NCBI GenBank assembly: GCA_022562055.1
Contig: JADFQA010000007.1
Location: 3,680 to 67,679, forward strand
From: Acidobacteriota bacterium
Lineage (GTDB): Bacteria; Actinomycetota; Acidimicrobiia; Spongiisociales; UBA5794
Reading direction: 5' to 3'
Length of the DNA stretch: 64,000 nucleotides
The notes under the pieces were generated by a model that saw only the letters and a list, made by a program, of their open reading frames with translations, made no database searches and had not been told where the DNA came from. How positions within the stretch are numbered: position 1 is the first letter of the stretch; each line of letters begins with the position of its first letter. Positions 1 through 64,000 of the stretch are shown piece after piece. The translations under genes were made by a program, and so were the position numbers.

Positions 1-817
1 GCTGAATATTGTGAAGGGCGCTGATTCGTCTGGAGGAAACCCAAAACCACATAGCAGGCTCCAACGAGAATTCACCGGCCGAAAAGCGCGCGAGGATGGT
101 TGCCGCGGATACGGTCTTGGTCGCATTGAGGCGACTCTCGTACTCAGCGCGCAACTCTGGAGGGGTGTGGTCATCAAACGCCTGGAGTGAGGCTTCTTGT
201 CTGCCTACCAACCCGCCGAGGACAATGAGCTCGTTGGCATCGATACTACGATCCGTGAGCACCTTGGAAACGATCGCCCGCTCAAGGCTGGCCGCCTCAA
301 GAGCGGCAGTGATGTCAAGGAAACCCGTATAGATACCCGCGACTTGTGGGTCAAGACGTACCAGCGGCCATAGGCCGTCCGCTAGACCCTCGCCCATGTC
401 TTCGACGAGATCCGCATAGAAATGCAAACTGTCAGCCCAAACCGCGTCGAGGTCGACGATGCGCTCACGCATGTCGGCGAGACGCTCGAGATTCTCAAAT
501 AGATCTGAAAACGGTTGAGCGAAGAGCTCAGCCTCGTACTTGTTGTCGAATTCGCCAAGAGCGCTGCTGAAGTCGGCCAAAGCCGCGTCCGTCTCGATCC
601 ACTGAGAAAGTAGGGCCTCTCGAGCATCGGGCCCATCTGATGACGACAGGAGCGCAGCGCGTCCCAGTTCCAACTGCAACTCCGTGACCAGATGCTCAGA
701 TTTAGTCAACACGACGGTTGACGCCACAATGCTCTGCAGATCTCGCTCCCGAGAGATGCGGTTCGCCACCTCGAACCCAAGTAGGACTACCAGCGCGGTC
801 AGCGGTATCGCCACCAT
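1..817 (-). CDS. Partial CDS whose 3' end lies beyond the window start: N-terminal TM helix (VAIPLTALVVLLGF) followed by an extracytoplasmic helical sensor-like domain, possibly a NIT-type nitrate/nitrite-sensing domain of a sensor kinase
   Basis: Continuous minus-strand reading frame from ATG at 817 to the window edge, translated by hand (MVAIPLTALVVLLGFEVANRISRERDLQSIVASTVVLTKSEHLVTELQLELGRAALL...). It is absent from the ORF track because it is truncated. The domain guess is from memory only. Confidence 0.4.
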   Translation of the reverse strand, partial: MVAIPLTALVVLLGFEVANRISRERDLQSIVASTVVLTKSEHLVTELQLELGRAALLSSSDGPDAREALLSQWIETDAALADFSSALGEFDNKYEAELFAQPFSDLFENLERLADMRERIVDLDAVWADSLHFYADLVEDMGEGLADGLWPLVRLDPQVAGIYTGFLDITAALEAASLERAIVSKVLTDRSIDANELIVLGGLVGRQEASLQAFDDHTPPELRAEYESRLNATKTVSAATILARFSAGEFSLEPAMWFWVSSRRISALHNIQ

Positions 818-1076
818 TGTGACAAGCTTGGCTGCAATACCGACTCCTGTCCGCGCAGGCTCGGGTTCTGCACGCGCGGCTTTACCGTCTGTGTCAGCCC
901 CCGTGTTTGTTGTCAGAGGAGCGTGCGTGCGGTTCACGGCATTCTCAATAGGTTTCGGGGATGCGTTAACTGTCGACGCTTTACTAACTGCCTTAAGCCA
1001 TAACTGCCTTAAGCCGCACGAAGGCAAATCGTCGGAGGCACGCTAGCGTGGGAGGCGGCGACCGTGCTCGTCGTTG

Positions 1077-1175
1077 TTAGCTCGACCTTTTCGCCCTTTT
1101 GGCCTGTCGTTTCTCTTTCAACGTCCTAGCGGCAACTTTCTTGCCGCTCCTGCTGGCCTTGTCTTTGTTTGCCAT
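1077..1175 (-). CDS. Candidate small highly basic protein (32 aa, MANKDKASRSGKKVAARTLKEKRQAKRAKRSS)
   Basis: ATG preceded by GGAGGGGAGAT Shine-Dalgarno about 7 nt upstream; clean stop TAA. No homology assessed. Confidence 0.25.
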   Translation of the reverse strand: MANKDKASRSGKKVAARTLKEKRQAKRAKRSS

Positions 1176-1271
1176 CGTATCTCCCCTCCCTGCTTGGCTT
1201 GGAAAATCGTCAGACCCATAGTGGCACATGAGTGGCTTGGTTGGTCGGATCAAACGGAGATGAACCGGTCG

Positions 1272-1685
1272 TCAGGGAGTGGTAGGGATCTCAACTCCAC
1301 GATCGGCAAGAACGCTGACGATTGTTCCGATCCGCCCCTGGATTCTCGACGCGCCACCCGCCTCCAGGATCCGGGCATTCAAGGAAACCCCACCGAGGTT
1401 GCCCATCTCCCCGCCGCCACCGCCACCGCCGCCAGCTTGTGTCACAAGGTCAATTCTTTGCCCCTCAAGACCCTGCAACTGCGAGCGTAGCGCAGCGAGT
1501 TCGGTGAGGAGTCCTGCGTCCGAGCGTTGCGCGTCGAGGTCGACGGCGTATTGGGACGCCTCTTCCCTGAGCTTGTCGCGTTCCTTCAACAGCTTGTATT
1601 TTTCCGCAAACGCATCGTCGGGCAACGCAAGAAGCTCGTCGTTGACCGTTACAAGTCGGGCCACAATGTCAGAGTCGATCTCCAT
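1272..1685 (-). CDS. Hypothetical coiled-coil protein with poly-Gly (G8) linker
   Basis: 137-aa ORF. N-terminal charged coiled-coil-like segment, GGGGGGGG linker, then conserved-looking C-terminal GNLGGVSLNARILEAGGASRIQGRIGTIVSVLADRGV. Confidence 0.5.
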   Translation of the reverse strand: MEIDSDIVARLVTVNDELLALPDDAFAEKYKLLKERDKLREEASQYAVDLDAQRSDAGLLTELAALRSQLQGLEGQRIDLVTQAGGGGGGGGEMGNLGGVSLNARILEAGGASRIQGRIGTIVSVLADRGVEIPTTP

Positions 1686-1788
1686 ACTGCCAACATATCA
1701 CGACGGCGGTTTTATAGATATCGCGCAATCGTCATTCCGTCAGCGACGCTCCGTCTGCCGACAACTCGTCGCGGCCGCAAAGCGCGAT

Positions 1789-2499
1789 CTAGGTTTGGCC
1801 GTGCACCGGTATCGCAGCGCCATTGATTACTTGCGCATTTCGAGAGGCGAGAAAGTCGATCACGACCGCGATTTCAGCCGGTTTTGGCCAGTTGATGTAG
1901 TCAGCATATGGGAGGGCAGCACGGGTCGCTGCGGTGTCGATCACCGACGGTAGAACGACGTTGGCGGTGATTGCGGTGTCATCAAGTTCGACCGCCAACG
2001 TCTTTATGAGCGCAACCACTCCTGCCTTGGAAATGTTGAACGCAGCCTGGGCTGCTGGAGTGTCCAGCGCGGCACGACTGCCGATTGCGATGATCCGCCC
2101 CCACTCGGCGTCGCGCATGTACGGGATTGCTGCACGAATCGTATAGAACGCTGAACGGAGGTTGAGATCGAGCATCCGATCAAACCGCAGATTATCGGTT
2201 TCATGCACCATCCGTCCGCCGGCCCATCCGCCGACCAGCGACGCCATCACGTTGAACGGCCCAAAACGATCTGCCGCTTCGCGCATGAAATCGTCCACCG
2301 CGTCCGAATCTGATGCATCGACTCTCCGCAGCAGCAGTTGGCTTTCGTCGAGTCCCAGAGAGTCTTCGAGAGACGTTGCCTCCTCTGGTATGAGGTAGGT
2401 GACTGCGAGCTTGAAGTTTCTGCGCACGAGCAACGGGAGCAGGGTTTTTCCTAAAGCGCCGGTTCCGCCCGTGATTACTGCAACTGGTGAATCGTGCAT
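1789..2499 (-). CDS. SDR family short-chain dehydrogenase/reductase
   Basis: N-terminal TGGTGALG Rossmann motif and catalytic YxxxK-like FNISKAG; 236 aa. Confidence 0.85.
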
Positions 2500-2582
2500 G
2501 GGCCTACTGTAGCTTGTATATGTTTTGCGGCTGTTTGTGGGCCCGTGCTACGGTGGCCCGATTACGGAACGACACGGAAGGT

Positions 2583-3794
2583 ATGCGCATGGCGGGAATT
2601 ACGCTTGAGGGGATTGGGAAGATCTATCCCGATGGGACACGCGCCGTCGGCAACGTGAATCTGGAAATCGTCGACGGAGAGTTTTTGGTGCTTGTCGGGC
2701 CCTCTGGTTGCGGCAAGTCGACCATTTTGCGGATGATCGCTGGTCTTGAGGAAATCACCGAAGGAAAGATGTACATCGGCGAGAACCTTGTCAACGACGT
2801 GCAGCCCAAGGATCGCGACATCGCGATGGTTTTCCAAAACTACGCCTTGTACCCACACATGTCCGTCTTTGACAACATGGCGTTCGGTCTCAAGTTGAGG
2901 AAGACGCCAAAGGACGAGGTGATCAGGAGGGTCCATGAGGCAGCAGAGATTCTTGAAATAATGGAGTTTCTTGAACGGAAGCCGAAGAACCTGTCCGGTG
3001 GTCAGCGCCAGCGCGTTGCAATGGGCCGCGCAATCGTCCGCGAGCCGAGTGCGTTCCTCATGGATGAGCCGCTCTCAAACCTTGACGCAAAGCTCCGGGT
3101 CCAGATGCGTGGTTCGCTGGCTCAGCTCCACACACAGCTCGACACAACCACGGTGTACGTGACGCACGACCAGGTGGAAGCTATGACGCTCGGCCACCGT
3201 GTTGCGGTCTTGAAGCCCGTATCCGAGAAACGGCCTGATAACCTGCAGCAAGTTGCGCCGCCAAATGAGCTGTATCACGAACCCGCTAACCTCTTCGTTG
3301 CCGGTTTCATCGGTTCGCCCGCCATGAACATGGTGTACGGCACTCTTGAGGCCGATGGCGACCGGGTGTACGCAAAGTTTGCGGGCAACAGCTTGCTAGT
3401 TGAACGGGTGGCGCTCGATCGCCATCCAGGCATCGAGAACTGGATGGGCAAGCAGATCGTTGTCGGCATGCGCCCAGGAGACTTTTCGTCAGCAGAGTTT
3501 GTTGGTGCTGACGACAGCGCAGTGATCATGGCGAACATCGATGTTGCCGAGGTTCTCGGTGCCGAAACATTCATCAAGTTCGATGTCGATACGCCGCCTG
3601 TTATCACGCTGGACATTGAGGAGCTGTTGGCTGATACCGAGGGCGATGCCGGCTCGCTTGGTGATGTCGTGACATTCACCGCCCGTGTCAACGCAGATGT
3701 CAGTGTTTCGGCGGGATCGCAAATCAAGCTGACGTTCAACACCGCAAAGCTGCATTTCTTTGATCCCGAGAGCGGTCTGCGTATAGGAACCTGA
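2583..3794 (+). CDS. MalK/UgpC/MsiK-type sugar ABC transporter ATP-binding protein; orphan with no adjacent permease or binding protein
   Basis: Walker [24 protein letters not shown] signature, Walker [11 protein letters not shown], and a C-terminal MalK-like regulatory/TOBE domain. ATG at 2583 is preceded by GGAAGG. Confidence 0.85.
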
Positions 3795-3823
3795 CCGGCC
3801 GACTCGACAACATTCCGCAATCG

Positions 3824-3857
3824 GTGTGAGGACTCTTCGGGGTCCTCACACTTTCTT
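3824..3857 (+). terminator. Rho-independent terminator after the orphan ABC ATPase
   Basis: Perfect 10-bp stem GTGTGAGGAC / GTCCTCACAC with 8-nt loop TCTTCGGG, followed by TTTCTT. Confidence 0.75.
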
Positions 3858-4096
3858 ATGTGACGAGTCAGGGCATGATGCGTCGAACTCCTAGGCCGAG
3901 TCGATTGGCACGACGAGGCCAACTCGCCTGTTCAGGCTATGGCACCTCAGCGGGGAAGCCTTCCTTAATACCAGCGTTGGTGGCATCGACCCCCTCTCGG
4001 CGGATGGACAGCGCCGCTACGGTTTGGCGTCGCCGGCGCCATACATGTACCCCTGCCTCAACCTGGATCAAGTTGAATCGCGAGTACGCTAATACG

Positions 4097-4657
4097 ATGT
4101 TGAAACGATGGACGGCCTTGTTTTTGTTGGCACTGGGGGGCGTCTACGCCGGTCACGCTGTCGGTTACACGCTTGTCGGCCAGATCCACCTCCACAGTAC
4201 CGAACTCGCTGACCTCCACAGCTACCTGCCAGGTGTGGCCAGGCTGGCAGTGCCTCTCGCGGCGTTGGCATTCGGTTGGCTCACACTATCCGGCTCTCGT
4301 AAATCACCAAGTGTCAATCCTGGCGTAGGCATCGGCAGCTTGCTGGCACTTCAGATCGGCGTCTACGGTGTGCAGGAAGTGCTTGAGCGTGTGGTCTCAG
4401 GTCGTGGGGTCGCCGGCATTTTGGCCGAGCCCGTTGTCTGGGGTGGCTTGGTCGCCCAAGTCCTTGTGGCGGTTGGCGTGCTTGCCGCCGTGCGCTTTCT
4501 CAAGCGGGTGGCGGTGGCGGCGCTGTTGTTCTTCATCCCCCAAGGGTTGCACGCGGGGGCGCCTGCTGAGTTCTTTAATCTCATTTCACGAGTCACTCCC
4601 CGGATTCGGCAACAAGCTGAGCCTCGTTCTTTGCGCGGGCCGCCGACGATTGCCTGA
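4097..4657 (+). CDS. Hypothetical multi-pass membrane protein
   Basis: In-frame ATG at 4097 (MLKRWTALFLLALGG...) followed by several hydrophobic helices. The upstream part of the track ORF is Arg-rich and non-protein-like. Confidence 0.45.
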   Translation: MLKRWTALFLLALGGVYAGHAVGYTLVGQIHLHSTELADLHSYLPGVARLAVPLAALAFGWLTLSGSRKSPSVNPGVGIGSLLALQIGVYGVQEVLERVVSGRGVAGILAEPVVWGGLVAQVLVAVGVLAAVRFLKRVAVAALLFFIPQGLHAGAPAEFFNLISRVTPRIRQQAEPRSLRGPPTIA

Positions 4658-4738
4658 CGGCCCGCGCGGCCGTCGATTCCACTTTCACTCCAAGATCGTC
4701 ACTCGGTCTTCATCGTTGCCCGCATTGAGGAGCCGCAC

Positions 4739-5199
4739 ATGTTCAAGAACACAAGAATCCAACTCGCCACAGGGGGGCTGCGTTGGTGTTGTCCGGCGTC
4801 GGCGCGTGTGGTGGAGGTGATGCCGACGTCGCAGTACCCACCGCATCGACTGTAACGGTCCTCGCGACCGGCGCCCCGACAGCGACCACGACTAGCGCCC
4901 CGACAGCGACCACGACGACCATCCCCATTGCGGCAGGTCCGGTGGAGTTCGTGGTGTCGGTGGAGGCTGGTTCTGTTGAAGGTGGTGGGAGGATCCCGGT
5001 TGAGATGGGTACCAAGGTGCGTCTGATCGTTTCGGCCGATGTCGCCGACGAAGTGCACCTCCACGCCTACGACATCTTCGTTGACGTGACACCGGGGACG
5101 CCGGCGGTCTTGGAGTTTGTGGCCGACATCCCAGGGATCTTCGAGGTCGAGTTGGAGTTGTCAGGTCTAGTGCTCATCGAATTGGTGGTGGAGCCGTGA
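4739..5199 (+). pseudogene. Secreted lipoprotein (Thr/Pro-rich linker plus beta-rich domain) with apparent frameshift in a G6 run inside the signal peptide
   Basis: ATG at 4739 in frame 2 encodes MFKNTRIQLATGG. After the G6 run at 4772-4777, frame 1 continues AALVLSGVGACGGG... One extra G would give a canonical lipoprotein signal MFKNTRIQLATGGAALVLSGVGAC with lipobox VGAC. The track start at 4783 leaves a signal peptide too short to function. Confidence 0.45.
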
Positions 5200-6540
5200 C
5201 ACACAAACAGCGCTTGGGGGTCTTTGGGGCGCTTGTCGCTGGCTTTGTCTTGACGCCCGACGTGGCTCTCGCTCATGGTATCGGCGGCCGCGGGGACCTG
5301 CCGGTTCCGCTGGAGTTCTTCCTGGTGGGGGCAGGTCTTGTTTTAGTGTTGTCCTTGTGATCCTGACGGTGTTATGGCCTGAACCTCGTCTCCAGGGCGG
5401 CCCGCTGGAGCGACCGCTAACCGCGTCGTGGGTTAGTTCGGTGGCTTCGTTGCTCGCTTTCGTCGGCCTTGCCGGGTTGGGGCTGGTGCTGGTCACGGGG
5501 ATCTTCGGCGGTGTGCGAGGTCGCAGCAACTTAGCCCCAGTGCTGGTCTGGGTCTATTTCTGGCTAGTGATTTCGTTTCTCAGTGCTTTAGTCGGGGACT
5601 TGTGGCAGTACATCAACCCGTGGCGCAGTATCAGCCGCATCGGCGGGTTTGGCAGGAGGGAACGCCCGGAGTTGGTTGAGAAACTTGGAATGTGGCCAGC
5701 GACAGTTGGGTTCGTGGCGTTCACCTGGCTGGAGTTGGTGTGGGCGGATCCGGCGAGGCCTCGAGTGGTTGCGGGGGCAGCCGTGATCTACACCCTCTAC
5801 TTGGTGTACTCCATGGTATGGGTCGGGCGTGAGACCGCGCTCGACGCCGGTGACGCCTTCACCTCCTACAACGCGTTGGTCGGAGCGATAGGCCCGGTGG
5901 GACACGACGTTGATCGAGGTCTGGTGTGGCGGGGTTGGCTGCGACAACTCCCGGCGCTGAGAGAGCGGCCCGGGCTGACCATGTTCGTCGTGGCCATGAT
6001 TGGTACCGTCAGCTACGACGGGCTTTCAAGCACGGCCTGGTGGGGAGTGCGGCAACTTCGCAGCTTTTCGGAACCCTGGCGCTATTTAGCTCGATTGCGG
6101 TGATCGGCGCCTGCTACTGGCTCGCCTCGTGGGCGGCAGCCCGACTGGCTCCGGGAGAGAGCCTGACGGCGACCGCAGTGGCGCGCAGCTTTGCCCATAC
6201 CCTGGTCCCCATCGCGTTCGCATATGCATTCGCTCACTATTTTACATTGGTGATCTTCGAGGGGCAGATCCTCTTTTCTGCGATCAGTGATCCGTTTGGT
6301 CGCGGATGGAATCTATTCGGAACGGCCACCTGGTCGGTGAACTTCTGGTTGTCGCCGAATTCCATCTGGTATATCCAGGTAGTCGCGATCGTCGGCGGCC
6401 ATTTGGCTGCGGTGATCCTCGCACACGATCGGTCCCTGGCCATTTTTCCCCGTGAGGACGCCGCCAAGTCACAATACGCCATGCTTGCTCTGATGGTCGC
6501 CCTCACTGTGTTCGGTTTGACGCTTCTGGGGACTGTCTGA
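5197..6540 (+). pseudogene. Polytopic membrane protein gene split across three reading-frame segments (two apparent frameshifts)
   Basis: Segment 5197-5360 in frame 1 (signal-like MTHKQRLGVFGALVAGFVLTPDVALAHGIGG...). Segment 5357-6103 is in frame 2, and segment about 6040-6540 returns to frame 1. The pieces join into continuous TM helices. Shift points lie next to a T4 run (5341-5344) and a G4 run (6043-6046). Confidence 0.45.
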
Positions 6541-6722
6541 TGCTGGCCTCGCTAATGCTGGCACATCAGAGCGGGTGGGACGATATTGCCTATTTCGTGG
6601 TGCCGACGGCTCTAGCGATTCTGGCACTCCGATGGTCCGCGAAACGAGCGACGCGACAGCGTACCCACGAACAAACGAACACGCCTGACGACAACGAAAT
6701 GACGAATCGGTCCCAAGAGTGA
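6540..6722 (+). CDS. Possible small membrane protein coupled to the upstream gene
   Basis: TGATG stop/start overlap at 6537-6542; 60 aa with one hydrophobic helix (IAYFVVPTALAILAL). Confidence 0.3.
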   Translation: MLASLMLAHQSGWDDIAYFVVPTALAILALRWSAKRATRQRTHEQTNTPDDNEMTNRSQE

Positions 6723-7020
6723 TATGCCCTGGCGCTGGGTACTTGCTATGCGCTGATGATGAGAGGCCGGTTATAGTCCGTTCACATTCCGCGTTCGTCT
6801 GTTGACACCACTGGCGAATCCGCGCGTCAGTGACGATCGTTGCGAAGTGCTGACGGATGGCGCCGGCGGCGTCTGACGGCTTTCGCCTAACTGTGTCGGT
6901 GTGAGCGATGTTCGTTGCGTCGCAGCAGGGTCAATAGAGTCAGCCACGATTCTTGTTGCATCTTCATGTGCAACGAGAGCTATCTGCTCGTAGCGCGGTA
7001 GCGCGAAGTCACGAACTGAG

Positions 7021-7803
7021 TCAGGGGGTGATGCGTCGAAACGCCTCGGCGCGTTTTAGGCCAGCCTCGACTCCGGACTGGCTCGCCCATTCAGAGATAC
7101 GGGCGCCGAACGCGTGTGCGTTGGATTCCTCCGTCACGTCTCCGCCCATCGTGGTTGCGCCTTGTGAAGTGTGACAGAGCAACGCACGCACCTTGGTATC
7201 GATGGTCGCCACGATGTCCTCCCAGTGGTTCGCTTCGTCCGCAGACCAAAGGAGGATTGCCTTCGGCCGGTGCGGAGCGAGGTTTTGGTCCTTGAAGAAC
7301 AGATGGTCGCGGGCCGCAACTACACCGTCGGTCGCACCAAAACCGGTCACACGGTGGTCGGGATGAAGCTGGTACCGTTGCCAAGGATCGTGGCTGAGGA
7401 CCACTTCAGGGGTGTGGACCCGAATCTGTTCACAGATCTGGCCCCGCAGTTCCATTGAATATTCAAGTTCACCGTCGACGTACCCAAGCTGTACGGTCTC
7501 TCTAGCTCCGAGAACCTCCGCGGCGGCGCGTAGCTCGTCGCCTCGCGTCGCTACGAGCTCATCTTGATCTTGCTCGGTATCCCAGGCGCCCTTCGAACCG
7601 TCGGTCACAATTAGCATCACAACGCGGCATCCTGCTGCTGCCCATTTCGCAAGAGTTCCTCCGGCGCCGAACTCGATGTCGTCTGGGTGCGCACCGATCG
7701 CAAGCGCAGATGCGGGGGTCGGCAGGTCGACGGCGTCTGTTTGCGAGATTTGTGTTGGCGCCATGGCCAAGAGCCTATCTGATACAGCGATTGTCTGACG
7801 CAT
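7021..7803 (-). CDS. PIG-L/LmbE family N-acetylglucosaminyl deacetylase
   Basis: AHPDDIEFGAGGT zinc-binding motif and HPDH motif typical of LmbE-like deacetylases; 260 aa. Confidence 0.8.
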   Translation of the reverse strand: MRQTIAVSDRLLAMAPTQISQTDAVDLPTPASALAIGAHPDDIEFGAGGTLAKWAAAGCRVVMLIVTDGSKGAWDTEQDQDELVATRGDELRAAAEVLGARETVQLGYVDGELEYSMELRGQICEQIRVHTPEVVLSHDPWQRYQLHPDHRVTGFGATDGVVAARDHLFFKDQNLAPHRPKAILLWSADEANHWEDIVATIDTKVRALLCHTSQGATTMGGDVTEESNAHAFGARISEWASQSGVEAGLKRAEAFRRITP

Positions 7804-7806
7804 GGC

Positions 7807-8430
7807 CTAGCGGATGACGGTCTCGATCCATATGCCGTTGCGGTGGCGACGCACCGCCTCCAGGTCGATCGTGGAATCAAGGTCGATGGTGAGATTTGGT
7901 GATACGAGGACGGTAGCGAGCGGGATCTGGCGCCTATGAAGCGAGAACGAACCCAAACCATATTTGAAGTGGATGGCTTCCCGGGCGAAACCATGGACCC
8001 CGCCGAGAATGTTGGTGCCGCCGTCCCGTGAGGGCACGATAACTCCGTGCTCCGTTGCCGTGAATGCGTCTAGGCAGACGCGGGCATCGGCAGGCCGGAT
8101 CAGCGGAAGATCTGCATGGACCGCAAGCCAGCGACAACCGGCCGCGGACGCGGCAGCGCAACCAGCAGCGATGGCACCGTTGAGACCGGGTCCGAACACG
8201 TCGGGCTGTTCGGGAATGACCACACACCCGAGATGAGTCGCCCAGACCTGCACATCGCGGTCGGCGGTGACGACGACGACGTGGGCGCCCGCAGATGTAA
8301 ACGCGGCGATCGTTTTCGATGCTACCGCTTTCCCGAGGCGGCTCCGTTGGTCACTGTCGAGCACCGCGGCGAGACGTTGCTTCGCTACGCCGAAAGCTTT
8401 CACCGGCACGATCACCCACGCTTTGTTCAC
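7807..8430 (-). CDS. cofC: 2-phospho-L-lactate guanylyltransferase (F420 biosynthesis CofC/FbiD family)
   Basis: N-terminal AWVIVPVKAFGVAKQRL, central HADLPL and SRDGGTN motifs of the CofC/MobA-like family. Its start overlaps the upstream VOC gene stop by 4 nt. Confidence 0.7.
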   Translation of the reverse strand: MNKAWVIVPVKAFGVAKQRLAAVLDSDQRSRLGKAVASKTIAAFTSAGAHVVVVTADRDVQVWATHLGCVVIPEQPDVFGPGLNGAIAAGCAAASAAGCRWLAVHADLPLIRPADARVCLDAFTATEHGVIVPSRDGGTNILGGVHGFAREAIHFKYGLGSFSLHRRQIPLATVLVSPNLTIDLDSTIDLEAVRRHRNGIWIETVIR

Positions 8431-8927
8431 TGCAGGGAGAGATAGTGTTCGAAACTCAGCGACGTTTCGGTACCGTCACCGACGCCGTCTTGCCACTGTG
8501 CAAACTGGATGACGATCCCGTGTGTCGACGAAGGATGGAAGAACGTCTCGCGCCAGTCGGCGTGGTCTGTGTTGGTGCTGGCTACCACGAGACCAGCACC
8601 TACCGCAGATTCGGTGGCCGCCTCCAGGTCGAACACCTTGAACGTTATGTGGTGGAAACCCTCGCCGCGCCGTCGCAGAAACCGGTTGAGAAAGTTGTTC
8701 GCGTCGTTTGGGTTAATCGGCTCGATCATCTCGAGCTGGCCTCGCATCGGAAGATCCCATTTGGCATATTTGAACCCCGCGTCGCGCTCGATTCCTCCGC
8801 CCTTCCAGATGCCACCCATAACTTCCGCTATGAACCCCGAGTCCTCCACCGAGTGGACTCCCATCGCGATGTGGTCGAAACGCTCAATGTGGGCTTGCAG
8901 TGCGTTAGGGAACTCAATGTTGATCAT
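8427..8927 (-). CDS. VOC (glyoxalase/bleomycin-resistance/dioxygenase) family protein
   Basis: 166 aa. Paired beta-alpha-beta-beta-beta modules with HIAMGV...HHITFKV metal-binding-like residues. Confidence 0.7.
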   Translation of the reverse strand: MINIEFPNALQAHIERFDHIAMGVHSVEDSGFIAEVMGGIWKGGGIERDAGFKYAKWDLPMRGQLEMIEPINPNDANNFLNRFLRRRGEGFHHITFKVFDLEAATESAVGAGLVVASTNTDHADWRETFFHPSSTHGIVIQFAQWQDGVGDGTETSLSFEHYLSLQ

Positions 8928-9073
8928 AAGGTGATCCTACCGATAGTACGTCTTGATCGGACACCGGGCGACCGGCGCTTCCGAGTGGTGATGTCAAGTG
9001 TCATTCGCCTACTCTGCGGGTTGCTTTGGTGCCCGCTCCGATGGGCACGTTGAGATTAGGGAGTGAAGTGACA

Positions 9074-9832
9074 ATGAAAACTACGACCAGATTGGTTGCG
9101 TTCATCGCTGTTCTTGCGGTCGTCGTGGCCGCATGTGGAAGCGACGGTGCATCTACGATCGCCGACGGCAAACTGACGATTTGTTCGGAAATACCGTACG
9201 AGCCGTTCGAAATGGACGACGGCAGCGGCGGTTACACCGGGTTCGATATCGAACTGGCTGAGGCCATCGCTGGCGAGATGGGTCTTGACCTTGCGGTGAT
9301 CAACACCGGGTTTGATGGGATCCTTCTTGAGGTCGCATCGGGAGGATGTGACATGGTGGCCTCTGCAATGACGATCACGGCCGAAAGGGCTGAGAACGCT
9401 TCGTTCTCAGATTCGTACTTCAGTGCCGACCAGTCACTGCTCGTGCTGGCCGAGATGGGCACACCGAAACTTTCTGAGTTCGGCGGCAAGAAGATCGGCG
9501 TTCAGAGCAGCACCACCGGTGAGGCGTACGCCAAGGAGAACGCACCGGCTGACACGGAGATCGTCTCGTTCGAGTCTGGTGAGGACCTGTTCCTGGCCCT
9601 GACGTCAAACGCTGTCGACGCAATCCTCCAGGATCTGCCCGTCAACGGCTACCGGGCGCAAACGGATTCAGCCTTCTCGCTTGCGGACACATTCACGACT
9701 GATGAGCAGTACGGGTTCGCAATGGCGAAAGGCAGTGACCTCGTTGCCGAGGTAAACAAGGCACTCAAGACGTTGCGTGACAACGGCACGTACGGTGACC
9801 TACACGAGAAGTACTTCGGTACGCGAGGGTAA
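9074..9832 (+). CDS. Polar amino-acid ABC transporter substrate-binding lipoprotein (GlnH/ArtJ-like, family 3 SBP)
   Basis: Signal peptide with lipobox LAVVVAACGS. SBP_bac_3-like sequence (GFDIELAEAIAGEMG, TITAERAE). AGGGAG RBS before ATG at 9074. Confidence 0.85.
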   Translation: MKTTTRLVAFIAVLAVVVAACGSDGASTIADGKLTICSEIPYEPFEMDDGSGGYTGFDIELAEAIAGEMGLDLAVINTGFDGILLEVASGGCDMVASAMTITAERAENASFSDSYFSADQSLLVLAEMGTPKLSEFGGKKIGVQSSTTGEAYAKENAPADTEIVSFESGEDLFLALTSNAVDAILQDLPVNGYRAQTDSAFSLADTFTTDEQYGFAMAKGSDLVAEVNKALKTLRDNGTYGDLHEKYFGTRG

Positions 9833-9899
9833 AACTACATACCAGTACCTGATGGGGGACCTTCGGGTCTCCCATCTCGTTCAGTTGAGGGAGTAGCAA

Positions 9900-10700
9900 G
9901 TGGCTAGCTGGGCATCGTTGTCGAGGCGGCGGCGGACAATTGTCTTGCGTCGCATTGCATACAGCGTATCGCTTGTCATCGTCGTAGTTGTCGGATTCGT
10001 GATCGACTGGGTCAGCCTGTCGGATTCGATGATCAGGCCGTCGATCATCGTGGATCAGTTCCCCAGAATTGTGACTGTTGCCGCACGGAACACGCTGATT
10101 TTTACGTTCTTTGGTTTCGTTGGCGGTCTGATGATCGGTCTGGTTGTCGCCCTTGGGAGGATTTCGCAGGCGAGACCGTTCCGGATAGCAAGCGGTGTGT
10201 TTGTCGACGTCATTCGTGGAATCCCTTTGCTTGTGTGGATATTGATCATCGGTTTTGGGATTCCGATCGCGACCGGGGTTCGTATTCCCGGCGCATACGG
10301 AGCGGGTTCGTTGGCTCTTGCGATTGTCGCAGGTGGCTACATGGCAGAAACGATCCGGTCAGGGATCGAGGCGGTCCCGCGCGGTCAGATGGAGGCTGCG
10401 CGTTCGGTCGGGATGACCTACACCCGCGCAATGTGGACGATAGTTCTGCCGCAGGCGTTTCGAATCATCATTCCTCCCCTCACGAACGAACTTGTCTTGT
10501 TGATCAAGGACACGTCGCTGGTATCCGTGCTCGGCGTGACCGCCGGCACCATCGAACTCACCAAGTTTGGCCGATCGGCATCCGCTACGGCGTTCAATGC
10601 GACTCCGCTGATAACGGCCGCGCTCGTGTACCTCGCCATCACTCTGCCGATGATTCGAGTTGTCGCGATCCTTGAGAAAAAGGCGGCGGCGTCACGATGA
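9900..10700 (+). CDS. Amino-acid ABC transporter permease (His/Glu/Gln/Arg/opine family)
   Basis: Multi-TM protein with the EAA-like loop motif of polar amino-acid permeases; ends 4 nt into the next gene. Confidence 0.85.
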
Positions 10701-11443
10701 GCAAAGTTGTTGGTACCCCGGTCATTGAGGTGCAAAACCTCCACAAATACTTTGGTGACTTGGAGGTGCTCAAGGGGATCGATTTCGTGGTTCGCTCCGG
10801 TGAAGTCGTGTGCATCATCGGGCCCTCAGGATCGGGAAAATCGACTTTGCTTCGGTGTATCAACCGTCTTGAAGAGGCGACGTCGGGCAATATTCTCATT
10901 GAGGGCGAGGACATCACCGACATCGACGCCGATGTTGATGCGCTTCGAACCAAGATCGGGATGGTGTTCCAACGGTTCAACTTGTTTCCACACCTCACGG
11001 TTGTCGAGAACCTCACCGTTGCTCAGGTCAAGGTGTTAAAGCGATCAAAACAGGACGCCCTTGAGATCGCCAACGCCAACCTGGAGCGTGTTGGCCTCAT
11101 GGAGAAGGCCAGCGATTTTCCGCGGACCCTGTCGGGAGGACAGCAGCAACGCGTCGCTATCGCAAGGGCGCTGTCGATGGAGCCAGAGATGATGTTGTTC
11201 GACGAAGTTACCAGCGCTCTCGATCCAGAACTCGTCGGCGAGGTGCTTACGGTCATGCGAACCCTTGCGGAGGAGGGGATGACGATGATGGTCGTGACCC
11301 ATGAGATGGATTTTGCTCGTGGCGTTGCAGATCGGGTCGTGTTCATGGACGCTGGCGTCGTGTGTGAGGAGGGTCCGCCTGGCGATATCCTCGTGAGTCC
11401 ACAGACCGAGCGTCTCCAGCAGTTCTTGCGAGTGATCAGTTAG
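10697..11443 (+). CDS. Amino-acid ABC transporter ATP-binding protein (GlnQ-like)
   Basis: Walker [25 protein letters not shown], Walker [13 protein letters not shown]; 248 aa. Confidence 0.9.
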
Positions 11444-11445
11444 CG

Positions 11446-14400
11446 CTACATGTTGCGTCGGTACTGACCGCCGACGTTGTACAGCGCAGCGGAAATCTGT
11501 CCGAGTGAGCACACTTTTGTGGTCTCAAGCAACGACTCAAACACGTTGCTGCCGTGCAGCGCCGTCTCTTGAAGCTCAGCTAGTGCAGTGACGGAACTCG
11601 CTGCGTTGTGTGCGTGATAGTCGGCAAGCTGACTAATAAGTCGGTCCTTGTCCTCATCGGTCGACCGAATGATTTCTCCCGGCACCACAAACGGGCTGCC
11701 CGAATCTGATAGAAAGGTGTTGACTCCGATGATGGGGAACTCGCCCGACTCTTTGAGTTGCTCGTAGTACATCGATTCTTCTTGAATCTTGGTGCGCTGA
11801 TATTGGCTTTCCATCGCACCCAAAACGCCACCGCGTGCGGTCAAGTTATCAAACTCAGCCAGCACCGCTTCCTCGACGAGGTCTGTAAGGTCGTCGATGA
11901 TGAACGAGCCTTGGAGCGGGTTTTCGTTCATGGTCAAACCCAGCTCGCGGTTCACGATGAGTTGAATCGCAAGCGCTCGGCGCACGGATTCGACGGTCGG
12001 AGTCGTAATGGCCTCGTTGTAGGCGTTGGTGTGTAGCGAGTTGCAGTTGTCGTAGATCGCGTACAGGGCCTGGAGCGTGGTGCGGATGTCGTTGAAGTCA
12101 ATGTCCTGCGCATGCAAGGATCGCCCCGACGTCTGGATGTGGTATTTAAGTTTCTGTGACCGCTCGTTGCCGCCGTACTTCAGCTTGATCGCCTTGGCCC
12201 AAATGCGACGGGCAACACGTCCAATCACGGCATACTCGGGGTCGACGCCGTTTGAGAAGAAGAAGCTGAGATTCGGTGCGAAGTCGTCGATGTCGAGTCC
12301 GCGCGACAGGTAGTACTCGACAAACGTAAACCCGTTCGCCAGCGTGAAGGCAAGTTGTGAGATGGGGTTCGCACCCGCTTCGGCCATGTGATAACCAGAG
12401 ATCGAAACCGAGTAGAAATTTCGGATGTTGTTGGCAATGAAGTACTCCTGCACATCACCCATCATCCGCAGCGCAAACTCTGTCGAGAATATGCACGTGT
12501 TCTGCGCCTGATCCTCTTTGAGTATGTCGGCTTGCACCGTCCCGCGCACAGCAGCCAACGTATCTGACTTGATCTGTTCGTACACTTCCGCAGGCAGCAC
12601 CAAGTCTCCGGTCACGCCGAGAAGAAGAAGCCCCAGCCCGTCGCTTCCTTCCGGGAGGTCTCCCGAGTACGTTGGTGCGACTGTGCTGTGTAGATCGGCG
12701 ATCTTGCGCCGCGTTTCATCCACCAGGTCGTGCTGGGTGATGTAGCGCTCGCATTGCTGGTCGATCGCGGCATTGAGGTAGAACCCAAGAAGTATCGGCG
12801 CCGGACCATTGATCGTCATCGACACCGATGTTGATGGGTCGACGAGGTCGAAACCGCTGTAGAGCCGCTTCATGTCATCGAGGGTGGCGATCGACACACC
12901 AGAGTTGCCAACCTTGCCGTACACATCAGGGCGGGATTCGGGGTTCTGTCCGTACAGTGTCACAGAGTCGAATGCTGTGGAGAGCCGCTTTGCCGGCACA
13001 CCGAGTGACAAATAGTGGAAGCGGCGGTTGGTCTGCTCGGCGCTTCCTTCGCCGGCAAACATGCGTGTCGGATCTTCATCCTGCCGCTTGAATGGGAACA
13101 CCCCGGCCGCAAACGGGAATGCACCGGGGACGTTCTCATGGAGCAGCCACCGTAAACGGTCGCCGTGGCTCGAGAACCGAGGCAGAGACACTTTGGGGAT
13201 CCTGGTATGTGCGAGAGATTCTCCCGCGAGAGTCGCGGATATCTTGCGATCTCGCACGAGGTAGGTCAGCTCGGTGCCGGTGTAGGACCGCACAAGGTCC
13301 TCCCAACCCTCGAGCATGGCGGCGTTTTTTGGATCGAGTTCGGCGGTGAGCGCTGCTTGGACGGTGTCAAGCGCACTCTGGGCCGCCTCGTCTGAGACTT
13401 CGGTTAGCGCGACCTCAAGGCCCTGAATGCGGTCGGCTAACGTCGCCTGCTCGTCGACCCTTAGGCCGTACCCTCGGATTACCTCAGTGATTTCTGAGAG
13501 ATAGCGGACGCGCTCCGCAGGTACCACGGCGGCCCCCTGTGGAGGGGCTTCCACGAGCGGGCTCTCGATGTCGAACGAAGCGTTGGCCGCCCGACCGACA
13601 AGCTGCATCAGTTTCTCGAAAACCGTGTTCACCCCGGCGTCATTGAACTGGCTCGCAACCGTTGCATACACCGGGATCTCGTCGTCGGATTGTTCGAACA
13701 TCACGCGACTGCGCCGGTACTGCTTGCGAACATCTCTCACGGCGTCGAGTGCCCCGCGTTTGTCCGCCTTGTTGATGACGATGACGTCGGCGAAGTCGAT
13801 CATGTCGATCTTCTCAAGCTGGCTGGCGGCACCATATTCGGGTGTCATCACATACAGAGTGACGTCTGCGTGATCAACGATTTCGGTGTCCGACTGACCG
13901 ATCCCTGAGGTTTCGAGGATCACCAGATCGTATCCGGCCGCTTTGACAATGTTGATTGCGTCGTGGACGTGACGCGGCAGCGCAAGATTTGCCTGCCGTG
14001 TGGCGAGGGACCGCATGTAGCAGCGCTCATCACTGATGGCGTTCATACGAATGCGGTCCCCGAGCAAAGCCCCCCCGGTACGCCGTTTCGAGGGGTCGAC
14101 ACACAGCACCGCGACTGTTTTCTTGACATACGCAGATAGGAATCGACGGACGATTTCGTCGACCAGCGACGACTTGCCGGCGCCCCCTGTGCCGGTGATG
14201 CCAAGGACCGGTACTCCTGACTGCTCAGCCAGGCTCTCTATCACGGTGGACATGCCGACGAAATTGCTCGGAAGATTCTCCGCAATACTTATGACACGAG
14301 CGGTGATCGTCGGATTCGCCGTCGACAGGGGAGTGTCAGCAACGGAGTCGACCGATGGGCGTGCGACCTTGCGTGCCGCGGCGATCATGTCATCAACCAT

Positions 14401-14820
14401 TCCCTGGAGACCGAGGCGCCGTCCGTCGTCGGGCGAATACAACGTTGCAATGCCGTCGTTTGCGAGAGCCTTGACTTCGTCGGGCAGGATCGTGCCACCA
14501 CCACCGCCGAACACCTGTATGTGGTTGCCGCCTCCGTCGTTGAGCAATTCGCGAACGTACCTGAAGAACTCGTCGTGGCCACCCTGGTAGGACGTGATCG
14601 CGATGGCATGTGCGTCTTCCTGGAGGGCGGTCTGAACGATGTCGCGGGCCGTACGGTTGTGACCGAGATGGATAACCTCGACACCGGATGCCTGGAGAAT
14701 GCGCCGAAACATGTTGATCGAGGCGTCGTGCCCGTCAAACAGGGAGGTCGCGGTTACAAAGCGAAGCGGTGATCCTTTGGACTCTGGTTGTTTGACCTCG
14801 GTGGACTGTGTCTGAGTCAC
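11446..14820 (-). CDS. icmF: Fused isobutyryl-CoA mutase IcmF (B12-binding domain, MeaB-like G-protein domain, and mutase TIM-barrel domain)
   Basis: 1124 aa. N-terminal [10 protein letters not shown] cobalamin-binding motif, central [14 protein letters not shown]-loop with NKAD motif, and a C-terminal methylmalonyl-CoA-mutase-like catalytic domain. Confidence 0.9.
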
Positions 14821-15407
14821 GCTGCCCTCCCGGTCGTCAACAGGCGGATTCCCTGGCTTGCAATGGTTGCGGCCGTCGCACGCGCCGAGACACCCACCGA
14901 CGGGTCATACCACTGGTACACCCAATTCATCAGTGACAGAATCGCAACCGCTGTGTCGCGGGGGTCGACTGTGCCATCCGCCTCACCACTTATCTGAGCA
15001 TCGATGACTAACTTGCGGACAAATCGATCGTATGTGAGGCGATCTCGCCAGATGCGGTCAGCATTGGGTGCGTCGAGCGATCGGAACTCTTGAAAGTAGA
15101 CGCGGATGCCGTTGAGATGGTCGATGTTGTACATCACATGGTCGGAAATGAACCATGACAACGTCTCCAAAGGAGAGCCGGTTTGTTTGCAGGCTTCGGA
15201 AAGCCGGTCCAGCGCCGAGTCGTGGACGGACTGGATGACGGCCTCGAGCAACGCCTGTTTCCCCGAAATATGGTGGTACAAACTGCCCTTGAGCATGCCT
15301 ACATCGTTCGCAATATCTTGCACCGATGTCGCACCGTAACCCTTTGTTGCAAACAGTCGGGCTGCAACCGTCACGATTTCTGTATAGCGGGGAGTTGTTG
15401 TCGCCAT
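14817..15407 (-). CDS. TetR family transcriptional regulator, translationally coupled to icmF
   Basis: N-terminal TetR HTH ([31 protein letters not shown]). The stop overlaps the icmF start by 4 nt. ATG at 15407. Confidence 0.8.
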
Positions 15408-15417
15408 GTGCTGATTG

Positions 15418-15433
15418 TACCAAACGTTTGGTA
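15418..15433. promoter_or_regulatory. Perfect 16-bp palindrome TACCAAACGTTTGGTA, candidate TetR operator
   Basis: Exact dyad lying 11 nt upstream of the tetR start codon in the tetR/pyk divergent intergenic region. Confidence 0.6.
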
Positions 15434-15496
15434 GGTTGGGAAGGGCGTAGCTAGCTGCAATTGGGGCTTGTCGATGAATGGGGTAGATTCGTTGGC

Positions 15497-16933
15497 ATGG
15501 AGCGCAAGACAAAAATTATCGCAACACTCGGACCAGCAGTTGCAAGTTTCGAGGGGATCTGCGGTCTCATCGAAGCCGGCATGAACGTCGCCCGGCTCAA
15601 CTTCTCGCACGGCACTCACGAATCACATGCACAGATGATCGAGTGGGTGCACGGCGCCGCGGACAAACTTGAACGGCCGATCGCGATTCTCCAAGATATT
15701 CAGGGTCCTCGGATCCGCGTTGGGTCCTTTGCTGGTGGAGAGATTGAGTTGTCAGACGGTGACATCATCCATCTCGAGCCGGGGACGGACTCCATGGATG
15801 GCTCGACGATCTTTGTTGAGAACCTCCAGCACGTCACCCTCTCAGCCGGGTCACCAATTCTATTGGCGGACGGTCTCATCGGCCTCGAGGTCACCGGTGT
15901 CGATGGCACTCGGGTGACCGCTCGCGTTGTCGAGGGGGGCACGGTCAAGGACCACAAGGGGGTTGCATTCCCTGGCTCGGCAATGACGCTTCCTGCCGTC
16001 ACCGGGAAAGACGAGGCCGATCTTGCTTTCGGCCAAGAGCAGGAAGTCGACTATGTGGCGGTGTCGTTTGTGTCCTCGGGCAGCGACATTCGCGACGTCC
16101 GTCGCATCATTGGGTCCGACACGCCGATAATCGCAAAGATCGAAAGCACGATCGGTTACAAGAATCTCGACGACATACTCGATGAGGCATACGGCGCGAT
16201 GGTCGCTCGTGGCGACCTAGGTGTGGAGCTTTCGTTCGAATCGGTGCCTCGCGCTCAGAAGGACATTCTTACGAGAGCCAATGCTCGCGCTCGCCTGACG
16301 ATCACCGCGACCGAAATGCTTGAGTCGATGACCCACTCATCCCGGCCAACTCGCGCCGAAGTCACGGACGTGTTTGGTGCGGTGCTCGACGGTTCGGATG
16401 CCGTCATGCTTTCGGGGGAAACTGCCGTTGGCAAATACCCACAGCGCACGGTTGCCGCCATGGACCGGATCTGCCGTGAAGCTGAGCAGAGTTCACGTTA
16501 TGGCCAGACGGTCCCGGTCGAGTTCACCTCTGACGATGCGCGGTTCGCAGTTGCGACGTCGCAAGCATGTGTCGAGGCAGCCGACTCGCTCGGCCTTCGG
16601 GCAATCGTGGCGTTTACCGAATCGGGCAGCACGGCTCGTCTGATCTCGAAGTATCGACCAAAGGCCGACATCTATGCATACACACCAACGACACGGACAT
16701 ATCGACGAATGGCGTTGTACTCAGGGGTGCGTCCGGGTGTGTTCAGACGGGTGGATTCGACCGACGAGATGATTCTGTACGCAGAGCACCAGCTACTCGA
16801 GGAGGGCATCGTGAAAAAGGGCGATGGTGTTGTGATGGCGGCCGGCATCCCTCCAAACCAGGCGGCGTCGACGAACCTCATGAAACTGCACTCGATAGGC
16901 TCCACGATCGTCGGCGTTCCCACGGGCGATTAG
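15497..16933 (+). CDS. pyk: Pyruvate kinase
   Basis: MERKTKIIATLGPA start, NFSHG, MVARGDLGVE, and the rest of the pyruvate kinase barrel and C-terminal domain; 478 aa. Confidence 0.9.
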   Translation: MERKTKIIATLGPAVASFEGICGLIEAGMNVARLNFSHGTHESHAQMIEWVHGAADKLERPIAILQDIQGPRIRVGSFAGGEIELSDGDIIHLEPGTDSMDGSTIFVENLQHVTLSAGSPILLADGLIGLEVTGVDGTRVTARVVEGGTVKDHKGVAFPGSAMTLPAVTGKDEADLAFGQEQEVDYVAVSFVSSGSDIRDVRRIIGSDTPIIAKIESTIGYKNLDDILDEAYGAMVARGDLGVELSFESVPRAQKDILTRANARARLTITATEMLESMTHSSRPTRAEVTDVFGAVLDGSDAVMLSGETAVGKYPQRTVAAMDRICREAEQSSRYGQTVPVEFTSDDARFAVATSQACVEAADSLGLRAIVAFTESGSTARLISKYRPKADIYAYTPTTRTYRRMALYSGVRPGVFRRVDSTDEMILYAEHQLLEEGIVKKGDGVVMAAGIPPNQAASTNLMKLHSIGSTIVGVPTGD

Positions 16934-16969
16934 GATTGTGAACCTACCGGCACGAGAGGATTCTCCGCA

Positions 16970-17281
16970 ATGGGTCAGAAAATTCAGATCGCCAGCGTCC
17001 GTGTCGTAGGCGACATCGCCTCTTACACCACCGACCGCAACGTCTCTTCTCAGGACGGAGAGACCTTTGCCGGTCTGGCCGACGCGGAGAGTGCCGGCAC
17101 GATTCCTGCTCGGTTGGCAGTGCGGCTTTTCGAAGCGGTCGATGGCATTGTTCACATTTTCGCGGGTTCTAACCACATCGTCATTCGTCGCTCGGGCGGC
17201 TGGGATGAGGCAGCCGAGTCCTCGGCTTCCGCCGTGATTGAGTCGTTCTACAGTCACTACGCCGCAGCATCGCAGGCGTAG
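16970..17281 (+). CDS. Stand-alone Nfu/NifU N-terminal (Nfu_N)-like domain protein
   Basis: IPARLAVRLFEAVDGIVHIFAGSNHIVIRRSGGWDE matches the remembered PLAxxLFxIxGVxxVFxGxxFITVxK...W pattern of Nfu_N; 103 aa. Confidence 0.45.
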   Translation: MGQKIQIASVRVVGDIASYTTDRNVSSQDGETFAGLADAESAGTIPARLAVRLFEAVDGIVHIFAGSNHIVIRRSGGWDEAAESSASAVIESFYSHYAAASQA

Positions 17282-17644
17282 CGTCGCCAGCCATCCGCGG
17301 CTCTCGCAAATATCCCACACTGGTCTCCGCAACTCCGGGGAGGGCCGCTGCATATCTGGCTGGATACGCCTCGCGGGATCGACGCGGACTCACTGCGAGA
17401 CGCGGTGCTTCGACAGGGTGTAGCGATCGTGGCGGGCAGACAATGGCACCCGAGTGACGCCCCCAGCTCGTTCATCCGGTTGAGCTACGCTGCCGTTACC
17501 ACACCTCTTGTCGAGGAGGGTGCGTACCCACTCGCACGAGCGATAGGGCCGGAGATTTGTCCTTGTCGTTCGGTGTTGGTCTATGTTTCGGGCGGGGTGT
17601 ATTCGCCTAGGCGGACGGTGATTGTGGCCCCACCATCGAGGTAG
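17282..17644 (+). pseudogene. C-terminal remnant of a PLP-dependent (class I/II, MocR-like) aminotransferase with no start codon or N-terminal domain
   Basis: The frame opens immediately after the stop of the preceding gene and reads ...GGPLHIWLDTPRGIDADSLRDAVLRQGVAIVAGRQWHPSDAPSSFIRLSYAAVTTPLVEEGAYPLARAI. This is typical of an aminotransferase C-terminus. No ATG appears until 17405, and the 3' end overlaps the convergent VanW gene. Confidence 0.5.
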
Positions 17645-19632
17645 CTGCCGCCAGCGGCGCTCTGGGTCTGCACGATGCCATTCTGTTCGGCGCTTGTAAC
17701 CACGATCGGGTCACCGACCGCAACTCCAAAGCCGGCCGCCGCAAACGTGGCCTGAGCGTTGGCGAATTCCATGCCGACAACCGACGGCACCAGCAGTGGA
17801 CAATCCTCTTCGCTGTCTGGCATGTTGCACGGATGTACCTCGATAATTTTCGTCCGGGGACGGTACGTCGCGGTGTCTTTTTCTTCAGTGACCGTACCGT
17901 CGGGAGCCGTGATAATGCGTGTGATCGTCACCGACCATCCGCCGAGGCCATTGCGCTTGATATGTTCTTCGCCGGGGGCGAGCGAGGCGTCGGGCTCGTA
18001 CTCGGTTTTCGGTTCAGTGAATGCGAATCGCCCCGACCTCTCGGCCTCGCATGTGACGCCGCCGGTGTTGCCATAGAACTGCACGGTGATCGAGGTCGAC
18101 GTGTACTGGGTCTTGATGATGAGGGCCGTCTCGGTGTTGTTACGCAGAATGAGATTCGGCGCCGGCCAAGAAATCGTCGCTTCACGGCCCTCGGGATAGC
18201 GCGAGAAATAGATCGAATGCGGAACATGTCTGATGTCCTCGTAACAACCGAAAAAGATCGCGTTGTAGAACGTAGTTGCGAACTGGCTGACGCCGCCGCC
18301 AATAACCTGTACTAGTTCACCACCCAAGATCATGCCGTCCGACAAGTAGCCCTTTTCAACAGTTCGTTCGCCGACTGCTACGTTGAGCGAATACTCTTCT
18401 CCGGGAAGGACGATGTTTCCGTCGACCGCCTCGGCGAAAAGCTGAATGTTGATAACGCGATTCTGCCCTGCCGGATGGTTGGTGGTGAACTCGCTCACCA
18501 GACCGACTTCGTCCATGGCTTCGGCATCTGCCGTTGTGAACGAAGCCGCCTCCCCTTCGGCAAATGGGAACTCGCCGATCCGCACGCCGGAAGACGCGGT
18601 GGCGAAAATGGCTTCAGCAACGAGGTCGATGTCGAGCGACGTCGATGGACGCGACGGGACGAGTACGACCGGGAATCCCTCGCCTTCGCCGACCTCGGCC
18701 TCCTCGTCGATGGTCCACTCAGCATCGCGAGCCTCCGAGCGCGCAGTCTCACGCAGTGGTTCGATGACGTTGACGAGTTTGTCTCTGTCAAATCCGAGGA
18801 CGATCCGCGGAGTTCCCAAAGTCACCACGTTCGATACGAATGCGTTGATGAGTTGCTGCGAGGTGATGACAAGCTCGATTTCGGGCTGCTCGGAACGGAG
18901 GGTGATTGGCCCGCCGATGAGCAAGTTCGCTTCGCTCACGGCCTTGTCAATATCGTTTCTGGTTAGTGAAGGCTGCACCTCAATTGTTGGAAGCCATGCG
19001 GTGTTTGTGCTTGGGTTCGTGAGGACGTTGGTGAGAATCGCTAATGCGGGGACACGGTCGATTCCCTCACCCGACACCGGGTACTCCGCCTTGGCGAATC
19101 CGCCAGCCATCACTACCGCCCCCTCGTATGCCGGGATGGAGATGGCGTCTTGCTGCCATTGGTCGATCTGTTGATCCAGAAGTACAGGATCGATGGTCAC
19201 CGCAACGTCAATCGTCCGAGTGTCGCCAAACGACGAAAACCAACCCAGTACTTGACCAATCAGACCGGACTCACGTCGTTGTAACAGTGCCTCTTCAACT
19301 ACTTCATCAGTGTTGAGGACGAGGTCGACCGACTTTGGGTCAAGCTGGAACGTAGTGTCCTTGACGGTAATCAAGGCCGGCTCGTCGCGTAGAGCAGCCT
19401 CGTACTCAAGAACAGCAACTGTTGCATCCTCTGGACCGAATCCGCCTACCTCGATTCCCGCAATTGTGACATTGCGAGCGATTTCCCCGTTGCGCGACGA
19501 TATGTCGGCCACGATCACCAGTAAGGGGAACAGCACAACTACGACGAGTAGGTATTTCAGGTTGTTTCGTAATTTCGCGATTACGCGTGCAGCCCCTGCC
19601 GGTGTCGGTGGAAATCGGCGCTCACTCACCAT
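17581..19632 (-). CDS. VanW family protein with N-terminal TM anchor and C-terminal PASTA domain
   Basis: TM LKYLLVVVVLFPLLVIV. VanW core motifs (PGEEYSLNVAVGERTVEKGY, GGGVSQFATTFYNA). C-terminal about 70 aa matching PASTA (VPSVVGMEFANAQATFAAAGFGVAVGDPIVV...). Confidence 0.75.
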   Translation of the reverse strand: MVSERRFPPTPAGAARVIAKLRNNLKYLLVVVVLFPLLVIVADISSRNGEIARNVTIAGIEVGGFGPEDATVAVLEYEAALRDEPALITVKDTTFQLDPKSVDLVLNTDEVVEEALLQRRESGLIGQVLGWFSSFGDTRTIDVAVTIDPVLLDQQIDQWQQDAISIPAYEGAVVMAGGFAKAEYPVSGEGIDRVPALAILTNVLTNPSTNTAWLPTIEVQPSLTRNDIDKAVSEANLLIGGPITLRSEQPEIELVITSQQLINAFVSNVVTLGTPRIVLGFDRDKLVNVIEPLRETARSEARDAEWTIDEEAEVGEGEGFPVVLVPSRPSTSLDIDLVAEAIFATASSGVRIGEFPFAEGEAASFTTADAEAMDEVGLVSEFTTNHPAGQNRVINIQLFAEAVDGNIVLPGEEYSLNVAVGERTVEKGYLSDGMILGGELVQVIGGGVSQFATTFYNAIFFGCYEDIRHVPHSIYFSRYPEGREATISWPAPNLILRNNTETALIIKTQYTSTSITVQFYGNTGGVTCEAERSGRFAFTEPKTEYEPDASLAPGEEHIKRNGLGGWSVTITRIITAPDGTVTEEKDTATYRPRTKIIEVHPCNMPDSEEDCPLLVPSVVGMEFANAQATFAAAGFGVAVGDPIVVTSAEQNGIVQTQSAAGGSYLDGGATITVRLGEYTPPET

Positions 19633-19709
19633 GTGTATGCCGACACCACAGTCTAAATGGTTTCTGAAATTGCACAATATCGCATGTGTGTCGTGCGATA
19701 CGATGGGGC

Positions 19710-20483
19710 ATGGATCTGCCGATTACCGTTGCGGGCGAGGACCTCGCCGTCTCCGCCACAACCTATGTTGCGTTTAGGCAGTGCCCGGCATCTGCGGTTG
19801 CCCGCCTTTCGGGAATCTACGGACCCGAAACCAAGGCCTCGTTCAAGGGCAGCCTTGCGCACAGGATTTTCGCACGCCATCTCGAGCGCGGTCCTATCGA
19901 TTCGACCGACGTTGACCATGCGTGTCGAGAGGAGATCGGGAAAGCCTTGAACCACAAGATGGCGTCACTTGGATTGAAGCCGTCGGAGCTGGGCCTTGTC
20001 CTACAGGAGGTGGGTGCTCTCTACGAGACGTTTCGGCAAATGCCCGTCGATGGATTCCGTGCTTGTGAGGTGTACATCGATGCCGATGCCGGATCGGGCG
20101 TCACCCTGCGGGGTCGCATCGACGCGATTTTTGATACTAATGATGGCGGTGTGCGTCTCGTTGATTGGAAGACTGGTCAGCTTGGTGATGTCGACGACCA
20201 GTTGGCCTTCTACGCCTTGACGTGGTTTGCGGATACGGGTGCCCTGCCCGCTACGATCGAGGCTCTTTCGGTGCAGACCGGAGAGCGCACCGAGCGCGTC
20301 CCCACCGAGGACTCGTTGCACATGACTGCGGTTGAGGTTGGGAGTCTCGTGGACACGGTGCGACGTCTACTCGTCAGCGGTGACGAAGGCGAACGCCGGG
20401 GCGGACAGTGGTGTCGCTGGTGTCCTCTCCTTGAGGATTGTTCGGAAGGTCAAACCGCGACGGCCGTCTACCGCCACGGATAA
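19710..20483 (+). CDS. Cas4/RecB-like PD-(D/E)XK nuclease with predicted 4Fe-4S cluster, stand-alone
   Basis: Nuclease motifs GRIDAIF (D), LVDWKTG (ExK) and QLAFYAL (QxxxY). Four Cys in a Cas4/AddB-like arrangement (C at FRQCPA, then CRWCPLLEDC). Confidence 0.7.
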   Translation: MDLPITVAGEDLAVSATTYVAFRQCPASAVARLSGIYGPETKASFKGSLAHRIFARHLERGPIDSTDVDHACREEIGKALNHKMASLGLKPSELGLVLQEVGALYETFRQMPVDGFRACEVYIDADAGSGVTLRGRIDAIFDTNDGGVRLVDWKTGQLGDVDDQLAFYALTWFADTGALPATIEALSVQTGERTERVPTEDSLHMTAVEVGSLVDTVRRLLVSGDEGERRGGQWCRWCPLLEDCSEGQTATAVYRHG

Positions 20484-20532
20484 GCACCTTGACGTCCGGG
20501 ACACGGCGCGATGTCTGGCATACTGCGTCGCT

Positions 20533-21393
20533 ATGGCAACCTTGATGGCGATCCACGCCCACCCCGATGACGAGAGTTCCAAGGGCGCCGCGACCGTTGC
20601 TCGGTACGCTGACGCAGGGGTTCGATGTCTGCTTATTACGGCCACGGGAGGTGAGGCCGGCGACATCCTCAACCCCGCAATGGACAACGATGAAGTCCGC
20701 GACAATCTCGCTGAAATTCGTCGTAAAGAACTTGAGGAGGCAGCTCGTATCATCGGATACGACGATGTGTTCATGCTCGGTTATCGCGACTCGGGCATGG
20801 TCGATTCCCCGGACAACGCCAACCCTGCAGCTTTCGTGAACGCTGACTACGACGAAGTTCTCGAGAAGGTCGTCACGTTGGTGCGCACGCATCGTCCAGA
20901 TGTATTCCTTGGGTACGACGCGCACGAGTTCTACCCGCATCCTGACCACTTGCGAATACACGCCATCACGACCGACATCATGGCGGCTGCTGCGGACGCG
21001 AAATGGTTTCCGGATGCGGGCGAGCCGTGGAAGATCCGGCGGCTGGTGGCGTCCCTGTTTTCGCGGCGAGGCATGTTGGCCATCCACGAGGTACTCCTCG
21101 AACGTGATGGAGAATCCCCCTTTACCGAGTGGATCGACAGAATTCGAGGAGAAGATGTGCCCGACGTCAGGACGCTTGCTGTCGAAGTAAGCGCCACCAT
21201 GCAACGCGCACGGGATGCTCTGCGGGCGCACGCCACCCAGGTCGATCCGGACGGATTTTGGTTTCAGGTGCCGATCAAGCTTGCAAAAGAGGTGTACCCG
21301 TACGAGGACTTTCAGATTCTCCTTTCTAACCCTCCGATGACAGACGGGGTAGGCGACCTCTTCGCTGGGCTCACCGGCGGGACTTCCGGGTAG
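20533..21393 (+). CDS. mca: Mycothiol S-conjugate amidase
   Basis: LMAIHAHPDDESSKGAATVARYADAGVRCLLITATGGEAGDILNP, later YPHPDHLRIH and ALRAHATQVDP. These closely resemble the remembered Mca (Rv1082) sequence; 286 aa. Confidence 0.8.
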   Translation: MATLMAIHAHPDDESSKGAATVARYADAGVRCLLITATGGEAGDILNPAMDNDEVRDNLAEIRRKELEEAARIIGYDDVFMLGYRDSGMVDSPDNANPAAFVNADYDEVLEKVVTLVRTHRPDVFLGYDAHEFYPHPDHLRIHAITTDIMAAAADAKWFPDAGEPWKIRRLVASLFSRRGMLAIHEVLLERDGESPFTEWIDRIRGEDVPDVRTLAVEVSATMQRARDALRAHATQVDPDGFWFQVPIKLAKEVYPYEDFQILLSNPPMTDGVGDLFAGLTGGTSG

Positions 21394-21565
21394 TCTTTGC
21401 AGCTTCGCCCCTTGGTAAGCCGTATTGCTGCGCGGCAACAAGAGCGATCGTCCGCATGCTGACACGGACTGCATTGGGCTAGTTGGTCGGTAGCGATTGC
21501 GCCCTCGGTGGCGAGTTGTTGGAATCATTCGGCGATGCAGTCGGGATGTGGTGTAATTCGGTCCT

Positions 21566-23056
21566 ATGGAGATCGAATCGGGGGCCAACAACAGCATCAA
21601 AGCGGAGCTCGGTTTCCTCGCTGCACCGCTTGAAGGTGTCGGCATCCACCCGGATGTCGAACGGAGGCGCAGGTCCGCGGTCGGTGAATACATGATGCGC
21701 CGCCATGCGGCCCACCGCCAAGTCCCTCTCGTGGTTGTTGTCGGACTCACCGGAACAGGTGTCTCGACGGTCGTCAACGCGTTGTGCGGCGCGGATGTCG
21801 CCACCACAGGAGTGCTCAGGCCGACCACGACCAGTCCGCTCATCGTTGTGACGGCAGACAATCTCGATGCTCCGGTCACAGGACTCGCTGTTGCGATGGA
21901 CGGTGCGCCACGGGTCGTCGAGATGGCTTCCGTTCCGTTCACCATCATCGACGCACCGGCGTGGGAGATGGGTGTCGGCGGCGAGGTCTCCGCTCGGCTT
22001 CTGCCCCTTGCTGATGTCGTTGTGTGTGTCACGACACCTGAGCGGTACGCAGATGCCGGAGTGTGGCGGCTCATCGAGGCCGCCAGAGACGCTGGGGTGG
22101 CAGTCGTCGTAGTGATGAACATGCCGACCGACGGTCCGCTCGACGACCTGAAGGGTCGCATGGCCCTGAGGTACGGTGCGCTTGCACCACCGGTCGTTGC
22201 TGGAATCGCATCTGATGATCTCGTGGCTGCGATTACGGTGGCCGCTTCTTCGCACCGCGTTCACAGCATCGATGGTGCGCGGTCGAGGTTGCGGGAAGTG
22301 CTCAAGACAATGGAGCCGATCATTGAGGAGTCCGCGGCCCTTCTTGAGACCGCCAGGGTCATCTACGCCGACCATTCACGGGCTTTGGCGGATCGGCTAA
22401 AGGCCGGCGAATTTGTCCCTGCAGCTGAGTCGCAGACGCTGACTGATGCGTCGTTCTCGCTCGCATCAGTCATCACTAGCCGCATCGGCGCCGCTGCCGA
22501 GCAGACGGCGACGGCGTGGGCCGCGACGAAGTTGGGAGAAGCCGCGCTCGTGTCCGAAACTGTTGGATTGTGGCGCCATGGACCCGCCGTTTCCGCGTTG
22601 TCGCAGCGGCATGTGGCTGAGACCATCGGCGACATACGGATGGTTGTCCGTGACATGACGAAGTGGCGTCGGCCCTCTGAGCGAAAGCTGTCGCTGGCGT
22701 CAGACTATCTGTGGAGGGCTGCTCTGGGACGCGACGTTGCCAACTGGACAATGAAGCGCGGTTTCGGAAAGCGCCGCGCCAGAGCCGTGGATAGGGTCCG
22801 GAGTTTGTTCTCCGAGGCGGTAACGCAAGTCTTTAGTGCGGACCGGCAGCGTTTTATCGACCGCTTGCATCACATTCCGACGGCCGCCCGGCTTTGGTCA
22901 CTGCACGAATCATTCGAGGACCGTCCAGACGTGGTTCGGGACCGTGGCGAATCTGAGTCTTCGATCAGCATCGATCTGGCAGACGGTTCCGACATCTTGG
23001 TCGACGAACACGGGACCACTCCGGATTCCGTGCATGCGAAGGGTGCTGATGCGTGA
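21566..23056 (+). CDS. P-loop GTPase-family protein with degenerate G1 and G4 motifs (likely pseudo-GTPase), first gene of a coupled pair
   Basis: G-domain architecture, but Walker A reads GLTGTGVST (Lys replaced by Val) and G4 reads NMPTD instead of NKxD. Long helical C-terminal region; 496 aa. Confidence 0.7.
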   Translation: MEIESGANNSIKAELGFLAAPLEGVGIHPDVERRRRSAVGEYMMRRHAAHRQVPLVVVVGLTGTGVSTVVNALCGADVATTGVLRPTTTSPLIVVTADNLDAPVTGLAVAMDGAPRVVEMASVPFTIIDAPAWEMGVGGEVSARLLPLADVVVCVTTPERYADAGVWRLIEAARDAGVAVVVVMNMPTDGPLDDLKGRMALRYGALAPPVVAGIASDDLVAAITVAASSHRVHSIDGARSRLREVLKTMEPIIEESAALLETARVIYADHSRALADRLKAGEFVPAAESQTLTDASFSLASVITSRIGAAAEQTATAWAATKLGEAALVSETVGLWRHGPAVSALSQRHVAETIGDIRMVVRDMTKWRRPSERKLSLASDYLWRAALGRDVANWTMKRGFGKRRARAVDRVRSLFSEAVTQVFSADRQRFIDRLHHIPTAARLWSLHESFEDRPDVVRDRGESESSISIDLADGSDILVDEHGTTPDSVHAKGADA

Positions 23057-24227
23057 CGTTGATCAACTAATCGATGCCCTTGATAGGGTGGTCGTTACGG
23101 CCCCCGGATTCGTCGACGAAGGTCTCGCCATTGCGGCGGATTCGGCTGCTTTGCAACTCCGGCGCCGGACCGGCTACCTAGGTGAAACCCTTGTCCTTGC
23201 GATTGTCGGTGGTACTGGGGCGGGAAAGTCGAGCCTGCTAAATGCGATTGCTGGGGAGCCAATCGCCTCGGTGAGCGACATTCGCCCGCACACCCACGAG
23301 CCGCTCGCATGGATACCCGAATCCGCGGGTGGTGGACTCACCGCACTCCTCGACGATCTCGAGGTGCATGTCCGTAGACCACAGAACCTATTTGATTCTC
23401 TGTGCATCATTGATCTTCCAGACTTTGACTCGTACGCCGAGGCGCACCGTGAGGTGGTCGAGCGGTTGCTGCCGCTGGTGGACGTCGTTGCGTGGCTGGT
23501 CGACCCGGTCAAGTACGCGGATCCGTCCCTGCATAGTGACTTCCTCAAACCGGTCCATCAACACGGCGCACAGTTTGTGTTTGTCATGAACAAGATGGAT
23601 CTGCTTTCCCCCGAGAGCCGCGTGGCGGTCGTTGACGACTTTGTCCGTCTGCTCGGTGAAGATGGCTTCGAGGAGACGTCCGTCATAGCTATTGCGGCCT
23701 CGCCGACCGAGGGAGAGCCGTTCGGTATCGATGAGTTGACGGCTCACCTTCGTCTCCGGCTGACTGACAAGCGTCTCGCTCTGAACAAACTCGTGCACGA
23801 GGTGCGGGATCTCGTTCGCCGAATCGGGATCGATGCAAGTGTGTGGAACGGGTTTGGTGAGTCTTTCGATGAGCGGTGGCGGGTTACCCGAGACAAGGTA
23901 GCGACCGGGCTTGCCGAACCCGTCGGCTCGCCGGAGCGGGAGGATGCGGCTTGTCGGTTGTCGGACTTTGTTGCGGCGTTAGCGCAGTCTGCAGGCGACC
24001 ACGCAGCCGAGGTACGAAAGGCGGTGCCGCACACGGTCATCGATCAAGCGGTCAAAGATGTTGCTGCCAACGCCATGACCACAAGTCTGACCGCGCGGAG
24101 AGACCATCTCGACGCGAAGATCGGAAGCCCGCTCCGCGATTGGGCGCATCGTCGGGCTGTGTTCGGCGCTACTGTCGCATTCGCGGGCGTGAGTGCATAT
24201 GCAGTGGAGGACAGATTGTGGCGTTGA
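23049..24227 (+). CDS. Canonical P-loop GTPase (dynamin/HSR1-like) with hydrophobic C-terminal segment, second gene of the coupled pair
   Basis: ATGCGTGA start/stop overlap with the upstream gene. Walker A GGTGAGKSSLLNAI, G3 IIDLPD, G4 VMNKMD. C-terminal AVFGATVAFAGVSAYAV is hydrophobic. Confidence 0.7.
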   Translation: MRDVDQLIDALDRVVVTAPGFVDEGLAIAADSAALQLRRRTGYLGETLVLAIVGGTGAGKSSLLNAIAGEPIASVSDIRPHTHEPLAWIPESAGGGLTALLDDLEVHVRRPQNLFDSLCIIDLPDFDSYAEAHREVVERLLPLVDVVAWLVDPVKYADPSLHSDFLKPVHQHGAQFVFVMNKMDLLSPESRVAVVDDFVRLLGEDGFEETSVIAIAASPTEGEPFGIDELTAHLRLRLTDKRLALNKLVHEVRDLVRRIGIDASVWNGFGESFDERWRVTRDKVATGLAEPVGSPEREDAACRLSDFVAALAQSAGDHAAEVRKAVPHTVIDQAVKDVAANAMTTSLTARRDHLDAKIGSPLRDWAHRRAVFGATVAFAGVSAYAVEDRLWR

Positions 24228-25108
24228 CGAACCTGGAGATTTTCGGATATGAGATCTCCGATTCACTATCGGATCAGATCGGCCCGGCGGTTGCAACACT
24301 GTCTTGGGTAGTGGTGTCTTTTGTTGCATGGAAGGTTATAAAACGGATTGGCGACTCCAGCGTGACGCGGCTGACTACGCGTGCCGAGAAGCTGACGGCG
24401 ATCGAGGCTGAGGACCGTAAGCAGCGTGTCGAAACGCTCTGGTCGGCGGTGAGGGCTGTCATGTTGTCCGTTGTCGTCATCATTGTCTTTTTGGGGATAC
24501 TCAACGTATGGGGTGTCAACACGGCGCCGTTCCTGGCCATCGGATCGATTATGGGGTTGGCTGTCGGTTTCGGCGCCCAAGACTTTGTCAAAGACGTGAT
24601 CGCTGGGTTCCTGATCCTCGCCGAAGATCAGTACTCGCTCGGCGATGTCGTCAAAATCGCCGACGTCAGCGGCACGGTGAAGGAGATCACGCTTCGTTCG
24701 ACCATCTTGCGAGACCTCGACGGGAGGGTTCACTACGTGCCAAACGGATCGATATCGGTGGCCACGAACTACACCCAGGAGTACAGCCAGGTGGTTATCG
24801 ACGTTGGGTTTGGGTACGGCGAAGACGTCGACAAGATCATTCCCGTCATTCAAGACGAACTCGATCGGTTCGCGGCTGACGAAAAGTGGGCGTCGGCGTT
24901 TATCGATCCGCCCGAGATCCTCGGCGTCCAAGAACTCGGCGACTCCTCAGTGTCCGTCCGGTGTCTCTTGCGGGTCGCACCAGAGTTCCGCTGGTCGTCG
25001 CGGAGGGAGTTCCTGCGTCGCATCAAGATGCGCTTCGATGCCGACGACATCGAAATTCCGTTCCCGTACGTGACGATTGCGCGACCTCCAACCAAGAGCA
25101 ACGACTAG
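24218..25108 (+). CDS. Small-conductance mechanosensitive channel (MscS family)
   Basis: GTG start overlaps the upstream GTPase stop by 10 nt. Three TM helices, then MscS TM3/beta-domain signature (IGSIMGLAVGFGAQDFVKDVIAGFLIL, GDVVKI..VSGTVKEITLRSTILRDLDGRVHYVPNG). Confidence 0.8.
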   Translation: MALTNLEIFGYEISDSLSDQIGPAVATLSWVVVSFVAWKVIKRIGDSSVTRLTTRAEKLTAIEAEDRKQRVETLWSAVRAVMLSVVVIIVFLGILNVWGVNTAPFLAIGSIMGLAVGFGAQDFVKDVIAGFLILAEDQYSLGDVVKIADVSGTVKEITLRSTILRDLDGRVHYVPNGSISVATNYTQEYSQVVIDVGFGYGEDVDKIIPVIQDELDRFAADEKWASAFIDPPEILGVQELGDSSVSVRCLLRVAPEFRWSSRREFLRRIKMRFDADDIEIPFPYVTIARPPTKSND

Positions 25109-25126
25109 ACCGGGGCACGCACGGAT

Positions 25127-25750
25127 TTGGCTAGTTCGACGCGGTTGCGCGGTATCGAGGTCGTTGTTTTCGACCTGGGCGGTGTCCTGGTACGGCTCGG
25201 CTCCTACACCGATGTGGTTGGTGAGGACTCGATGTCGGCTGATGAGTTTTGGTCCATGTGGCTGTCGAGTCCTGCCGTTCGCCGTCTTGACGGCGGCGTA
25301 TCGAGTGTCAACGAATTCGGCGAGGAGATCGTGAAGGAACTTGGCTTGCCGTTTGCCCCTCAAGAACTGATACAAAGGTTCCTTGAATGGCCTAAGGGGC
25401 TGTTTGATGGGGCGTACGAAGTGGTTCAGCGCGTGCGAGAGTCTCGCACGGTGGCGGTTCTCAGCAACATCAACGTCTTGCACTGGACTTCACAGCGCGA
25501 TCACGAGACGATCTCGCGGATGTTTGATGTGCAGTTTCTCTCTTACGAAATCGGACTGGTCAAACCCGACTTGACCGTGTTCCACCATGTCATCAACGAA
25601 CTCGGTGTCGAGCCGGATGCGATCTTCTTCCTCGACGACAATCAGGCCAACGTCAGCGCAGCTAGGGGAGTTGGGATCGATGCGGTCCTCGTGAACAGCG
25701 TTGACCAGATGCGGCGCGCCCTGGTCGACCGCGGCGTGCTGCACCTCTAA
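25127..25750 (+). CDS. HAD superfamily hydrolase (subfamily IA-like)
   Basis: Motif I VVVFDLGGVLV and motif IV FFLDDNQANVSAARGVGIDAV; 207 aa. Confidence 0.75.
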   Translation: MASSTRLRGIEVVVFDLGGVLVRLGSYTDVVGEDSMSADEFWSMWLSSPAVRRLDGGVSSVNEFGEEIVKELGLPFAPQELIQRFLEWPKGLFDGAYEVVQRVRESRTVAVLSNINVLHWTSQRDHETISRMFDVQFLSYEIGLVKPDLTVFHHVINELGVEPDAIFFLDDNQANVSAARGVGIDAVLVNSVDQMRRALVDRGVLHL

Positions 25751-25769
25751 CCCCATGTTCAAGAGGGGG

Positions 25770-27089
25770 TCAGGGCGACGTGCTCTTTGGGGTCGAGGTT
25801 TCGCGGCGGACCTGGAATCTTTCGTAGACGTAGCTAAGGCTTGCGCCTTTGTAGGTGGCGGTGACTTCCCAGCACCCGTTGATACGAGCGTCGATGCCCG
25901 CAATCATCAACTGACCGCCTTCGGGTGTGCCCGCGTTGGTGCCCGGCTGGTTTGACACGATGGTCTCGCCGTCTAGGACATCGATACGGCGCCACGTCAC
26001 GGCGATCTCGGGGCTTGGTTCCGTGGGCCAGCCTGCAAACCTGACGCTCCACCATAGGCTCTTCCGTGGCTGGTATTCGAATCCTTGGCGGGGCAGAATT
26101 GTCCACAGATCGGCGGTTCCGTACCACAGGTCGAATTCCCAGAGGGGGTCTGCGTAATACGGTTCGGGCGCCGAGAACCCGGGGTCTGGGGGTGCGGTCG
26201 ATATGCAAATCCCTTGGGTTCGGTCACCTTCGGGAGCACCAGCGGCGAGCGATGACACGATATTCCAGGTTTGCTCCCATTGGCCTGGTGACACCGCATC
26301 ACCAGCCACAAGCACGACGTCAACAACATTGTCGTTGAGGACCCACAGCGCGCGTTTTGTCGTGAGTCCATCGGGCTTCGAGCAACCTTCCGAATCCAAG
26401 CGTGCGCGCTCGAAATCGTTGATCGGTGTCGATGAACGGGGCCGTGGGGAGAGCGGTGCCTCAATCGTATCGTTTGCGGTTGCTGTGTCTCGCGACAAAC
26501 CGATGTAGGGACCCACGACTGTGATCGAGATCAGGGTGTCGGTGGCGCCGACCCGGAGCATATCGTCGCCGACTACCGCGAGGCATTGTGATGTCTCTGC
26601 TGTCAGTGGAAATGTGGCGATCTGCACCATTGCACTGTCGGGTCCCAGCCCCGCGGTGTCCCGCCGAAACCAATCCGATGGGTACGCAATGGACCATCGA
26701 GGCGGTTCCTGTTTGCTCTGCTGAGCACTTGACGCAGTCGCAACAGTGACCGGCGACGTGAGGTCCTGCGGGTCGCCGCTATTGAGACTCGTGGCAACGG
26801 CGATGAACACGAAGATGCTGACGACCGCCGCACCGACTAGCAGCGATCGTCGGTGTCTTCGTTTCGGACGGTCGCCTCCGAGCGTAGGTGGTTGAAGATT
26901 CGAGGCCCCGGACACAAGAGTCCGTACCGCGTGGTCTCGGGCTTCATCGAAACCGGGAACGGGCGAGGTTGATCGCGACTCGTCGCACCCAAGCGTTCGG
27001 TGAGTCCATTTGCTCCACGCTGTTCCAGTCGCGATGGGCGCGGACGAAGGCCTCCTGGGCGAGGTCCTCAGCGGCCCAGCGGTTACCAC
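25770..27089 (-). CDS. Membrane-anchored protein with large extracytoplasmic domain (anti-sigma-factor-like topology); start uncertain
   Basis: Single TM (RRSLLVGAAVVSIFVFIAVA) after a short cytoplasmic N-terminus. The annotated 5' end overlaps the sigma-like ORF by 145 nt in another frame. Confidence 0.45.
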   Translation of the reverse strand: MVTAGPLRTSPRRPSSAPIATGTAWSKWTHRTLGCDESRSTSPVPGFDEARDHAVRTLVSGASNLQPPTLGGDRPKRRHRRSLLVGAAVVSIFVFIAVATSLNSGDPQDLTSPVTVATASSAQQSKQEPPRWSIAYPSDWFRRDTAGLGPDSAMVQIATFPLTAETSQCLAVVGDDMLRVGATDTLISITVVGPYIGLSRDTATANDTIEAPLSPRPRSSTPINDFERARLDSEGCSKPDGLTTKRALWVLNDNVVDVVLVAGDAVSPGQWEQTWNIVSSLAAGAPEGDRTQGICISTAPPDPGFSAPEPYYADPLWEFDLWYGTADLWTILPRQGFEYQPRKSLWWSVRFAGWPTEPSPEIAVTWRRIDVLDGETIVSNQPGTNAGTPEGGQLMIAGIDARINGCWEVTATYKGASLSYVYERFQVRRETSTPKSTSP

Positions 27090-27192
27090 TCAGCGCCCAG
27101 GTCAACGCAACCACCGATGAGTAGGTGTCCCGATAGAACACCGCAAACGTGCTGGGCACCTGTACCGGGAGTGGCCGCACGGAGTCGTCCAT
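26944..27192 (-). CDS. ECF-type sigma-70 region 2-only protein (no region 4)
   Basis: 82 aa containing FYRDTYSSVVALTWALSGNRWAAEDLAQEAFVRAHRDW...PNAWVRRVAINLARSRFR (ECF sigma region 2.1-2.4). The stop follows immediately. No region-4 HTH is encoded downstream in any frame. Confidence 0.55.
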   Translation of the reverse strand: MDDSVRPLPVQVPSTFAVFYRDTYSSVVALTWALSGNRWAAEDLAQEAFVRAHRDWNSVEQMDSPNAWVRRVAINLARSRFR

Positions 27193-27358
27193 CGATCCTC
27201 ACTATCGGTAAGCGTATTCACACCCTACAGACGCACAGGCAACGTGGTCCGCTTAGACAGACTGGTCCGTTCGGACGGAAGTGGGAGATGTTGCGGCTCC
27301 GTCGAGAGGCCACTGATCCTGCGAGGACGGAGGTCCAGGACTAAGGCACAAGCCCGAG

Positions 27359-28276
27359 TCACCGAGGCACGAGCATCGAGAGGGCGTCGTGGTCCGTGGA
27401 GATAACGACTCGTGAAGCTGCCCCCAGCAGCTCGCCGTCGGCCTGCACCCGGGTTACTGGATCTGCCTCGACGACGAGGTGCTCGGCGTTGTCGAGGATC
27501 GTTATTCCGTCAATGCCGTCGAGCGGTTTGTGGATTGCCGCTCTTCCAAGAAGATCGGCGCCGGTGAGCGGGGACAGCCGTTCAATAACCAGCGCAGTCG
27601 TGCCCACGAACGGTCCGGGTCCGAATTTGAGAGGCGCGGTCCCGAAGTACGTGTAGAGATGGTGAAGCTGCACGAGGACCGTCACTGCGTCAAGCGTTGT
27701 GTCTCCGCTCGTTACCCGCAGGTTTGGAGACTTCGAGCGGTAGGGTCCAATAAGTTTTGCAGCGGCTGTCTTCGCGTAGTGCATCGACCCGAAAAAGAGT
27801 TTGGCGCTCGGGCGCTGTTCTGCGACTTCGACGACGTCAGCATCAAATCCCACGCCGACGTTGAACGTTGCCAGCGATGTCCGCTCCTTGCCGTCAACGG
27901 TTGCGACAATACGAGCGATGGGACGTCCTGCGGGAATGGCGCTGGCGAGGGCCCGTGCGGCTTTTCTCGGTTTCTTGGAAACACCGAGGATTCGGGCGAG
28001 CACATTTGTTGTCCCCACCGGGATTATACCGAGTGCGGTCCCGGTGTCCACGATGCCGTTGGCGACTCGGTTAACCACACCGTCACCGCCCATGGCAACC
28101 ACTGCAAATACTTCCTGGTGCGCCGCGTCAATAGCGGCTTCGGTGGCGTCCTCCGCCGACTCCGGCCAAACCCGGGTCACGTCGAAGGATTCTCCGAGGA
28201 TTGTCACGACGTCGCGGAAGGCAGAACCGGTGAATCCCGAGGACGCTGGGTTGGCGATGAGGACGACTTGGCGCAT
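27359..28276 (-). CDS. Diacylglycerol kinase catalytic-domain family lipid kinase (YegS/BmrU-like)
   Basis: MRQVVLIANPASSG N-terminus and AMGGDGVVNRVANG motif; 305 aa. Confidence 0.8.
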   Translation of the reverse strand: MRQVVLIANPASSGFTGSAFRDVVTILGESFDVTRVWPESAEDATEAAIDAAHQEVFAVVAMGGDGVVNRVANGIVDTGTALGIIPVGTTNVLARILGVSKKPRKAARALASAIPAGRPIARIVATVDGKERTSLATFNVGVGFDADVVEVAEQRPSAKLFFGSMHYAKTAAAKLIGPYRSKSPNLRVTSGDTTLDAVTVLVQLHHLYTYFGTAPLKFGPGPFVGTTALVIERLSPLTGADLLGRAAIHKPLDGIDGITILDNAEHLVVEADPVTRVQADGELLGAASRVVISTDHDALSMLVPR

Positions 28277-28314
28277 GAGGCGAAGGGTAGAAGCGTGGCT
28301 GTGTTGTTGTCAGG

Positions 28315-29571
28315 TTAAGCCGGCGATTCGGTACTCGCTGGAGAAGTAAACCCATCGTCGACCCCATTGAGCACGATGCGTGCCGCAATGATGAACAGCG
28401 TCAGACTTCCAAGCGCGGCCGCCCTTGGCCACCCGAATCCGTCTACTTGGATCGCCCACACCAATGGGCCAAGAAGTGTCGCAAACCGACCCACCATGGC
28501 GTACAATCCATAGAACTCGCCGAGGTGTTGCGGCGGCGCAATGGCCGTCATATACACGCGGTCGGATGACCAGGTGAGTCCCAATGCAATCCCTGCGCCG
28601 ATTCCGATCAGTGGAGCCAGCGACACGAGGCCTGCGATCCCGGCGGTAACCGCTACCGCAATTGTGAAGATCCACAGATACAGGGTGCCATGGAGTACCC
28701 GACGAGGCCCGTAACGATCGACCAGACGGCCTCCGCCGATGCCTCCGGCGATTGAGAACACCACCGAGATACCAAGCAAGCTGCGGATTTCGGCGTCGGT
28801 CATCCCGAGGTCCTCCTTGGCGTAGATCGCGAGAAAGCCGCCGATGATCGTGTTGATGGCATCGGTGTATAGGAACCGACCGACGAGAAATCTGGCGACC
28901 TGTGGGTAAGCCCGAGCCCGCTGCCAGGCCTGGACAAAGTGGCGTGGGATTGATCGAACCCGCGGCCGATCGCCGGTTTCAGTGTGGAGCCGCGGTCGTT
29001 CTTCGATCCAGATGAATGACGGCAATGCAAACAGCAAGAACGCGATCGCGATCGCCTTGAAAACGGCCGGGTAGCCGTACGAGTCCAACAACACTGCTCC
29101 GATGATCAACGCAAGCGCTGATCCGAAATACCCGACACCGACTCCGAGGCCCGAGACGCGGCCACGAGTCTGTGGGCTAGAGACATCGGGCAGCAGCGCG
29201 TTGTAAGGCACGCCGCCCAGATTGAAACCGATCACCGCAACCGTGAACAACGCGAGCGATGGGTAGAGACCGAACGATCCTAGGAAGAACGTCGCCGTCA
29301 CCGCGAGCAGCGTCGTCGGGATGAGCAGCCGTACGCGTTTTCCGCTGAAGTCACCAAGTGCCCCAACCCATGGCGCCAGGATTATGACCACCGCCATTGC
29401 AACGTTGAGAGCGACGGCCAGGTTGGTGTCGGAGCCACCAACCTCGTTCATCCAGGTCGGGAAGTAGAGGCTGCCGACACCGAGTGCGAATATCGTGTTT
29501 GCCAGGTCATAGGTAACCCACGAAGCAACGGAGCGGCGTGAGGCCTGTCGATTGGAGGGCGATTTGGTCAC
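28315..29571 (-). CDS. MFS transporter (UMF1/Atg22-like)
   Basis: 12 predicted TM helices. N-terminal WVTYDLANTIF is similar to the second MFS at 47848-49203 (WAMYDWANSAY). Confidence 0.8.
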   Translation of the reverse strand: MTKSPSNRQASRRSVASWVTYDLANTIFALGVGSLYFPTWMNEVGGSDTNLAVALNVAMAVVIILAPWVGALGDFSGKRVRLLIPTTLLAVTATFFLGSFGLYPSLALFTVAVIGFNLGGVPYNALLPDVSSPQTRGRVSGLGVGVGYFGSALALIIGAVLLDSYGYPAVFKAIAIAFLLFALPSFIWIEERPRLHTETGDRPRVRSIPRHFVQAWQRARAYPQVARFLVGRFLYTDAINTIIGGFLAIYAKEDLGMTDAEIRSLLGISVVFSIAGGIGGGRLVDRYGPRRVLHGTLYLWIFTIAVAVTAGIAGLVSLAPLIGIGAGIALGLTWSSDRVYMTAIAPPQHLGEFYGLYAMVGRFATLLGPLVWAIQVDGFGWPRAAALGSLTLFIIAARIVLNGVDDGFTSPASTESPA

Positions 29572-29603
29572 CCGAGGGACCGTAGCTGATCGAGTCTGCG
29601 CTG

Positions 29604-29969
29604 TCAGGCGTCGAGTAGCTTTTCGATGCGTTCGCGTAGCTCGGTTGGTCTGAACGGCTTCGTCATGAACTCGTCCGCACCACCTTGTGCTGCCTGTTCT
29701 GCGATCTCCGGCTGTGCATGAGCGGTAAGCACCAGTACCTTGATGTTCTTAGTTTCCTCGCCGGATCTGAGGTGACCGAGAACCTCCCACCCATCCATGC
29801 CGGGAAGGCCAATATCGAGCACTATTACCTCAGGAAGCGACTCTCGGGCCGCAGCGAGACCGAGGATGCCGTCTTCTGCTGAGGACAGTTCGACGTCAAG
29901 AGCCCTGAGGCACACCTCGATCAATCGTCGGACGCTGGCTGAATCTTCTATGACGAGAACTTTTGGCAT
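29604..29969 (-). CDS. Single-domain response regulator (CheY-like receiver)
   Basis: KVLVIEDS...VIVLDIGLPGMDG...KVLVLTAH receiver motifs; no output domain. Start trimmed to avoid overlap with the divergent kinase. Confidence 0.75.
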   Translation of the reverse strand: MPKVLVIEDSASVRRLIEVCLRALDVELSSAEDGILGLAAARESLPEVIVLDIGLPGMDGWEVLGHLRSGEETKNIKVLVLTAHAQPEIAEQAAQGGADEFMTKPFRPTELRERIEKLLDA

Positions 29970-30068
29970 GGGGTGTCCAATATCGGGCATTTCAATGTTC
30001 TCCTTCACCTTTTTATGTCGTCTGCCGACAAAGCTGTTGCGACCACTGAAGGGAGGCGCCGACCTCGT

Positions 30069-31838
30069 ATGCCCCGATCAATCTACCAAAGCGAGCAGCG
30101 TGGCGCGGCAAGTTCTCTTGTCTACGCGACCGGGCAGACTGGACGATTGGTCGGAGAAGTGTTCGGTGCTCTCGAAGAGGGCGTGCAGGTCCCCCACTTG
30201 GCTACGGTCGTTGCTCGAAATCTGGCGTGCGCCGCCGAAGCAGGCCGCGCTACCGTTATTATTTGGAACACTGATGGAACCGTCTGGGCTGGGGCGACTC
30301 GCCTCTCCGACGGCACACCTGACCTCCATTTGTGGGCTGCACTCCATGCTCGGTTCAGGGCAATCCCCGCGGTGACCAGGGCGATCGACGAACGGCTCAT
30401 TGTGCACGCCACAAACTTATCGGACTCCAAGGCGACTGCATGGATGTCGGCATTGAGCATCGAGACAATCGCGGTGGTACCGCTTGTGCATCGCAACGCC
30501 GTAGTGGGTGTCGGGCTCATTGACGGCATCGAGCTACCGATTCCCCAGCATGTGACCAGGAGCATGGAAGCAGTTGCCGCTGCCGGCGCCGGCGCCATTG
30601 CTCTCGCAAACACGGTCGCTCGAGAGCGGCAGGAATGGCAACGAGCCAACCAGGTGCTGACAACAGTCGCGCGCGCTGCGAGTTCGCTTGACGCTGGGAG
30701 CGTGCTGAATGCCATAGCCGAGGGGATCGGCGAAGCACTCGGCGACCGGTTGTCGATGGCATTTCTGGTGGCGGATGGCCGGGCGACTCGCCTTGCAATC
30801 AGCGGAGATGGTGTTGGTGCAGTCGACCTTGCAGACACGCTCGTTGGGCGTGACGACACGCGGATGTCGGGTGTTGGGCCCATGTTGTTGTACCCGGATC
30901 TTGACAATGAGCCAGAGCTCTCGGTGCTCGGATTTGGTAGGCTTTTAGTAGCTCCGCTGCGTCGTGGCGCGCTTGATCTGGGATGGGTCGTGTCCGCGGA
31001 CGCTTCCGACACGCCGTATTCATCTGATGATGTTCGTGTTACTTCGGCCATCTGTGCTCAAGCCGCATTGTCTTTACACACCGCGTCGCTGCTCGAAACG
31101 GAGCGCTCTACGGTGGCGAGGCTTGAAGATCTTGATCGCCTTAAGACGACGTTCGTCGGTGCAGTGTCGCACGAGTTGCGGACGCCGTTGACGGCGGTAA
31201 TTGGTTACGGCGAGATACTTGCCGAGTACACGGACGACCCGACGATTGAGATGTTTGTCGATGAGATGCGTCGGGAGGCCGGTGTTCTCGAGTCGATGAT
31301 CGGAAATCTTCTTGACACCACTCGGTTGGAGGCGGGAATGCTCCAACTCAACCGCGGGGTCGTTGAGATTCCGGAAATTGTCGAACGAGCTATCGAGGTC
31401 GTTCGACACGGCCACCGTACGCGGAAGATCTTGTTCTCCGAACTGGGGACGAGGGGCATGTGCTCGGGCGACGCGGCACGCCTACGACAGGTGTTTGTGA
31501 ACCTCATCGAGAACGCGGCGAAGTATTCGCCAAGCGAGATGCCGATCGACGTTTCAGTCGAATGGGGGATCTTCACAAGTCTTGGCCCCGTCGTTCGCAT
31601 AATCGTCGACGACCGTGGCCCGGGGATCCCTCGCAGCCAGCGCGACGCCATCTTTGAGAGGTTCTATCGCTTGGCGGCCGACAGCGGCACCCCGGGAACC
31701 GGAATCGGGTTGTACCTTGTCCGTGCCCTCGTCGAGGCACACGGGGGAGCCGTCGAAGTTGTCGACCAACCGGGTGGAGAGGGTACACGATTTGTCGTTG
31801 ACCTCCCGGTCGATGTTGACGACGACCCAGCGGACTGA
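30069..31838 (+). CDS. Cytoplasmic sensor histidine kinase with GAF domains
   Basis: HisKA H-box FVGAVSHELRTPLTAV. HATPase N (NLIENAAKYS), G1 (DDRGPGIP), G2 (GTGIGLYLV) boxes. No TM segments. ATG at 30069. Confidence 0.8.
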   Translation: MPRSIYQSEQRGAASSLVYATGQTGRLVGEVFGALEEGVQVPHLATVVARNLACAAEAGRATVIIWNTDGTVWAGATRLSDGTPDLHLWAALHARFRAIPAVTRAIDERLIVHATNLSDSKATAWMSALSIETIAVVPLVHRNAVVGVGLIDGIELPIPQHVTRSMEAVAAAGAGAIALANTVARERQEWQRANQVLTTVARAASSLDAGSVLNAIAEGIGEALGDRLSMAFLVADGRATRLAISGDGVGAVDLADTLVGRDDTRMSGVGPMLLYPDLDNEPELSVLGFGRLLVAPLRRGALDLGWVVSADASDTPYSSDDVRVTSAICAQAALSLHTASLLETERSTVARLEDLDRLKTTFVGAVSHELRTPLTAVIGYGEILAEYTDDPTIEMFVDEMRREAGVLESMIGNLLDTTRLEAGMLQLNRGVVEIPEIVERAIEVVRHGHRTRKILFSELGTRGMCSGDAARLRQVFVNLIENAAKYSPSEMPIDVSVEWGIFTSLGPVVRIIVDDRGPGIPRSQRDAIFERFYRLAADSGTPGTGIGLYLVRALVEAHGGAVEVVDQPGGEGTRFVVDLPVDVDDDPAD

Positions 31839-31974
31839 TCGGCGCCGTTTGTGACCACCGTCCGGTGATCGCCACCGCTGCCCGTCGGCGCCGGATATCG
31901 TAAACTCTTGCTGTGATCATGTTGACTGTCAGTGGCTCCTTCACGGGAGGCATGACGGCGTAGGAGGCTGGGAA

Positions 31975-33522
31975 GTGTTGCAACCGTACGTCAGCGAGTC
32001 CTACTCGGACTTCAGCGATAAGGGGACCGCCGCCGCCTATCGCAACGCTCAGTCTGTCGTTGAGGGGCAGCTTGGTGTGTACTGCCCGGTGGTTATTAGC
32101 GGTCGATCCATCAACACCGCAGCAACTACAACGTCGGTGAACCCGGCCCACCCAGAGCAGGTTGTCGGAACCGCGGCGGTCGCGACAAGCGCACTGGCCG
32201 ACGACGCGTTGGTTTCAGCGTGGGCGGCCTTTCCGGCGTGGTCAGCTACACCTGCGCACGAGCGGGCCCAAATTGTGCACCGCATCGGTGACCTGATGAA
32301 CGACCGGAAGTTCGAATTCGCGGCGTGGATGACGTACGAGGCCGGCAAGAACTGGTCCGAGGCTGAGGCCGACACAGCCGAGGCGATCGACTTCTGTCGC
32401 TACTACGCACACAGTTCAATCGCGATGGCTAAACCGGTGGAAACCGCCGACTTCGCTGGTGAATCCAACATCTCATGGTATCAACCCCTCGGTGCCGGTG
32501 TGGCGATTCCGCCCTGGAACTTCCCGCTGGCGATATTGGTTGGGATGTCGATTGGGCCGATCGCAGCGGGAAACACAATCGTGCTCAAGCCCGCGTCAGC
32601 GACGCCTGTCATTGGATACATGTTCTCGGAGGTAGCTGTCGAAGCCGGGCTTCCTCCGGGGGTTCTCAACTACCTTCCCGGTCCGGGATCGGACATCGGG
32701 GATGCTTTGGTAGACAACCCGCGGACACGGTTCATCAACTTCACCGGGTCAAAAGAGATAGGTCTGCGGATCGCCGAGCGAGCGGCCGTTGTCGGCGCGG
32801 GTCAGAAGTGGCTAAAACGTGTTTATGTTGAGATGGGTGGCAAAGACGCACTGATCGTCGATGAAACGGCGGACCTCGAAACCGCAGCCGACGATGCTGT
32901 GCGCAGCGCGTTCGGGTTTCAGGGTCAGAAATGCTCGGCGTGCTCACGCCTGATTGTGGTTGACGAGGTGTACGACGATGTCCTCGATCATGTGACGAGG
33001 ATTGCGAGCGAGCTATCGGTGGGAGACCCGACCGAGAACCATGCAGTAGGTCCACTCATCTCGGCAGCACAGCTCAAATCGGTACGGGCTGAGATCGATC
33101 TCGGCCGCAGTGAGGCAGAACTGGTGTTGGGTGGCGAGGCGGTCACCGACAGCGGTGGGTATTACCTTGCACCAACGGTATTCGCTGACGTCGAACCAAA
33201 CTCCCGACTTGCTCAGCACGAGATATTCGGACCGGTGCTGAGCGTGATCCGAGCGCGTAACTTTGACCATGCACTCGACATCGCCAACGGCACCGAGTTC
33301 GGTCTCACCGGCGGACTGCACACGAGTGACCGTGACCGAATCGAACGCGTGAAACGAGAGTTCCATGTCGGCAACCTCTACATCAACCGCAAGATCACGG
33401 GAGCTCTCGTCGGTATTCAGCCATTCGGCGGATTCAACATGTCTGGCTCGAACGCAAAGGCCGGTGGACCCGACTACCTGAGACTGTTCATGGAAATGAA
33501 AACCGTCGCCGAACGTCTATAA
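31975..33522 (+). CDS. pruA: L-glutamate gamma-semialdehyde (1-pyrroline-5-carboxylate) dehydrogenase, RocA/PruA type
   Basis: 515 aa aldehyde dehydrogenase with near-identical blocks to remembered Bacillus RocA (EADADTAEAIDF, PWNFP, FTGS, EMGGKD, GQKCSACSR, FHVGNLY.NR..TGA.VG.QPFGG.NMSG). GTG start after AGGAGG. Confidence 0.9.
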   Translation: MLQPYVSESYSDFSDKGTAAAYRNAQSVVEGQLGVYCPVVISGRSINTAATTTSVNPAHPEQVVGTAAVATSALADDALVSAWAAFPAWSATPAHERAQIVHRIGDLMNDRKFEFAAWMTYEAGKNWSEAEADTAEAIDFCRYYAHSSIAMAKPVETADFAGESNISWYQPLGAGVAIPPWNFPLAILVGMSIGPIAAGNTIVLKPASATPVIGYMFSEVAVEAGLPPGVLNYLPGPGSDIGDALVDNPRTRFINFTGSKEIGLRIAERAAVVGAGQKWLKRVYVEMGGKDALIVDETADLETAADDAVRSAFGFQGQKCSACSRLIVVDEVYDDVLDHVTRIASELSVGDPTENHAVGPLISAAQLKSVRAEIDLGRSEAELVLGGEAVTDSGGYYLAPTVFADVEPNSRLAQHEIFGPVLSVIRARNFDHALDIANGTEFGLTGGLHTSDRDRIERVKREFHVGNLYINRKITGALVGIQPFGGFNMSGSNAKAGGPDYLRLFMEMKTVAERL

Positions 33523-33608
33523 CCAACAGCTGCGCTCATCGAGATGCGCCAGGTTGACGTTGGGAACTGCGATAATGCCGAGCACGGCGTCGGTAAACAG
33601 GTGGACTA

Positions 33609-34760
33609 GTGAGGCAACGGGGTTGGACGATGGTTGCAACCTTTGCGGCTCTGTCTCTTGCGACTGCCTCCTGCGGCACCGTGGAGCCTGCGATCGCCGG
33701 AGCCGCCCCGCGTGGAGTACCGTCGACCTTGCCGCCGCCGACAACGACAACAACGCAGGACCCGGCGCTCACCGCGACCGAGGGTTACATCCGCATACCC
33801 CCCGGCGGTGCGGATCTCTACAACAGCGCAAACGGATCTGTGGTGCAGAGCATTGCTGAGGGCTTGACACTTGGATTCGTTTCCCGATCAGGCGAATGGC
33901 TCGAAGTCATTACCACCTGTGGGACGACAGCGTTTGTGACCGACACCCAAGTTGTGTTGTTCCCACGGGCCGCCATTTCCACAGGGACTGATTTATCGAA
34001 ACTGGTGATCGTCATCGACCCAGGTCATGGCGACAGGGATTGGGGTGGTGTTGGGCCCACCGGTCTGTCTGAAAAGAGCGTGAACCTCGACATCTCGGCC
34101 CGCCTCGCGTCTCTCCTCGAAACGCCGCATGACATTGACTTCACCACCGGAGAAGTGACCGTTGGAACGACCTACCCAGCCGTGCACGCTGCGTTGCTCA
34201 CACGATCTGCCGATGGGCCCAATGATGGAGACTACGAACTTGGCCTTGCGCACCGCGCCGGACTGGCCAACGCCGCAGGAGCCGCCGCCTTGATTTCGAT
34301 TCACAACAACACCGTACCCCTGAAAAAGACCGACAAGCCGGGTACCGAGGTGTACTACTCACTGGCCGCGGAGGACTCCGATCGGCTTGCGGGACTCGTG
34401 TATGACGAACTCGTCAAGTCAGTGGCCTCATTCACCGCTGAGTGGACCGGTGGAATCTCGCTCGGCGCCAGAGCGAGGCGAGACCCCGACACCGGCAGCG
34501 ACTATTACGGACTCCTCCGGCGGGCGACAATGCCGGCGGTGATCGTCGAAGGTATCTACATTTCAGAGCCGGAGGAAGAGGCACTGCTCAAGACGGATGA
34601 GTTCCGACAGGCCTACGCCGTCGCGGTGTATCGCGGCATCGTTCGATTCTTCACGACGAGCGACACGAGCACAAGCATTCAAGAGCCTGAACCGTTTCCC
34701 GACGATGCGGGCAAGTTGTCGAATCGGGCATGCCAAGTCCCCACACAGCCGGCGAGTTGA
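33609..34760 (+). CDS. N-acetylmuramoyl-L-alanine amidase (Amidase_3) lipoprotein with N-terminal SH3-like domain
   Basis: Lipobox LSLATASCG; VIVIDPGHGDRDWG, ISIHNN and EGIYISEPEEE amidase_3 motifs. Confidence 0.8.
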   Translation: MRQRGWTMVATFAALSLATASCGTVEPAIAGAAPRGVPSTLPPPTTTTTQDPALTATEGYIRIPPGGADLYNSANGSVVQSIAEGLTLGFVSRSGEWLEVITTCGTTAFVTDTQVVLFPRAAISTGTDLSKLVIVIDPGHGDRDWGGVGPTGLSEKSVNLDISARLASLLETPHDIDFTTGEVTVGTTYPAVHAALLTRSADGPNDGDYELGLAHRAGLANAAGAAALISIHNNTVPLKKTDKPGTEVYYSLAAEDSDRLAGLVYDELVKSVASFTAEWTGGISLGARARRDPDTGSDYYGLLRRATMPAVIVEGIYISEPEEEALLKTDEFRQAYAVAVYRGIVRFFTTSDTSTSIQEPEPFPDDAGKLSNRACQVPTQPAS

Positions 34761-36037
34761 CGGTGGAACGTATCGTTTTGCGGTTAGCCCTCGTGGCGGC
34801 ATTGGCGGTATCTGCGTGTTCCGTGGGTGGATCAGGTTCGCTGCGGGACGAGTCTGCGCCGCTCGGTACGTTGACGCCACTCACAGTTTCGTCAACGAGC
34901 ACGAGTACAACGTCGACGACGACCACCACATCAACGACCAGCACAACCACTACGACGGTCGTGCCAATTGGAGTCCCCGAACCATTCACATTGCCGGTCC
35001 CTCCAGCACCTGGACTCGAGGACGGTTTTTCTGGGACCGGCATGGCGACAGTCCCCGCCGGGGGTGCGGCAATTTATGACATCGGCGGGCAAACGCAGCA
35101 AGTACTGGCACGCGAGGGTCTCGTGTTTGTCGTCACTGGGAGCGCGGTAGGCGGGTGGCTTGAGATAGTCACAATGTGCGACACACGGGCCTGGGCGAGG
35201 GCTAGCGACATGTTGCTCTCGGGTCCAGGGTCCGGCGGGGACATCGGCAAGAGTTTCGATTTCTCTGAAGCCGTGATCGTGCTCGACCCGGGGCACGGAG
35301 GTCCGTCGAATATCGGTGCCGTCGCCGTGACCGGACTCAAGGAGAAAGATGTCAATGTTGACATAGCCCGACGCGCCCGTGACCTCTTTGCCGCTCCACA
35401 CAACGTGGATTGGGATGAGGGGACGGTTTACACCGGCACGCAAGTGCCTGCAGCGGCACGCATCATTGTTACCCGGACCGGCTCTGACGAACTTGCTGAC
35501 TATGAGGCCGGGTTGTTCTTTCGAGCAGAGCTCGCAAACGCAATGGGTGCCGATGCCTTCGTTGCCATTCACAACAACGCTGGGCATGACAGGGTTTCGG
35601 AGGCCCCCGGATCTGACGTGTACTACCAGAGTCAGATCGATGATTCTCGTCGATTTGCGACGATCATGGTCGAGGAATTCAACCGGAGTTTCGCACCGTT
35701 CGGTACCGACTGGGTAGGGGTCCAGGACACCGGAGCAAAGTCGAGGCTTTCTACGAAGAGCCCCGGCAAGCAGTACTACGGCGTTTTGAAGCGGACCGAA
35801 ATGCCGGCCGTAATCGCTGAGGGTGCATTCATGTCCAGCAGGTCTGAGGCCGACCTGCTCGCAACTCCTGAGTTTCGTCAGGCATACGCAGAAGCCGTGT
35901 ACCGGGCGGTCGTACGGTTTCTCACGGATGATGCTTTTGGCGACGCACCAAGTTTCGACCCAAAGACCTGGAGCGGGTTCGCCGGTTCAGGTGATGCCAG
36001 ACCGACGTGCAAAATTCCGTCGCAAGACGATTCGTGA
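34757..36037 (+). CDS. Paralogous N-acetylmuramoyl-L-alanine amidase (Amidase_3) lipoprotein with Ser/Thr-rich linker
   Basis: TTGA start/stop overlap with the upstream paralog. Lipobox LAVSACS. STSTSTTSTTTTTSTTSTTTTT linker. Same domain order as the upstream gene (VIVLDPGHGGPSN, AIHNNAGHD, EGAFMSSRSEAD). Confidence 0.75.
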   Translation: MTVERIVLRLALVAALAVSACSVGGSGSLRDESAPLGTLTPLTVSSTSTSTTSTTTTTSTTSTTTTTVVPIGVPEPFTLPVPPAPGLEDGFSGTGMATVPAGGAAIYDIGGQTQQVLAREGLVFVVTGSAVGGWLEIVTMCDTRAWARASDMLLSGPGSGGDIGKSFDFSEAVIVLDPGHGGPSNIGAVAVTGLKEKDVNVDIARRARDLFAAPHNVDWDEGTVYTGTQVPAAARIIVTRTGSDELADYEAGLFFRAELANAMGADAFVAIHNNAGHDRVSEAPGSDVYYQSQIDDSRRFATIMVEEFNRSFAPFGTDWVGVQDTGAKSRLSTKSPGKQYYGVLKRTEMPAVIAEGAFMSSRSEADLLATPEFRQAYAEAVYRAVVRFLTDDAFGDAPSFDPKTWSGFAGSGDARPTCKIPSQDDS

Positions 36038-36115
36038 CACCGTACGCATCGGCCTGTGCATGACACCGCTTGGATGTCGTTGCTCACACGCGGCCTCCAT
36101 CGAGAGGGCGAGCGG

Positions 36116-37030
36116 TTAGGAGTCCGAGTACACCAGCCGGTCGATCACGGTGCCGCCCGGCGTCTGCAGGATCACCGTGTCTCCGCCGTTGTTCCACACC
36201 GATCGACCGTTGCACCAAAAGACGTCCCGGGTCGTGTCGTCTCCGCACCCGGAATGGAGGCGGACTGACGTTCGCGCTGCGAGCACATACCCGTTCGGGA
36301 ATCTGAATCTGTGCGAAGACGATTCATCGCGGACGATGAAGTCGCCGATATCGATATCCTCTGCACTACGGTTGGTTATCTCGATCCATTCCTCGACGAG
36401 GTTCTCGTCATCGGGACCTGGGGGGTTCGCCTGGAGGCCCGAGATTTCTAGGTCGGCCGGGATGTCACCGCAGACCGTCAGTCCCCACATGCCGCGTGCC
36501 TCCGCAAAGGCTGCGGCCTCGACGTCTTTCAACTGGGCAGCCAGGGTCGTATCGTCTTGTAGCGCCAACGCATATCCGTCTTTGACAAGGTCGGCGTTGA
36601 CGAGCGATGTCGGCGTAAATAGAAAACGCAAGAGACGTCCAAAACGGTCGGCGTCTTCGCCGTCGGAAACGAGCCACACGGTCGTACCCGCAAGCTCGCT
36701 CAGCCGGTCGCCGGCCTCGGTACCGAAACATTCATCTCGTTCCGGCGCGTTGATTCCGAGTAGGCGAACTTCCTCCTGGCGGCCGTCAATGTCCACCAGC
36801 AATGAGTCCCCGTCGAAGACTTTGATAACAGCCGCTTGCACGGAACCCTCGGGTTGTGCAATGGTTGTCGAGGGGCCGGAAGGAGCGCTCGTATCGGCTG
36901 GCGGAGTCGTTGATCGTCCGGGAGATGCGGAGTCTGCAGTCCGATCGGGTGTGGTGAAGGGAGCGCCGCACCCCGCCGCGATCAGCGCAAGGACCACAAC
37001 GGGCGCAGCAACAGTACGGATGATTCGCAT
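36116..37030 (-). CDS. Secreted thermonuclease (SNase-like) lipoprotein with C-terminal lamin-tail domain (LTD)
   Basis: Lipobox LIAAGCG. SNase motif VIKVFDGDSLLVDIDGRQEEVRLLGINAPE. C-terminal EEWIEITNRSAEDIDIGDFIVRDESS...FPNGYVLAARTSV resembles LTD. Confidence 0.8.
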   Translation of the reverse strand: MRIIRTVAAPVVVLALIAAGCGAPFTTPDRTADSASPGRSTTPPADTSAPSGPSTTIAQPEGSVQAAVIKVFDGDSLLVDIDGRQEEVRLLGINAPERDECFGTEAGDRLSELAGTTVWLVSDGEDADRFGRLLRFLFTPTSLVNADLVKDGYALALQDDTTLAAQLKDVEAAAFAEARGMWGLTVCGDIPADLEISGLQANPPGPDDENLVEEWIEITNRSAEDIDIGDFIVRDESSSHRFRFPNGYVLAARTSVRLHSGCGDDTTRDVFWCNGRSVWNNGGDTVILQTPGGTVIDRLVYSDS

Positions 37031-37090
37031 GCCGAAACGCTAGCGCCTCGCACGTCAACGGCGCGTTCGTGCGTTCCGCCTTCAACTGGC

Positions 37091-38416
37091 CTAGGCGAAC
37101 ATGGGGAGGACTTCGTATGAGCCGCCCAACAGCGTCTCGTGGTCAGCTTTGAGCCAACCACCGAGGATCGATGCGTAGTACGAGCGCGTGTCGAGCGTGT
37201 TGGCCACGTTGCCACGTTTGTCAAGGTTGGTGAGGCTTGCGGGTTCGCCGTATCGGCCGCCGTTGAGAGCCCCGCCGATCACCATGTGGCTGCTCGCAGT
37301 TCCATGGTCTGTCCCAGATCCGTTCCATGCCGCCCTCCTACCGAACTCCGACGTTGTCATGACGGCGACGTTGCTGCCACGACCAGCGGCGTCGACCGCT
37401 GCAAAGAAACTCTGGAGCGCAACGTCGAGATCCATGAGGAGGTCGGTTTGCCGGCTCGCCTGATCCTTGTGTGTGTCGAAGTCGCCCCAGCCATGCACAT
37501 AGATGACGCGAGGCGGGACAGGGGCAACGGTGAGCGCTGCGGCCACCCGCATTGACTCGCCAAGGCTGGAACGATCGGTGTCTTCTTCGGGACCGTCGCC
37601 GCTGGCTTGCAAGATCGAAGCAACCTTGTCGGCAGCTCCCACGGTTGCGGCGATAGCGGCCCGTACACGATCGATCACAACGGTGTCGTCGAACGGCGCT
37701 GGAGCGAATTGGCCCCACATACCCATGAGTTCGTCGTTCGTGTCCACCCATGGCGGCAACGTGGGACTGAGCCCCGACATGTCCTGCAGGCCGATGACCG
37801 TTGCATTCGTAGCGAGCATTGCGGGGGAGATTCCAGGTCCGACTGCGACGCCCGCGAGCGGGTCTCCTGCGCCGACGGTGCCGTCGAGATACCTGCCGAG
37901 CCACCCTGTCCCGGTGAGGCCATCGGGCGAACCGGACCACCATGTCGCCATCGAGGCGAAGTGGGAGAGATCGGGGCTTGGATACCCGACCCCCTCCACT
38001 ATCGCCACCTGGCCCGCTGCATAGCGCTGAGCGACAAACGCCAAGGAAGGGTGCAAGCCCAACTCTGCATCCAACGCGAGCGGCTCCTCGATCGCCATCG
38101 TGCGGCGAAGGTCAAAATAGGCGTCCTTGGAGTACGGGATGAACGTGTTGAGGGCGTCGTTGCCGCCACCCATTTCAACAACCACCAAGGTGCGATCGAT
38201 ACGCGGCGCAAGCGTGGTCGACGGCGTGAGGGTGCCCGCAGTGGTTGTCGTGGCGGCTGGTGTATTCGTTGACACTGCCGTGTTTGTTGGGTTGGCGCCA
38301 AAAGTTTTGATGGTCCAGCTTCCGATCGCGCCGACCGCGACGGTTGCTCCGAGACCGGTAACGAACCTTCTTCTGGTGAATGCCTTCTTCGAGAGGTCGG
38401 GTGTTGAGTTTGTCAT
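37091..38416 (-). CDS. DUF1501 family protein (alkaline-phosphatase/sulfatase-like fold) with Tat signal
   Basis: Twin-arginine motif TRRRFVTGLGATVAVGA; the remaining sequence matches the remembered DUF1501 profile (VVVEMGGGNDALN..., TSEFGRR...GTDHG). Confidence 0.8.
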   Translation of the reverse strand: MTNSTPDLSKKAFTRRRFVTGLGATVAVGAIGSWTIKTFGANPTNTAVSTNTPAATTTTAGTLTPSTTLAPRIDRTLVVVEMGGGNDALNTFIPYSKDAYFDLRRTMAIEEPLALDAELGLHPSLAFVAQRYAAGQVAIVEGVGYPSPDLSHFASMATWWSGSPDGLTGTGWLGRYLDGTVGAGDPLAGVAVGPGISPAMLATNATVIGLQDMSGLSPTLPPWVDTNDELMGMWGQFAPAPFDDTVVIDRVRAAIAATVGAADKVASILQASGDGPEEDTDRSSLGESMRVAAALTVAPVPPRVIYVHGWGDFDTHKDQASRQTDLLMDLDVALQSFFAAVDAAGRGSNVAVMTTSEFGRRAAWNGSGTDHGTASSHMVIGGALNGGRYGEPASLTNLDKRGNVANTLDTRSYYASILGGWLKADHETLLGGSYEVLPMFA

Positions 38417-39657
38417 GTCAGGTGGTACTCCGGTGAGTTGATCGCAAGAGCGAGTCGGGTTGTGGCGTCGGGGGCGTTGTCAAGCACGCTGATCGTGTTC
38501 GACGAGATGTCGAACAGGCCGAGCCGGCCAAGGATGTCTGCCGACGACAGGTCGCCCCGTATATCTGTGGCGACGCCGGCAAGATCGAAGGCATGGACCA
38601 GGGCGAACGGGTTTAGGAGAGCGTCGCCGCCGAGAAACCCGGCGACGTTCGGCGGGCTAAAAGGGAGATAGTTGACCCGTTCCAGGGAACGGGCGAGGAA
38701 TCGCAGCTCGACTCCTTCGCCGAAACCTTGGAGAATCCCGACGGCGGCTTCGAACGGTGTACGTATCTTGATGCCAATCACGTCGTCGTCGAGGAACTCC
38801 GCGGATGTCACGATCGCCGTCACCAACGGCAGGATCTCGTAGTCTGTAGCAAAGTCGTCGCTCAGCCGGTCGAGTGTTGCAGTACTGGGCCACGCACCGA
38901 CCAGTTCTCGGTAGAGCTTCTGCGTAATGTTCCGTGCGGTCATGGGGTGATCGAGCAGAATATCGATGGCCTCGGTTGAGCCGTGTCTGCCGGTCACGCC
39001 GAGGTAGGTTTTCTCGCCGTCGTCGTGGAACTCGGGTACGAGTTGGCTTTGCCAGATCTCGACCGAGAACAGGTCACGACTACGTCTAGCCGGGCGGTTG
39101 ATGACCCAACCGGAAAACGCCCGCGAGGCCTCAATAACGTCCTGTTCCGTGTAGTTACCGCGGCCGATAGTGAAGAGTTCCATGACTTCGCGGCCGTAGT
39201 TTTCGTTGATAGAGCCGGCGCGGTTCTCGACTCCGTCGAGGAACATCAGCATTGCAGGGTCGATGGTGATTGCGTGGAGTAGGTCGGCGAAACTGCCGAG
39301 GGCGAGATCTCTGACGAGCAGGTGCTGTTGCAACATCAACCAACCGACATTCACCTTGCGCGCCCCGGTTGCGAAGTGGTCATGCCAAAACCAAGCCATG
39401 CGCTCCTCGAGCGGGTCACGACCGGACGTGAGCTCGGCGAACAAATACCGTAAGGGGGCCTGGCGCTGCTCGCGAGTCTTGGCTTGTTCGAATGTTTGGG
39501 GGGCGTCTACTTCGGGGGTGTGGCGGACAGGGCGTGATCGGTCGAGCAGCCCATCAATTGCCGCTTGCGGGTCTGAGTACCCGCCGAGCTCCGCTCCGCC
39601 GCTGCCGACACCTATCCGCCGCATGACATGGCTGATTTGTTCGTTTTTGCTTGCCAT
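38413..39657 (-). CDS. DUF1800 family protein, coupled to DUF1501
   Basis: NENYGREVMELFTIGRGNYTEQDVIEASRAFSGW is the hallmark DUF1800 block. The stop overlaps the DUF1501 start by 4 nt. ATG at 39657. Confidence 0.8.
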   Translation of the reverse strand: MASKNEQISHVMRRIGVGSGGAELGGYSDPQAAIDGLLDRSRPVRHTPEVDAPQTFEQAKTREQRQAPLRYLFAELTSGRDPLEERMAWFWHDHFATGARKVNVGWLMLQQHLLVRDLALGSFADLLHAITIDPAMLMFLDGVENRAGSINENYGREVMELFTIGRGNYTEQDVIEASRAFSGWVINRPARRSRDLFSVEIWQSQLVPEFHDDGEKTYLGVTGRHGSTEAIDILLDHPMTARNITQKLYRELVGAWPSTATLDRLSDDFATDYEILPLVTAIVTSAEFLDDDVIGIKIRTPFEAAVGILQGFGEGVELRFLARSLERVNYLPFSPPNVAGFLGGDALLNPFALVHAFDLAGVATDIRGDLSSADILGRLGLFDISSNTISVLDNAPDATTRLALAINSPEYHLT

Positions 39658-39679
39658 ACTTGTCTCGGCGTTGTTCGTG

Positions 39680-39777
39680 GGAGACGGCCGCTCCGCACTT
39701 GACCTGTTCGATCTTGTCGCCCAAGGGAGGAGGGTCCGTGACGGAGTGTCGCGACAATGTGCGGTGCGGCCGTCTCC
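39680..39777. repeat. Long-range inverted repeat (perfect 12-bp arms GGAGACGGCCGC / GCGGCCGTCTCC, extended to about 22 nt with mismatches) flanking a 74-nt spacer
   Basis: Found by eye in the DUF1800/PEBP divergent intergenic region. Confidence 0.5.
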
Positions 39778-39904
39778 GGTTGCGTTGTTGACAACAGTGT
39801 GGCTCACACATGTACGAAGAGTGTGTGTGCGGTGTTGTTTGTGTATTTGCGACCCACCACGACTGGCGGGCTAAGGTCGTTGGCGCGCACAACGGAGGTC
39901 CAAC

Positions 39905-40528
39905 ATGAAATTAACGAGCTCGTCGTTCACCGATGGGGGGAAGATACCGCCAGCGCTTGCCCTTGCGGTGCCGGCGGATCCCGGCCCAGTCGCTTTCAGC
40001 GGCAATCGAAACCCTCATCTAGCTTGGACCGAGGTACCGACGGGCACGGGTTCGTTTGTCGTGACGTGTATCGACCATGACTGTCCCAGCGAACCCGACG
40101 ACGTGAACCAACCCGACAGAGAGGTGCCTTCACTACTCGCACGCGTCGACTTCACGCACTGGCTACTCGCCAACATCCCTGCGTCGGTTGTCGAGATCTC
40201 CGAAGGCGCTCACTCCGATGGGGTTACCGAGCGTGGTAAGGCGGCTGACGCGGCGCCCATCGGTGTCCACGGCCAGAACGACTACACAGGCTGGTTTGCA
40301 GGAGACCCCGATCTCGAAGGACACTGGAACGGTTACGACGGAAGCGCACCGCCGTGGAACGACTCAATTGTGCATCACTACGAGTTCACCGTATTTGCGC
40401 TCGACGTCGAGGCGCTTCACCTGGACCCCGGGTTCACGCGCGACGAGTTACGCGAGGCAATGAAGGGGCACATCCTCGACCGGTCGTCGATGATCGGCCT
40501 GTATTCGTCAAACCCCAGACTCCACTGA
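39905..40528 (+). CDS. YbhB/YbcL family PEBP (Raf-kinase-inhibitor-like) protein
   Basis: MKLTSSSFTDGGKIP...NPHLAW N-terminus and HWLLANIP motif characteristic of bacterial PEBP. GGAGGT RBS. Confidence 0.8.
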   Translation: MKLTSSSFTDGGKIPPALALAVPADPGPVAFSGNRNPHLAWTEVPTGTGSFVVTCIDHDCPSEPDDVNQPDREVPSLLARVDFTHWLLANIPASVVEISEGAHSDGVTERGKAADAAPIGVHGQNDYTGWFAGDPDLEGHWNGYDGSAPPWNDSIVHHYEFTVFALDVEALHLDPGFTRDELREAMKGHILDRSSMIGLYSSNPRLH

Positions 40529-40600
40529 TACTCTCCGCGAATGAAGCCGGATCGTGTCATCCGTGTCTGCTAGGAACGCGGCAGCGAAGCCACGAACCCA

Positions 40601-40640
40601 GGGGAGAGAGGTGGAACCCGTTCGATACCACCCCTCTCCC
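40601..40640. terminator. Candidate bidirectional intrinsic terminator hairpin between convergent genes
   Basis: 13-bp stem (12 paired, one A-C mismatch) GGGAGAGAGGTGG / CCACCCCTCTCCC with a 13-nt loop. No clear U-tract. Confidence 0.45.
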
Positions 40641-40703
40641 GTCGCTCCGGCACTGGCTACAGATCCGGTGCGAAGCATTTGCTGAGGTCGGCTGCGGTCT
40701 CGG

Positions 40704-41990
40704 TCAGAACTGAGCCTCCTCGGTCGACCCCGCCAGGGCGAGCGTCGATGACGATCCACCGGAGATGACCTGGGCGACCGTGTCGAAGTATCCCGCCCCG
40801 ACCTCGCGCTGGTGCCGTGTAGCTGTGTAGCCGTCGCCCTCCATGGAGAACTCGTCTGTTTGTAGCTCGACGTATGCGCTCATGCCACGGGTGGCGTATC
40901 CGTTTGCTAGTTCGAACATGGAGGCGTTGAGAGCATGGAACCCCGCAAGCGTGATGAACTGGAACGCATATCCCATTGCGCCAAGTTCTTTCTGGAACCT
41001 CGCAATGGTGCTGTCGTCGAGATGCGCCCGCCAGTTGAACGATGGGGAACAGTTGTACGCCAACATCTTGTCGGGGTATTCAGCTTTGATGGCCGCGGCG
41101 AAACGGGCCGCGACATCTAGGTCAGGTGCGCTTGTCTCGCACCAGATCAGATCGGAGAAGGGAGCAAAGGCGAGACCCCGTTTGATGGAGGCTTCCAGAC
41201 ATGGTCTGGTGTAGAAGAACCCCTCGGGTGTGCGTTCGCCGGTCAAGAACTCTCGGTCGCTTTCGTCGACGTCGCTGGTGACGAGGTTGGCGCCAAGCGA
41301 GTCTGTGCGGGCGATGATGAGCGTCGAAACCCCCGACACGTCGGCTGCCAGCCGGGCGGCGGTGAGCGTGCGGATGTGTTGCTGGGTAGGCACCAGCACC
41401 TTGCCGCCCATGTGGCCACACTTCTTCTCAGCTGCAAGCTGATCTTCGTAGTGCACCGCAGCGGCGCCTGCCTTGATGTAGCTCTTGGCGAGTTCGAAGG
41501 CGTTGAGCTGGCCGCCGAATCCGGCTTCTGCGTCGGCGACAATCGGCACGAACCACTCGCGGCCGCCAGACTTGCCGTTGCTCTCTGACCACTCGATTTG
41601 ATCGGCCCGCTGCAGGGCGTTGTTGATGCGGCGCACCAGAGCCGGTCCTGAGTTTGCCGGGTACAGCGACTGATCGGGGTACACCTCTTCTGCAATGTTG
41701 GCATCGCCGGCGACCTGCCAGCCTGACAGGTAAATTGCTTTGAGACCCGCCTTCACCATCTGGACCGCCTGGCCGCCCGAAAGCGCCCCAAGTGCGTGCA
41801 CGTAGGCCTCAGATTTCATGAGCTTCCAAAGCTGTTCGGCGCCACGTTTTGCGAGCGTGTGCTCAATCGTCACAGACCCCTGCAAGCGGACGACGTCCTG
41901 CGCGCTGTAGGTGCGTTCCACATCGTTCCACCGTGGTGATGAATGCCACTCGTTTTCGAGGCTGGCGGCCCGCCGTTCTGCTGTTGTCAT
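40704..41990 (-). CDS. aceA: Isocitrate lyase
   Basis: [13 protein letters not shown] signature and surrounding ICL family sequence; 428 aa. Its start overlaps the aceB stop by 4 nt. Confidence 0.9.
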
Positions 41991-43600
41991 GGTGTTTCCT
42001 TCCAGTGAACCAGTTCGGACTCAAGGAGGTCGTACGCGGGTAGCGTGAGGAACTCGGGGAAGTCCTCGGCAAGAGCAACCGTGTCGAGGAGCTGGGCAGC
42101 TTCGGCGAACCTGCCATCGACGAATCGTTGTTCCCCGACCTCGCTGCGGATCGCCCGCAGCTCTTCTTCGGCGATGTCACGAACCATCTTTCGGGTGACC
42201 ATCCGGCCGTCCTCGAGCGGTGCGCCGTGTCTGGTCCACTGCCAAAGCTGCGACCTGCTGATCTCGGCTGTTGCGGCGTCTTCCATGAGGTTGTAGATCG
42301 CCGCGGCACCATTGCCACTCAGCCATGACGCCAGGTAGCGTATTGCGACATCCACGTTGGTTCGGACCCCTTGCTCGGTCACCGACCCACCGGGGACGTC
42401 GAAGGTGATGAGGTCCGATTGGGTGACGTGCACCTCAGTGCGCCGGCGCGTGACCTGGTTCGGCTTCGACCCGAGGGTTTTGGCGAAGATATCAGTGGCC
42501 AGCGGCACGAGATCGGGGTGGGCAACCCAGGTGCCGTCGTGGCCGGCCTTTGCCTCGCGTTCCTTGTCCTGACGAACCTTGGCGAACGCCCGTTTGTTGA
42601 CACGCTCGTCACGCCGAGATGGAATGAACGCACTCATGCCGCCCATGGCGTGCGCACCCCGGCGATGACACGTTGCGATGAGGAGATCGGTGTAGGAGCA
42701 CATGAAAGGCACCGTCATCGAGATGTCTGCGCGGTCGGGGAAGACGCTCTCCGGTCGGTTGCGAAACTTCTTTATGACTGAGAAGATGTAATCCCAGCGG
42801 CCGGCATTGAGACCCGCCGAGTGCTCACGTAGTTCGTAGAGGATTTCATCCATTTCGAACGCCGCCAATATGGTCTCGATCAGTACGGTTGCTTTGATGG
42901 TACCTCTGGGGAGCCCCAGAGCCTCCTGCGAGAACACGAAGACATCGTTCCACAACCGCGCTTCGAGGTGGCTCTCGAGCTTTGGCAGGTAGAAGTAGGG
43001 ACCAGAACCGGTTGCAACAAGGTGCTTGGCGTTGTTGAACAGCATAATTGCGAAGTCGAAGAGGCTTCCTGACACTGGTTCGTTGTCGACCAGCATGTGT
43101 TTTTCGCTCAGGTGCCAGCCTCGAGGACGAACCATGAGTGTTGCGGTGGTGTCGTTCAACGAGTAGTGCTTGCCGCGATGGTCGGTGAGTTCAAGATCCC
43201 GGCGCACAGCGTCGTACAGGTTGCGCTGCGCGATTGTGACGTTTTCCCAGGTTGGCGACATGGAATCCTCGAGATCTGCCATGAACACCTTCGCCCCGGA
43301 GTTAAACGCGTTGATCATCATTTTCCGGTCGCACGGTCCGGTGATTTCGCAGCGTCGATCCTGGAGATCCTGCGGAGCGGGTGCAACGGTCCACGTACCG
43401 GCTCGGATCAAGGCGGTCTCGGCAAGAAAATCCGGATCTTCGCCCGCGTCAAGCGAGGCCTGGCGATCAACTCTCGCGGCGAGAAGGGATAGCCGCGTCG
43501 GGTTGAATCGCCGATGTAGCAGCTCGACGAACCCCAGGGCGTCGTCGGTAACCATCGATCGTGCCTGTGCCGGAATGTCGGCGGTGAGCCGGAATGCCAT
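41987..43600 (-). CDS. aceB: Malate synthase A
   Basis: 537 aa. Conserved malate synthase A blocks ([35 protein letters not shown]-terminal [21 protein letters not shown]). Confidence 0.9.
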
Positions 43601-43665
43601 CGACCCGTCCTTTCGTATGCGTCACGACAGCATGCAGGGTCGGATCGAGTCTCGCCACGACAAAA

Positions 43666-43678
43666 CATCTAAAAGATG
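43666..43678. promoter_or_regulatory. AT-rich palindrome CATCTAAAAGATG in the aceB/ramB divergent promoter region (candidate operator)
   Basis: Perfect 5-bp arms with a 3-nt spacer, embedded in an unusually AT-rich stretch (43660-43690) 16 nt upstream of the ramB start codon. Confidence 0.35.
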
Positions 43679-43693
43679 GTTAATCTTGTCGCC

Positions 43694-45163
43694 ATGAGTA
43701 AAACCGAGGCTTCAAATCAGGCCGATCTTTTCGACACGCTTCTTGTGGGACGCCAGATTCGCTTTGCACGGACCTGTGCCGGGCTTACGCTTGACGATCT
43801 CAGCGCCAAGGTAGGTCGATCAGCGCCGTTCCTGTCGCAGCTCGAAAACGGCAAGAAAGAGGTGAGTCTCAGCTTGCTGAATCAGCTTGCGGGCGCGCTT
43901 AGCGTCCCCGCCCGCGATCTGCTCGACTCGTCACCTCCGACCCGACGCGACGAGCTTGAGATCGCCGTCGAACTCGCCCAGCGCGACCCGTTATATCAGG
44001 GATTCGGGCTGGCAAGATTCAAGCCTTCGGCGAAGATTCCCGACATTGCACTTGAGCACATCGTCAGGCTGTACGACGAGCTTCGCGGACGATCGATCCC
44101 GAACATCGTGACGCGCGAAGAGGCACGCATCGCCAACTCAGAACTCAGGGGTGTCATGCGCGAGCGTGGAAACTACTTCGGCGACATCGAGAAGATTGCG
44201 CGAGATGTGGTGAAGGCCATCGGGTACTCCGGTTCGGGGGCGCTGAGTCAGGGTGACATTGACGACCTCGCCAAACATCTCGGATTCACCGTCCACCGCA
44301 GCCAAACAGTTCCTGCGTCGGTGCGGTCACTGACGGACCTGCGCCACAAGAGGATCTACATAGCGCAGCGCGATGCCCTCGACAACATCGGGGCCCGCAG
44401 CGTGATACTGCAGACCCTGGGGACGTTTGCGCTCGGTCACAAACCGCCGAAGGACTTCACAGAGTTTCTCCGCCAACGGGTCGAAACGAACTACTTTGCC
44501 GGCGCTGCGCTGCTTCCCGAGGTGGCGGTTGTACCAGTTCTCCAGAGGGCGAAAAATGACCGTGATCTCTCGATTCAAGACATGAAAGACGTGTATTCGG
44601 TGTCTTTCGAGATGGCTGCCCATCGTTTCACCAACCTCGCCACCGAGCATCTTGACCTGCTTGTCCACTTCGTTCGCTCGGACGAAGAAGGCATCATCTG
44701 GAAAGCGTACGAGAACAACGACGTCCCCTTCCCGCAGAACTCAGTTGGCGCCATTGAAGGGCAACGATTGTGCCGGGAGTGGGGAACAAGGCAGGCGTTC
44801 CACTCTGCGGACAAGTTCGCTATCCACTACCAGTACACCGATACCGACGTCGGGACGTGGTGGTGTGGGACGCACGTCGAGGCAGGGCGAGATCCTCTGA
44901 GTGCCATCACCGTCGGAGTTCGTTTTGACGACGCCAAGTTCTTCAGAGGTCACGACACCGATCGTCATTCAGTGTCCCGGTGTCCCGATGGCAACTGTTG
45001 TCGTCGGCCATCGGACGCGCTGGCGGCGAGGTGGGATTCGTACGCGCTGCCTTCGGTGCGCCCGAACTCACATGTGCTTGCCGCAATGCCGGTCGAGACG
45101 ATTCCCGGGGTTGATATAGCTGAGATGTACGAATTCTTGGAACGCAACGCTCCGCACGTCTGA
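43694..45163 (+). CDS. ramB: RamB-like regulator of acetate metabolism (XRE-family HTH fused to a short-chain-acyl-CoA regulator domain), divergent from aceB-aceA
   Basis: N-terminal XRE HTH (LVGRQIRFARTCAGLTLDDLSAKVGRSAPFLSQLENGKK); large C-terminal domain with a Cys cluster (CPDGNCC). Position divergent from aceBA matches the known ramB-icl arrangement in Corynebacterium and Mycobacterium. Confidence 0.65.
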   Translation: MSKTEASNQADLFDTLLVGRQIRFARTCAGLTLDDLSAKVGRSAPFLSQLENGKKEVSLSLLNQLAGALSVPARDLLDSSPPTRRDELEIAVELAQRDPLYQGFGLARFKPSAKIPDIALEHIVRLYDELRGRSIPNIVTREEARIANSELRGVMRERGNYFGDIEKIARDVVKAIGYSGSGALSQGDIDDLAKHLGFTVHRSQTVPASVRSLTDLRHKRIYIAQRDALDNIGARSVILQTLGTFALGHKPPKDFTEFLRQRVETNYFAGAALLPEVAVVPVLQRAKNDRDLSIQDMKDVYSVSFEMAAHRFTNLATEHLDLLVHFVRSDEEGIIWKAYENNDVPFPQNSVGAIEGQRLCREWGTRQAFHSADKFAIHYQYTDTDVGTWWCGTHVEAGRDPLSAITVGVRFDDAKFFRGHDTDRHSVSRCPDGNCCRRPSDALAARWDSYALPSVRPNSHVLAAMPVETIPGVDIAEMYEFLERNAPHV

Positions 45164-45237
45164 CTGCTCGTGTCGGCATCCGATCGTGCGGCATTTCGTG
45201 ACGGTCTCTATCGGACGCCAAGGCCCGGGGCCTGTCG

Positions 45238-46446
45238 TCAGGACTCGACGGGCGCTCGGATGATTCTGCGCAGCTCTCCTTCGGCGTTAATCACGAGAAT
45301 CTCGCCGTTGTTGTCAACGCCGAAGCTCGTGATCATGCCGAGGCGGCCGAGGTCGCTCTCCCATGAGCGAAGCTGGGTTGCTTCTCCGTCGACCATCTTG
45401 AGGGTGCGTACCCAGCCGATGCAAAAGTCGCCGTACACATAGTGGCCCCAAAGCTCGGGCAGTGCGTCACCAAAGTACACCGGGCCACCGATGAGTGAAC
45501 AAATGTATTCGTGGAATATCGGGATGGTGGGCTCGGCGAGGCCGGTTCGGTCACACGACTCGGCTTCGTAACATTGCGGTCCCTCCACAATGGGCCACCC
45601 AAAATTGGTCCCACCAGCAGTCGACAACGCAAGCACATTGACCTCTTCCCAGCCCTCTTGTCCGACGTCCGTTACGTAGAGTTCGTCGGTTGCGACATCA
45701 AAAGCGATCCGCCACGGGTTTCTCAGGCCCATCAGGAATAGTTCCGGGGCGCCGCCGCCTTGCGCGAACGGGTTGTCTGGAGGGATGGCATACGGATCGC
45801 CGCTGTCTATATCGAGGCGCACGATGCCACCGAGCAGGGTGTCAGCGTTTTGTGCGTTTTGGAACTGGTCGGAGATCCCTCCGCCATCACCAAAAGTGAG
45901 GTAGAGATATCCGTCGGGGCCGAAAATCAGTTGACCGCCGTTGTGGTATTGGTGGGGCTGGTCCTGGCGCAGAACCGTTTTCTCGAACTGAGCGCTGGTG
46001 ATGCTGCTGCGTGAGTACTCAAGCAGTTGGCTGTTCCCGGCAGTGTCGGTGAAGTACACAAACGAACGTCCGTTGTTGGCGTAGTCGGGGTGTAGTGCAA
46101 AGCCGAGCAGACCTTGTTCGAGACCCTCTGTGGTGATGTCTTCGGCGAGATCGATGTAGGGCTCGTCAAGGACCGCACCGTTGTCGACGATGACGACCCG
46201 ACCTGTTTGCTCGACCACGAAGAGTCGATCGGTTCCCGGCTCAGCAACGACGGCGACGGGCGTCGACAGGCCGTCCGCAATCAACTCGGAACTGAGCTTC
46301 AAGGGCCCGTCGGCGACCGCGACGGGGGCGACTGGCGGGGTCGCGGGTGGCGCCGTTGTACCTGGGCCGGTTGAGATCTCGGTGGTTGAGGACCCGCACG
46401 CCGCAACGCCGACCGCAAACAATCCAATCAGGAACACTTGTTTCAT
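45238..46446 (-). CDS. PQQ-dependent soluble sugar (glucose/sorbosone) dehydrogenase lipoprotein
   Basis: Lipobox FAVGVAACGS. Beta-propeller sGDH family blocks (GLLGFALHPDY, GGQLIFGPDGYLY, RNPWR). ATG at 46446 located by hand. Confidence 0.8.
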   Translation of the reverse strand: MKQVFLIGLFAVGVAACGSSTTEISTGPGTTAPPATPPVAPVAVADGPLKLSSELIADGLSTPVAVVAEPGTDRLFVVEQTGRVVIVDNGAVLDEPYIDLAEDITTEGLEQGLLGFALHPDYANNGRSFVYFTDTAGNSQLLEYSRSSITSAQFEKTVLRQDQPHQYHNGGQLIFGPDGYLYLTFGDGGGISDQFQNAQNADTLLGGIVRLDIDSGDPYAIPPDNPFAQGGGAPELFLMGLRNPWRIAFDVATDELYVTDVGQEGWEEVNVLALSTAGGTNFGWPIVEGPQCYEAESCDRTGLAEPTIPIFHEYICSLIGGPVYFGDALPELWGHYVYGDFCIGWVRTLKMVDGEATQLRSWESDLGRLGMITSFGVDNNGEILVINAEGELRRIIRAPVES

Positions 46447-46594
46447 TTTCAGGAGGTTACCGACATCCGAGCGTTGTGAGTTTCGCGAGAGGGGAGCCGT
46501 GGTGAACAGCCAGTTTCGTTGGGTTTGAGCTTCCACCGTTTCTCCGGTCGCGTGGGAGTGGAGTACGGGGGGGATAGGCCGTAGGCTGGGAAGT

Positions 46595-47029
46595 ATGGAA
46601 GCTGTATTGGTGGCGGTCGATGTGCCGCTTGTGGGAGACGAACGGCATAAGAACTGGGCGAAGCTTGTCGAGAACGTCGATCCGAGCCAGTCGACCGGGT
46701 GGGCCTTTGAGGGGGAGTTCATTGCGGCCGGGGGAATCCAAGACGTGCCCGTGGGTGCGGTGCTGCTGGTATACGGGGAGCGTGGTTCGCGACAAAACCC
46801 GCACGGCGAGGGGCGGGTTTTCAGAGTGAACGGCGACGGCACCCTGACGCTGCGTGGACAAGCGAGCGGTCGCGCCTGGGCGCGGACGCTGCGCGACGAG
46901 GTGGCCGAGCTTCTCGATGAGGCATACGAACGCCCCATCGAGATGAAGGACTGGACGCCCGAATTGATGATGTTCACCGACACTGCCCTCAAAGAAGAGC
47001 TTCGGCGGCGCGACAAGGCGAAGACGTAG
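46595..47029 (+). CDS. Hypothetical protein
   Basis: 144-aa ORF ending 2 nt before the alpha/beta hydrolase start. No motif recognised. Confidence 0.45.
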   Translation: MEAVLVAVDVPLVGDERHKNWAKLVENVDPSQSTGWAFEGEFIAAGGIQDVPVGAVLLVYGERGSRQNPHGEGRVFRVNGDGTLTLRGQASGRAWARTLRDEVAELLDEAYERPIEMKDWTPELMMFTDTALKEELRRRDKAKT

Positions 47030-47031
47030 GT

Positions 47032-47829
47032 ATGGAAATTGTCGACACCGAACGCGGGCAGTTTGCGGTTAGGCGGAAGGGTGACGGGCCGACAGCGGTG
47101 TTTCTCCACGGGTTTCCGTTTGACTCCACAATGTGGCTCGACCAGATTTCTGGATTGAACGGTTTGGGTGAGCGCCTAGCCATCGACCTACGCGGGTATG
47201 GACGCTCCGAACCGATCCATGATGAGGTCGCAAACCTGGACGATCATGCGGGCGACGTTATTGCGGTGATCGACGCTCTGGGCATTCACAGAATGGATCT
47301 CATCGGGTTCTCGATGGGCGGCTACATCTCGTTGGCGATTGCGCAACGCTATCCCGACCGGCTCCGCTCGCTTGCCCTCGTCGACTCGAAAGCCGACGCA
47401 GACGCTCCCGCAGCCAAAGCGAACCGTGACACCGCAGCCCTGCGGGCGACGATCCAGGGCAGGGAGGCGTTGGCAATGGAGACTGTCGAACTGCTGCTTT
47501 CCCCCTCGGCCTCGTTGTTTGCCAAGGCCCGTCTTCGGTCAATGGTCGAAGCGTGCCCGTTTGAAACGATTGTGGCCGGTCAGGCTGGGCTGAAGCGCCG
47601 CCCGGATTGTCGGAAAGTCCTCGAATCGCTCACCGTGCCGTTCCTTGCTGTTGTTGGCGAAGATGATCGGATCACTCCACCAGAGCTTTCGGTTGCCATG
47701 GCCGACGCCGCCCCCGACGGTACGTCGGTGGTTGTTCCCGGTGCCGGTCACATGTCACCAATCGAGCAACCAGAGGCCGTCAATACAATCCTGCGCGACT
47801 GGCTCAAGACGGTCCGTTTGAACGTGTAG
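47032..47829 (+). CDS. Alpha/beta-fold hydrolase
   Basis: HGFPFD oxyanion region, GFSMGG nucleophile elbow, C-terminal GAGHMSPIEQP His motif. Confidence 0.8.
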   Translation: MEIVDTERGQFAVRRKGDGPTAVFLHGFPFDSTMWLDQISGLNGLGERLAIDLRGYGRSEPIHDEVANLDDHAGDVIAVIDALGIHRMDLIGFSMGGYISLAIAQRYPDRLRSLALVDSKADADAPAAKANRDTAALRATIQGREALAMETVELLLSPSASLFAKARLRSMVEACPFETIVAGQAGLKRRPDCRKVLESLTVPFLAVVGEDDRITPPELSVAMADAAPDGTSVVVPGAGHMSPIEQPEAVNTILRDWLKTVRLNV

Positions 47830-47847
47830 AACCGCTGCTGCGGGGCG

Positions 47848-49203
47848 TTAGCTCTTCGGTGTTGGTTCGAGATCGAACGATGTCCGCGCCTCGCGAGCGG
47901 CTTCCACGTCTACTCGGGATAGCAGGATTCCACCAGTCACGAAGAAGATCAGAATCGACAGGATGGCGGGTCGACCGGAGCCGGTCTGGAAGCTCACCAC
48001 CGCAAAGATCAGCGGTCCGAAGATGGCGCTGAACTTGGAGAACACGGAGAAGAACCCAAAGAACTCAGCCGATGCCTCCTCGGGAATCATTGAGGCGTAC
48101 AGCGACCGAGATAGTGCCTGGGTGCCGCCGAGTACCAACCCGATCGTTGCGGCGAGAACAAAAAATGGGACAGCTTGACCAGCAGGGAGAGAAAAACCGC
48201 CAATCGTGATGCCCGACCAACCGACAAGCGACACCAGAATTGCGTTTTTCGGTCCGATGGCGCGGGCCAGTGCACCAAAGGCCAGCGCGCCCCCGAACGC
48301 GACGAACTGCACAATGAGGAAGGCCAGCGCAATAGTCTTGAGTTCGAGACCCAATGTTTCTTCAGCGTACGCCCCCGAGATGTTGATAACGGTTTGAGTG
48401 CCGTCGTTGTACAGCAGGAACGCGACGACAAACATCATGAGGTGCTTCATTTTGATGATCTGCCTACCGGTGTTGACCGTTCGGGTAATCCCAAGCCTGA
48501 CGTAGTCCCGCCAGGAACCACCCGAGATCGACGCTGCCCTTTCGGGGATGTGCATTCTGCCGAGTGCGAACCACGTAAATCCAATCCACCACACTCCGGC
48601 GCCGGCGATTGCGATGCGCACCGCGGTGCCGGTCTCTAGCCCGGTCAACGAACCGGGGCCCTCGCTAAATGTGATGAGCTGGAGTGCAAGCAGCAGGTAC
48701 AGTCCGCCGCCGACGTAGCCGTACGCATACCCCTTGGACGACACCGAATCGATCGTTTCGTCCGTCGTGATGTCGACAAGGAACCCGTCGTACATCACGT
48801 TTGCTGCGACGAAACCAATGTTGGTAATAAGGAACAACCCGAGGAACAACGCCACCGAACCATCAGGGACAAGCGTCATGAGGATCATCACGAGACCACC
48901 CGTCACCGCGGCTGCGCGGAGGAACTTGCGTTTGGCGCCCGAGAAGTCGGCCACCGCCCCAAGGACCGGCATGATCGCGAACAACACGATCGCACCGATC
49001 GACACGACCCCGGACCACAGTGTCTGGCCGGACATCTGCACTCCGAACACGCCGTAACCGTCATCGGGCACGATGCCGTCGGTGAAGAACGGTGCGATTA
49101 CCGCTCCCGCCATGACGATGTAGGCACTGTTCGCCCAGTCGTACATCGCCCAGCCGAATATTGTCCGTTTGTCGTTTACGCTTGTTCCCACCCGGTCTCC
49201 CAT
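47848..49203 (-). CDS. MFS transporter (UMF1/Atg22-like), paralog of 28315-29571
   Basis: 451 aa; 12 TM helices; N-terminal FGWAMYDWANSAY. Confidence 0.8.
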   Translation of the reverse strand: MGDRVGTSVNDKRTIFGWAMYDWANSAYIVMAGAVIAPFFTDGIVPDDGYGVFGVQMSGQTLWSGVVSIGAIVLFAIMPVLGAVADFSGAKRKFLRAAAVTGGLVMILMTLVPDGSVALFLGLFLITNIGFVAANVMYDGFLVDITTDETIDSVSSKGYAYGYVGGGLYLLLALQLITFSEGPGSLTGLETGTAVRIAIAGAGVWWIGFTWFALGRMHIPERAASISGGSWRDYVRLGITRTVNTGRQIIKMKHLMMFVVAFLLYNDGTQTVINISGAYAEETLGLELKTIALAFLIVQFVAFGGALAFGALARAIGPKNAILVSLVGWSGITIGGFSLPAGQAVPFFVLAATIGLVLGGTQALSRSLYASMIPEEASAEFFGFFSVFSKFSAIFGPLIFAVVSFQTGSGRPAILSILIFFVTGGILLSRVDVEAAREARTSFDLEPTPKS

Positions 49204-49241
49204 CCTGTGCGCCTGTCACGATAGATCGAACGACCCCTGTC

Positions 49242-49255
49242 ATGCTGGACAGCAT
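49242..49255. promoter_or_regulatory. Perfect palindrome ATGCTGGACAGCAT in the MFS/ribokinase divergent intergenic region
   Basis: 6-bp arms with a 2-nt spacer, about 40 nt upstream of the MFS start codon. Confidence 0.3.
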
Positions 49256-49467
49256 CGCTGTCGACTCGTCAGAGGCCGGCAGTGAAGGTGTCGTCGCAGC
49301 GAGTCTTCGGTAGTTCGGGACACGGTGTTTCGGCAACTCGGGCGGTGGCAGTGTGGCGACCCTCTCAACTATCACCGGACCGGCTTGAGCCCGCCGGTGC
49401 GCCTGCTCGCTCCGTGTCCGGTATCTTGTGTGGTGGAAGTACGTTGTCTAACGATTGGGTCCGCCGT

Positions 49468-50373
49468 TTGACGGGCAGCATTACGGTTGTTGGTTCGATC
49501 AACCACGACATCGCGGTTCGTGTGCCCCGCCACCCGGTGCCGGGGGAGACGATCATTGGGAGCGGGCATTTCACGTCTCCAGGTGGGAAGGGGGCAAACC
49601 AGGCAGTTGCGGCGGCCCGGTTGGGTGCGTCGGTGATGATGGTCGGTGCGGTCGGTGACGACGCACCTGGAGCGAACCTTGTTGATGGGTTGGAGGCCGA
49701 GGGAATTGACTGTACAAACGTTTCGGCAAGCACCCGCGTAGCCACCGGGATTGCCCTCATCACCCTCGACATGGCGGGTGAGAACTCGATCGTGGTCAGC
49801 CCCGGGGCGAACGGAACAGTGTCCGTAGACGACGTCACAATCAGTGCGGTTGCAGATGCGGTCGTCGTGCTTATCCAGCAGGAGATCCCGGCAGAGGCTG
49901 TCGCTGCGGCGGTGTTGCATGCAACAGGCAAGGTCATTTTGAACCCCGCACCTGCGCGCACCGTGAGTCCCGAAGTGTTGGCGAGGGTCGACGTACTTGT
50001 GCCCAATCGATCCGAGCTCGCCGCTCTCGCCGGGTCGGCCGAAGCCGGCTCGCTCGATGAAGTCGCCGACCAGGCGCACGGGATTTCAGGACCGGGTCTT
50101 GTGGTCGTGACGTTGGGCGGCGACGGGGCAATGATCATCGACGGCGAATCCGTCACCATCGTCGAGGCAGCTCCGGTGACGCCGGTTGACACTACAGCGG
50201 CCGGCGACGCGTTCTGCGCCGGGTTGGCGTTCGGCATCGCCTCGGGATGGGATGTCCCGAGGGCAGTGCGGTGGGGCGCTCTTGTCGGTGCGCTGGCCAC
50301 GACTAAGGAGGGCGCACAGCCATCGTTGCCAACCCACGACGCCGTCATGCGCTTCGCCACATCGATGGGTTAG
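49468..50373 (+). CDS. rbsK: Ribokinase (PfkB family sugar kinase); start uncertain
   Basis: ITVVGSINHDI N-terminus, GGKGANQAVAAARLG, and C-terminal TTAAGDAFCAG anion-hole/DTxGAGD motif. Confidence 0.7.
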   Translation: MTGSITVVGSINHDIAVRVPRHPVPGETIIGSGHFTSPGGKGANQAVAAARLGASVMMVGAVGDDAPGANLVDGLEAEGIDCTNVSASTRVATGIALITLDMAGENSIVVSPGANGTVSVDDVTISAVADAVVVLIQQEIPAEAVAAAVLHATGKVILNPAPARTVSPEVLARVDVLVPNRSELAALAGSAEAGSLDEVADQAHGISGPGLVVVTLGGDGAMIIDGESVTIVEAAPVTPVDTTAAGDAFCAGLAFGIASGWDVPRAVRWGALVGALATTKEGAQPSLPTHDAVMRFATSMG

Positions 50374-50382
50374 GCTCGCTGG

Positions 50383-51321
50383 ATGTCTACCCGCCCAATC
50401 ATCATCGACACCGACCCGGGTCAAGATGACGCCGTTGCCATCATGTTGGCAATAGCTTCTCCCGAACTCGACATTTTGGCTGTCACCGCCGTTGCCGGCA
50501 ACGTGCCGCTCCCGCTCACAGAGCTGAACGCTCGCACGATCGTCGAGGCGTGCGGCAGACCAGACATACCGGTGTTCGCGGGCGCCGCAAAGCCAATGCT
50601 CAGAGACCTCGTAACGGCTGAACATGTGCACGGGAAGACAGGTCTCGATGGAGCGGACTGTCCTGCGCCGACGATTCGCCTCGCCCCAGGTCACGCCGCG
50701 CAAGCAATCGTCGATATCGTTCACAAGGCGGAGGAAAAGATCACCCTCTGTGCACTCGGACCGCTTACCAACGTCGCGATTGCCTTGTTACTCGATCCGT
50801 CGATCTCTGAGAATCTTGAACAGATCGTTCTCATGGGAGGGGGCTTCTTCGAAGGTGGCAATGTCACACCCGCCGCCGAGTTCAATATCTACGTCGATCC
50901 GCACGCAGCGCACATTGTCTTTGCGTCTGGGATCGATATCGTCATGATGCCGCTTGACATGACGCACAAGGCGATTGCCACTGACCCCGTGATACAACGG
51001 TTCGCCAACCTCGGCACCCATTGTGGTGACGCTGCAGCGGGGATGATTGGGTTCTATTCGCGACACGATTCCGAAAAGTACAGCGTCGCCGGAGCCCCGC
51101 TCCACGACCCCACAGTGATTGCCTATCTGATCGATCCCGAGCTCTTCTCAGGTCGAGCGTGCTCCGTGGAAATCGACACGCACTTGGGACCCTCGCTGGG
51201 TGCAACACAAGTCGACTGGTGGGACGTCACCGACGAACCTCCAAATGCAATGGTGATGCGCGACGTCGACTCTGAAGGGTTCTTTGATCTCTTGGTGGAA
51301 CGGATTGCCGGGTTGCCGTAA
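50383..51321 (+). CDS. Nucleoside hydrolase (inosine-uridine preferring IunH/RihA type)
   Basis: N-terminal IIIDTDPGQDDAVAI aspartate cluster characteristic of nucleoside hydrolases; 312 aa. Confidence 0.85.
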   Translation: MSTRPIIIDTDPGQDDAVAIMLAIASPELDILAVTAVAGNVPLPLTELNARTIVEACGRPDIPVFAGAAKPMLRDLVTAEHVHGKTGLDGADCPAPTIRLAPGHAAQAIVDIVHKAEEKITLCALGPLTNVAIALLLDPSISENLEQIVLMGGGFFEGGNVTPAAEFNIYVDPHAAHIVFASGIDIVMMPLDMTHKAIATDPVIQRFANLGTHCGDAAAGMIGFYSRHDSEKYSVAGAPLHDPTVIAYLIDPELFSGRACSVEIDTHLGPSLGATQVDWWDVTDEPPNAMVMRDVDSEGFFDLLVERIAGLP

Positions 51322-51350
51322 CCAGAACTCTTGCCCGATATGGCTGGAAC

Positions 51351-52508
51351 ATGAGCGCTACCATCGCGACCATGGGAACGTTGCAGGGGATTTCGGTCAT
51401 CGAGCTCGGCGGGATTGGGCCGGCGCCGTTTTGCGGAATGCTGCTCGCCGACATGGGTGCCGATGTCATCCGTGTGGATCGGCCGAGCGAGGTTGAGGGC
51501 GGACTAGATGACATGCGGCGCGTGTCGGGTCGGTCGAAGAAATCAATCGGCATCGACTTGAAGTCAGCGGACGGAATTGACGTCCTGAAGCGACTTCTTG
51601 GTACCACAGATGTCTTGATAGAGGGATTCCGACCGGGCGTCATTGAGCGGCTTGGCATCGGTCCCGACGTATGTGAGTCCATCAACGCCCGGCTTGTCAT
51701 CGGTCGGATGACAGGTTGGGGTCAGACAGGTCCCTACGCTTCGATGGCCGGGCACGACATCAACTACATCGGGTTGGCGGGTCCGCTCGGAGCAATCGGT
51801 CGCAGCGGCGAGCGGCCGGTGCCACCGCTGAATCTTGTAGGAGATTACGGTGGCGGCGCGCTCTACCTTATTGCGGGGATACTCGCCGCGCTTGTCGAGC
51901 GGGAGTCCTCCGGTCGAGGTCAGGTCGTCGACGTTGCCATGGTTGATGGGGTGGCGTCGCTTATGACACCGACCTACCAGCTCTTCGGGATGGGTCTGTG
52001 GTCCTCCGATAGGGAGAGCAATCTGCTCGACGGTGCTGCCCCGTTCTACGACACTTACGAGACTGCCGACGGGAAGTCGATGGCTGTCGGCCCCATCGAG
52101 CAACCGTTTTACAAAGCGATGCTGGATGGCCTCGACATTGACGAAACCGAGCTCCCCGATCGCGATGACCCGACGAACTGGCCGGCCCTTAAAGCCACGT
52201 TCACCGCTGCATTCAAGACGCGCACCAGGGATGAGTGGGAGGCGATCTTTGTCGGGACGGATGCATGTGTCACGCCCGTACTGGCGCTCGATGAGGTGGC
52301 GTCACACCCGGTTAACATTGCCCGTGATGTGTTTGTGGCGTCAGGCGATTCGTCTTTGCCGGCACCGGCGCCGCGGTTCTCTCGCACCCCTTCGAACGTT
52401 GGCGGTGACGCCCCCGAGCCCGGCGCTAACACCGACGAGATCTTGACCGCGGTGGGATACGGCTCCGAAGAGATTGCTGCACTGCGAGGCGTCGGTGCAA
52501 TCTCTTGA
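51351..52508 (+). CDS. CoA-transferase family III (CaiB/BaiF; alpha-methylacyl-CoA racemase-like)
   Basis: GISVIELGGIGPAPFCGMLLADMGADVIRVDRP N-terminus typical of family III CoA-transferases; 385 aa. Confidence 0.8.
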   Translation: MSATIATMGTLQGISVIELGGIGPAPFCGMLLADMGADVIRVDRPSEVEGGLDDMRRVSGRSKKSIGIDLKSADGIDVLKRLLGTTDVLIEGFRPGVIERLGIGPDVCESINARLVIGRMTGWGQTGPYASMAGHDINYIGLAGPLGAIGRSGERPVPPLNLVGDYGGGALYLIAGILAALVERESSGRGQVVDVAMVDGVASLMTPTYQLFGMGLWSSDRESNLLDGAAPFYDTYETADGKSMAVGPIEQPFYKAMLDGLDIDETELPDRDDPTNWPALKATFTAAFKTRTRDEWEAIFVGTDACVTPVLALDEVASHPVNIARDVFVASGDSSLPAPAPRFSRTPSNVGGDAPEPGANTDEILTAVGYGSEEIAALRGVGAIS

Positions 52509-53034
52509 CCTTGCACACCTGACCGCGGCGCTTTCCGGTGCGTACGCCGTCGTGCTTGTTGCGAGTGGCGGTGCCAAGCTGCGATCGCCCGACCCCACAC
52601 GGACCGCGCTGGCAGCGTTTCGACTGCCCGCGTCGCGACGGGCCGCCTACGCGCTGGGCTTCGTTGAAGTGACCTTGGGTGTGATGGTCTTGTTTGTCGG
52701 TGCGATACCTCAGCTAGTCGGCGGAGCGCTGTATTTAGCGTTTGCGGTGGTGGTAACCCCAGTCGTAACCGGCAGACTCGATCTTGAGACGTGCGGATGT
52801 TTTGGTGAGCGCTCTTTGGCGCCGGGCGTGGCGCACATCGCCATCAACCTCGTGGGAGCCGGATCATTTTTTGCTATGTACGTTGCGGCGTCACCGCCGT
52901 TCGTACCGATGGTTCGCGGAACGACGGTCGCCGCTGCCCTTGGTTGGACGGCCGGAGCCGTTGGATACGCCATCGGCGTCACAGTTGCCCTCACAAAGGG
53001 TACGATGCTCACTCGCGGTGCGGAAGTTCGATAG
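52474..53034 (+). CDS. MauE/DoxX-like membrane protein
   Basis: Four hydrophobic helices and a CGCFG motif as in MauE; start position uncertain (overlaps upstream gene). Confidence 0.45.
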   Translation: MLHCEASVQSLDLAHLTAALSGAYAVVLVASGGAKLRSPDPTRTALAAFRLPASRRAAYALGFVEVTLGVMVLFVGAIPQLVGGALYLAFAVVVTPVVTGRLDLETCGCFGERSLAPGVAHIAINLVGAGSFFAMYVAASPPFVPMVRGTTVAAALGWTAGAVGYAIGVTVALTKGTMLTRGAEVR

Positions 53035-53090
53035 CACCGGGCTTGTGTCACCGGCTGCCGGCTACCGCCTCAGCCTAGGAGTGGAGAGCA

Positions 53091-54533
53091 ATGAAGGTCA
53101 TCCTTGTAGGTGCTGGAGCGCACGCCCGTCAAGTGTTACTGCGCCTTGGACCCCACTGGGATGTTGTGGTCGTTGACATCGACGAGCGTCGTTTCGAGCG
53201 TTTCAACGAGATCCGTGAATTTGACGCTGTTGTAGGAGATGGGAGTTCAGCACTTGTTCTCAAGCGAGCCGGCGTTGGCCAAGCCGACGCGGTCGTCGCC
53301 GCCACTGGCCACGACGTTGTCAATCTTGCGTGCGCCAAGATCGCGTTGGCTGAGGGTGTTATGCGTGTCATCGCAATTGCCCACGACCCGTTGCATGTCG
53401 ACGAGTACACCGAGGCCGGGATTCACGTTGTGACCCCGGCCGCTCTGGCGGCGCGCCACATCGAAGTCAACTTGGAACCCCGGCGGGTCGTGTCGACCGC
53501 CTTCGCCGGAGGCAAGGCCGAGGCAATCGAGTTCTACATCAGTCCCGACACCCCGGTCGCCGGGAAGCGTCTTCGTGATCTTCACAGTGAGACGTGGGTG
53601 ATCGCCGCCGTCTTGCGAGGGGAGCGGCTCATCATCCCTCATGGCGGTACGCAGATTCTTGCCGGAGACCGCGTCACTGTTGTCGGCGAAGCGGCGGACT
53701 TCGCAGCAATTGTCGCCACATTCACATCAGGGAAATCGCGGTTCCCTGAGGCCTATGGCCGCCGAGTTGCGGTAGTGATCGATCACGAAAACGACGTTGT
53801 AACGACCGGAGCTGCTGCAGTTGGGATGGTGCGTTCGACCCGGGCTGACTCGCTGCTTGTCGTTCAGCGTGATACCGGGCGCGACACCGAGCGCCAAGCC
53901 GAGCTCGACACTTTGGTCGCTTCGCTCGGTGCCGCAGAAGACGGCATCGACATCGAGGTGCGGACCACAAGAGAGAAATCTCTCGCTGAGGGCCTGGTTG
54001 CGATAGCCAGCGAAGAGAGCGTTGGGATCGTCGTGGCGCCCCCGCCACGAGGTCGCCGAATCGTTGCTCGATGGCGGGCAATGCGCGCGTTGAACGTCTA
54101 CGGCCGTGTCGGGGTTCCCGTGTTGTTCGCGTCTCAAGAACCGGCATGGGAGGACACATTCGTGCTCTTGAAACGCACACCTGCCGGGGAGGCCGCAGCT
54201 CGTGTGGCGATCGACCTTGCAAAGGCGCTTGGCACTGATTTAATCGGCGTTGGCGTTGTTCCGCCAATATTTGTGACAGGTACCGACGAGATAGGGGAGG
54301 CTCGCGCTGCCGCCGCATGGCTGCGGGAAGAGGCCTCCGTGCAAGGCGTCGGGGTTCGGCGCAAGATTCGGCGGGGCAACCCCGTTCGAGTTATGGAAGA
54401 ACTCGTATCGTCCAACGATCTGCTGGTATTGCCCATGCCGCGGCTCCCTCTGAGTTTGCGTCGGATCGGTATTGCTACGTACATGCTGGGTCGCGTCGGC
54501 GGATCACTGCTCGTGGTCCCGGAGTTGTCCTGA
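53091..54533 (+). CDS. TrkA-like RCK_N/RCK_C protein fused to C-terminal universal-stress-protein-like domains
   Basis: KVILVGAGAHARQV Rossmann N-terminus (RCK_N), TrkA_C-like segment (EFYISPDTPVAGKRLRDL), then about 250 aa with USP-like repeats. Confidence 0.65.
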   Translation: MKVILVGAGAHARQVLLRLGPHWDVVVVDIDERRFERFNEIREFDAVVGDGSSALVLKRAGVGQADAVVAATGHDVVNLACAKIALAEGVMRVIAIAHDPLHVDEYTEAGIHVVTPAALAARHIEVNLEPRRVVSTAFAGGKAEAIEFYISPDTPVAGKRLRDLHSETWVIAAVLRGERLIIPHGGTQILAGDRVTVVGEAADFAAIVATFTSGKSRFPEAYGRRVAVVIDHENDVVTTGAAAVGMVRSTRADSLLVVQRDTGRDTERQAELDTLVASLGAAEDGIDIEVRTTREKSLAEGLVAIASEESVGIVVAPPPRGRRIVARWRAMRALNVYGRVGVPVLFASQEPAWEDTFVLLKRTPAGEAAARVAIDLAKALGTDLIGVGVVPPIFVTGTDEIGEARAAAAWLREEASVQGVGVRRKIRRGNPVRVMEELVSSNDLLVLPMPRLPLSLRRIGIATYMLGRVGGSLLVVPELS

Positions 54534-54584
54534 AACGACCAGCGGTAAGCCTGGTCGACGAATGTTCTGGCATACTGCACCGCT

Positions 54585-55085
54585 ATGCGTGATTCACTAG
54601 CTGACTGGGTGCGAGCCCTACCGCTGCCCGACGGGGTGATTGTGGTCCTCCTTGCAATGGTTCCGATAATCGAGCTGCGCGGCGCCATTCCCATCGCGCT
54701 GGGTGTGTTCGATTTCGGCCGGGTACCGGCGTACCTACTCGCGGTTGCCGGCAATCTCATCCCGATACCGATCATCCTGTGGGTGTATCCTCCTTTTTTC
54801 TCGTTCACAGAACGACATGTTGGATGGTTACACCGCCTGCTCGCCAGGCTTCAGCAGTCGACCGAGCGTCGACACTCGGCACGGTTCAACCGTTGGCGAG
54901 ATATTGCGTTGGTCAGCTTTGTGGCGATCCCGCTGCCGATCACCGGGGCCTGGAGCGGGTCACTCGCCGCGATCGTATTCAGCGTGCCCAAGGGGAAGGC
55001 GCTGGCGTTGATCGGCCTTGGTGTACTGATTGCCGGGGTCGTCGTCACGCTGTTCATCGAAGCTCTTGGGCTTTCGGTCGGGTGA
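54585..55085 (+). CDS. Small multidrug-export-like membrane protein (COG2426 family)
   Basis: IIELRGAIPIALG motif and four TM helices; 166 aa. Confidence 0.55.
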   Translation: MRDSLADWVRALPLPDGVIVVLLAMVPIIELRGAIPIALGVFDFGRVPAYLLAVAGNLIPIPIILWVYPPFFSFTERHVGWLHRLLARLQQSTERRHSARFNRWRDIALVSFVAIPLPITGAWSGSLAAIVFSVPKGKALALIGLGVLIAGVVVTLFIEALGLSVG

Positions 55086-55091
55086 GCCCCA

Positions 55092-55547
55092 ATGCGCTGT
55101 GTCATTCAACGTGTTTCTTCAGCCTCGGTCACTGTCGCCGGCGAATCCGTTGGCGCAATCGGTCAGGGTCTGTTGATTCTCATCGGTGTTGGACAAGATG
55201 ACACCGACAAGGATGCCCGTGTTGTGGGCCGCAAAGTCGCCAACCTCCGAATCTTCGAGCGGGACGGGAAGATGGACCTCGCGGTCGGGGATGTCGGCGG
55301 CGCGGTGCTAGTCGTGAGCCAGTTCACGCTGCTAGGCGCAACAAAGAGGGGCCGGCGTCCTTCGTTTACTGACGCGGCACCGCCAGATCAAGCTGAGCCG
55401 CTCGTCGACCTGGTTGTGACGGCAATTCGAGATTGCGGAGTACCGGTCGAGACCGGACGTTTCGGGGCTTTCATGTCTGTCTCGCTCGTCAACGATGGCC
55501 CGGTGACTCTGGTGATCGACACGGTCGACGGTGCAGTCGCGGGTTAG
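55092..55547 (+). CDS. dtd: D-aminoacyl-tRNA deacylase
   Basis: MRCVIQRV start, SQFTL and NDGPVT motifs; 151 aa. Confidence 0.85.
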
Positions 55548-58500
55548 CTACTACTACCACCATCCTCCTGGATGTACTGCGTACCCGCATCACAGAATCG
55601 TGAGAAGTCGCAGTAGTGACAGGCTGGCGATGGCGAAGTGGCAAACGTATCACCGGTCGCCTCAGTCAGCAACGAGTTTATGGCGTCGCGTTTTTCGTCT
55701 AACCAGACTTGTGTCGCTTCGACCTGCTCGTGGACCAGTTTGCCACCGCCGAGATACACAAAGCTGACAAACAGGCGGTCGGGCATAGACCCCAGAGCGC
55801 CGTTTCGGATGGCTAGTGCGTACGCCGCAAGTTGTAGGAAACGGTTTTCTCCGGTTTTGGGTCGGCCCGATTTGAAGTCGACCACGTCCCATGTGTCTGG
55901 CTCGAATTGATACACGGCGTCGATCCGGCCTCGCACTCCGCCCGCTTCGAGGTGAAGGTCAATCGCAACCTCAGTGAAGATCGGCGATGTAGATCCGAAC
56001 GGTGAATCGGTGAACGCAGCAAAGGCGGTAATGCCACGGTCAGCTTCGCCCGGCACGGTGTCGACGACGTCGGGGATGAGCTCTTCATCGAACCCGATGG
56101 TTCCCCGATTGTGCAGTTCGATGCGTCGGTGGAGTGCGGTCCCAGCGGCCATCGCGCCGGTCCTTCGCCGCGGCAACGGATCGACATGACTCCAGTAGTA
56201 GCGCTTTGCGCAGTCCCCAAGCGTGACAAGGCTCGTGACCGACAACTCCGCGGATCTTGTCGCTGTCTCATCGTCGGGTGGGTCGGGGAGCCCATCGAGG
56301 TGTAGTCCAAGCTGTTTCACGGCCGCATCGTAGGCCTCGGTGAGTGCTGCGTCGGTAGGGCGTTGCGAGTGCCCATCGGCGGCGGCCTTCAGCGCCTGTT
56401 TCCACCCGGACGGAAAGTGCGGATCGGGCGTTGGTGTATGGTCGGACAGCGTGAGCCGGTCGGGTCGGTCGTCAGCCTCCGTGTCGGGAAGGGCAAAAAC
56501 GCCGGCTACTTGGGCAATAGTGTCGTATAGATCGGACGGTTTCTTGGACCGCACACCCGTGTGCCAATGCGAACCGGTGGCGTACAGCCTGCGCTTCGCC
56601 CTGGTAGCGGCTACGTATGCAGTACGCCATTCTTGGGCGGCATGGATCGCTCGAAGCAAGACGATATCGTCCTTTTCGACACCGGTGAGGACCGGGAATG
56701 TCTCCGGGTCAAGACGAAGTTCGAATGGCAGGCTCTGCGCACTCTTGAGGGGATTGTCGTACCTGACCGATTTTGTTGGGAAGACTCCTTCGTCGAGTGA
56801 TGGGAGAAACACGGTGTCCCACTCAAGACCCTTTGCCCGATGCACGGTGAGTAGCCGTACTGCATCTTCCTGTGACGGTCGCGCGGTGTCGAGTTCCTCC
56901 GCGGCGCTTTCATCTGAAAGAATTTCAAGGTAGGCGACAAAGGTCTCGAGCGACGGTCTGCCCGTGAGCGGAGACCAATCGCCCGCAAGGTCCAGGAAGC
57001 GGTACAGGTTGAGGCGGGCGGACAGCGCGGCCGCCCGCGGGAGGGCGTCGATTTCGGACCATATCGACGTGAAGTCAAGGATGTTGCGACACAGAGTTGC
57101 CAGCGATTCGTGTTGCGCGCTGACGATCGCCTTGCGATACATGGTGCGGAACTCTTCAAGGCGGGTGCGAGCCTCGGCGTCGAGACCGGGGATGTCTTGC
57201 AGAGCCTCGATGGCTTCGATCAGCGAGCTGGTTGAATCCTGGTGGGTGGGTTTGGTGCGCTCTTGCCGAGTCCATCGCACCAGCGGCGCAAGATCGCCGA
57301 GACCCAGGCGAAATCTCGACCCCAACAAGACCCTGACGACTGCCGGCGAATCGTCAGGATGCGCAAGGAAGCGCAGCCACGCATAGAGATCGCTGATTAT
57401 GGGGATGTCGAGGAGTCCGCCGAGCGAAGCTACATCGACCGGAATCCCATGGTCTTCAAGGGCTTGGCGGATGAGTCCGATCGACTTGTTTTTGCGGACG
57501 AGGATTGCGATCTCTCGCCACGCGATTCCCTCTTCGAGCGAGAGGCGATGGATCTCGTCGGCGATCCAGGTGGCCTCGGCGTTTAGCGATACAAACCGGC
57601 GGGTCTCGACGATCGCCTGCGCCGCGTTGTCGGTGGCGATGAGGGGCTCAAAGTTTGCGTCGTGGAGCTTCCCCCGGATCGCGTTTGCGACATCGAGGAT
57701 GAGTTGGCCCGATCGTCGGTTCAGTGTTAGCGGCAGGGTGAGTGCAGGAGATCCCGAAGCCTGGCGAAAGTGGATAGGGAAGCCGTTGAAGTTCTCGAGA
57801 GAGGCCCCGCGCCATTCATAAATTGTCTGGTCGATGTCGCCGACTGCGGTGATCGGAAAGCCTTCCCCGAAAATGGCTTGGAGAAGCATCCGTTGTGCCG
57901 GGTCGGTGTCCTGGTACTCGTCGAGTAACGCAGTGTCGTACCGGGTTCGTATTGACTGGGCAACTTCGGGGTATGTGGTGACGAGCTCGTGCGCCTTGCC
58001 AATAAGGTCGCCGTAGTCGAGCACGTTGGCGGCTGATTTGAGGTCTTGATACCTTTCGACGACTCCGGCCAGCTCACGTCGTTTACGCCCGATCTCGTCG
58101 TCAACGAACGGAACTCGGGACGGGTGGACGAGATTCCCGCTGAGTTGCCGGCCGAGCGTTGCGGCTTCTCGAACACGCTGTTGCGGCGCGGTGAGATCTA
58201 GTTCTGCGTAGGTGCCACTTTTCACAGCCTCGTTGTAAAGAGTGAGCGTGAACCCGGCGCCGATGATTCGCGCGTCGCGTTCGACTCCAACCAAGGCGCC
58301 GAACTCGCGCAGGATGCTGAAGGCAAACCCGTGGTAGGTGGTCACCTCGACCTCTCTGCCTTCGGCGGCGAGACCCGGAAGGCGCGTGCGCAACCGCTCG
58401 GCGAGTTCTTCGGCGGCCTTGTTTGAAAACGTCAGCCCGAGGGTTCGTTCTGGGGCGAGGCCGTCGTCGATTGCGTGGACGAGACGCTCCACGATCGTCG

Positions 58501-58594
58501 TCGTTTTTCCGGTGCCGGCACCCGCGGACACACGGAGCGGCGCAAGTGGGGCGTCGATGATTGCTGCCTGCTCGGCGCTCGGTACGAATGTCAT
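55544..58594 (-). CDS. adnB: AdnB subunit of the AdnAB helicase-nuclease (UvrD-like motor plus C-terminal RecB-type nuclease with Cys cluster)
   Basis: Walker [11 protein letters not shown]-terminal nuclease motifs ([15 protein letters not shown]) and [13 protein letters not shown] at 58594 overlaps the adnA stop (ATGA). The longer track ORF start is rejected. Confidence 0.75.
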
Positions 58595-61533
58595 GCGAAC
58601 GACTCGACCCCCTCGGGAAACTCTGGGCACACGAGGCGTACGGGACAGCTTTCGCATTTCGGGCCGGGTGTTGGCGGAAACTCGTGTGCTGCAATACCCG
58701 CGGTGATGCGGCGCAGTTCTTCTTCGACAGCGTCGAGCTGGTTGGGCTCGAATGTTCTGACCGCAAACGAGCTTGCGAGCTCTTTGGATGGGTACCAAAA
58801 CTCGCCGCCTACCGATTCGTCGATCGCGAGGAGGCGTTCGTTGTTGCGTGAAGCAAGCATGTAGAAACCGAGTTGAAGCGAGATTGCAGCCTCGGCCTTG
58901 GTCGGGAGGTTCTTCGTCGTTTTGTAGTCAACGACGCGGAGGCCGTCAGGCGTGCGATCAATGCGGTCCGCGATGCCGGTCCATCTCACGCCATCGATGT
59001 CGAGTTCGAGACGCTGTTCGAGGCCGACGGGTTTCTTGTCGAACATGTTGTACTTGTAAAGGCGAGTGAGCGTTTCGACCGCTCGGTTGTGCCAGCTTTT
59101 CGCATACGGTTCGCCGGAGAAGTCGTTCGGATCGAATAACTTGTCGAGGTGTTCAAGAGCCTCGTCGAGGCTTGATGCTCGTGCGTGGTTGTCCCAGGCT
59201 GACCGTTCAACATCCTCAAAGATCTTGTGGATGAGGCTCCCGAACGTCGCTGCTGTGGTGGAGTCGGGACCGATGTGCAACTTTCGCTCGAGAACGTAGC
59301 GCCGCGGGCAGGTCGCGTACGACTCCCCTTGAGAGGGAGAGAGTCTGAGCGGCAGCGGGACGACGCCGAGATCGGTTCCCCGGGTGCGCATGCCTGCAAA
59401 CTCAGCGACGGGTCGCAGACCCCAGCGACTGCCTTGTGCCAAGAGCGACATTGCGGCGCGGCGTTCCGTTTCTGCAAGCGCAGGATCGGCGGTTTTGCGT
59501 CTCAACCACGCCTCGGCTTCGGTCGGGGTTATCGGCATTCGGTCTTGAGGTCCGAATATGTTGGCCTCGATGACCGGTGTTTCACCGGCGACGACCGGGA
59601 GGAATCTCGACGGCATGCCGGCTCCGAGAGAGCCACCTGTTGATGTAGCGGTCCAGATGACTGCATTACGTGCTCTTGTCATCGCGGTGTACGCAAGGCG
59701 ACGCTCTTCTTCAAGCCTGAACAGGCGATAGTTCGCGCTGTCGGTTGGCACATGCGCAAGCAGATGCCGGACACCCAGGTACGAGTCACCGGGTCGCAGG
59801 TCGGGGAACACACCTTCGACCGCGTCGGCGATAAATACGACGTCGAATTCGAGTCCCTTCGATTGGTGCAACGTAGAGATAACGACGCGATCTTGCATGG
59901 GCGCTCGATAGGAGAGCAGTGGTTGCGCCTCGAAGTCTTCGCTGTCGACGAGCGTTTGGTACTCCCGCAGCGTCGCCTCTGGATCGCGCTCATTCCATCG
60001 GCTGAGGACCTGTGAGAAGGAGGCCCAGGCCGCCCGCTCCTCCGCTCGCCCGGGGTCGTTTACGAGTTGTTTGATTGATGGAAGCCTCGACCAGATGTGC
60101 CAGAGCCCGTCTACGGCCGGCATCTCGGATGCCCAGGAGGCGTTGGAGAGTAGCTCTGCAAGCGCGTCGCCATCGGGTACACGACCGGCCAGGACGCCTG
60201 CAAGGGGTGTTGCTGTTGCTCTTGCGCTCGTCTCGATCTCGCGAACCTCGCCGACGGTTGCCCCGACCATCGGGCCCAGCAAGATGCGTCGAATCGCTTG
60301 ACGGTTTTCCGCAGTCTCCTCGGTGTCGGAGATCGCGGTAATGAGGTCGAGTACGAATCTCACCGCGGGCTGATCGGTAAGCCGACTGTCGGGGACGTCG
60401 TGGGCGAGCCCACGACGTTGAAGAGCGCGTGAGAGCTCGTTCAGGAACCTTTGTTTCGATCGGACGAACACTCCGATTCGCGACAGCGGGACATTCTGCT
60501 CAAGATGGAGCCGGTGGATTTCTTGGCCAATCCACTCAGCCTCCTGAGTCTTCTGGCCGAATATGAGGCACTCAACGCGTCCACCCTCTCGTGCGGGGAT
60601 GACGCTCCCAGGCGCACCTGGATCCTCCGGCGATATCACCCTCTGCGCAGCGGCAAGAACGTTTGCGGAAACGCGGAACGACGTAGTCAATGTGTGTCGC
60701 ACCGTTGGGCCGGGGAAGTCCTCTTCAAACGATGACACATGTTGTGGCGTTGCACCGCGGAACGAGAAGATCGATTGGAAGGGATCGGCAACAACCGTCA
60801 AATTACGCGTGCCGGCTGTCAGCGCTTGCAGCAATCCGACTTGAGATCTCGTCGTGTCTTGATACTCGTCGACGAGCACATAATCTACCAGCGGATCGTT
60901 CTGAGGACCGCTGTTGAGGATCGCTACTGCACCGGAAATGACCATTGCGTAGTCGATCCGGCCGGTTGCGATTACTCGCTGTTGATAACGCCGCAAGAAG
61001 GCGGGCAGGGGTCGCCAATCGGGACGGTCTGCTGCCAGATGTTCAATGTCGTCGGCGTCGAGGAGTTGTTCCGTTGCGCGCAGGGCAAAGTCGGTGATTT
61101 CACGAGCAAAGGTCGGGGAGCGCAGCAGGCCTCTAACGAGGGTGGGCCAATCCTTCGGGTCTTCGGTGGCGAGAAGGTCGCGCACCATTGCGGTTTGCTC
61201 AGGACCCGTCAGGATCACCGGAGGATTGGGCCACCCCGCGGCATCTGGCCACCGTTCCACGATGCGAGCAGCCAAAGAGTGGTAGGTCGAGATGTCTAGG
61301 TTGCCGACCGAGTTGTCAAGGCGTGCGCGGATGCGTTGGGAGATGTCAGCTGCGCCACGTCGGGAAAAGCTCAAAATGAGAACTCTGTCGGGTGCGGCGT
61401 CCCCCGATTCGAGAAGATGAACGGCGCGCCGAACCAGGAACTCTGTCTTGCCGGTGCCGGGTCCACCAACAATGATCTGGGTACCACTGGAGTCGCCGAT
61501 GGCGTCGTTCCAATCTTGTGGTGCTAGATCCAT
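58591..61533 (-). CDS. adnA: AdnA subunit of the AdnAB helicase-nuclease
   Basis: Walker A GGPGTGKTE. UvrD-like helicase motifs. C-terminal nuclease domain (GIADRIDRT, VVDYKTTK) with CESCPVRLVC. Shorter than and upstream of adnB, as in mycobacterial adnA-adnB. Confidence 0.75.
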   Translation of the reverse strand: MDLAPQDWNDAIGDSSGTQIIVGGPGTGKTEFLVRRAVHLLESGDAAPDRVLILSFSRRGAADISQRIRARLDNSVGNLDISTYHSLAARIVERWPDAAGWPNPPVILTGPEQTAMVRDLLATEDPKDWPTLVRGLLRSPTFAREITDFALRATEQLLDADDIEHLAADRPDWRPLPAFLRRYQQRVIATGRIDYAMVISGAVAILNSGPQNDPLVDYVLVDEYQDTTRSQVGLLQALTAGTRNLTVVADPFQSIFSFRGATPQHVSSFEEDFPGPTVRHTLTTSFRVSANVLAAAQRVISPEDPGAPGSVIPAREGGRVECLIFGQKTQEAEWIGQEIHRLHLEQNVPLSRIGVFVRSKQRFLNELSRALQRRGLAHDVPDSRLTDQPAVRFVLDLITAISDTEETAENRQAIRRILLGPMVGATVGEVREIETSARATATPLAGVLAGRVPDGDALAELLSNASWASEMPAVDGLWHIWSRLPSIKQLVNDPGRAEERAAWASFSQVLSRWNERDPEATLREYQTLVDSEDFEAQPLLSYRAPMQDRVVISTLHQSKGLEFDVVFIADAVEGVFPDLRPGDSYLGVRHLLAHVPTDSANYRLFRLEEERRLAYTAMTRARNAVIWTATSTGGSLGAGMPSRFLPVVAGETPVIEANIFGPQDRMPITPTEAEAWLRRKTADPALAETERRAAMSLLAQGSRWGLRPVAEFAGMRTRGTDLGVVPLPLRLSPSQGESYATCPRRYVLERKLHIGPDSTTAATFGSLIHKIFEDVERSAWDNHARASSLDEALEHLDKLFDPNDFSGEPYAKSWHNRAVETLTRLYKYNMFDKKPVGLEQRLELDIDGVRWTGIADRIDRTPDGLRVVDYKTTKNLPTKAEAAISLQLGFYMLASRNNERLLAIDESVGGEFWYPSKELASSFAVRTFEPNQLDAVEEELRRITAGIAAHEFPPTPGPKCESCPVRLVCPEFPEGVESFA

Positions 61534-61658
61534 AAACCCGTTTCTGCTTTCGCAGTGCACGATAACGGGTGGGTGTGACGTGAACCGAGCATTGATTTCC
61601 TTCGTTCCCTGGCGAAGACTCACTAGGGTTCGTGCAACCGTCAGTATCGGAGGAGATG

Positions 61659-62942
61659 ATGGTGCTTTCATCGCAGGCCGGAGCAGTGACCGAGTGGGAT
61701 TCGCCCATGTTTCACGAGGCCGTCGATCAGTTCAACAGGGTTGCCGAGCTGATCAATCTCGAAACTAATATTCGCGAGCGCCTGTCGGTGCCTCAGCGGG
61801 CCCTGATCGTGTCGTTCCCGTTTCGCCGGGATGAATATGGCATTGTCGACACCGTACTCGGCTACCGGGTACAGCATCTCCTAACCATGGGACCGACCAA
61901 GGGTGGTATCCGATATTCCGAAGATGTCAACCTCGGAGAGGTCTCTGCGCTGGCGATGCTGATGACTTGGAAGTGCGGGATCGTCGGGTTGCCTTTCGGT
62001 GGCGCCAAGGGCGGAGTCCGTGTGAACCCGAGGGAGCTCAGCCGTGCTGAGAATCAGCGGCTAACGCGTCGTTACACCATGGAGATCATCAAGTTCATCG
62101 GCCCTAATCAAGACATCCCAGCCCCCGACATGGGGACTGACGAACACACCATGGGCTGGATTATGGACACCTACTCGACACACGTGGGTCACACCGAACC
62201 AGCCGTTGTCACCGGGAAACCGCCCGCCCTTGGAGGGTCGGTAGCAAGGCGAGAAGCGACTGGGCGTGGCCTGGTCAGCCTGATACCCCCCACCGCACAC
62301 CATGTGGGGATCAAGGTCGATGGTTCGCGTGTAGTTGTCCACGGATTCGGCAACGTCGGCCAGTATGCGGCCCTAGCCGTGACCGAACTCGGCGCCAAAG
62401 TGATCGCGGTCGCAGACATCACGGGTGCCATTCACAACGATTCTGGACTCGACATCGAGGCGTTGATGGCCCATGTCAAAGAGACCGGCGGGGTTGTGGA
62501 CTTCGCGGACTCTGACAAGATCGAGCCAGCGACGATTTTTGAACTTGAATGCGAATTCCTGATTCCGGCTGCGATCCAAGGTGTCATTACCGACGAGAAC
62601 GCTCCTCGTGTAAAAGCGAAAGTGATCCTTGAAGGCGCCAATGGCCCGACCACCAACGCTGCGGATGCAATCTTGCGCGAGATGGGTGTGTTCATAGTTC
62701 CCGACATCCTGGCCAATGCTGGCGGTGTGACAGTCTCGTATTTCGAATGGGTACAGGACTTGCAGAACTACTTCTGGTCGGAGTCCGAGATAGTCGCTCG
62801 TCTGCGCGAAATCATGAACCGCGCATTTAGTGAGGTGTTGGATATCTCGATTCGAGAAAAGGTTGACATGCGCACCGCGGCGTTGATAAAGGGCATTCGC
62901 AAGGTGACTGCCGCGAAACTCGCACGCGGCGTCTACCCATAG
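61659..62942 (+). CDS. gdhA: NADP-specific glutamate dehydrogenase
   Basis: Glu/Leu/Phe/Val dehydrogenase signature GLPFGGAKGGV and the NAD(P) Rossmann motif GFGNVG. GGAGGAG RBS. Confidence 0.9.
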   Translation: MVLSSQAGAVTEWDSPMFHEAVDQFNRVAELINLETNIRERLSVPQRALIVSFPFRRDEYGIVDTVLGYRVQHLLTMGPTKGGIRYSEDVNLGEVSALAMLMTWKCGIVGLPFGGAKGGVRVNPRELSRAENQRLTRRYTMEIIKFIGPNQDIPAPDMGTDEHTMGWIMDTYSTHVGHTEPAVVTGKPPALGGSVARREATGRGLVSLIPPTAHHVGIKVDGSRVVVHGFGNVGQYAALAVTELGAKVIAVADITGAIHNDSGLDIEALMAHVKETGGVVDFADSDKIEPATIFELECEFLIPAAIQGVITDENAPRVKAKVILEGANGPTTNAADAILREMGVFIVPDILANAGGVTVSYFEWVQDLQNYFWSESEIVARLREIMNRAFSEVLDISIREKVDMRTAALIKGIRKVTAAKLARGVYP

Positions 62943-62990
62943 TCGACCTGTGAATCGCAGCGCCCGACGAAACGGTCGAACTACGAGTTG

Positions 62991-63881
62991 TCAGGCCGGT
63001 TGGGGTTCCGTCTGCGTCTCTGCGTCTGACTGGGCTGGATCGGCGGTTGCGAAGGCTGGACAGATGTTCTGATATGAGCACCAGTCGCACAGACGCGAAA
63101 TCTTGGTGGGGAAGTCGCCTGTCTCGATGGCGCTGTTGATAGTGGTCCACAGCTCACGGAGTTGGATCTCCATGTCGTCGAGCTGCTCATCGTCGATCGG
63201 GATCTCATACACCGTCGGGCCGGTGAGGTAGATCAGCTTGAGCCGGTCGGGTGTGCGACCGGTGCGGTGGCGAATCAGCAACGCATAGATCGTGAGTCCA
63301 AAAAATGCCTCGGCCGAAAAACGCTTTGGCGGTGCCTTGCCGGTTTTGTAGTCGGTAATGACGAGACCGTTCTCCGTCTCTTCCATCCGGTCGAGGATGC
63401 CGCGGATCACGATGCCGCCGAGGTCCTCACGCATATCGAGTTCGCGGTCGAGAGGCTCCAACGTACGCGGATCTTCTACCGAGAAATAGTTGGCAAGCAC
63501 ATTGAGACTGTCGATGCCCCAGGCACGTTCGTCATCAACATTGTCAAACAGGTCGGGGTAGTCGTCCTTTCTCAGTTCGACCCATGCCTCGCGGAAGAGG
63601 TCGTACAACTTCTGCGGTTCTCGATCGGGACCAGGGAGGTCGAAAAGCCGCTGCAAGGCGAGGTGGGCTGTAGTGCCCCTCGCCTGATAGATGGTCGGCG
63701 GCGACTCGATGCGGTCGATCGACTTGAACTTGAACAGTTGCGGGCACTGCTTGAAATCACTCGCCCGGCTCGGCGACAACGTCTCAAGGAGTTGCGGCCC
63801 GGCGGCCCCTTTTTCGAAAGCGGCGGCGGAAGTCGGTTCGGCGGTGTCTTGCGGCGGCGGATCGTGAGGTGTTGGTTCCAT
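62991..63881 (-). CDS. Cas4/RecB-family PD-(D/E)XK exonuclease with predicted Fe-S cluster
   Basis: N-terminal Cys (FKQCPQLF), nuclease core (GIVIRGILDRME, VITDYKTGK), C-terminal CDWCSYQNIC. ATG at 63881. Confidence 0.7.
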   Translation of the reverse strand: MEPTPHDPPPQDTAEPTSAAAFEKGAAGPQLLETLSPSRASDFKQCPQLFKFKSIDRIESPPTIYQARGTTAHLALQRLFDLPGPDREPQKLYDLFREAWVELRKDDYPDLFDNVDDERAWGIDSLNVLANYFSVEDPRTLEPLDRELDMREDLGGIVIRGILDRMEETENGLVITDYKTGKAPPKRFSAEAFFGLTIYALLIRHRTGRTPDRLKLIYLTGPTVYEIPIDDEQLDDMEIQLRELWTTINSAIETGDFPTKISRLCDWCSYQNICPAFATADPAQSDAETQTEPQPA

Positions 63882-64000
63882 GGTTGGAACTATACGGCGC
63901 TCGTATGACAGGAACATTGCGTCGGAACTCGACTCGGGCTGTGGTCACGGCGACCTGGGTGGCTGCGTCACCAGTGGGACTGTCCGACGATTTGCATAAC

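Follow-up and report, generated by a model that had tools for sequence, protein, structure and literature searches.

The window, by which we mean the whole stretch of 64,000 nucleotides analysed here, carries on its forward strand a gene for a lipoprotein that is followed directly by a gene for a larger membrane protein. Both reading frames are broken. The pair is flanked by an intact gene for a hypothetical membrane protein and by a short intact ORF, and a hairpin downstream of an ABC-ATPase gene probably marks where the transcription unit is bounded on its 5′ side. The features are collected in Table 1.

Table 1. Features of the lipoprotein locus (positions in the window).
Feature	Position	Strand	Remarks
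Terminator-like hairpin after the upstream ABC-ATPase gene	3823..3852	+	13-bp stem, 7 GC pairs, then T-rich tail
186-residue hypothetical membrane protein, intact	4097..4657	+	syntenic upstream neighbour; 64% identity to the gene upstream of the L005 ortholog
Shine–Dalgarno sequence GAGGAG	4727..4732	+	six bases 5′ of ATG 4739; position kept in L001, L030 and L031
Lipoprotein, N-terminal 11 codons (MFKNTRIQLAT)	4739..4771	+	frame 2; matches ortholog N-termini in alignment
G6 homopolymer, frameshift site	4772..4777	+	one G short of the in-frame G7 allele
Signal-peptide remainder (AALVLSGVGAC)	4777..4809	+	frame 1; A23 and C24 nearly invariant among homologs
Thr/Ala/Pro-rich low-complexity linker, residues 25–68	4810..4941	+	pLDDT 52–70, without secondary structure
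Predicted cupredoxin-fold domain, residues 69–153, and stop codon	4942..5199	+	AlphaFold pLDDT > 95, nine strands
Membrane-protein pseudogene, fragment 1 (54 residues)	5196..5360	+	tblastn with intact 452-residue orthologs changes frame here
Membrane-protein pseudogene, fragment 2	5357..6103	+	frame 2; 79% identity to ortholog residues 45–283; nonsense past the second lesion
Junction of the 13-nt deletion (lesion C)	6040..6047	+	between direct repeats GTGGGG(C/A)G; relative to L028
Membrane-protein pseudogene, fragment 3	6046..6540	+	frame 1; 81% identity to ortholog residues 288–451
60-residue ORF, intact	6540..6722	+	conserved last gene of the cluster; syntenic 61-residue ORF in L002–L004

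The split lipoprotein gene and its neighbourhood

No single unbroken ORF in the window runs through the start codon, the signal peptide and the mature domain of the lipoprotein. Frame 2, read from the ATG at 4739–4741, encodes MFKNTRIQLATGGLRWCC... and stops at 4853–4855; its product is MFKNTRIQLATGG followed by nonsense, 38 residues in all (ORF 4739–4855). The break falls in a GGGGGG run that is bordered by A and C. Frame 1, read from 4777, encodes the remainder of the signal peptide, continues GGGDADV and so into a mature part of 129 residues, and stops at 5197–5199. The lipobox V-G-A-C occupies 4798–4809, with the codon of the cysteine predicted to be lipidated (Cys24) at 4807–4809. Direct reading of the sequence thus agrees in full with the initial annotation, which had placed the start codon, the G6 run and the two frames at these positions. 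One added G yields a protein of 153 residues, with Cys24 and with K3 and R6 in the n-region, that satisfies a PS51257-type lipobox pattern, which we take to be a positively charged n-region, a hydrophobic h-region and a lipobox Cys at position 15–35. The ORF that starts at TTG 4783 fails the same pattern, having no n-region and its Cys at position 9.

A sequence search with the repaired protein gave 604 homologs, and those that carry a taxonomic label are all Acidimicrobiia. Orthologs at 43–98% identity align over the junction from Met1 onwards (MFKNTKIRLA..LG.A.L....GAC); of 110 homologs, at least 90% keep Cys24, and of 17, at least 90% keep A23 together with C24. Since the orthologs align across the junction and Cys24 is conserved, the stretches on either side of the G6 run are both genuine coding sequence and not a chance arrangement. 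Intactness of the orthologs had been proposed as a check, and intact proteins were indeed found: 153 residues long at 98–100% identity, and 157–186 residues long in sister lineages. The run is in itself neither rare nor enriched in the window. GGGGGG matches are depleted (12 observed, 36 ± 7 expected from shuffles) and the longest G/C run is 7.

Model and fold comparisons point to an extracytoplasmic, lipid-anchored protein with a cupredoxin-like domain. The linker that follows the lipobox gives spurious 'New_glue' and mucin Pfam matches in homologs. For the domain of residues 69–153, Foldseek returned a probability of 1.0 to CuA domains, to Brucella FtrB (8vuk) and to the B. anthracis Cupredoxin_1 protein (4hci), with E about 1e-5 and TM values of 0.76–0.79 normalised to these small targets (TMt 0.79 for FtrB 8vuk); a profile search against the PDB also found CuA domains (E = 5e-4). 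Throughout the family D101, H107, H109, E138 and E140 do not vary. The lipoprotein reaches no Pfam or NCBIfam family at threshold, and its score with Pfam COX2 (14.6 bits) lies below the gathering score of 22. Like the CuA domains of cytochrome oxidase subunit II and N2O reductase, the domain is a single β-sandwich of ∼ 85 residues, but it lacks their Cys ligands: the mature domain contains no Cys, and Cys24 is the only one in the protein. The β-sandwich is likewise common to FtrB and Cupredoxin_1, from which the lipoprotein is set apart by staying below the Pfam gathering thresholds. In FtrABCD-type iron uptake FtrB stands beside an FTR1 permease, whereas the neighbour here is an unclassified membrane protein of ∼ 450 residues that gave no Pfam, NCBIfam or PDB sequence match and no fold match, and is not of the FTR1 family. 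The lipoprotein may have a metal-binding accessory role, and the pair would then presumably handle a metal.

The genes on both sides of the pair are undamaged. The 186-residue product has no Pfam or NCBIfam match, and its gene carries two synonymous and no non-synonymous SNPs among the contigs compared; the 60-residue protein has a weak DUF6203 match and is identical on 11 contigs. Five other groups of overlapping ORFs in the window (19.7–61.7 kb) proved by Pfam to be complete separate genes. These five intact groups, together with the constancy of all other homopolymers reported below, rule out genome-wide frameshifts from poor assembly, which we had considered.

Several further features of the surroundings were noted. 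Three pairs of tandem paralogs in the window appear intact: two dynamin-like GTPases (21566–24227, + strand), two Amidase_3 proteins (33609–36037, + strand) and two AdnA/AdnB-like UvrD-helicase/PD-(D/E)XK nuclease proteins of 1084 and 1026 residues (55544–61671, − strand). SNP density reaches 47 sites/kb at 15497–16933 (pyruvate kinase, where the changes are almost all synonymous, 63:4) and 22 at 17581–19632 (a VanW/PASTA protein), against 0–15 elsewhere in the compared region; the most divergent contig over these two genes is L035 (99.0% identity overall), and the stretch could have recombined between strains or diverged. Outside the left end of the window, past a NIT/HAMP histidine kinase gene, one contig (L032:545–1810, ZHOU22) carries an ISL3-family transposase gene and a TacA-like antitoxin gene. 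The NCBI MAG protein MCH7668246.1, annotated as a 138-residue hypothetical protein of 'Acidobacteria bacterium', equals window ORF 4783–5199 exactly and is possibly derived from the window's own source. The 'Acidobacteria bacterium' label is likely to be a taxonomic or binning error, because the labelled homologs of the gene pair all belong to the Acidimicrobiia (Actinomycetota).

Tract length among conspecific assemblies

Conspecific contigs were recovered by exact-protein look-ups and share 98.8–100% DNA identity with the window. Nine assemblies, the window included, span the tract, and their counts are to be read with the caveat that overlapping raw data may lie behind some of them. Four carry the out-of-frame G6 allele [the window, L022 (ERZ27267408), L025 (CHEN21 S002) and L034 (ZHOU22 SAMN16252661)], two the in-frame G7 allele [L030 (Logan SRR12886643) and L031 (CHEN21 S003)], one an out-of-frame G8 allele [L033 (LIUR22)], and two an in-frame allele in which a T precedes G6, so that residue 12 is Trp [T+G6; L001 (ERZ27267425) and L032 (ZHOU22 SAMN16252660)]. 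The protein encoded by the G7 allele is the one predicted by repair; a single extra G had been proposed to restore the lipoprotein, and that protein occurs residue for residue in a separate assembly (P0127 in L030). The T+G6 protein (P0001) is 98% identical to it, and both fit the lipoprotein pattern (AALVLSGV[GS]AC, Cys24, K3/R6). A comparison of run length in related strains, which the initial annotation had called for, therefore gives 6, 7 or 8 Gs within one species. From L001 alone we had supposed that the missing base was a T beside an unchanged G6, without slippage; the G7 and G8 alleles superseded this.

Homopolymers were then compared over fifteen contigs (95 kb of pairwise alignment, window 1–21443). 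Indels occur only at the G tract and at the 13-nt site in the neighbouring gene, and no other homopolymer of 6–7 nt differs in length between assemblies. The control tracts that stayed invariant are C7 at 14070 (4 contigs), which sits in an intact IcmF-like gene, G6 at 4135 (6 contigs), T6 at 13325 (5 contigs) and G6 at 15934 (2 contigs). From this set of alleles and the constancy of the controls we conclude that the frameshifted G6 allele is real and segregating, and that the tract has slipped at least twice. An exact-pattern scan for the tract alleles gave no match in JGI metagenome contigs, a scan of genome contigs brought up distant relatives from the Acidimicrobiia only, an exact look-up of the 138-residue ORF found no contig encoding it, and a literature search on the sample accessions returned no papers.

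A sequencing or assembly artefact, in which the organism truly carries G7 (or T+G6) and G6 was miscalled, is hard to reconcile with these data, and we regard it as very unlikely. It draws on run SRR12886643, whose Logan assembly gives G7 (L030), and of which another contig (L024/L037) is 99.96–100% identical to the window over 6414–13352. However, five SNPs separate L030 from the window, so that it represents a different haplotype. G6 is moreover found in three assemblies of differently named samples (ERZ27267408, ERZ23486734 and ERZ23499143) that show no further indel relative to the window over 3.5–20.7 kb, and the length constancy of all other 6–7-nt homopolymers argues against miscalling in general. 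MCH7668246.1 agrees with the truncated ORF as well, with the proviso on its origin given above. The initial annotation had offered three readings of the run, and of these the homopolymer sequencing error finds little room, whereas a recent inactivating frameshift is supported by the recurrence of G6 in L022, L025 and L034 and by the intact orthologs.

The G6 allele might still be functional if the frameshift were bypassed during expression. Homopolymers are shift-prone in general, and six identical bases would permit perfect P-site re-pairing of tRNA-Gly on GGG GGG after a −1 ribosomal shift, the product being the G7 protein; transcriptional slippage could have the same effect. Such a site is not conserved, however: the frame is plainly unbroken in outgroups and in the T+G6 and G7 alleles. 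The G8 alleles, for their part, would require the opposite shift. The relaxed-selection spectrum of the gene and its dead partner, both described below, speak against it too. Of all the explanations considered, bypass seems to us the least credible.

Contigs of differing tract length also carry SNP differences. In-frame (ON) and out-of-frame (OFF) alleles are found under the same BioSample label (G6 in CHEN21 S002, G7 in CHEN21 S003), and since SNPs separate them, the ON and OFF contigs would appear to be different strains and not switched clones.

Probable decay of the gene pair

In the relatives L002–L005 the membrane protein is encoded by one 452-residue ORF, which shares 4 nt with the end of the lipoprotein gene, stop codon included; of 15 GTDB Acidimicrobiia loci, 12 have the two genes side by side. 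More than 4358 homologs were found; the listed members have ∼ 450 residues, and aligned members average 58% column identity. This membrane-protein family is large and well conserved. Neither Pfam nor NCBIfam has an entry for it, and PDB fold searches with a confident model (pTM 0.86) gave no meaningful match. In the window the gene is split over three frames (5196–5360, 5357–6103 and 6046–6540) by two lesions.

Lesion B is a deletion of 1 nt between about 5336 and 5357, probably TTT to TT at 5355–5356. It occurs in every conspecific contig that spans the site: the DNA is identical in eight of them (L001, L022, L025, L026, L030, L031, L033 and L034), and L032 likewise carries the 54-residue ORF. 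We considered the resulting 54/248-residue split as a true gene boundary, given its GTGA overlap and its presence in all conspecific contigs, and rejected it because the orthologs elsewhere are single 452-residue ORFs and the family has ∼ 450 residues. Lesion C is a loss of 13 nt in the window, L022, L025, L026 and L027; L030, L031 and L034 show no gap relative to the window at this site. Only L028 is without it and keeps GTGGGGCGACCTC joined to GTGGGGCG there. L025 has an additional Trp-to-stop change at 6120. L032 and L028 come from one sample; between them they have lesion B and an undamaged T+G6 lipoprotein gene but not lesion C, and lesion B therefore preceded lesion C. The frameshift in the lipoprotein gene is polymorphic and seems to have come last. 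In 4 of the 9 assemblies the lipoprotein ORF is intact although the partner gene is broken.

Two observations on the membrane-protein gene stand apart from this order. At 5230 a C-to-G change (Ala to Gly; L026 and L033) turns TTTGGGGCGC into TTTGGGGGGC and creates a new G6 run within the pseudogene, a second case of substitutions making homopolymers in the decaying operon. In another lineage (L006:5507–6867, on a 1.9-Mb contig) a CG insertion changes GTCGCC to GTCGCGCC and splits the 452-residue ortholog into 125 and 340 residues; L005:5507–6865, which is 99.96% identical to L006, is intact, and the insertion reflects either a separate inactivating event in this gene or a fault of assembly.

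For the SNP spectrum, each variable site in 15 contigs was counted once, as a synonymous or a non-synonymous one, and the counts were set against those of 18 other genes by a Fisher test. These 18 genes have 122 synonymous and 30 non-synonymous sites. The membrane pseudogene has 6 and 9 (p = 0.0015), and the lipoprotein gene, a small sample, 1 and 6 (p = 0.00056), with changes that include ones beside conserved residues (G83E, I131S). The lipoprotein gene, its in-frame alleles included, thus evolves like the adjacent pseudogene, under relaxed selection. The 1:6 ratio fits neutrality, and diversifying selection on a surface protein could also produce it.

The tract itself appears to be young. 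Outgroups L002, L005 and L006 read TTG GGG GCC (Leu-Gly, G5), so the run is not kept in related lineages; the species studied here reads TGG GGG GCT (Trp; L001 and L032) or GGG GGG GCT (Gly). Because the outgroups have only G5, the tract was probably built recently, by changes of codon 12 from Leu to Trp to Gly in the hydrophobic core of the signal peptide. We infer that slippage then went from G7 to G6. The other order, in which T+G6 lost its T to give G6 and G6 gained a G to give G7, is also conceivable because the haplotypes reticulate: SNPs 4735 and 4988 show all four gametes. We had taken the presence of G6 and G7 on both 4988 backgrounds as a proof of recurrent slippage by the four-gamete test, and abandoned it; the plain SNPs 4735 and 4988 behave in the same way, and recombination or a chimeric metagenome consensus accounts for the pattern.

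Taken together, the frame is disrupted relative to orthologs, the lesion is reproducible, selection is relaxed and a linked gene is inactivated, as in gene decay. We consider it likely that the G6 allele arose when a G7 tract of recent origin slipped, with neutral effect, in an operon whose function was already gone. The partner, a translationally coupled polytopic membrane protein of 452 residues, would have been broken first, by the 1-nt and then the 13-nt deletion. Codon 12 would have changed from TTG (Leu) to TGG (Trp) to GGG (Gly), extending the run from G5 to G6 to G7, and replication slippage in G7 would have given two out-of-frame alleles in separate events, G6 (in the window) and G8. 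A ribosome that starts at ATG 4739 would then reach a stop after 38 residues and make no lipoprotein with a signal peptide. The lipoprotein presumably depends on its partner, and its loss would be tolerated because the operon function had gone beforehand. On this account the tract would be a hot spot of neutral mutation within a gene pair in decay, and not a regulatory switch. The window is best explained as carrying a naturally occurring null allele of a lipid-anchored, cupredoxin-domain lipoprotein in an uncultured Acidimicrobiia bacterium. Some observations sit less easily with decay: a tract of 6, 7 or 8 Gs at the 5′ end of a surface-lipoprotein ORF, with ON and OFF alleles under the same BioSample label, has the look of a contingency locus, and the four intact lipoprotein ORFs beside a broken partner might reflect a role independent of that partner.

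Decay, switching and known systems

Those observations would find an explanation in adaptive phase variation, in which the tract reversibly switches a surface cupredoxin lipoprotein ON (G7) and OFF (G6, G8) and so creates heterogeneity in the population. In its favour, strains that are nearly identical have 6, 7 or 8 Gs, the tract belongs to the 5′ end of the ORF, where the signal peptide of a surface lipoprotein is encoded, ON and OFF alleles were recovered from assemblies of the same BioSample or project label, and the C7 tract elsewhere in the window, of the same length, is constant. There is also precedent in the Actinomycetota, in M. tuberculosis complex tracts of at least 7 nt such as that of glpK (PMC10334774; see also bioRxiv 10.1101/717272). 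However, the tract is short and young and co-exists with a non-tract allele that is in frame (T+G6, Trp), the conserved partner is inactive in every conspecific contig that covers it, and the mature domain gathers non-synonymous changes (G83E, I131S) as the neighbouring pseudogene does. G/C runs are depleted in the window, with none longer than 7 and no sign of a phasome, and SNPs separate the ON from the OFF contigs. Selection for a functional ON product finds no support, the SNP spectrum being neutral-like and the partner dead in all conspecific contigs that span it. The length at which tracts are treated as phase-variable (at least 7 nt; PMC10334774) is just reached by the in-frame G7 allele, the window having G6. 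The polymorphism itself is what a neutral tract mutating 100–1000 times faster than point substitution would be expected to show at ∼ 0.3% nucleotide diversity. We therefore regard adaptive phase variation as unlikely. The initial annotation had suggested a slipped-strand, phase-variable tract; its slippage mechanism is upheld by the G6, G7 and G8 alleles, its adaptive switching is not. Neither the pseudogene state of the partner nor the relaxed SNP spectrum of the lipoprotein gene had been noticed there.

A variant of the same idea would be a newborn contingency locus, in which the change from Leu to Trp to Gly made a G7 run that now switches a lipoprotein whose role is independent of the dead partner. 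If true, the de novo origin of phase variation would have been seen directly in metagenomes. We consider this unlikely, slightly more so than adaptive phase variation as such.

Returning to neutral decay as the preferred reading, its first consequence is for annotation: the locus is better described as a frameshifted pseudogene beside a second pseudogene than, as in the existing annotations, as a 137/138-residue 'hypothetical protein' and three small ORFs. It offers a small, clean case of gene decay caught underway in wild populations, with a readable order of lesions in the partner. Substitutions permitted by relaxed constraint would have built a slippage-prone tract, which became the next point of failure. 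It follows that tract-length polymorphism, the usual in-silico criterion for phase variation, can by itself appear by neutral change in a gene that has become dispensable.

Poly-G/C contingency tracts of Campylobacter, Neisseria and Haemophilus are typically at least 8 nt long, kept as tracts from strain to strain, numerous in each genome and located in functional genes. The locus described here resembles them in that a mononucleotide run of G lies close to where the ORF of a surface protein begins and sets ON and OFF by its length. It differs in that the tract reaches 8 at most, is absent from sister lineages and lies in a window in which G runs are depleted.

A closer parallel in phylogenetic terms is the M. 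tuberculosis complex, where slipped-strand mispairing is described as 100–1000 times faster than point mutation, tracts of at least 7 nt count as phase-variable, and the frameshift rate measured for a 7G tract is 3.1e-8 per generation (PMC10334774). Extreme homoplasy is a feature of those tracts that were proposed to be adaptive, and the 7C tract of glpK is reversible with a phenotype (PMC10334774). Like glpK 7C, the tract studied here is a 7-nt G/C run within an ORF of an actinomycetote, slips by ± 1 base, and has in-frame and out-of-frame alleles that co-exist. Unlike the M. tuberculosis complex tracts, it is a recent by-product of codon substitutions, its partner is a pseudogene and its SNP spectrum looks neutral.

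Mycobacterium leprae, by contrast with these switching systems, is rich in pseudogenes and shows stepwise operon decay through frameshifts and microhomology deletions. The likeness lies in several independent small lesions within one functional unit (deletions of 1 nt and, between direct repeats of 8 nt, of 13 nt, the nonsense codon of a single strain, and the frameshift in the homopolymer), in intact flanking genes and in a raised non-synonymous share. No other gene carries an indel in the 21 kb covered by conspecific contigs, where there is no sign of genome-wide reduction. In distinction to M. leprae, the decay seen here is still polymorphic in wild populations and apparently confined to one operon; we conclude that the locus is probably a case of ordinary pseudogenisation, a further instance of a known process.

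Follow-up and report, generated by a model that had tools for sequence, protein, structure and literature searches.

The locus analyzed here lies in the window, i.e., the whole 64,000-nucleotide stretch of DNA that was under study, which comes from an Acidimicrobiia bacterium. A run of three genes on the + strand, referred to below as G1, G2, and the MscS gene, was confirmed in it, and all coordinates and motifs were reproduced from the sequence. The features of this run and of its surroundings are as follows:

20533..21393, + strand: mycothiol conjugate amidase Mca (TIGR03446, 279 bits vs. a cut-off of 277), followed by a 172-nt gap before G1
21566..23056, + strand: G1, an ORF encoding a DynA-like dynamin-family paralogue of 496 aa, catalytically degenerate
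21743..21769, + strand: degenerate P-loop of G1, GLTGTGVST in translation, with the Walker A lysine replaced by valine (V66)
23049..24227, + strand: G2, a DynB-like dynamin-family GTPase of 392 aa, without TM hairpin
23049..23056, + strand: 8-nt overlap of the G1 stop and the G2 start, ATGCGTGA (G2 ATG at 23049, G1 TGA at 23054-23056)
23208..23234, + strand: P-loop of G2, GGTGAGKSS in translation, with lysine K60 (GGTGxGKSS is invariant in alignment A1)
23589..23600, + strand: G4 motif of G2, NKMD in translation (N181 and D184 do not vary in A1)
24205..24227, + strand: GGAGGA, MscS GTG (24218), and G2 TGA (24225-24227), with a 10-nt overlap
24218..25108, + strand: MscS-type small-conductance mechanosensitive channel of 296 aa (Pfam MS_channel_1st, _2nd, and _3rd)
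25127..25750, + strand: HAD-IA hydrolase (Pfam Hydrolase, HAD_2), with a TTG start at 25127, 18 nt 3' of the MscS stop
27359..28276, - strand: DAGK-family lipid kinase (Pfam DAGK_cat, 79 bits), convergent

The initial annotation had described the three genes as linked by overlapping stop and start codons, and the overlaps of 8 and 10 nt bear this out. A Shine-Dalgarno-like GAAGGG (23038-23043) is found 5 nt 5' of the G2 ATG, and a second one, GGAGGA (24205-24210), lies 7 nt 5' of the MscS GTG, inside the G2 coding sequence. G1 and G2 share 4 or 8 nt at their junction in almost every Acidimicrobiia locus, a recurrence that makes the overlap more than a product of chance, and sister MAGs whose G2 is 70% identical display the same G1-G2-MscS order with identical overlaps. 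The translational coupling initially proposed for the three genes can be counted as supported. The HAD hydrolase gene does follow the channel gene, as had been remarked, but is absent between MscS and DAGK in sister loci L081-L085 and L088: It is a neighbor, outside the conserved unit. At the 5' side, Mca, whose likely start is M68 of its ORF, precedes G1 in the window, in sister loci L081-L083 and L087-L088, and in seven more distant Acidimicrobiia loci. At the 3' side, almost every Acidimicrobiia locus has DAGK in opposite orientation following G2 or MscS, and this gene forms the conserved downstream boundary of a PDDEXK-Mca-G1-G2-(MscS)-DAGK block that is syntenic within the class. The locus, with Mca, DAGK, and pyruvate kinase nearby, is a stable core-genome block, retained throughout a class, and not a variable island.

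G2 harbors an intact dynamin-type G domain, in which the GGTGAGKSS, RPHT, DLPD, and NKMD motifs are all invariant in A1. It passes the gathering score of the Pfam Dynamin_N model (41.1 bits vs. 27), and the best Foldseek matches of its modelled structure are EHD2/4, Cj-DLP1/2, BDLP, IniA, and mitofusin, with E about 1e-9. Helices are found N- and C-terminal of the G domain in both G1 and G2, and the model predicts that those preceding and following the G domain of G2 fold into a mitofusin/BDLP-type helical bundle (neck/HB1). A Kyte-Doolittle scan predicted no TM segment in the window's G2, which lacks a predicted tip TM or paddle; the “hydrophobic C-terminal segment” initially reported in this protein likewise does not qualify as a predicted TM segment and is modelled instead as part of a long C-terminal helix, residues 347-391. 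Mitofusin is usually drawn with a TM hairpin at the tip of its bundle, and a hairpin is found at the tip of the helical bundle in G2 homologues too: Those of Actinomycetes and of some Acidimicrobiia are ~500-560 aa long and carry a two-TM hairpin, present in all full-length Actinomycetes homologues but in only some from Acidimicrobiia, which begins ~356 residues past the P-loop lysine and is inserted exactly at the position of the window G2's short loop (~residues 341-346).

These results bear on the public names of G1/G2 proteins, “50S ribosome-binding GTPase,” “EngB,” and “ABC transporter,” according to which the pair would consist of Era/EngA/EngB-type ribosome-assembly GTPases or ABC-type ATPases. 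Such names find an echo in Pfam matches to MMR_HSR1 (31 bits) and ABC_tran (PF00005, 23.9 bits, below its cut-off of 25) and in best PDB sequence matches to EngA and CFTR. However, these matches span only ~35 residues around the P-loop, whereas the whole-protein fold resembles mitofusin, IniA, and EHD and the homologues carry a TM hairpin. NCBIfam scores are likewise far below threshold for Era (35 bits vs. 237), Der (27.5 vs. 307), and YsxC (19.5 vs. 124) and concern residues 45-88 only, when the ABC match is confined to residues 46-78, i.e., the P-loop. We consequently rejected these identities, which we regard as highly improbable, and consider the names misleading. The same very low credence is given to a LeoABC-like “dynamin” anti-phage defence system, despite weak PADLOC matches of G2 to LeoA (21.1 bits, E 3e-5) and LeoBC (13.4 bits) and despite the reported contribution of Bacillus subtilis DynA to phage defence (PMC12998192): The G2 scores are marginal, G1 has no PADLOC match, and the core-genome context described above is not that of a variable island. 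As for IniA/IniC, also rejected, IniA is absent among the profile-versus-PDB sequence matches, the similarity being structural only, and no iniB-like gene was found at the locus.

G1 and G2 are paralogs, aligned by hhalign with a probability of 99.8% and E 1e-28 over 199 columns. Together with the Foldseek matches and the Dynamin_N assignment of G2, this upholds the early idea of a dynamin-like pairing. The pair, with G1 upstream and G2 downstream, is found in essentially all of ~80 actinobacterial genome loci, and in ~60 loci the best match of G1 is the pair's upstream member. Actinomycetes pairs have two intact P-loops and a G2 with the two-TM hairpin. The window's G1 scores under the Dynamin_N gathering score (19.7 bits vs. 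27) and lacks the intact set of G-domain motifs (G1 motif, switch-I Thr, G3, and G4), reading GLTGTGVST and NMPT; its single-sequence model (pLDDT 43.5) is too poor for a useful reading of the fold. One degenerate G domain next to a canonical one (GGTGAGKSS and NKMD in G2) is thus what the window encodes, as first noted, but the term “pseudo-GTPase” suits only the window's small clade. Indeed, GLTG[TS]GVST is kept in L081-L085, L087, and L088 (the K-to-V change being counted in five related loci), when the Walker A lysine is present in G1 of all other loci except L031, which has arginine, and ~70 other upstream partners retain GxxGxGKS[T]. The window's clade has lost the G2 TM hairpin, the G1 Walker A lysine, and the G1 hydrophobic segment, and represents a minimal form of the pair.

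Could such a G1 simply be a decaying pseudogene? The lost Walker A lysine, the change of DxPDxDS to DAPAWE, the scores under Pfam cut-offs, and a dN ~1.5-1.8x that of G2 would all agree with decay. Yet, the G1 ORF is intact, with 496-498 aa, in four sequences representing three lineages with mutual identities of 54-70%, the sister loci retain the 8-nt coupling to G2, and invariant positions are many, including G60, G63, G65, S67, RPTT, and D129. Because dN/dS of G1 within the clade is 0.10-0.14 and the K-to-V change is retained across related loci, we hold decay to be a very remote prospect and consider G1 a maintained partner of G2.

Which family, then, does the pair belong to? In Streptomyces, dynA lies upstream of dynB (vnz_12110/vnz_12105; SCO2685/SCO2684; P-loop lysines K74 and K129), DynA being soluble, without TM segment, and DynB having two TM segments, which a deletion of aa 468-517 removes. 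DynA and DynB localize to the FtsZ ring and bind SepX, SsgB, and SepF2, and DynB orthologs are reported from a wide range of Actinobacteria, unicellular members included (PMC8748795). The primers used to construct the DynA K74A mutant encode STGAGKSTLVNSLVG, a 15-mer found without mismatch in eight upstream (G1-type) ORFs of the loci, and those for DynB K129A encode TVIAIAGATGSGKSTLFNALAGVPVSE, 22/27 identical to the Streptomyces family member P0399. In translation, the qPCR primers for sco2684 give GLVLIDL and VLHERY, each an exact family G2 motif, with ~49 residues between the two. Four primer-encoded peptides from two genes are thus collinear on the correct member of the pair, three of them exactly. 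Because these peptides match the long forms of the pair, we consider that G1 and G2 probably are the Acidimicrobiia version of the paired dynamin-like proteins (DLPs) of Actinomycetota, with the Streptomyces DynA/DynB family as the most likely identity, an assignment based on ~70 residues of primer-encoded peptide, in which P-loop peptides are only moderately family-specific, together with gene order and architecture. No curated NCBIfam model covers G1 or G2. The initial annotation had held that protein sizes and the lack of TM segments set the pair apart from DynA/DynB; the hairpin-bearing homologues of ~500-560 aa and the primer-peptide matches contradict this, the mismatch being attributable to lineage-specific loss. 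Of the characterized systems with which the pair could have coincided, IniA/IniC finds no match at sequence level, and DynA/DynB is the most likely counterpart. That the pair instead forms a distinct, uncharacterized dynamin-superfamily lineage of Actinomycetota, DynA/DynB-like in architecture without being orthologous, seems unlikely to us, although DynA/DynB were compared through primer-encoded peptides rather than at full length, generic P-loops (EngA, ABC proteins) match the DynB P-loop peptide too, a peptide-fingerprint search yielded no more than an incomplete Streptomyces protein with other gene surroundings, and the S. venezuelae termini are found in 0 of the best 150 representatives. 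The collinearity of the four peptides, the agreement of gene order and TM-hairpin position with DynA/DynB, and the wide distribution of DynB orthologs (PMC8748795) all weigh against such a separate origin.

The third gene had been recognized as an MscS channel, and rightly so: Its TM2/3 (PF21088, 24.6 bits vs. a cut-off of 23.1), beta (PF00924, 71.6 vs. 20.2), and C-terminal (PF21082, 36.6 vs. 21) domains all pass, and NCBIfam MscS models match it with E 3e-54, yet under their equivalog cut-offs. Of ~37 informative Acidimicrobiia-type loci, 24-25, scattered across the clade as a whole, have an MscS ortholog directly 3' of G2 on the same strand; the GTPase-GTPase-MscS order is conserved across about two-thirds of the informative loci of Acidimicrobiia, as against 0 Actinomycetes loci. 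Among the 20 MscS-linked loci scored, 15 have a spacer between G2 and MscS of -17 to +45 nt, an estimate with the start codon chosen by homology. The channel gene dropped out on at least five occasions in Acidimicrobiia while the G1/G2 pair stayed, which, along with its absence next to the pair in Actinomycetes, implies that any MscS link is dispensable. TM-less pairs without adjacent MscS exist (L001-L007, L011), and hairpin loss does not correlate cleanly with MscS presence. These losses, this lack of correlation, and the synteny of the entire block in the class leave a chance only a little short of even that MscS is adjacent through inherited gene order, sharing transcription with the GTPase pair but having no functional or physical relation to it. 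On the other side stand the shared strand with an overlap or a spacer of ≤45 nt in most linked loci, the position of the MscS Shine-Dalgarno within the G2 coding sequence, and the divergence of the MscS-linked lineages, whose G2 are only 33-45% identical, since gene order normally decays at such a distance unless it is selected. The initial annotation did not recognize the arrangement as one described before, and we likewise found no description of an operon joining a dynamin-like pair and MscS in the searchable literature.

G1 and G2 would form a heterotypic complex in which only G2 hydrolyzes GTP and G1 acts as its structural or regulatory partner. Co-transcription and translational coupling of G1, G2, and MscS would ensure that the three proteins are made together. 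The pair may act at the cytoplasmic membrane, remodelling the septum or the membrane or contributing to repair, with MscS beside it as a tension-release valve; the operon would then be a module for membrane stress or division. A bolder possibility, which we consider improbable, is that the Acidimicrobiia pair and MscS constitute one physical machine, with a direct link from the sensing of membrane tension to septum closure or to the remodelling of the membrane; a TM-less heterodimer, of which only one subunit burns GTP, would then have MscS as its receptor in the membrane, or would gate or position the channel.

To our knowledge, bacterial DLPs almost always come in pairs. In this regard, the window's pair offers a natural experiment on pairing: The catalytic lysine is gone in one member and the anchors in both, yet purifying selection and tight coupling persist. 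If our assignment is right, the DynA/DynB family extends to the deep-branching and mostly uncultured Acidimicrobiia. The putative small soluble heterodimer (392 + 496 aa) would be easier to handle in structural and biochemical work than full-length BDLPs, and the class-wide operonic MscS link hints at a connection of DLPs with membrane tension. Overall, the pair most likely belongs to the known DynA/DynB-type family, in a half-dead, TM-less form and in an operon with MscS.

Compared with known systems, the window's channel shares with E. coli-type MscS (PF00924) the three-domain architecture of TM2/3, beta, and C-terminal domains but its gene takes third place in an operon of dynamin-like GTPases. 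The mitofusin/Fzo1 minimal GTPase-HB1 constructs (PDB 6jfk, 5gom, 9kfd) are eukaryotic, with ~10% sequence identity to the window protein, and are engineered truncations, whereas the latter is naturally “mini.” Mycobacterial IniA/IniC (PDB 6j72, 6j73) are likewise an actinobacterial DLP pair tied to envelope stress, but IniA, at 640 aa, possesses a trunk and a loop that interacts with lipids. Campylobacter jejuni DLP1/DLP2 (PDB 5owv, 5oxf) are also encoded by adjacent heterotypic genes, whose operon includes a third gene related to the envelope, and resemble the window's proteins through weak sequence matches to both chains (E 5e-4 and 9e-3) and structural matches; they differ in their 600-730 aa, their full neck, trunk, and paddle, and their two canonical G domains. 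The closest likeness is to Streptomyces DynA/DynB, a divisome-associated paralogous pair with a dynamin-type G domain and helical bundle and the soluble member upstream, just as G1 precedes G2 in the window and all loci. The window adds an MscS gene to the operon, in an Acidimicrobiia host; its G2 of 392 aa lacks the hairpin that DynB has at aa 468-517, and its G1 has V66 in place of the DynA P-loop lysine, while G2 keeps K60. Such a naturally half-dead pair matches recent work in Streptomyces, in which a single intact P-loop proved sufficient: A K-to-A change in either DynA or DynB leaves function in place, and function is lost only when both are mutated.

The three genes described by the initial annotation as joined through overlapping stop and start codons are indeed so arranged: G1 (the upstream G protein), G2 (the downstream GTPase) and an MscS gene follow one another on the forward strand, with overlaps of 8 and 10 nt that can be read directly from the sequence:

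21566-23056, + strand: G1, ORF of 496 aa
23049-23056, + strand: G1/G2 overlap ATGCGTGA, 8 nt
23049-24227, + strand: G2, ORF of 392 aa
24218-24227, + strand: G2/MscS overlap, 10 nt (GTG at 24218, TGA at 24225-24227)
24218-25108, + strand: MscS, ORF of 296 aa with a GTG start

A Shine-Dalgarno-like GAAGGG lies inside G1, 5 nt ahead of the G2 ATG, and a Shine-Dalgarno-like GGAGGA inside G2, 7 nt ahead of the MscS GTG; the three genes may be carried on one transcript and translationally coupled. The assignment of the third gene to the MscS channels also stands, the protein scoring above cut-off for all three Pfam MscS domains.

With regard to the two G proteins, G2 passes the cut-off of the Pfam Dynamin_N family (41.1 bits) and carries the GGTGAGKSS and NKMD motifs of a canonical GTPase, as first noticed, when G1 only reaches MMR_HSR1 and Dynamin_N, both below threshold. 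The first G domain had been called degenerate, and G1 does present GLTGTGVST at the site of the expected P-loop lysine, such that one P-loop of the pair is intact and the other lysine-less. No NCBIfam family covers G1, G2 or their long forms (G2-type homologues with a two-TM hairpin), the matches being limited to the P-loop and far below cut-off. Since the G1 and G2 profiles align with an hhalign probability of 99.8% (E 1e-28, 199 columns over the G domain), the two proteins are, at the level of profile homology, paralogues. The AlphaFold2 model of G2, built from an alignment of 18 homologues, is confident (pLDDT 87.6): a pair of N-terminal helices precedes the alpha/beta G domain, after which come ~165 C-terminal residues of further helices. 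Its top PDB matches in Foldseek are the membrane-remodelling EHD2/4, Cj-DLP1/2, BDLP, IniA, mitofusin and IRG proteins. The predicted fold and these matches make G2 a naturally minimal dynamin-like protein, composed of a G domain and a helical bundle. The hydrophobic C-terminal segment initially attributed to G2 corresponds to a conserved C-terminal helix but not to a transmembrane segment. The single-sequence model of G1 (pLDDT 43.5) is too poor for use.

Public names of G2 homologues include "ABC transporter", "EngB" and "50S ribosome-binding GTPase"; as such names rest on the P-loop alone, we rejected an identity as ribosome GTPase or ABC ATPase. A reading of the pair as a defence system was likewise rejected, given marginal PADLOC scores and a stable core-genome block.

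The family comprises 3256 representatives (50% identity) at E < 1e-3, and a genome scan retrieved 80 loci from Acidimicrobiia MAGs and cultured Actinomycetes, including Cellulomonas, Isoptericola, Microbispora, Actinomadura and Nonomuraea. In essentially every one of these loci a G1-type gene lies immediately 5' of a G2-type gene, and in Acidimicrobiia the two genes nearly always overlap, by 4 or 8 nt. G2 homologues of Actinomycetes are about 480-560 aa long and harbor a two-TM hairpin that lies ~356-423 residues past the P-loop lysine and leaves a tail of ~54 residues. At the position of this hairpin, the window G2 shows a clean alignment gap, which falls on the G2 model in the loop at ~341-346, between the last two helices; the hydrophobic segments of the long-form relatives are missing from both window proteins. 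The initial annotation had set the pair apart from DynA/DynB on the grounds of size and TM absence, an objection that these long forms and this gap do not support.

Several loci depart from the common layout. Seven Cellulomonas loci (L040, L041, L043, L045, L052, L056 and L058) carry two tandem DynA/DynB-like pairs, ~4 kb apart and in the same orientation, the second of which has GATGSGKSS, as do an Isoptericola protein (L053) and the DynB of S. venezuelae. Very long, acidic, low-complexity N-terminal extensions are found in DynB-like proteins of up to 1483 aa (loci L055, L057 (Actinocorallia), and proteins P0249, P0251 and P0253). In one Acidimicrobiia clade (L027-L036), G2 is only ~300 aa long and most of the C-terminal bundle is gone, with MscS still downstream of it.

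In Streptomyces, dynB lies downstream of dynA; DynB, which recruits DynA, has two TM segments as its anchor, and the P-loop lysines are K74 in DynA and K129 in DynB. DynB orthologues are widespread in Actinobacteria, unicellular species included (PMC8748795). Our comparison with this pair used ~70 residues of peptide decoded from published supplementary primer tables. The DynA(K74A) primers encode STGAG[K]STLVNSLVG, a 15-mer present without mismatch in eight upstream ORFs of the collected loci, and the DynB(K129A) primers encode TVIAIAGATGSG[K]STLFNALAGVPVSE, identical at 22 of 27 positions to the Streptomyces G2-family member P0399. The sco2684 qPCR primers encode GLVLIDL and VLHERY, which exactly match the family motifs GLVLxDLPDHDS (the G3 motif) and ADAxLHxRY, at a distance of ~49 residues that would give an amplicon of plausible size, 147 bp. 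Finally, the DynB delta-TM construct deletes aa 468-517, and thus starts at K129 + 339 residues, near the family K-to-TM spacing. Taken from these peptide matches, the long-form pairs are very probably DynA/DynB orthologues, and, given that orthology, the window pair would therefore be their acidimicrobial branch.

The termini of S. venezuelae DynA/DynB are found in none of the best 150 of the 3256 representatives, and the profile search for Streptomyces members returned only Streptosporangiales among the 120 matches listed. A peptide-fingerprint query recovered a single, partial Streptomyces protein adjoining an MFS gene, which is probably a paralogue. In Streptomyces sp. NPDC057273 (L086, 10001-10241), the contig ends within a DynB-like gene that overlaps the stop codon of a gene for an MFS transporter; because genes for DAHP synthase, isochorismatase and PPTase lie nearby, it may be a paralogue within a biosynthetic cluster and not dynB itself.

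The loss of the P-loop lysine in G1 has a narrow distribution. The K-to-V P-loop GLTG[TS]GVST, together with D[AT]PAWE in place of DxPDxDS, is confined to one small clade made of the window and its relatives (L081-L083, L084/L085, L087 and L088), with G1 54-57% identical to that of the window; elsewhere the upstream partner retains GxxGxGKS[T], except in L031, where the lysine is an arginine (GPSGSGRSF). A first metagenome scan with G1 alone as query gave no match, and a second, with an alignment as query, gave two further clade members. A decaying G1 pseudogene could be envisaged. However, in all four complete G1 sequences, from three lineages 54-70% identical, the ORF is intact, at 496-498 aa; dN/dS is 0.10-0.14 for G1, 0.07-0.08 for G2 and 0.04-0.10 for MscS (rough ratios, as dS is saturated); and the P-loop glycines and serine, RPTT, the G3 aspartate and many more residues are invariant. 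We therefore rejected decay. G1 and G2 could form a heterotypic complex in which G2 alone would hydrolyze GTP and G1 would act as scaffold or regulator. A naturally half-dead pair would fit, by analogy, with a bioRxiv study reporting that Streptomyces tolerates a K-to-A change in either DynA or DynB and that function is lost only when both are mutated.

The order of two G proteins followed by MscS proved conserved in Acidimicrobiia but absent from Actinomycetes (0 of ~40 loci with MscS next to the pair). Of the ~37 Acidimicrobiia-type loci whose sequence extends far enough past G2, there are 24-25 in which G2 is immediately followed by an MscS orthologue on its own strand (phmmer E 1e-35 to 1e-82 against the window MscS). 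Of 20 MscS-linked loci that were scored, 15 have an estimated spacer of -17 to +45 nt, with start codons picked by homology; the remainder are start misassignments or a locus with an inserted gene (L024). MscS-linked loci occur throughout the Acidimicrobiia clade of the G2 tree, in TM-bearing and TM-less forms, with several independent losses of the adjacency, and the block PDDEXK-Mca-G1-G2-(MscS)-DAGK(-) is syntenic across the class. Given this class-wide spread and synteny with repeated losses, the MscS operon is an ancient feature that the class has conserved, yet a dispensable one. It might be supposed that MscS is the obligatory anchor of TM-less pairs; but TM loss and MscS presence show no clean correlation, L001-L007 and L011 being TM-less without MscS and L013, L014 and L018-L020 TM-bearing with it, and this idea was therefore rejected.

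Around this block, the window has the following further genes:

11446-14820, - strand: B12-binding, MeaB GTPase and methylmalonyl-CoA mutase fusion, 1124 aa, resembling the fused isobutyryl-CoA mutase IcmF
17581-19677, - strand: VanW-PASTA-PG_binding_4 protein, 698 aa
25770-27089, - strand: one-TM protein without Pfam match, 439-aa ORF overlapping the next
26944-27192, - strand: ECF sigma-70 region-2-like N-terminus, 82-aa ORF

The VanW-PASTA-PG_binding_4 gene is conserved in sister MAGs, upstream of PDDEXK-Mca-G1-G2. In sister loci, MscS is followed by DAGK with nothing between; the HAD-IA hydrolase gene, which starts 18 nt past the window MscS as roughly noted before, is absent there, and it is a window-only insertion along with the TM protein and the truncated ECF sigma fragment. 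Region 4 of the latter is absent in every frame, and 25770-27192 looks like a truncated ECF sigma factor with an anti-sigma-like protein.

By analogy with DynAB, IniA, B. subtilis DynA and Cj-DLP1/2, the pair may act at the cytoplasmic membrane, at the division site or in membrane repair or remodelling, and co-expression with a tension-release channel could make the operon a membrane-stress or division module. What appears new here is the operonic, class-wide MscS: a literature search combining BDLP and mechanosensitive channel found no description of such an operon, in agreement with the initial impression. As for the pair, IniA in the PDB is matched by neither the G1 nor the G2 family profile and is distinct from this family by sequence, and the G2 profile weakly matches both chains of Cj-DLP. 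Judged by its homologues, the window system is not a new kind, and is most likely a minimal, TM-less, half-dead form of the actinobacterial DynA/DynB-type pair.

Follow-up and report, generated by a model that had tools for sequence, protein, structure and literature searches.

A dynamin-like gene pair upstream of a mechanosensitive channel

The window, by which we mean the whole stretch of 64,000 nucleotides analysed, carries two overlapping genes for dynamin-superfamily proteins, here called G1 and G2, followed by a gene for an MscS-family channel. The features are listed in window coordinates.

17581-19677, minus strand: VanW/PASTA gene (Pfam), upstream syntenic context
19686-20483, plus strand: PD-(D/E)XK nuclease gene (Pfam), upstream syntenic context
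20533-21393, plus strand: PIG-L deacetylase gene (Pfam), upstream syntenic context
21566-23056, plus strand: G1, a 496-aa DynA-like dynamin-superfamily protein with the Walker A Lys replaced by Val (ORF and translation); G domain at residues ~55-212, helical stalk at 216-451, then a disordered acidic tail
21743-21769, plus strand: degenerate P-loop of G1, GLTGTGVST, residues 60-68, with the V66 codon GTC at 21761-21763
21818-21832, plus strand: switch I (G2 motif) of G1, RPTTT, residues 85-89, retained
21950-21967, plus strand: G3 region of G1, DAPAWE, residues 129-134, with the Asp present and the DxxG Gly missing
22118-22132, plus strand: G4 position of G1, NMPTD (N185-M-P-T-D189), a variant of the family-wide N-R-x-P without the guanine-specificity Asp
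23049-23056, plus strand: start/stop overlap of G1 and G2, ATGCGTGA, 8 nt
23049-24227, plus strand: G2, a 392-aa DynB-like dynamin-superfamily GTPase (Pfam Dynamin_N, 41.1 bits against a cut-off of 27 bits)
23208-23234, plus strand: intact P-loop of G2, GGTGAGKSS, the Lys being K60
23412-23432, plus strand: G3 region of G2, DLPDFDS, not a canonical DxxG
23589-23600, plus strand: G4 of G2, NKMD
24156-24206, plus strand: conserved C-terminal hydrophobic helix of G2, 17 residues
24218-25108, plus strand: MscS-family mechanosensitive channel gene (Pfam: MS_channel_2nd at 6e-20, along with the 1st and 3rd domains)

We refer to the lineage sharing V66 as the Val clade and to homologs and gene pairs with the P-loop lysine as K-type. 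The P-loop codons of G1 are in frame with the ORF and read GGA CTC ACC GGA ACA GGT GTC TCG ACG (G60-L-T-G-T-G-V66-S-T68). When G1 was aligned with its paralogs and 149 family representatives, V66 fell in the Walker A lysine column, which holds 142 K, 3 V, 3 R and 1 gap. As judged from this alignment, V66 is a substitution at the homologous position and not part of a chance motif, and the lysine-to-valine change that the first-pass annotation had read in GLTGTGVST is borne out. Switch I is well preserved, R85, P86, T87 and T88 being invariant within the Val clade and T88 present in all 149 other representatives, while the PAWE motif of the G3 region is specific to the clade. NMPTD aligns with the NKMD of G2, so both the Lys and the Asp of NKxD are missing. 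Set against a canonical TRAFAC-class GTPase, G1 thus has the switch I Thr and the alpha/beta fold of the G domain and lacks the P-loop (G1 motif), the G3 DxxG and the G4 [NT]KxD. No Pfam model matched it above threshold, Dynamin_N scoring 19.7 bits where 27 are required.

The G3 and G4 motifs have to be read against the family, for which the searches gave about 1958 hits. Across the upstream-partner (DynA-like) family, G4 follows the pattern N-R-x-[P/T/A], with R in 143 of 149 representatives and Asp in none, and G3 follows D-x-P-[D/P/A], with the DxxG Gly in a single representative of the 149; most members nevertheless keep the P-loop lysine. Streptomyces DynA has been reported as GTP-binding (preprint 10.1101/2025.06.23.661029). 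In sequence terms, G3 and G4 motifs of unusual form are the rule among DynA-like proteins and no sign of inactivity. The first-pass annotation was right that NMPTD stands in place of NKxD, but wrong to take this as an event in G1. Because the trait is common to a family that mostly bears the lysine and whose Streptomyces member is reported to bind GTP, the G4 change is not evidence for a pseudo-enzyme, and we rejected G4 loss as part of a pseudo-enzyme transition. This corrects a likely misreading, in which noncanonical G3 and G4 motifs of the family would be counted as signs of inactivity.

The G domains of G1 and G2 align as paralogs (hhalign probability 98.6%, E = 8.5e-16). In the G2 family, whose P-loop has the pattern GxxGxGKS, the lysine is found in 120 of 120 homologs and N[KQR]xD in 119 of 120. 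The description of the downstream GTPase as canonical holds for its GGTGAGKSS and NKMD motifs but not for G3, where DLPDFDS departs from DxxG. Neither G1 nor G2 contains a transmembrane segment, no hydrophobic 19-mer being present outside the G-domain core; homologs from Ornithinicoccus do carry a hydrophobic 19-mer (KD19 2.3-2.8), with transmembrane segments in a 550-aa homolog.

Predicted folds place both proteins in the dynamin superfamily

AlphaFold2 (AF2) models were obtained with pLDDT 77.8 for G1 and 87.7 for G2. The best Foldseek matches of G1 were IniA and BDLP, with dynamin, Drp1, OPA1, Cj-DLP and mitofusins also found, and those of G2 were EHD, mitofusin (MFN1/2), BDLP, Cj-DLP and IniA; as the TM-scores are low (0.25-0.43), the matches are firm at the level of topology only. 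In the model, the G domain of G1 is followed by an elongated helical neck or stalk, as in solved dynamin-like proteins (DLPs). The matches show that both families belong to the dynamin superfamily, and the model shows a retained predicted fold in G1, in agreement with the earlier proposal that the fold was kept despite the lost lysine. Sequence searches of the PDB gave matches at the P-loop level only. Among these, the G1 profile weakly matched yeast Cdc11 through its P-loop GQSGSGRST, with a nonsignificant E value of 0.41.

The valine is fixed in a small lineage under purifying selection

V66 is invariant in seven assemblies (the window, L011, L013, L004, L012, L001 and L009), down to 53% identity, and its codon varies synonymously between GTC and GTG. 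The assemblies come from separate samples and sources (Logan, NCBI, JGI and ENA), and the synonymous codons around V66 differ among them. The G1 reading frame is intact in all seven, about 190 residues are invariant across the clade, and dN/dS is 0.08-0.28 for G1 (orthologs P0001-P0005 in the protein comparison), 0.05-0.10 for G2 and 0.04-0.07 for MscS, dS being saturated when the deepest members are compared. The ortholog alignment that the first-pass annotation had proposed as a check therefore finds the change fixed and under selection. Orthologs with a normal GxxxxGK[ST], which it had named as the refuting case, do exist, GPGGTGKSA being the P-loop of the syntenic ortholog from the nearest outgroup, but all of them (L006 and L015-L017) lie outside the Val clade; the change is thus lineage-specific and conserved and not a strain lesion.

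The clade is small and divergent. In a set of 1.84 billion representatives clustered at 50% identity it occupies just one cluster, the bit score dropping from 918 to 166 at the next match, and the window G1 is only about 22-30% identical to K-type family members. A genome-contig scan with an alignment found two species genomes only, and searching for homologs with a family alignment of 30 sequences returned only 11 proteins and added nothing. The host belongs to a small uncultured lineage of Actinomycetota, with close relatives from hydrothermal-vent and marine metagenomes, and the wider gene neighbourhood of the window is Acidimicrobiia-like. Among five syntenic genes, G1 evolves fastest, with a within-clade identity of 55% compared with 69-82% for the others, and an identity to the K-type outgroup L006 of 31% compared with 45-55%.

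Despite about 45% overall divergence, the Val clade keeps the pocket residues G60, G63, G65, S67, T68, T87, T88 and D129 without exception. We found no conserved Lys or Arg gain in its G domain that could compensate for the lost lysine: R45, the one basic residue gained, does not lie in the pocket motifs, and the family-conserved R139, R176 and W353 have also been lost. The clade has, moreover, invariant motifs that are absent from the wider family (MLRRH, PAWE[MI]G, WRRPS and ASDYLWRAALG).

Lysine loss is confined to the DynA-like subunit, with K to V changes in two separate clades, their separateness judged from best-hit lists and the G2 identity matrix, and K to R changes in three representatives. 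In the second K to V clade an intact G2 follows with the same gene overlap (L014). At another locus of that clade (P0027), the Val of the 629-aa G1 partner was deduced from the 92%-identical neighbour in L014. A metagenome scan with the alignment of the second Val clade gave no match, and a scan with a single protein led to one short contig, L014. The recurrence of loss in one subunit suggests a general asymmetry in the DynA/DynB-type family.

Pairing is conserved and the MscS linkage is not

In 12 of 12 related loci examined, the DynA-like gene has a DynB-like gene immediately behind it, and every G1 of the Val type is paired with a partner whose P-loop is intact. The identical 8-nt overlap recurs in L001, L004, L012 and L013 and, within the second Val clade, in L014, which from the sequences suggests translational coupling. 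Between the G2 stop and the GTG start of MscS the overlap is 10 nt. MscS follows the pair in the same arrangement in L001, L004, L012, L006 and L017; since the K-type pairs L006 and L017 are among these and the gene is absent at the P0027 locus of the second K to V clade, as well as at other K-type loci, the presence of MscS does not go along with lysine loss. Further upstream, the gene order of 17581-21393 is repeated in L001, L004, L006, L011 and L015-L017. An Rfam scan of the window gave no match, and no sigma-70-like promoter or meaningful terminator was seen in 21300-25400.

A conserved pseudo-GTPase subunit is the favoured explanation

We consider it probable, with some reserve, that G1 is a conserved pseudo-GTPase subunit, the upstream DynA-like member of a DynA/DynB-type pair. 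As in a pseudoGTPase, its fold is kept with an essential catalytic residue lost, and this state is under purifying selection. The Walker A lysine would have been replaced by valine in one small lineage, after which purifying selection kept the protein, although it evolved faster than the genes around it. By analogy with Streptomyces DynA and DynB, and given the gene overlap, G1 and G2 would form a heterotypic complex. G1 itself is predicted to be unable to hydrolyse GTP and may serve as the structural or adaptor half, leaving the nucleotide-driven steps to G2. That G1 does not bind nucleotide, as had also been proposed, is not supported, as all other residues of the nucleotide pocket are invariant in the Val clade. 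This degree of conservation, seen in the alignments, is unexpected for an abandoned pocket and would be compatible with nucleotide binding in a residual or altered form. The pocket face may still be used, either for weak or constitutive binding or as a G-G interface. More speculatively, the overlapping MscS gene could point to a cytoplasmic-membrane role, in a response to tension or damage.

Among the alternatives, G1 may still be an active, nucleotide-cycling NTPase, with the charge of the lysine supplied by a relocated residue, by G2 in trans across the G-G interface or by a monovalent cation; its base specificity might also be altered, the family being without the NKxD Asp. The invariance of the pocket is what this reading would predict, the family G3 and G4 motifs are already nontextbook in spite of the GTP binding reported for Streptomyces DynA, and the EHD ATPases are among the best structural matches of G2. 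We nevertheless regard it as unlikely. The gain of a compensating basic residue is not seen, P-loop lysine mutants of DynA, DynB and Cj-DLP1/2 have been treated as, or measured to be, GTPase-dead, and the long branch and the fast evolution relative to the neighbours fit a released catalytic constraint.

A different possibility is that G1 has been co-opted away from a role with G2 as a GTPase and acts, for example, as a scaffold or regulator of the MscS channel or of the cell-envelope enzymes in the neighbourhood. The head-to-tail overlap of the G1, G2 and MscS genes in the Val clade, the motifs that are invariant only in this clade and the lack of transmembrane segments in both proteins, unlike in homologs of other Actinomycetota, would all suit such a change. 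As the MscS linkage does not follow lysine loss and the pairing and overlap of G1 with G2 are universal, we find co-option quite improbable. The fast evolution of G1 on a long branch and its lack of a Pfam match above threshold could also be taken as decay towards a pseudogene after the loss of the catalytic lysine, but seven intact frames, the low dN/dS, the invariant residues and the conserved overlap with G2 effectively refute this and leave it a very slim chance. Finally, an error of sequencing or assembly, or a strain-specific lesion, for which only the a priori rarity of K to V changes speaks, is refuted by the invariance of V66 in assemblies from seven samples or sources with differing synonymous codons and retains practically no probability.

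Bacterial dynamin-like proteins mostly occur as gene pairs, and the contribution of each half and the need for both nucleotide sites are central questions. Laboratory P-loop mutants disagree on the matter. In Cj-DLP1/2, a P-loop K to A change in either subunit abolishes GTP turnover by the heterotetramer (PMC6104087); in Streptomyces DynAB, single P-loop mutants give functional repressing complexes and the double mutant does not (preprint 10.1101/2025.06.23.661029). The Val clade is a natural experiment on the need for both sites, a lysine-less DynA-like subunit having been fixed and selected next to an intact partner, and the window pair is ready-made material for in vitro work on this question. 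The first-pass annotation had gone on to infer a regulatory partner of an active GTPase, and here, as for the explanation favoured above, the Campylobacter result weighs against it: if mutation of either P-loop stops turnover in the whole complex, a dead G1 could silence G2 too, unless G2 uses homotypic G-dimers. A bolder generalisation, which we offer as a possibility with the odds against it, is that actinobacterial DynA/DynB pairs are intrinsically asymmetric, the nucleotide cycle of the DynA-like half being dispensable and repeatedly discarded to give "single-engine" or engine-less heterocomplexes. The transmembrane-less pair translationally coupled to MscS would then represent a so far undescribed dynamin/mechanosensitive-channel module for membrane stress.

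Comparison with known systems

Streptomyces DynA and DynB reportedly (Schlimpert and colleagues, 2017) form a dynamin-like pair of the sporulation divisome. Their genes stand in the order seen in the window, DynA-like first and DynB-like next to it; S. venezuelae DynB is vnz_12105, and SCO2685 and SCO2684 seem to be dynA and dynB of S. coelicolor. The link to our families rests on short primer-encoded peptides and family profiles, the window G1 being a divergent member: G1-family representatives agree at 15 of 15 positions with the DynA peptide STGAGKSTLVNSLVG of S. venezuelae, with K at residue 74, and the DynB peptides fit the G2 family best (20/27; GLVLIDL, 7/7; VLHERY, 5/6). The Streptomyces pair has the P-loop lysine twice (DynA K74 and DynB K129), whereas the window pair has V66 in G1 and K60 in G2; DynA K74A is used as a GTP-binding-dead mutant, and a valine occurs naturally at that position in G1. 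DynA is cytoplasmic and recruited by DynB, and G1 likewise lacks a hydrophobic segment. The two interact in vivo (PMC6104087), and DynB is anchored by two transmembrane segments (PMC8748795), unlike the 392-aa G2, which has none and only a C-terminal hydrophobic helix. The coupling to MscS is a further difference, as is the organism, uncultured and with Acidimicrobiia-like synteny, Streptomyces being a sporulating filamentous actinomycete.

Cj-DLP1 and Cj-DLP2 of Campylobacter jejuni (PDB 5owv/5oxf) resemble the window pair as side-by-side operon partners with a G domain and a helical neck and trunk, and both models have Cj-DLP among their structural matches. They differ in having both P-loops intact and in being larger, about 600-730 aa, and outside the P-loop no relationship in sequence is detectable (E = 0.002). 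Mycobacterial IniA (PDB 6j72/6j73) and Nostoc BDLP (2j68/2j69), the best Foldseek matches of G1 (E = 3.5e-7 and 1.1e-6), are dynamin-like with a G domain and helical bundles (TM-scores 0.25-0.29). In a profile search no sequence similarity reached significance. Unlike G1, IniA and BDLP carry a membrane-inserting paddle, and their P-loops follow the canonical GxxxxGKS.

A parallel in concept comes from septin pseudo-GTPases (PMC10731463) and from the classes of pseudoGTPase (PMC12490416): of the paralogous GTPases in an obligate hetero-oligomer, one type of subunit has become nonhydrolysing with fold and interface kept. Septins are eukaryotic, filament-forming members of another GTPase family, and we imply no homology. 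In Bacillus subtilis, DynA consists of two DLP halves fused together and is likewise a machine with two G domains, but in a single polypeptide of another lineage with both P-loop lysines present. Burmann et al. 2011 reportedly describe part of its activity in tethering and fusing membranes as nucleotide-independent, and a DLP can thus work without turnover.

A conserved valine at the P-loop lysine position

The locus comprises the following features, in window coordinates.

21566-23056, + strand: G1*, upstream DynA-like protein of the dynamin superfamily, 496 aa
21743-21769, + strand: its P-loop, GGA CTC ACC GGA ACA GGT GTC TCG ACG, encoding G60-L-T-G-T-G-V66-S-T68
22118-22132, + strand: its G4 position, N185-M-P-T-D189
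23049-24227, + strand: G2, downstream DynB-like GTPase, 392 aa; its ATG (23049) lies within ATGCGTGA, which also holds the G1* stop (8-nt overlap, 23049-23056)
24218-25108, + strand: MscS-family channel gene (Pfam)

The first-pass annotation had read the Walker A lysine of G1* as replaced by valine in GLTGTGVST and the G4 NKxD as NMPTD, and had placed a canonical GTPase immediately downstream. These readings of the sequence are correct: in alignments with the paralog and with family members, V66 occupies the lysine column, and G2 carries GGTGAGKSS and, at the counterpart of the G1* G4 position, NKMD. Five G1* ortholog clusters, at 95-53% identity, were recovered from 5.8 billion protein clusters, and each of them has G-L-T-G-[ST]-G-V-S-T. 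Counting the additional species genome L009, seven independent assemblies (Logan, NCBI, JGI and ENA) have the valine; among assemblies of this window clade its codon is either GTC or GTG, and adjoining codons also differ synonymously. The closest pair of G1* genes (dS 0.08) had a Nei-Gojobori dN/dS of 0.28, and deeper pairs had 0.08-0.15; the ratio was 0.05-0.10 for G2 and 0.04-0.07 for the MscS gene. G1* is therefore under purifying selection, which excludes a pseudogene and, along with the seven assemblies and the two codons, a sequencing error.

G1* is nevertheless the quickest to evolve among five syntenic genes.

Table. Identity of the window genes to the clade members L001, L004 and L012, and to the nearest outgroup genome, L006
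Gene: within clade; versus L006
G1*: 54-55%; 31%
G2: 69-70%; 45%
PD-(D/E)XK: 68-73%; 49%
PIG-L: 77%; 55%
MscS: 78-82%; 50%

When 1.84 billion representatives were searched exhaustively with a profile, the window clade formed one 50%-identity cluster, and the next match fell from 918 to 166 bits. The drop amounts to a long stem branch, as expected once catalytic constraint is released.

Fold of the two proteins

G1* scores below the Pfam thresholds for MMR_HSR1 and Dynamin_N, and G2 above the Dynamin_N cut-off (41.1 versus 27 bits); the two are paralogous over the G domain (hhalign 98.6%, E 8.5e-16). Sequence searches of the PDB for related solved structures gave matches at the P-loop only and none beyond it. 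Both models have a G domain and a long helical bundle, that of G1* (mean pLDDT 77.8) matching IniA, BDLP, dynamin, Drp1, OPA1, Cj-DLP and mitofusins in Foldseek and that of G2 (mean pLDDT 87.7) matching EHD2/4, mitofusin-1/2, BDLP, Cj-DLP1/2 and IniA. At the window-type loci examined, the window and L006, no transmembrane (TM) segment was found in either partner; the G2 C-terminus is a conserved 17-residue hydrophobic helix (24156-24206). Both proteins of the Ornithinicoccus hortensis pair (L008) have TM-like, strongly hydrophobic segments. Homologs from other Actinomycetota are about 550-570 aa long, window-type G2 proteins (window, L006) about 390-420 aa.

Lysine loss across the family

Upstream partners at outgroup loci have ordinary P-loops: GPGGTGKSA (L006), GPGGTGKST (L017), GPTGSGKSV (L016), GPAGSGKST (L015), GGSGSGKST (L007) and GSTGAGKST (O. 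hortensis, L008). Across the best 149 representatives outside the clade, the Walker A column holds lysine in 142, valine in 3, arginine in 3 and a gap in 1. The three valine proteins (GPSG[AV]GVS[TAS]) are mutual best matches, and the window clade is not their closest relative. Members of this second valine clade are L014:294-2636, P0146, P0177, P0246 and, probably, the P0027 locus. In L014 the valine protein is followed by an intact G2 (GGTGSGKSS) through the same ATGCGTGA overlap, which is kept across distant members (window, L006, L014). P0027 is 92% identical to the L014 G2 and lies nearer the G2 of genomes with lysine-type pairs (48-50%) than that of the window clade (43%). Because the valine proteins of the second clade match one another best and P0027 lies nearer the lysine-type G2 proteins, the substitution probably has two origins in DynA-like proteins, as judged from identity matrices and not from a phylogenetic tree. 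Lysine is present in 120/120 G2-type homologs, and N[KQR]xD in 119/120. Lysine loss is limited to the upstream subunit, and the window-clade change is lineage-specific and probably recurred elsewhere in the family.

The substitution to valine, present in both clades, needs at least two nucleotide changes. Arginine P-loops (G[LS][ST]G[TA]GRST) occur in three representatives, the metagenomic P0178 and P0254 and P0241 (WP_395778454.1), which comes from cultured Embleya sp. strains (Streptomycetaceae) and is experimentally testable. The DynA-like gene at L007:4545-6013 is apparently frameshifted, a 377-aa ORF with a Gly/Arg/Pro-rich nonsense C-terminal half preceding a 98-aa ORF, which may reflect either genuine decay or a fault in the assembly.

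Other pocket residues

NMPTD had been taken as a second lesion and a sign of a pseudo-enzyme. G4 throughout the DynA-like family is N-R-x-[P/T/A], with R in 143/149 representatives and the NKxD aspartate in none, and G3 has no glycine, reading D-x-P-[D/P/A] (window 21950-21967; representatives P0130-P0278). In >90% of members these forms occur together with a P-loop that is intact, and G4 loss as part of a pseudo-enzyme transition is ruled out, the G3 and G4 deviations being common to the whole family. In the DynB-like family, too, G3 has no glycine (DLPDFDS in window G2, not DxxG), but N[KQR]xD is retained. The DynA-like family may be unusual in its base specificity and switch II mechanism.

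Besides K66V, the changes specific to the window clade affect four family-conserved residues (nucleotide positions approximate):

~21698: P45R
21980: R139G, switch II region
22091: R176A
22622: W353T

R139 is also missing in the second valine clade and in 2/3 of the arginine variants, in a gappy part of the alignment. The G1* pocket is otherwise invariant in the window clade (G60, G63, G65, S67, T68, T87, T88 and D129).

Gene neighbourhood

G1*, G2 and MscS lie head to tail in the window clade, with overlaps of 8 nt and then 10 nt. The overlap between MscS and the end of the DynB-like gene, at its stop codon, is 10 nt long in the window, L001, L004 and L012 and 4 nt long in L006 and L017, where MscS follows lysine-type pairs. 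An IF-2B-family gene takes its position in L007 and L015, and there is no MscS gene in L016 or in the second valine clade (P0027 locus). Since MscS follows lysine-type pairs and is missing from the second valine clade, the linkage is an older trait of a subclade and does not track lysine loss. In the searchable literature we found no description of dynamin-like proteins in MscS operons, of a mechanosensitive channel whose translation is coupled to that of a dynamin-like pair, or of lysine-less bacterial dynamin-like proteins.

Since ATGCGTGA, which is conserved, holds both the partner's start and their own stop codon, the C-terminus of DynA-like proteins is D-A-stop. Outgroup loci share with the window the order VanW/PASTA, PD-(D/E)XK, usually PIG-L, then the upstream and downstream partners, and have an opposite-strand diacylglycerol-kinase-like gene after G2. 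Past MscS, window positions 25127-27089 hold a HAD-family hydrolase gene (+) and a 439-aa minus-strand ORF where all related loci have DAGK_cat, so the window is locally rearranged relative to orthologous contigs. Just upstream of the DynA-like gene, several related loci have a conserved minus-strand gene of 407-446 aa with no Pfam match (L006:2460-3734, L015:2021-3361, L016:2216-3439, L017:2021-3304 and the P0027 locus); it is missing from the window clade, in which G1* directly follows PIG-L.

Comparison with known dynamin pairs

Streptomyces venezuelae DynA and DynB were compared as the peptides encoded by the primer table of 10.1101/2025.06.23.661029, a study whose P-loop mutants are DynA K74A and DynB K129A. 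The DynA peptide (...STGAG(K74)STLVNSLVG) is identical at 15/15 positions to representatives from the G1* profile, with lysine at their residue 74, and at only 11/15 to G2-type proteins. G2-type proteins are the best matches of the DynB peptide (...TVIAIAGATGSG(K129)STLFNALAGVPVSE; 20/27) and of the SCO2684 RT-PCR primer peptides GLVLIDL (7/7) and VLHERY (5/6). Streptomyces DynA is cytoplasmic and DynB is anchored in the membrane via two TM segments (PMC8748795 for the TM segments). The window pair has the same gene order, dynA then dynB, and the localisation fits too, with the difference that G2 has no TM segment. Peptide matches, gene order and localisation therefore support placing G1* in the DynA-like and G2 in the DynB-like family, both as divergent members. 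G1*/G2 is best read as a DynA/DynB-type bacterial dynamin pair, a variant whose upstream subunit naturally lacks the lysine.

The evidence best supports reading G1* as a conserved pseudo-GTPase subunit within a heterotypic complex of the DynAB type. The interpretation given in the first-pass annotation holds in part: lysine-to-valine is a genuine change of the pseudo-enzyme type, conserved within a paired system. The argument from G4 was wrong. By analogy with every tested P-loop lysine mutant of the superfamily, G1* would not hydrolyse GTP, and any nucleotide-dependent steps of the complex would depend on G2. That G1* does not bind nucleotide, and that it regulates an active partner, are inferences. 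With all other pocket residues strictly retained, the pocket might bind nucleotide weakly or constitutively, or serve anew as an interface.

A one-sided complex is plausible because failure of Streptomyces DynAB requires the double P-loop mutant, the single mutants remaining active (10.1101/2025.06.23.661029). The main caution comes from the Campylobacter jejuni pair Cj-DLP1/2, in which either single P-loop mutant abolishes turnover, via heterotypic G-dimerisation (PMC6104087); if G1*/G2 acted likewise, either no part of the complex would have GTPase activity or G2 would require homotypic dimers. The pair is a natural experiment on subunit asymmetry within paired bacterial dynamins.

Follow-up and report, generated by a model that had tools for sequence, protein, structure and literature searches.

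Does an 82-codon ORF that encodes region 2 of an ECF sigma factor and then stops, next to a gene for a membrane protein, specify an unusual kind of regulator, or is it what is left of an ordinary one? For this locus, which lies in a window of 64 kb (the window being the whole stretch of DNA that was analysed), the initial annotation had offered a decoy, a split sigma or a remnant, and it is the remnant that comparison with related sequences supports, positive support for the other two being absent. With a probability of about 0.9, the locus is a recently inactivated ECF sigma/membrane-protein operon in which the 82-aa ORF is a young pseudogene, created by a 283-bp deletion flanked by microhomology. 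The explanation is most likely an ordinary one, an instance of a phenomenon already known and not a new kind of regulator.

A sigma gene that ends after region 2

26944..27192, minus strand: sigma remnant ORF of 82 aa, codons 1–82 (region 2) followed by a frameshift-made TGA

The full translation of this ORF is MDDSVRPLPVQVPSTFAVFYRDTYSSVVALTWALSGNRWAAEDLAQEAFVRAHRDWNSVEQMDSPNAWVRRVAINLARSRFR, and within it AEDLAQEAFVRAHRDW is followed by PNAWVRRVAINLARSRFR and then directly by the stop codon. Pfam recognizes Sigma70_r2 (PF04542) at residues 20–82 with 42.3 bits against a cut-off of 24, and as positions 2–66 of the 71 in the profile are covered, region 2 is nearly complete; nothing else in Pfam exceeds its cut-off, and neither PF08281 nor PF04545 has a match. 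The top NCBIfam match is to the SigE-family model TIGR02983, at 63.0 bits and below the curated cut-off of 141.55, and it extends over profile positions 7–74 of 162, the N-terminal half only. The cut-off of the sigma70-ECF model TIGR02937 is also missed (24.0 versus 42.9 bits). Of what makes a functional ECF sigma-70, sigma2 (regions 2.1–2.4) is present, and sigma4 on the same polypeptide is absent.

HMMs for regions 2 and 4 were made from 120 close homologs of the intact sigma described below. Against the six-frame translation of the 64-kb window, the region-2 HMM has the remnant as its sole match, with an E-value of 2.9e-42, and the region-4 HMM finds none, its best E-value being 0.3. The translations of the three frames downstream of the 82-aa ORF also contain no region 4, and tblastn of the window with region 4 of the intact sigma gives nothing credible (best E 0.066). 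This weak match, at 17682..17888 on the plus strand, runs antisense to a 698-aa ORF and does not represent a gene. Two earlier statements, that region 2 is complete and followed by an immediate stop and that no region 4 is encoded downstream in three frames, are therefore borne out, the second now for all six frames of 64 kb. The contrary expectation, that a region-4 segment might be recovered once a frameshift was corrected, is not realized in any downstream frame.

The deletion and the allele that preceded it

Contig L001 (ENA ERZ23486734) is syntenic with the window and about 93% identical to it in DNA sequence, and the two have in common the gene order aldehyde dehydrogenase, histidine kinase, receiver, MFS transporter, DAG-kinase-like gene, sigma and membrane protein. 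The L001 sigma is 173 aa long and has both Sigma70_r2 (residues 20–83) and Sigma70_r4_2 (residues 109–161); the remnant is 91.5% identical to its residues 1–82. It passes the TIGR02937 cut-off (65.1 bits versus 42.9), and TIGR02983 is its top-scoring model, matched at positions 7–158, yet at 119.7 bits it too remains under the TIGR02983 cut-off. Its stop codon overlaps, as ATGA, the ATG of a gene for a 395-aa membrane protein. A second contig, L054, carries the same intact full-length form. Full-length sigma in orthologs at this locus, which the initial annotation had equated with simple truncation, is thus what is found. A region-2-only state shared by orthologs, the other outcome that it had envisaged, is found in none: the best 120 homologs of the intact sigma, whose source names include ‘SigE family RNA polymerase sigma factor [Acidimicrobiia bacterium]’ and ECF sigma, are all single chains of 170–218 aa with regions 2 and 4. 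More distant sigmas in L055 and L058, 63–72% identical to that of L001, have the same sigma/membrane-protein arrangement. Because the homologs and the loci of this family carry full-length sigma, the comparison identifies the full-length form as ancestral and the state in the window as derived.

26947..26951, minus strand: deletion junction, with the single leftover copy of TTCGA (from alignment A1 and exact coordinates)

The DNA alignment of the window with L001 is interrupted by a single clean gap of exactly 283 bp, L001 5724..6006, flanked on both sides by the 5-bp microhomology TTCGA, one pentamer of which is kept in the window. The missing segment contained the residues just after ...SRFR, the linker between sigma2 and sigma4, region 4 in its entirety, the stop codon of sigma and ATG AAC, the first two codons of the membrane-protein gene. 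As 283 (3 × 94 + 1) is not divisible by 3, the sigma frame has become TTT CGA TGA, and the TGA that meets ...SRFR there arose by chance through the frameshift. A single event between the two pentamers converted the ancestral gene into an 82-aa region-2-only ORF, and its form is consistent with replication slippage or with some other microhomology-mediated event.

The junction string CCCGGTTTCGATGAAGCC is identical in the window, in L046 and in L048–L053 (L048 is the same contig as L002). The window is thereby joined by seven contigs, one from each of seven separate assemblies that different pipelines produced: ERZ23499094 (L002/L048), ERZ27267408, ERZ23499143, ERZ27267425, SRR12886644 (Logan), ERZ23486746 and ERZ23486771. 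What looks like a 13-nt indel in L053 is no mutation but an N-gap of the scaffold. The deletion carriers are 98.5–100% identical to the window in DNA sequence, and with identity of at least 98.5% throughout, the lesion is evolutionarily young. An intact, full-length, syntenic ortholog and an identifiable disrupting lesion, the pair of features by which a pseudogene is recognized, are both in evidence.

The downstream membrane-protein gene

25770..26951, minus strand: membrane-protein gene, 393 homologous codons and stop, 85.8% identical in amino acids to the L001 395-aa protein from its residue 3
25770..27089, minus strand: longest downstream ORF, 439 aa with a GTG start (ORF scan)
26952..27089, minus strand: spurious 5′ extension of the 439-aa ORF, sigma coding sequence in a second frame, up to GTG 27089
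26915..26917, minus strand: GTG at residue 59 of the 439-aa ORF, the sole in-frame start downstream of the junction (start-codon scan, gene calls, alignment A1)

A single-pass membrane protein of more than 400 aa, overlapping the sigma ORF by 145 nt, had been described here, and part of this description holds: there is an ORF of 439 aa, and its product has one hydrophobic segment, a single Kyte-Doolittle peak after KRRHRR. The overlap, 146 nt with the stop codon included (26944..27089), does not survive as a property of the gene. Homology to orthologs is confined to residues 47–439, with residues 1–46 having no homolog in any ortholog, and as these 46 residues come from translating the sigma gene out of frame, the overlap is an artefact of calling the longest ORF. 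The start of the L001 protein, MNFDDARDH, aligns to F47-D-E-A-R-D-H of the window, from 26951 downward. Two in-frame starts exist in the 439-aa ORF, the spurious GTG at 27089 and the GTG at 26915; the latter, which has a weak Shine-Dalgarno-like sequence upstream and for which L001 has GTT, is used by gene callers in L002, L046 and L048–L050 to give a 381-aa product. What the window has lost is the native ATG-Asn start and the ATGA coupling; otherwise the ORF is intact, with no internal stop in the window, L046, L048, L049 or L050 and neither stop nor frameshift in the deletion carriers.

The protein is predicted to have a short N-terminal segment in the cytoplasm, to cross the membrane through one TM helix and to continue in an extracytoplasmic part whose C-terminal domain, of about 130 aa, is conserved. 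The nearest homologs, P0001 and P0002, are 99% and 86% identical, the contig of P0002 being L001. Pfam assigns no family and in particular no anti-sigma domain (zf-HC2, RskA), and NCBIfam gives a weak N-terminal match to CU044_5270, of 16–19 bits versus a cut-off of 100. In the intact ortholog the cytoplasmic segment of about 35 aa has no Cys, no HxxxCxxC motif and no recognizable ASD/ZAS. The AlphaFold2 model has a mean pLDDT of 58.7, with values of 70–89 in the C-terminal beta-rich domain only, and a Foldseek comparison of the model with the PDB returned only generic Ig-like matches, with E-values above 0.06, and no fold assignment.

An earlier scan of genome contigs with the L001 membrane protein as query found no relatives; a second scan, with alignment A2, found 43 loci, the conserved C-terminal domain being encoded in 43 species-representative genomes, mostly of Acidimicrobiia. 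In at least 17 loci of other genomes a full-length ECF sigma is encoded directly upstream of a member of the membrane-protein family, mostly with a start-stop overlap of the form NTGA (ATGA, GTGA or TTGA), and in L026 sigma and the membrane-protein domain are fused in one ORF of 557 aa in which region 4 is retained. In the intact orthologs and in the family the gene is paired with an ECF sigma gene and co-translated with it; in the window it is the coupling that has been destroyed. The earlier suggestion of an anti-sigma-like topology and of a link to the sigma gains support from this conserved adjacency and coupling in other genomes, and the membrane protein may be regarded as a putative anti-sigma or sensor.

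The putative promoter and the likely fate of the operon

27230..27255, minus strand: putative ECF-type promoter TAAGC-N17-CGTC, the sole match to this pattern in the 64-kb window (0.33 expected by chance)

With its flanking base the promoter-like motif is CTAAGC-N17-CGTC, and between it and the ATG at 27192 lies a conserved leader (TAGGGTGTG...AGTGAGGA). In L055 and L058 the same motif lies 64 nt upstream of the start codon, and L001, L004 and L005 have it too. A scan of the locus for sigma-70 promoters and terminators gave nothing useful on the minus strand, and neither the Rfam nor the tRNA scan of the window gave a match. ECF-type promoters that precede ECF sigma genes are usually autoregulated, and the motif at 27230..27255 probably served the ancestral operon as such a promoter.

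The ancestral order, as orthologs show it, was a putative ECF-type promoter, a leader of about 30 nt (taking the transcription start from the position of the promoter), a sigma of 172–173 aa with regions 2 and 4, and the membrane-protein gene, translationally coupled to sigma through an ATGA or GTGA start-stop overlap. After the deletion the membrane-protein ORF survives without its start codon and without coupling. The sigma product, devoid of region 4, should be unable to read a -35 element, and if the promoter is indeed autoregulated, the loss of region 4 would leave the whole operon largely silent, on top of the lost start and coupling, with the 82-aa ORF a pseudogene remnant. Keeping in mind that the ATG at 27192, the Shine-Dalgarno sequence and the promoter-like motif of the remnant are all intact, the 82-aa product could still be expressed.

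Possible signs of decay

In L046 the remnant has, in addition to the deletion, a nonsense codon at position 20, where TAT for Tyr20 is changed to TAG. A need for the 82-aa product would make such a change surprising; the nonsense codon is present in one of the eight deletion-carrying sequences and rests on one metagenome contig. An exact-sequence search, biased by its nature towards identity, found the same unbroken 82-aa ORF in six assemblies from several projects. Within the deletion clade there are almost no substitutions, making it too shallow for a dN/dS test, and the value of 0.11 for the remnant relative to L001 reflects divergence that mostly predates the deletion or occurred on the intact branch.

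For the membrane-protein gene the dN/dS relative to L001 is 0.28, with 0.06–0.15 for five neighbouring genes. In a relative-rate test against the family consensus, which had two informative sites only, the window departs from the consensus at both of the informative conserved sites at which it differs from L001 (D345G and P355A). These values are weak hints of relaxed constraint. From contig to contig, SNPs in the same gene are arranged in mosaic blocks, a pattern that suggests recombination or strain-mixed assembly. Widespread as it is, and present beside the intact allele, the deletion allele is at least tolerated, and it could be advantageous.

Other readings of the locus

A very unlikely reading, and the one that survives best beside that of a young pseudogene, is that the 82-aa region-2-only protein is an RNAP-binding decoy or regulator that would bind the β′ clamp helices and compete with sigmas, selection keeping the allele. 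The near completeness of region 2, the intact expression signals and the recurrence of one and the same product in six assemblies are in its favor, but the state is restricted to one very shallow clade, every one of the best 120 homologs is full length, one clade member has acquired the nonsense codon at position 20, the stop codon owes its position to a frameshifting deletion, and expression should collapse if the promoter depends on the sigma that was lost. A slimmer chance attaches to a regulatory polymorphism, in which a sigma2-only polypeptide, made by cross-recognized or basal transcription, would act as a competitor or adaptor at the RNAP core, with the membrane protein made from GTG 26915 and the allele kept beside the intact one in Acidimicrobiia-like populations.

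Remoter still is the proposal that the ORF is one half of a split sigma with a region-4 partner encoded elsewhere. Sigmas with sigma2 and sigma4 on separate polypeptides exist, and PMC7826278 includes a description of one of them, the two-subunit SigO-RsoA of B. subtilis, in which one polypeptide has a sigma region-2-like segment only. At the locus studied here region 4 was deleted and not relocated, no region 4 of this sigma's family is found in the six frames of the 64-kb window, and the orthologs, L001, L054 and the best 120 homologs alike, are single-chain. The split state of SigO-RsoA is reportedly a conserved family condition, a point ascribed to MacLellan et al. in 2009, whereas the split in the window is a derived lesion.

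The truncation is almost certainly not an artefact of assembly or sequencing that conceals a full-length sigma in the real genome. The related sequences found are all from metagenome assemblies, the mosaic SNP blocks suggest strain mixing and there is the N-gap nearby in L053, but the recurrence of the same junction in seven separate assemblies besides the window shows that it is not an assembly error, the 5-bp flanking repeat is far too short to make an assembler collapse, and ERZ23486746 has both alleles, deleted (L053) and intact (L054), as separate contigs from one sample. Just as improbable is programmed +1 ribosomal frameshifting at the junction (TTT CGA TGA to TTC GAT GAA) to yield a membrane-anchored sigma2 domain, for though a +1 shift leads from the sigma frame, which stops exactly at the junction, into that of the membrane protein, and a natural sigma-TM-domain fusion exists in the family (L026), this arrangement is an accident of the deletion, inspection by eye reveals no recognizable slippery motif or stimulatory element there, and a fusion lacking the region 4 that L026 retains would still not recognize promoters.

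Significance and relation to known systems

Taking the locus as a recently inactivated operon, the result is mainly a negative one, in that the 82-aa ORF should be neither annotated as a new class of regulator nor included in counts of such. What can be put in its place is a datable and simple deletion in an ordinary ECF sigma/membrane-protein operon. A natural loss-of-function allele, present beside the intact allele in the same metagenomes, could help in the study of an ECF regulon in uncultured Acidimicrobiia-like bacteria. A second by-product that may be useful is the partner's extracytoplasmic domain, which is widespread, lacks an annotation and shows a consistent link to ECF sigma genes.

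Among known systems, the likeness to ECF (group 4) sigma-70 factors of the actinobacterial SigE family, TIGR02983, is in region 2 of the window ORF (PF04542). The window copy differs in being without linker and region 4 and in failing the whole-protein cut-offs; with the intact L001 sigma also below the TIGR02983 cut-off, the protein is best described as an ECF sigma near that subfamily and not as a scored member of it. From SigO-RsoA the window differs in that there is no region-4 partner in it, that its split is not conserved, and that the split arose by loss and not by partition.

Pairs of ECF sigma and single-pass membrane anti-sigma resemble the ancestral arrangement in the N-in single-pass partner, the NTGA coupling in orthologs, the pairing in at least 17 genomes and the one fusion (L026). 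They differ in what the partner has on the cytoplasmic side, which in L001 is about 35 residues with no zf-HC2 or RskA match, and the anti-sigma role is a putative one. A further parallel is with pseudogenes formed by microhomology (slippage-type) deletion, with which the locus has in common a single frameshifting deletion, a short direct repeat of which one copy is kept, an intact syntenic ortholog and an extra nonsense mutation in a sister sequence (L046). In relation to these there is nothing unusual here; the lesion is young, and the downstream ORF is still open.

Coexisting sigma alleles and their mosaic surroundings

Intact and deleted alleles of the sigma gene turn up side by side within single metagenomes or sample series: ENA ERZ23486746 holds both (deleted in contig L053, intact in L054), and BioSample SAMN18835368 is common to L001, with the intact gene, and L046, with the deletion. 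The DNA backgrounds of deleted versus intact alleles differ by about 7-11%. When window 25758..26557 is set against L046, L047 and L001, the SNPs in the adjacent membrane-protein gene fall in mosaic blocks, L046 being identical to L001 for about 400 nt and then to the window for the following 400 nt. This pattern suggests either inter-population recombination or strain-chimeric assembly.

Contig L047 (GCA_022573205.1, JACZUK010000017.1) is 97.7% identical to window 20770..26551. Its first 229 nt (L047:1-229) are thiolase-like (PF00108) and join the middle of the membrane-protein gene in frame, a junction that is probably a contig-end chimera or possibly a rearrangement. The label of L047, Acidobacteria bacterium, conflicts with the Acidimicrobiia labels on all other relatives.

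Translation and promoter-like signals at the sigma gene

window 26912..26946, minus strand: 36-codon ORF, MKPETTRYGLLCPGPRIFNHLRSEATVRNEDTDDRC then stop; its ATG, in the third frame, overlaps the new TGA (ATGA)
window 27193..27255, minus strand: promoter-like motif CTAAGC-N17-CGTC and leader, conserved in L001, L055, L058, L004 and L005

The junction ATG opens nothing longer than this third-frame ORF, and for ribosomes stopping at the remnant's TGA, reinitiation would be likelier on the dead-end 36 codons than in the membrane-protein frame. The promoter-like motif lies 64 nt upstream of the sigma ATG; the leader that comes after it, TAGGGTGTG...AGTGAGGA, is conserved as well. In place of this motif, another subgroup of sigma genes that are also linked to the membrane-protein C-terminal domain has TGCAAC-N17-CGTG (L011, L016, L017, L019, L020, L022 and L025). 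Across the entire window (1..64000) GC content is 56-62% and cumulative GC skew climbs steadily; nowhere in the 64 kb is there a tRNA gene, nor does any Rfam family reach its gathering threshold.

The C-terminal domain of the membrane protein and its link to sigma factors

window 25770..~26200, minus strand: conserved extracytoplasmic domain, about 130 aa, at the membrane-protein C-terminus; also in loci L003-L045
L026:1987-3660, plus strand: 557-aa single ORF, ECF sigma fused to the conserved C-terminal domain (Nitriliruptoraceae MAG CAWKMM010000015.1)

The domain carries the motifs WYGTxDLWTxLP, PRKSVWWS, GTNAxTPEDGWFMIAGIDP and GCWEVTATYKGAxLSYVY and two invariant Cys; it is unannotated and has no match in Pfam or NCBIfam. 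Its AF2 model is beta-rich (pLDDT 70-89), with only weak Ig-like matches in a PDB comparison. The domain is present in 43 species-representative genomes, most of them Acidimicrobiia, and there an ECF sigma gene usually stands immediately before the gene encoding it. In L026 the two are fused in one ORF (region 2 at residues 82-145, region 4 at residues 170-221), a Rosetta-stone-type arrangement that speaks for the sigma factor and this membrane-protein family being functionally linked.
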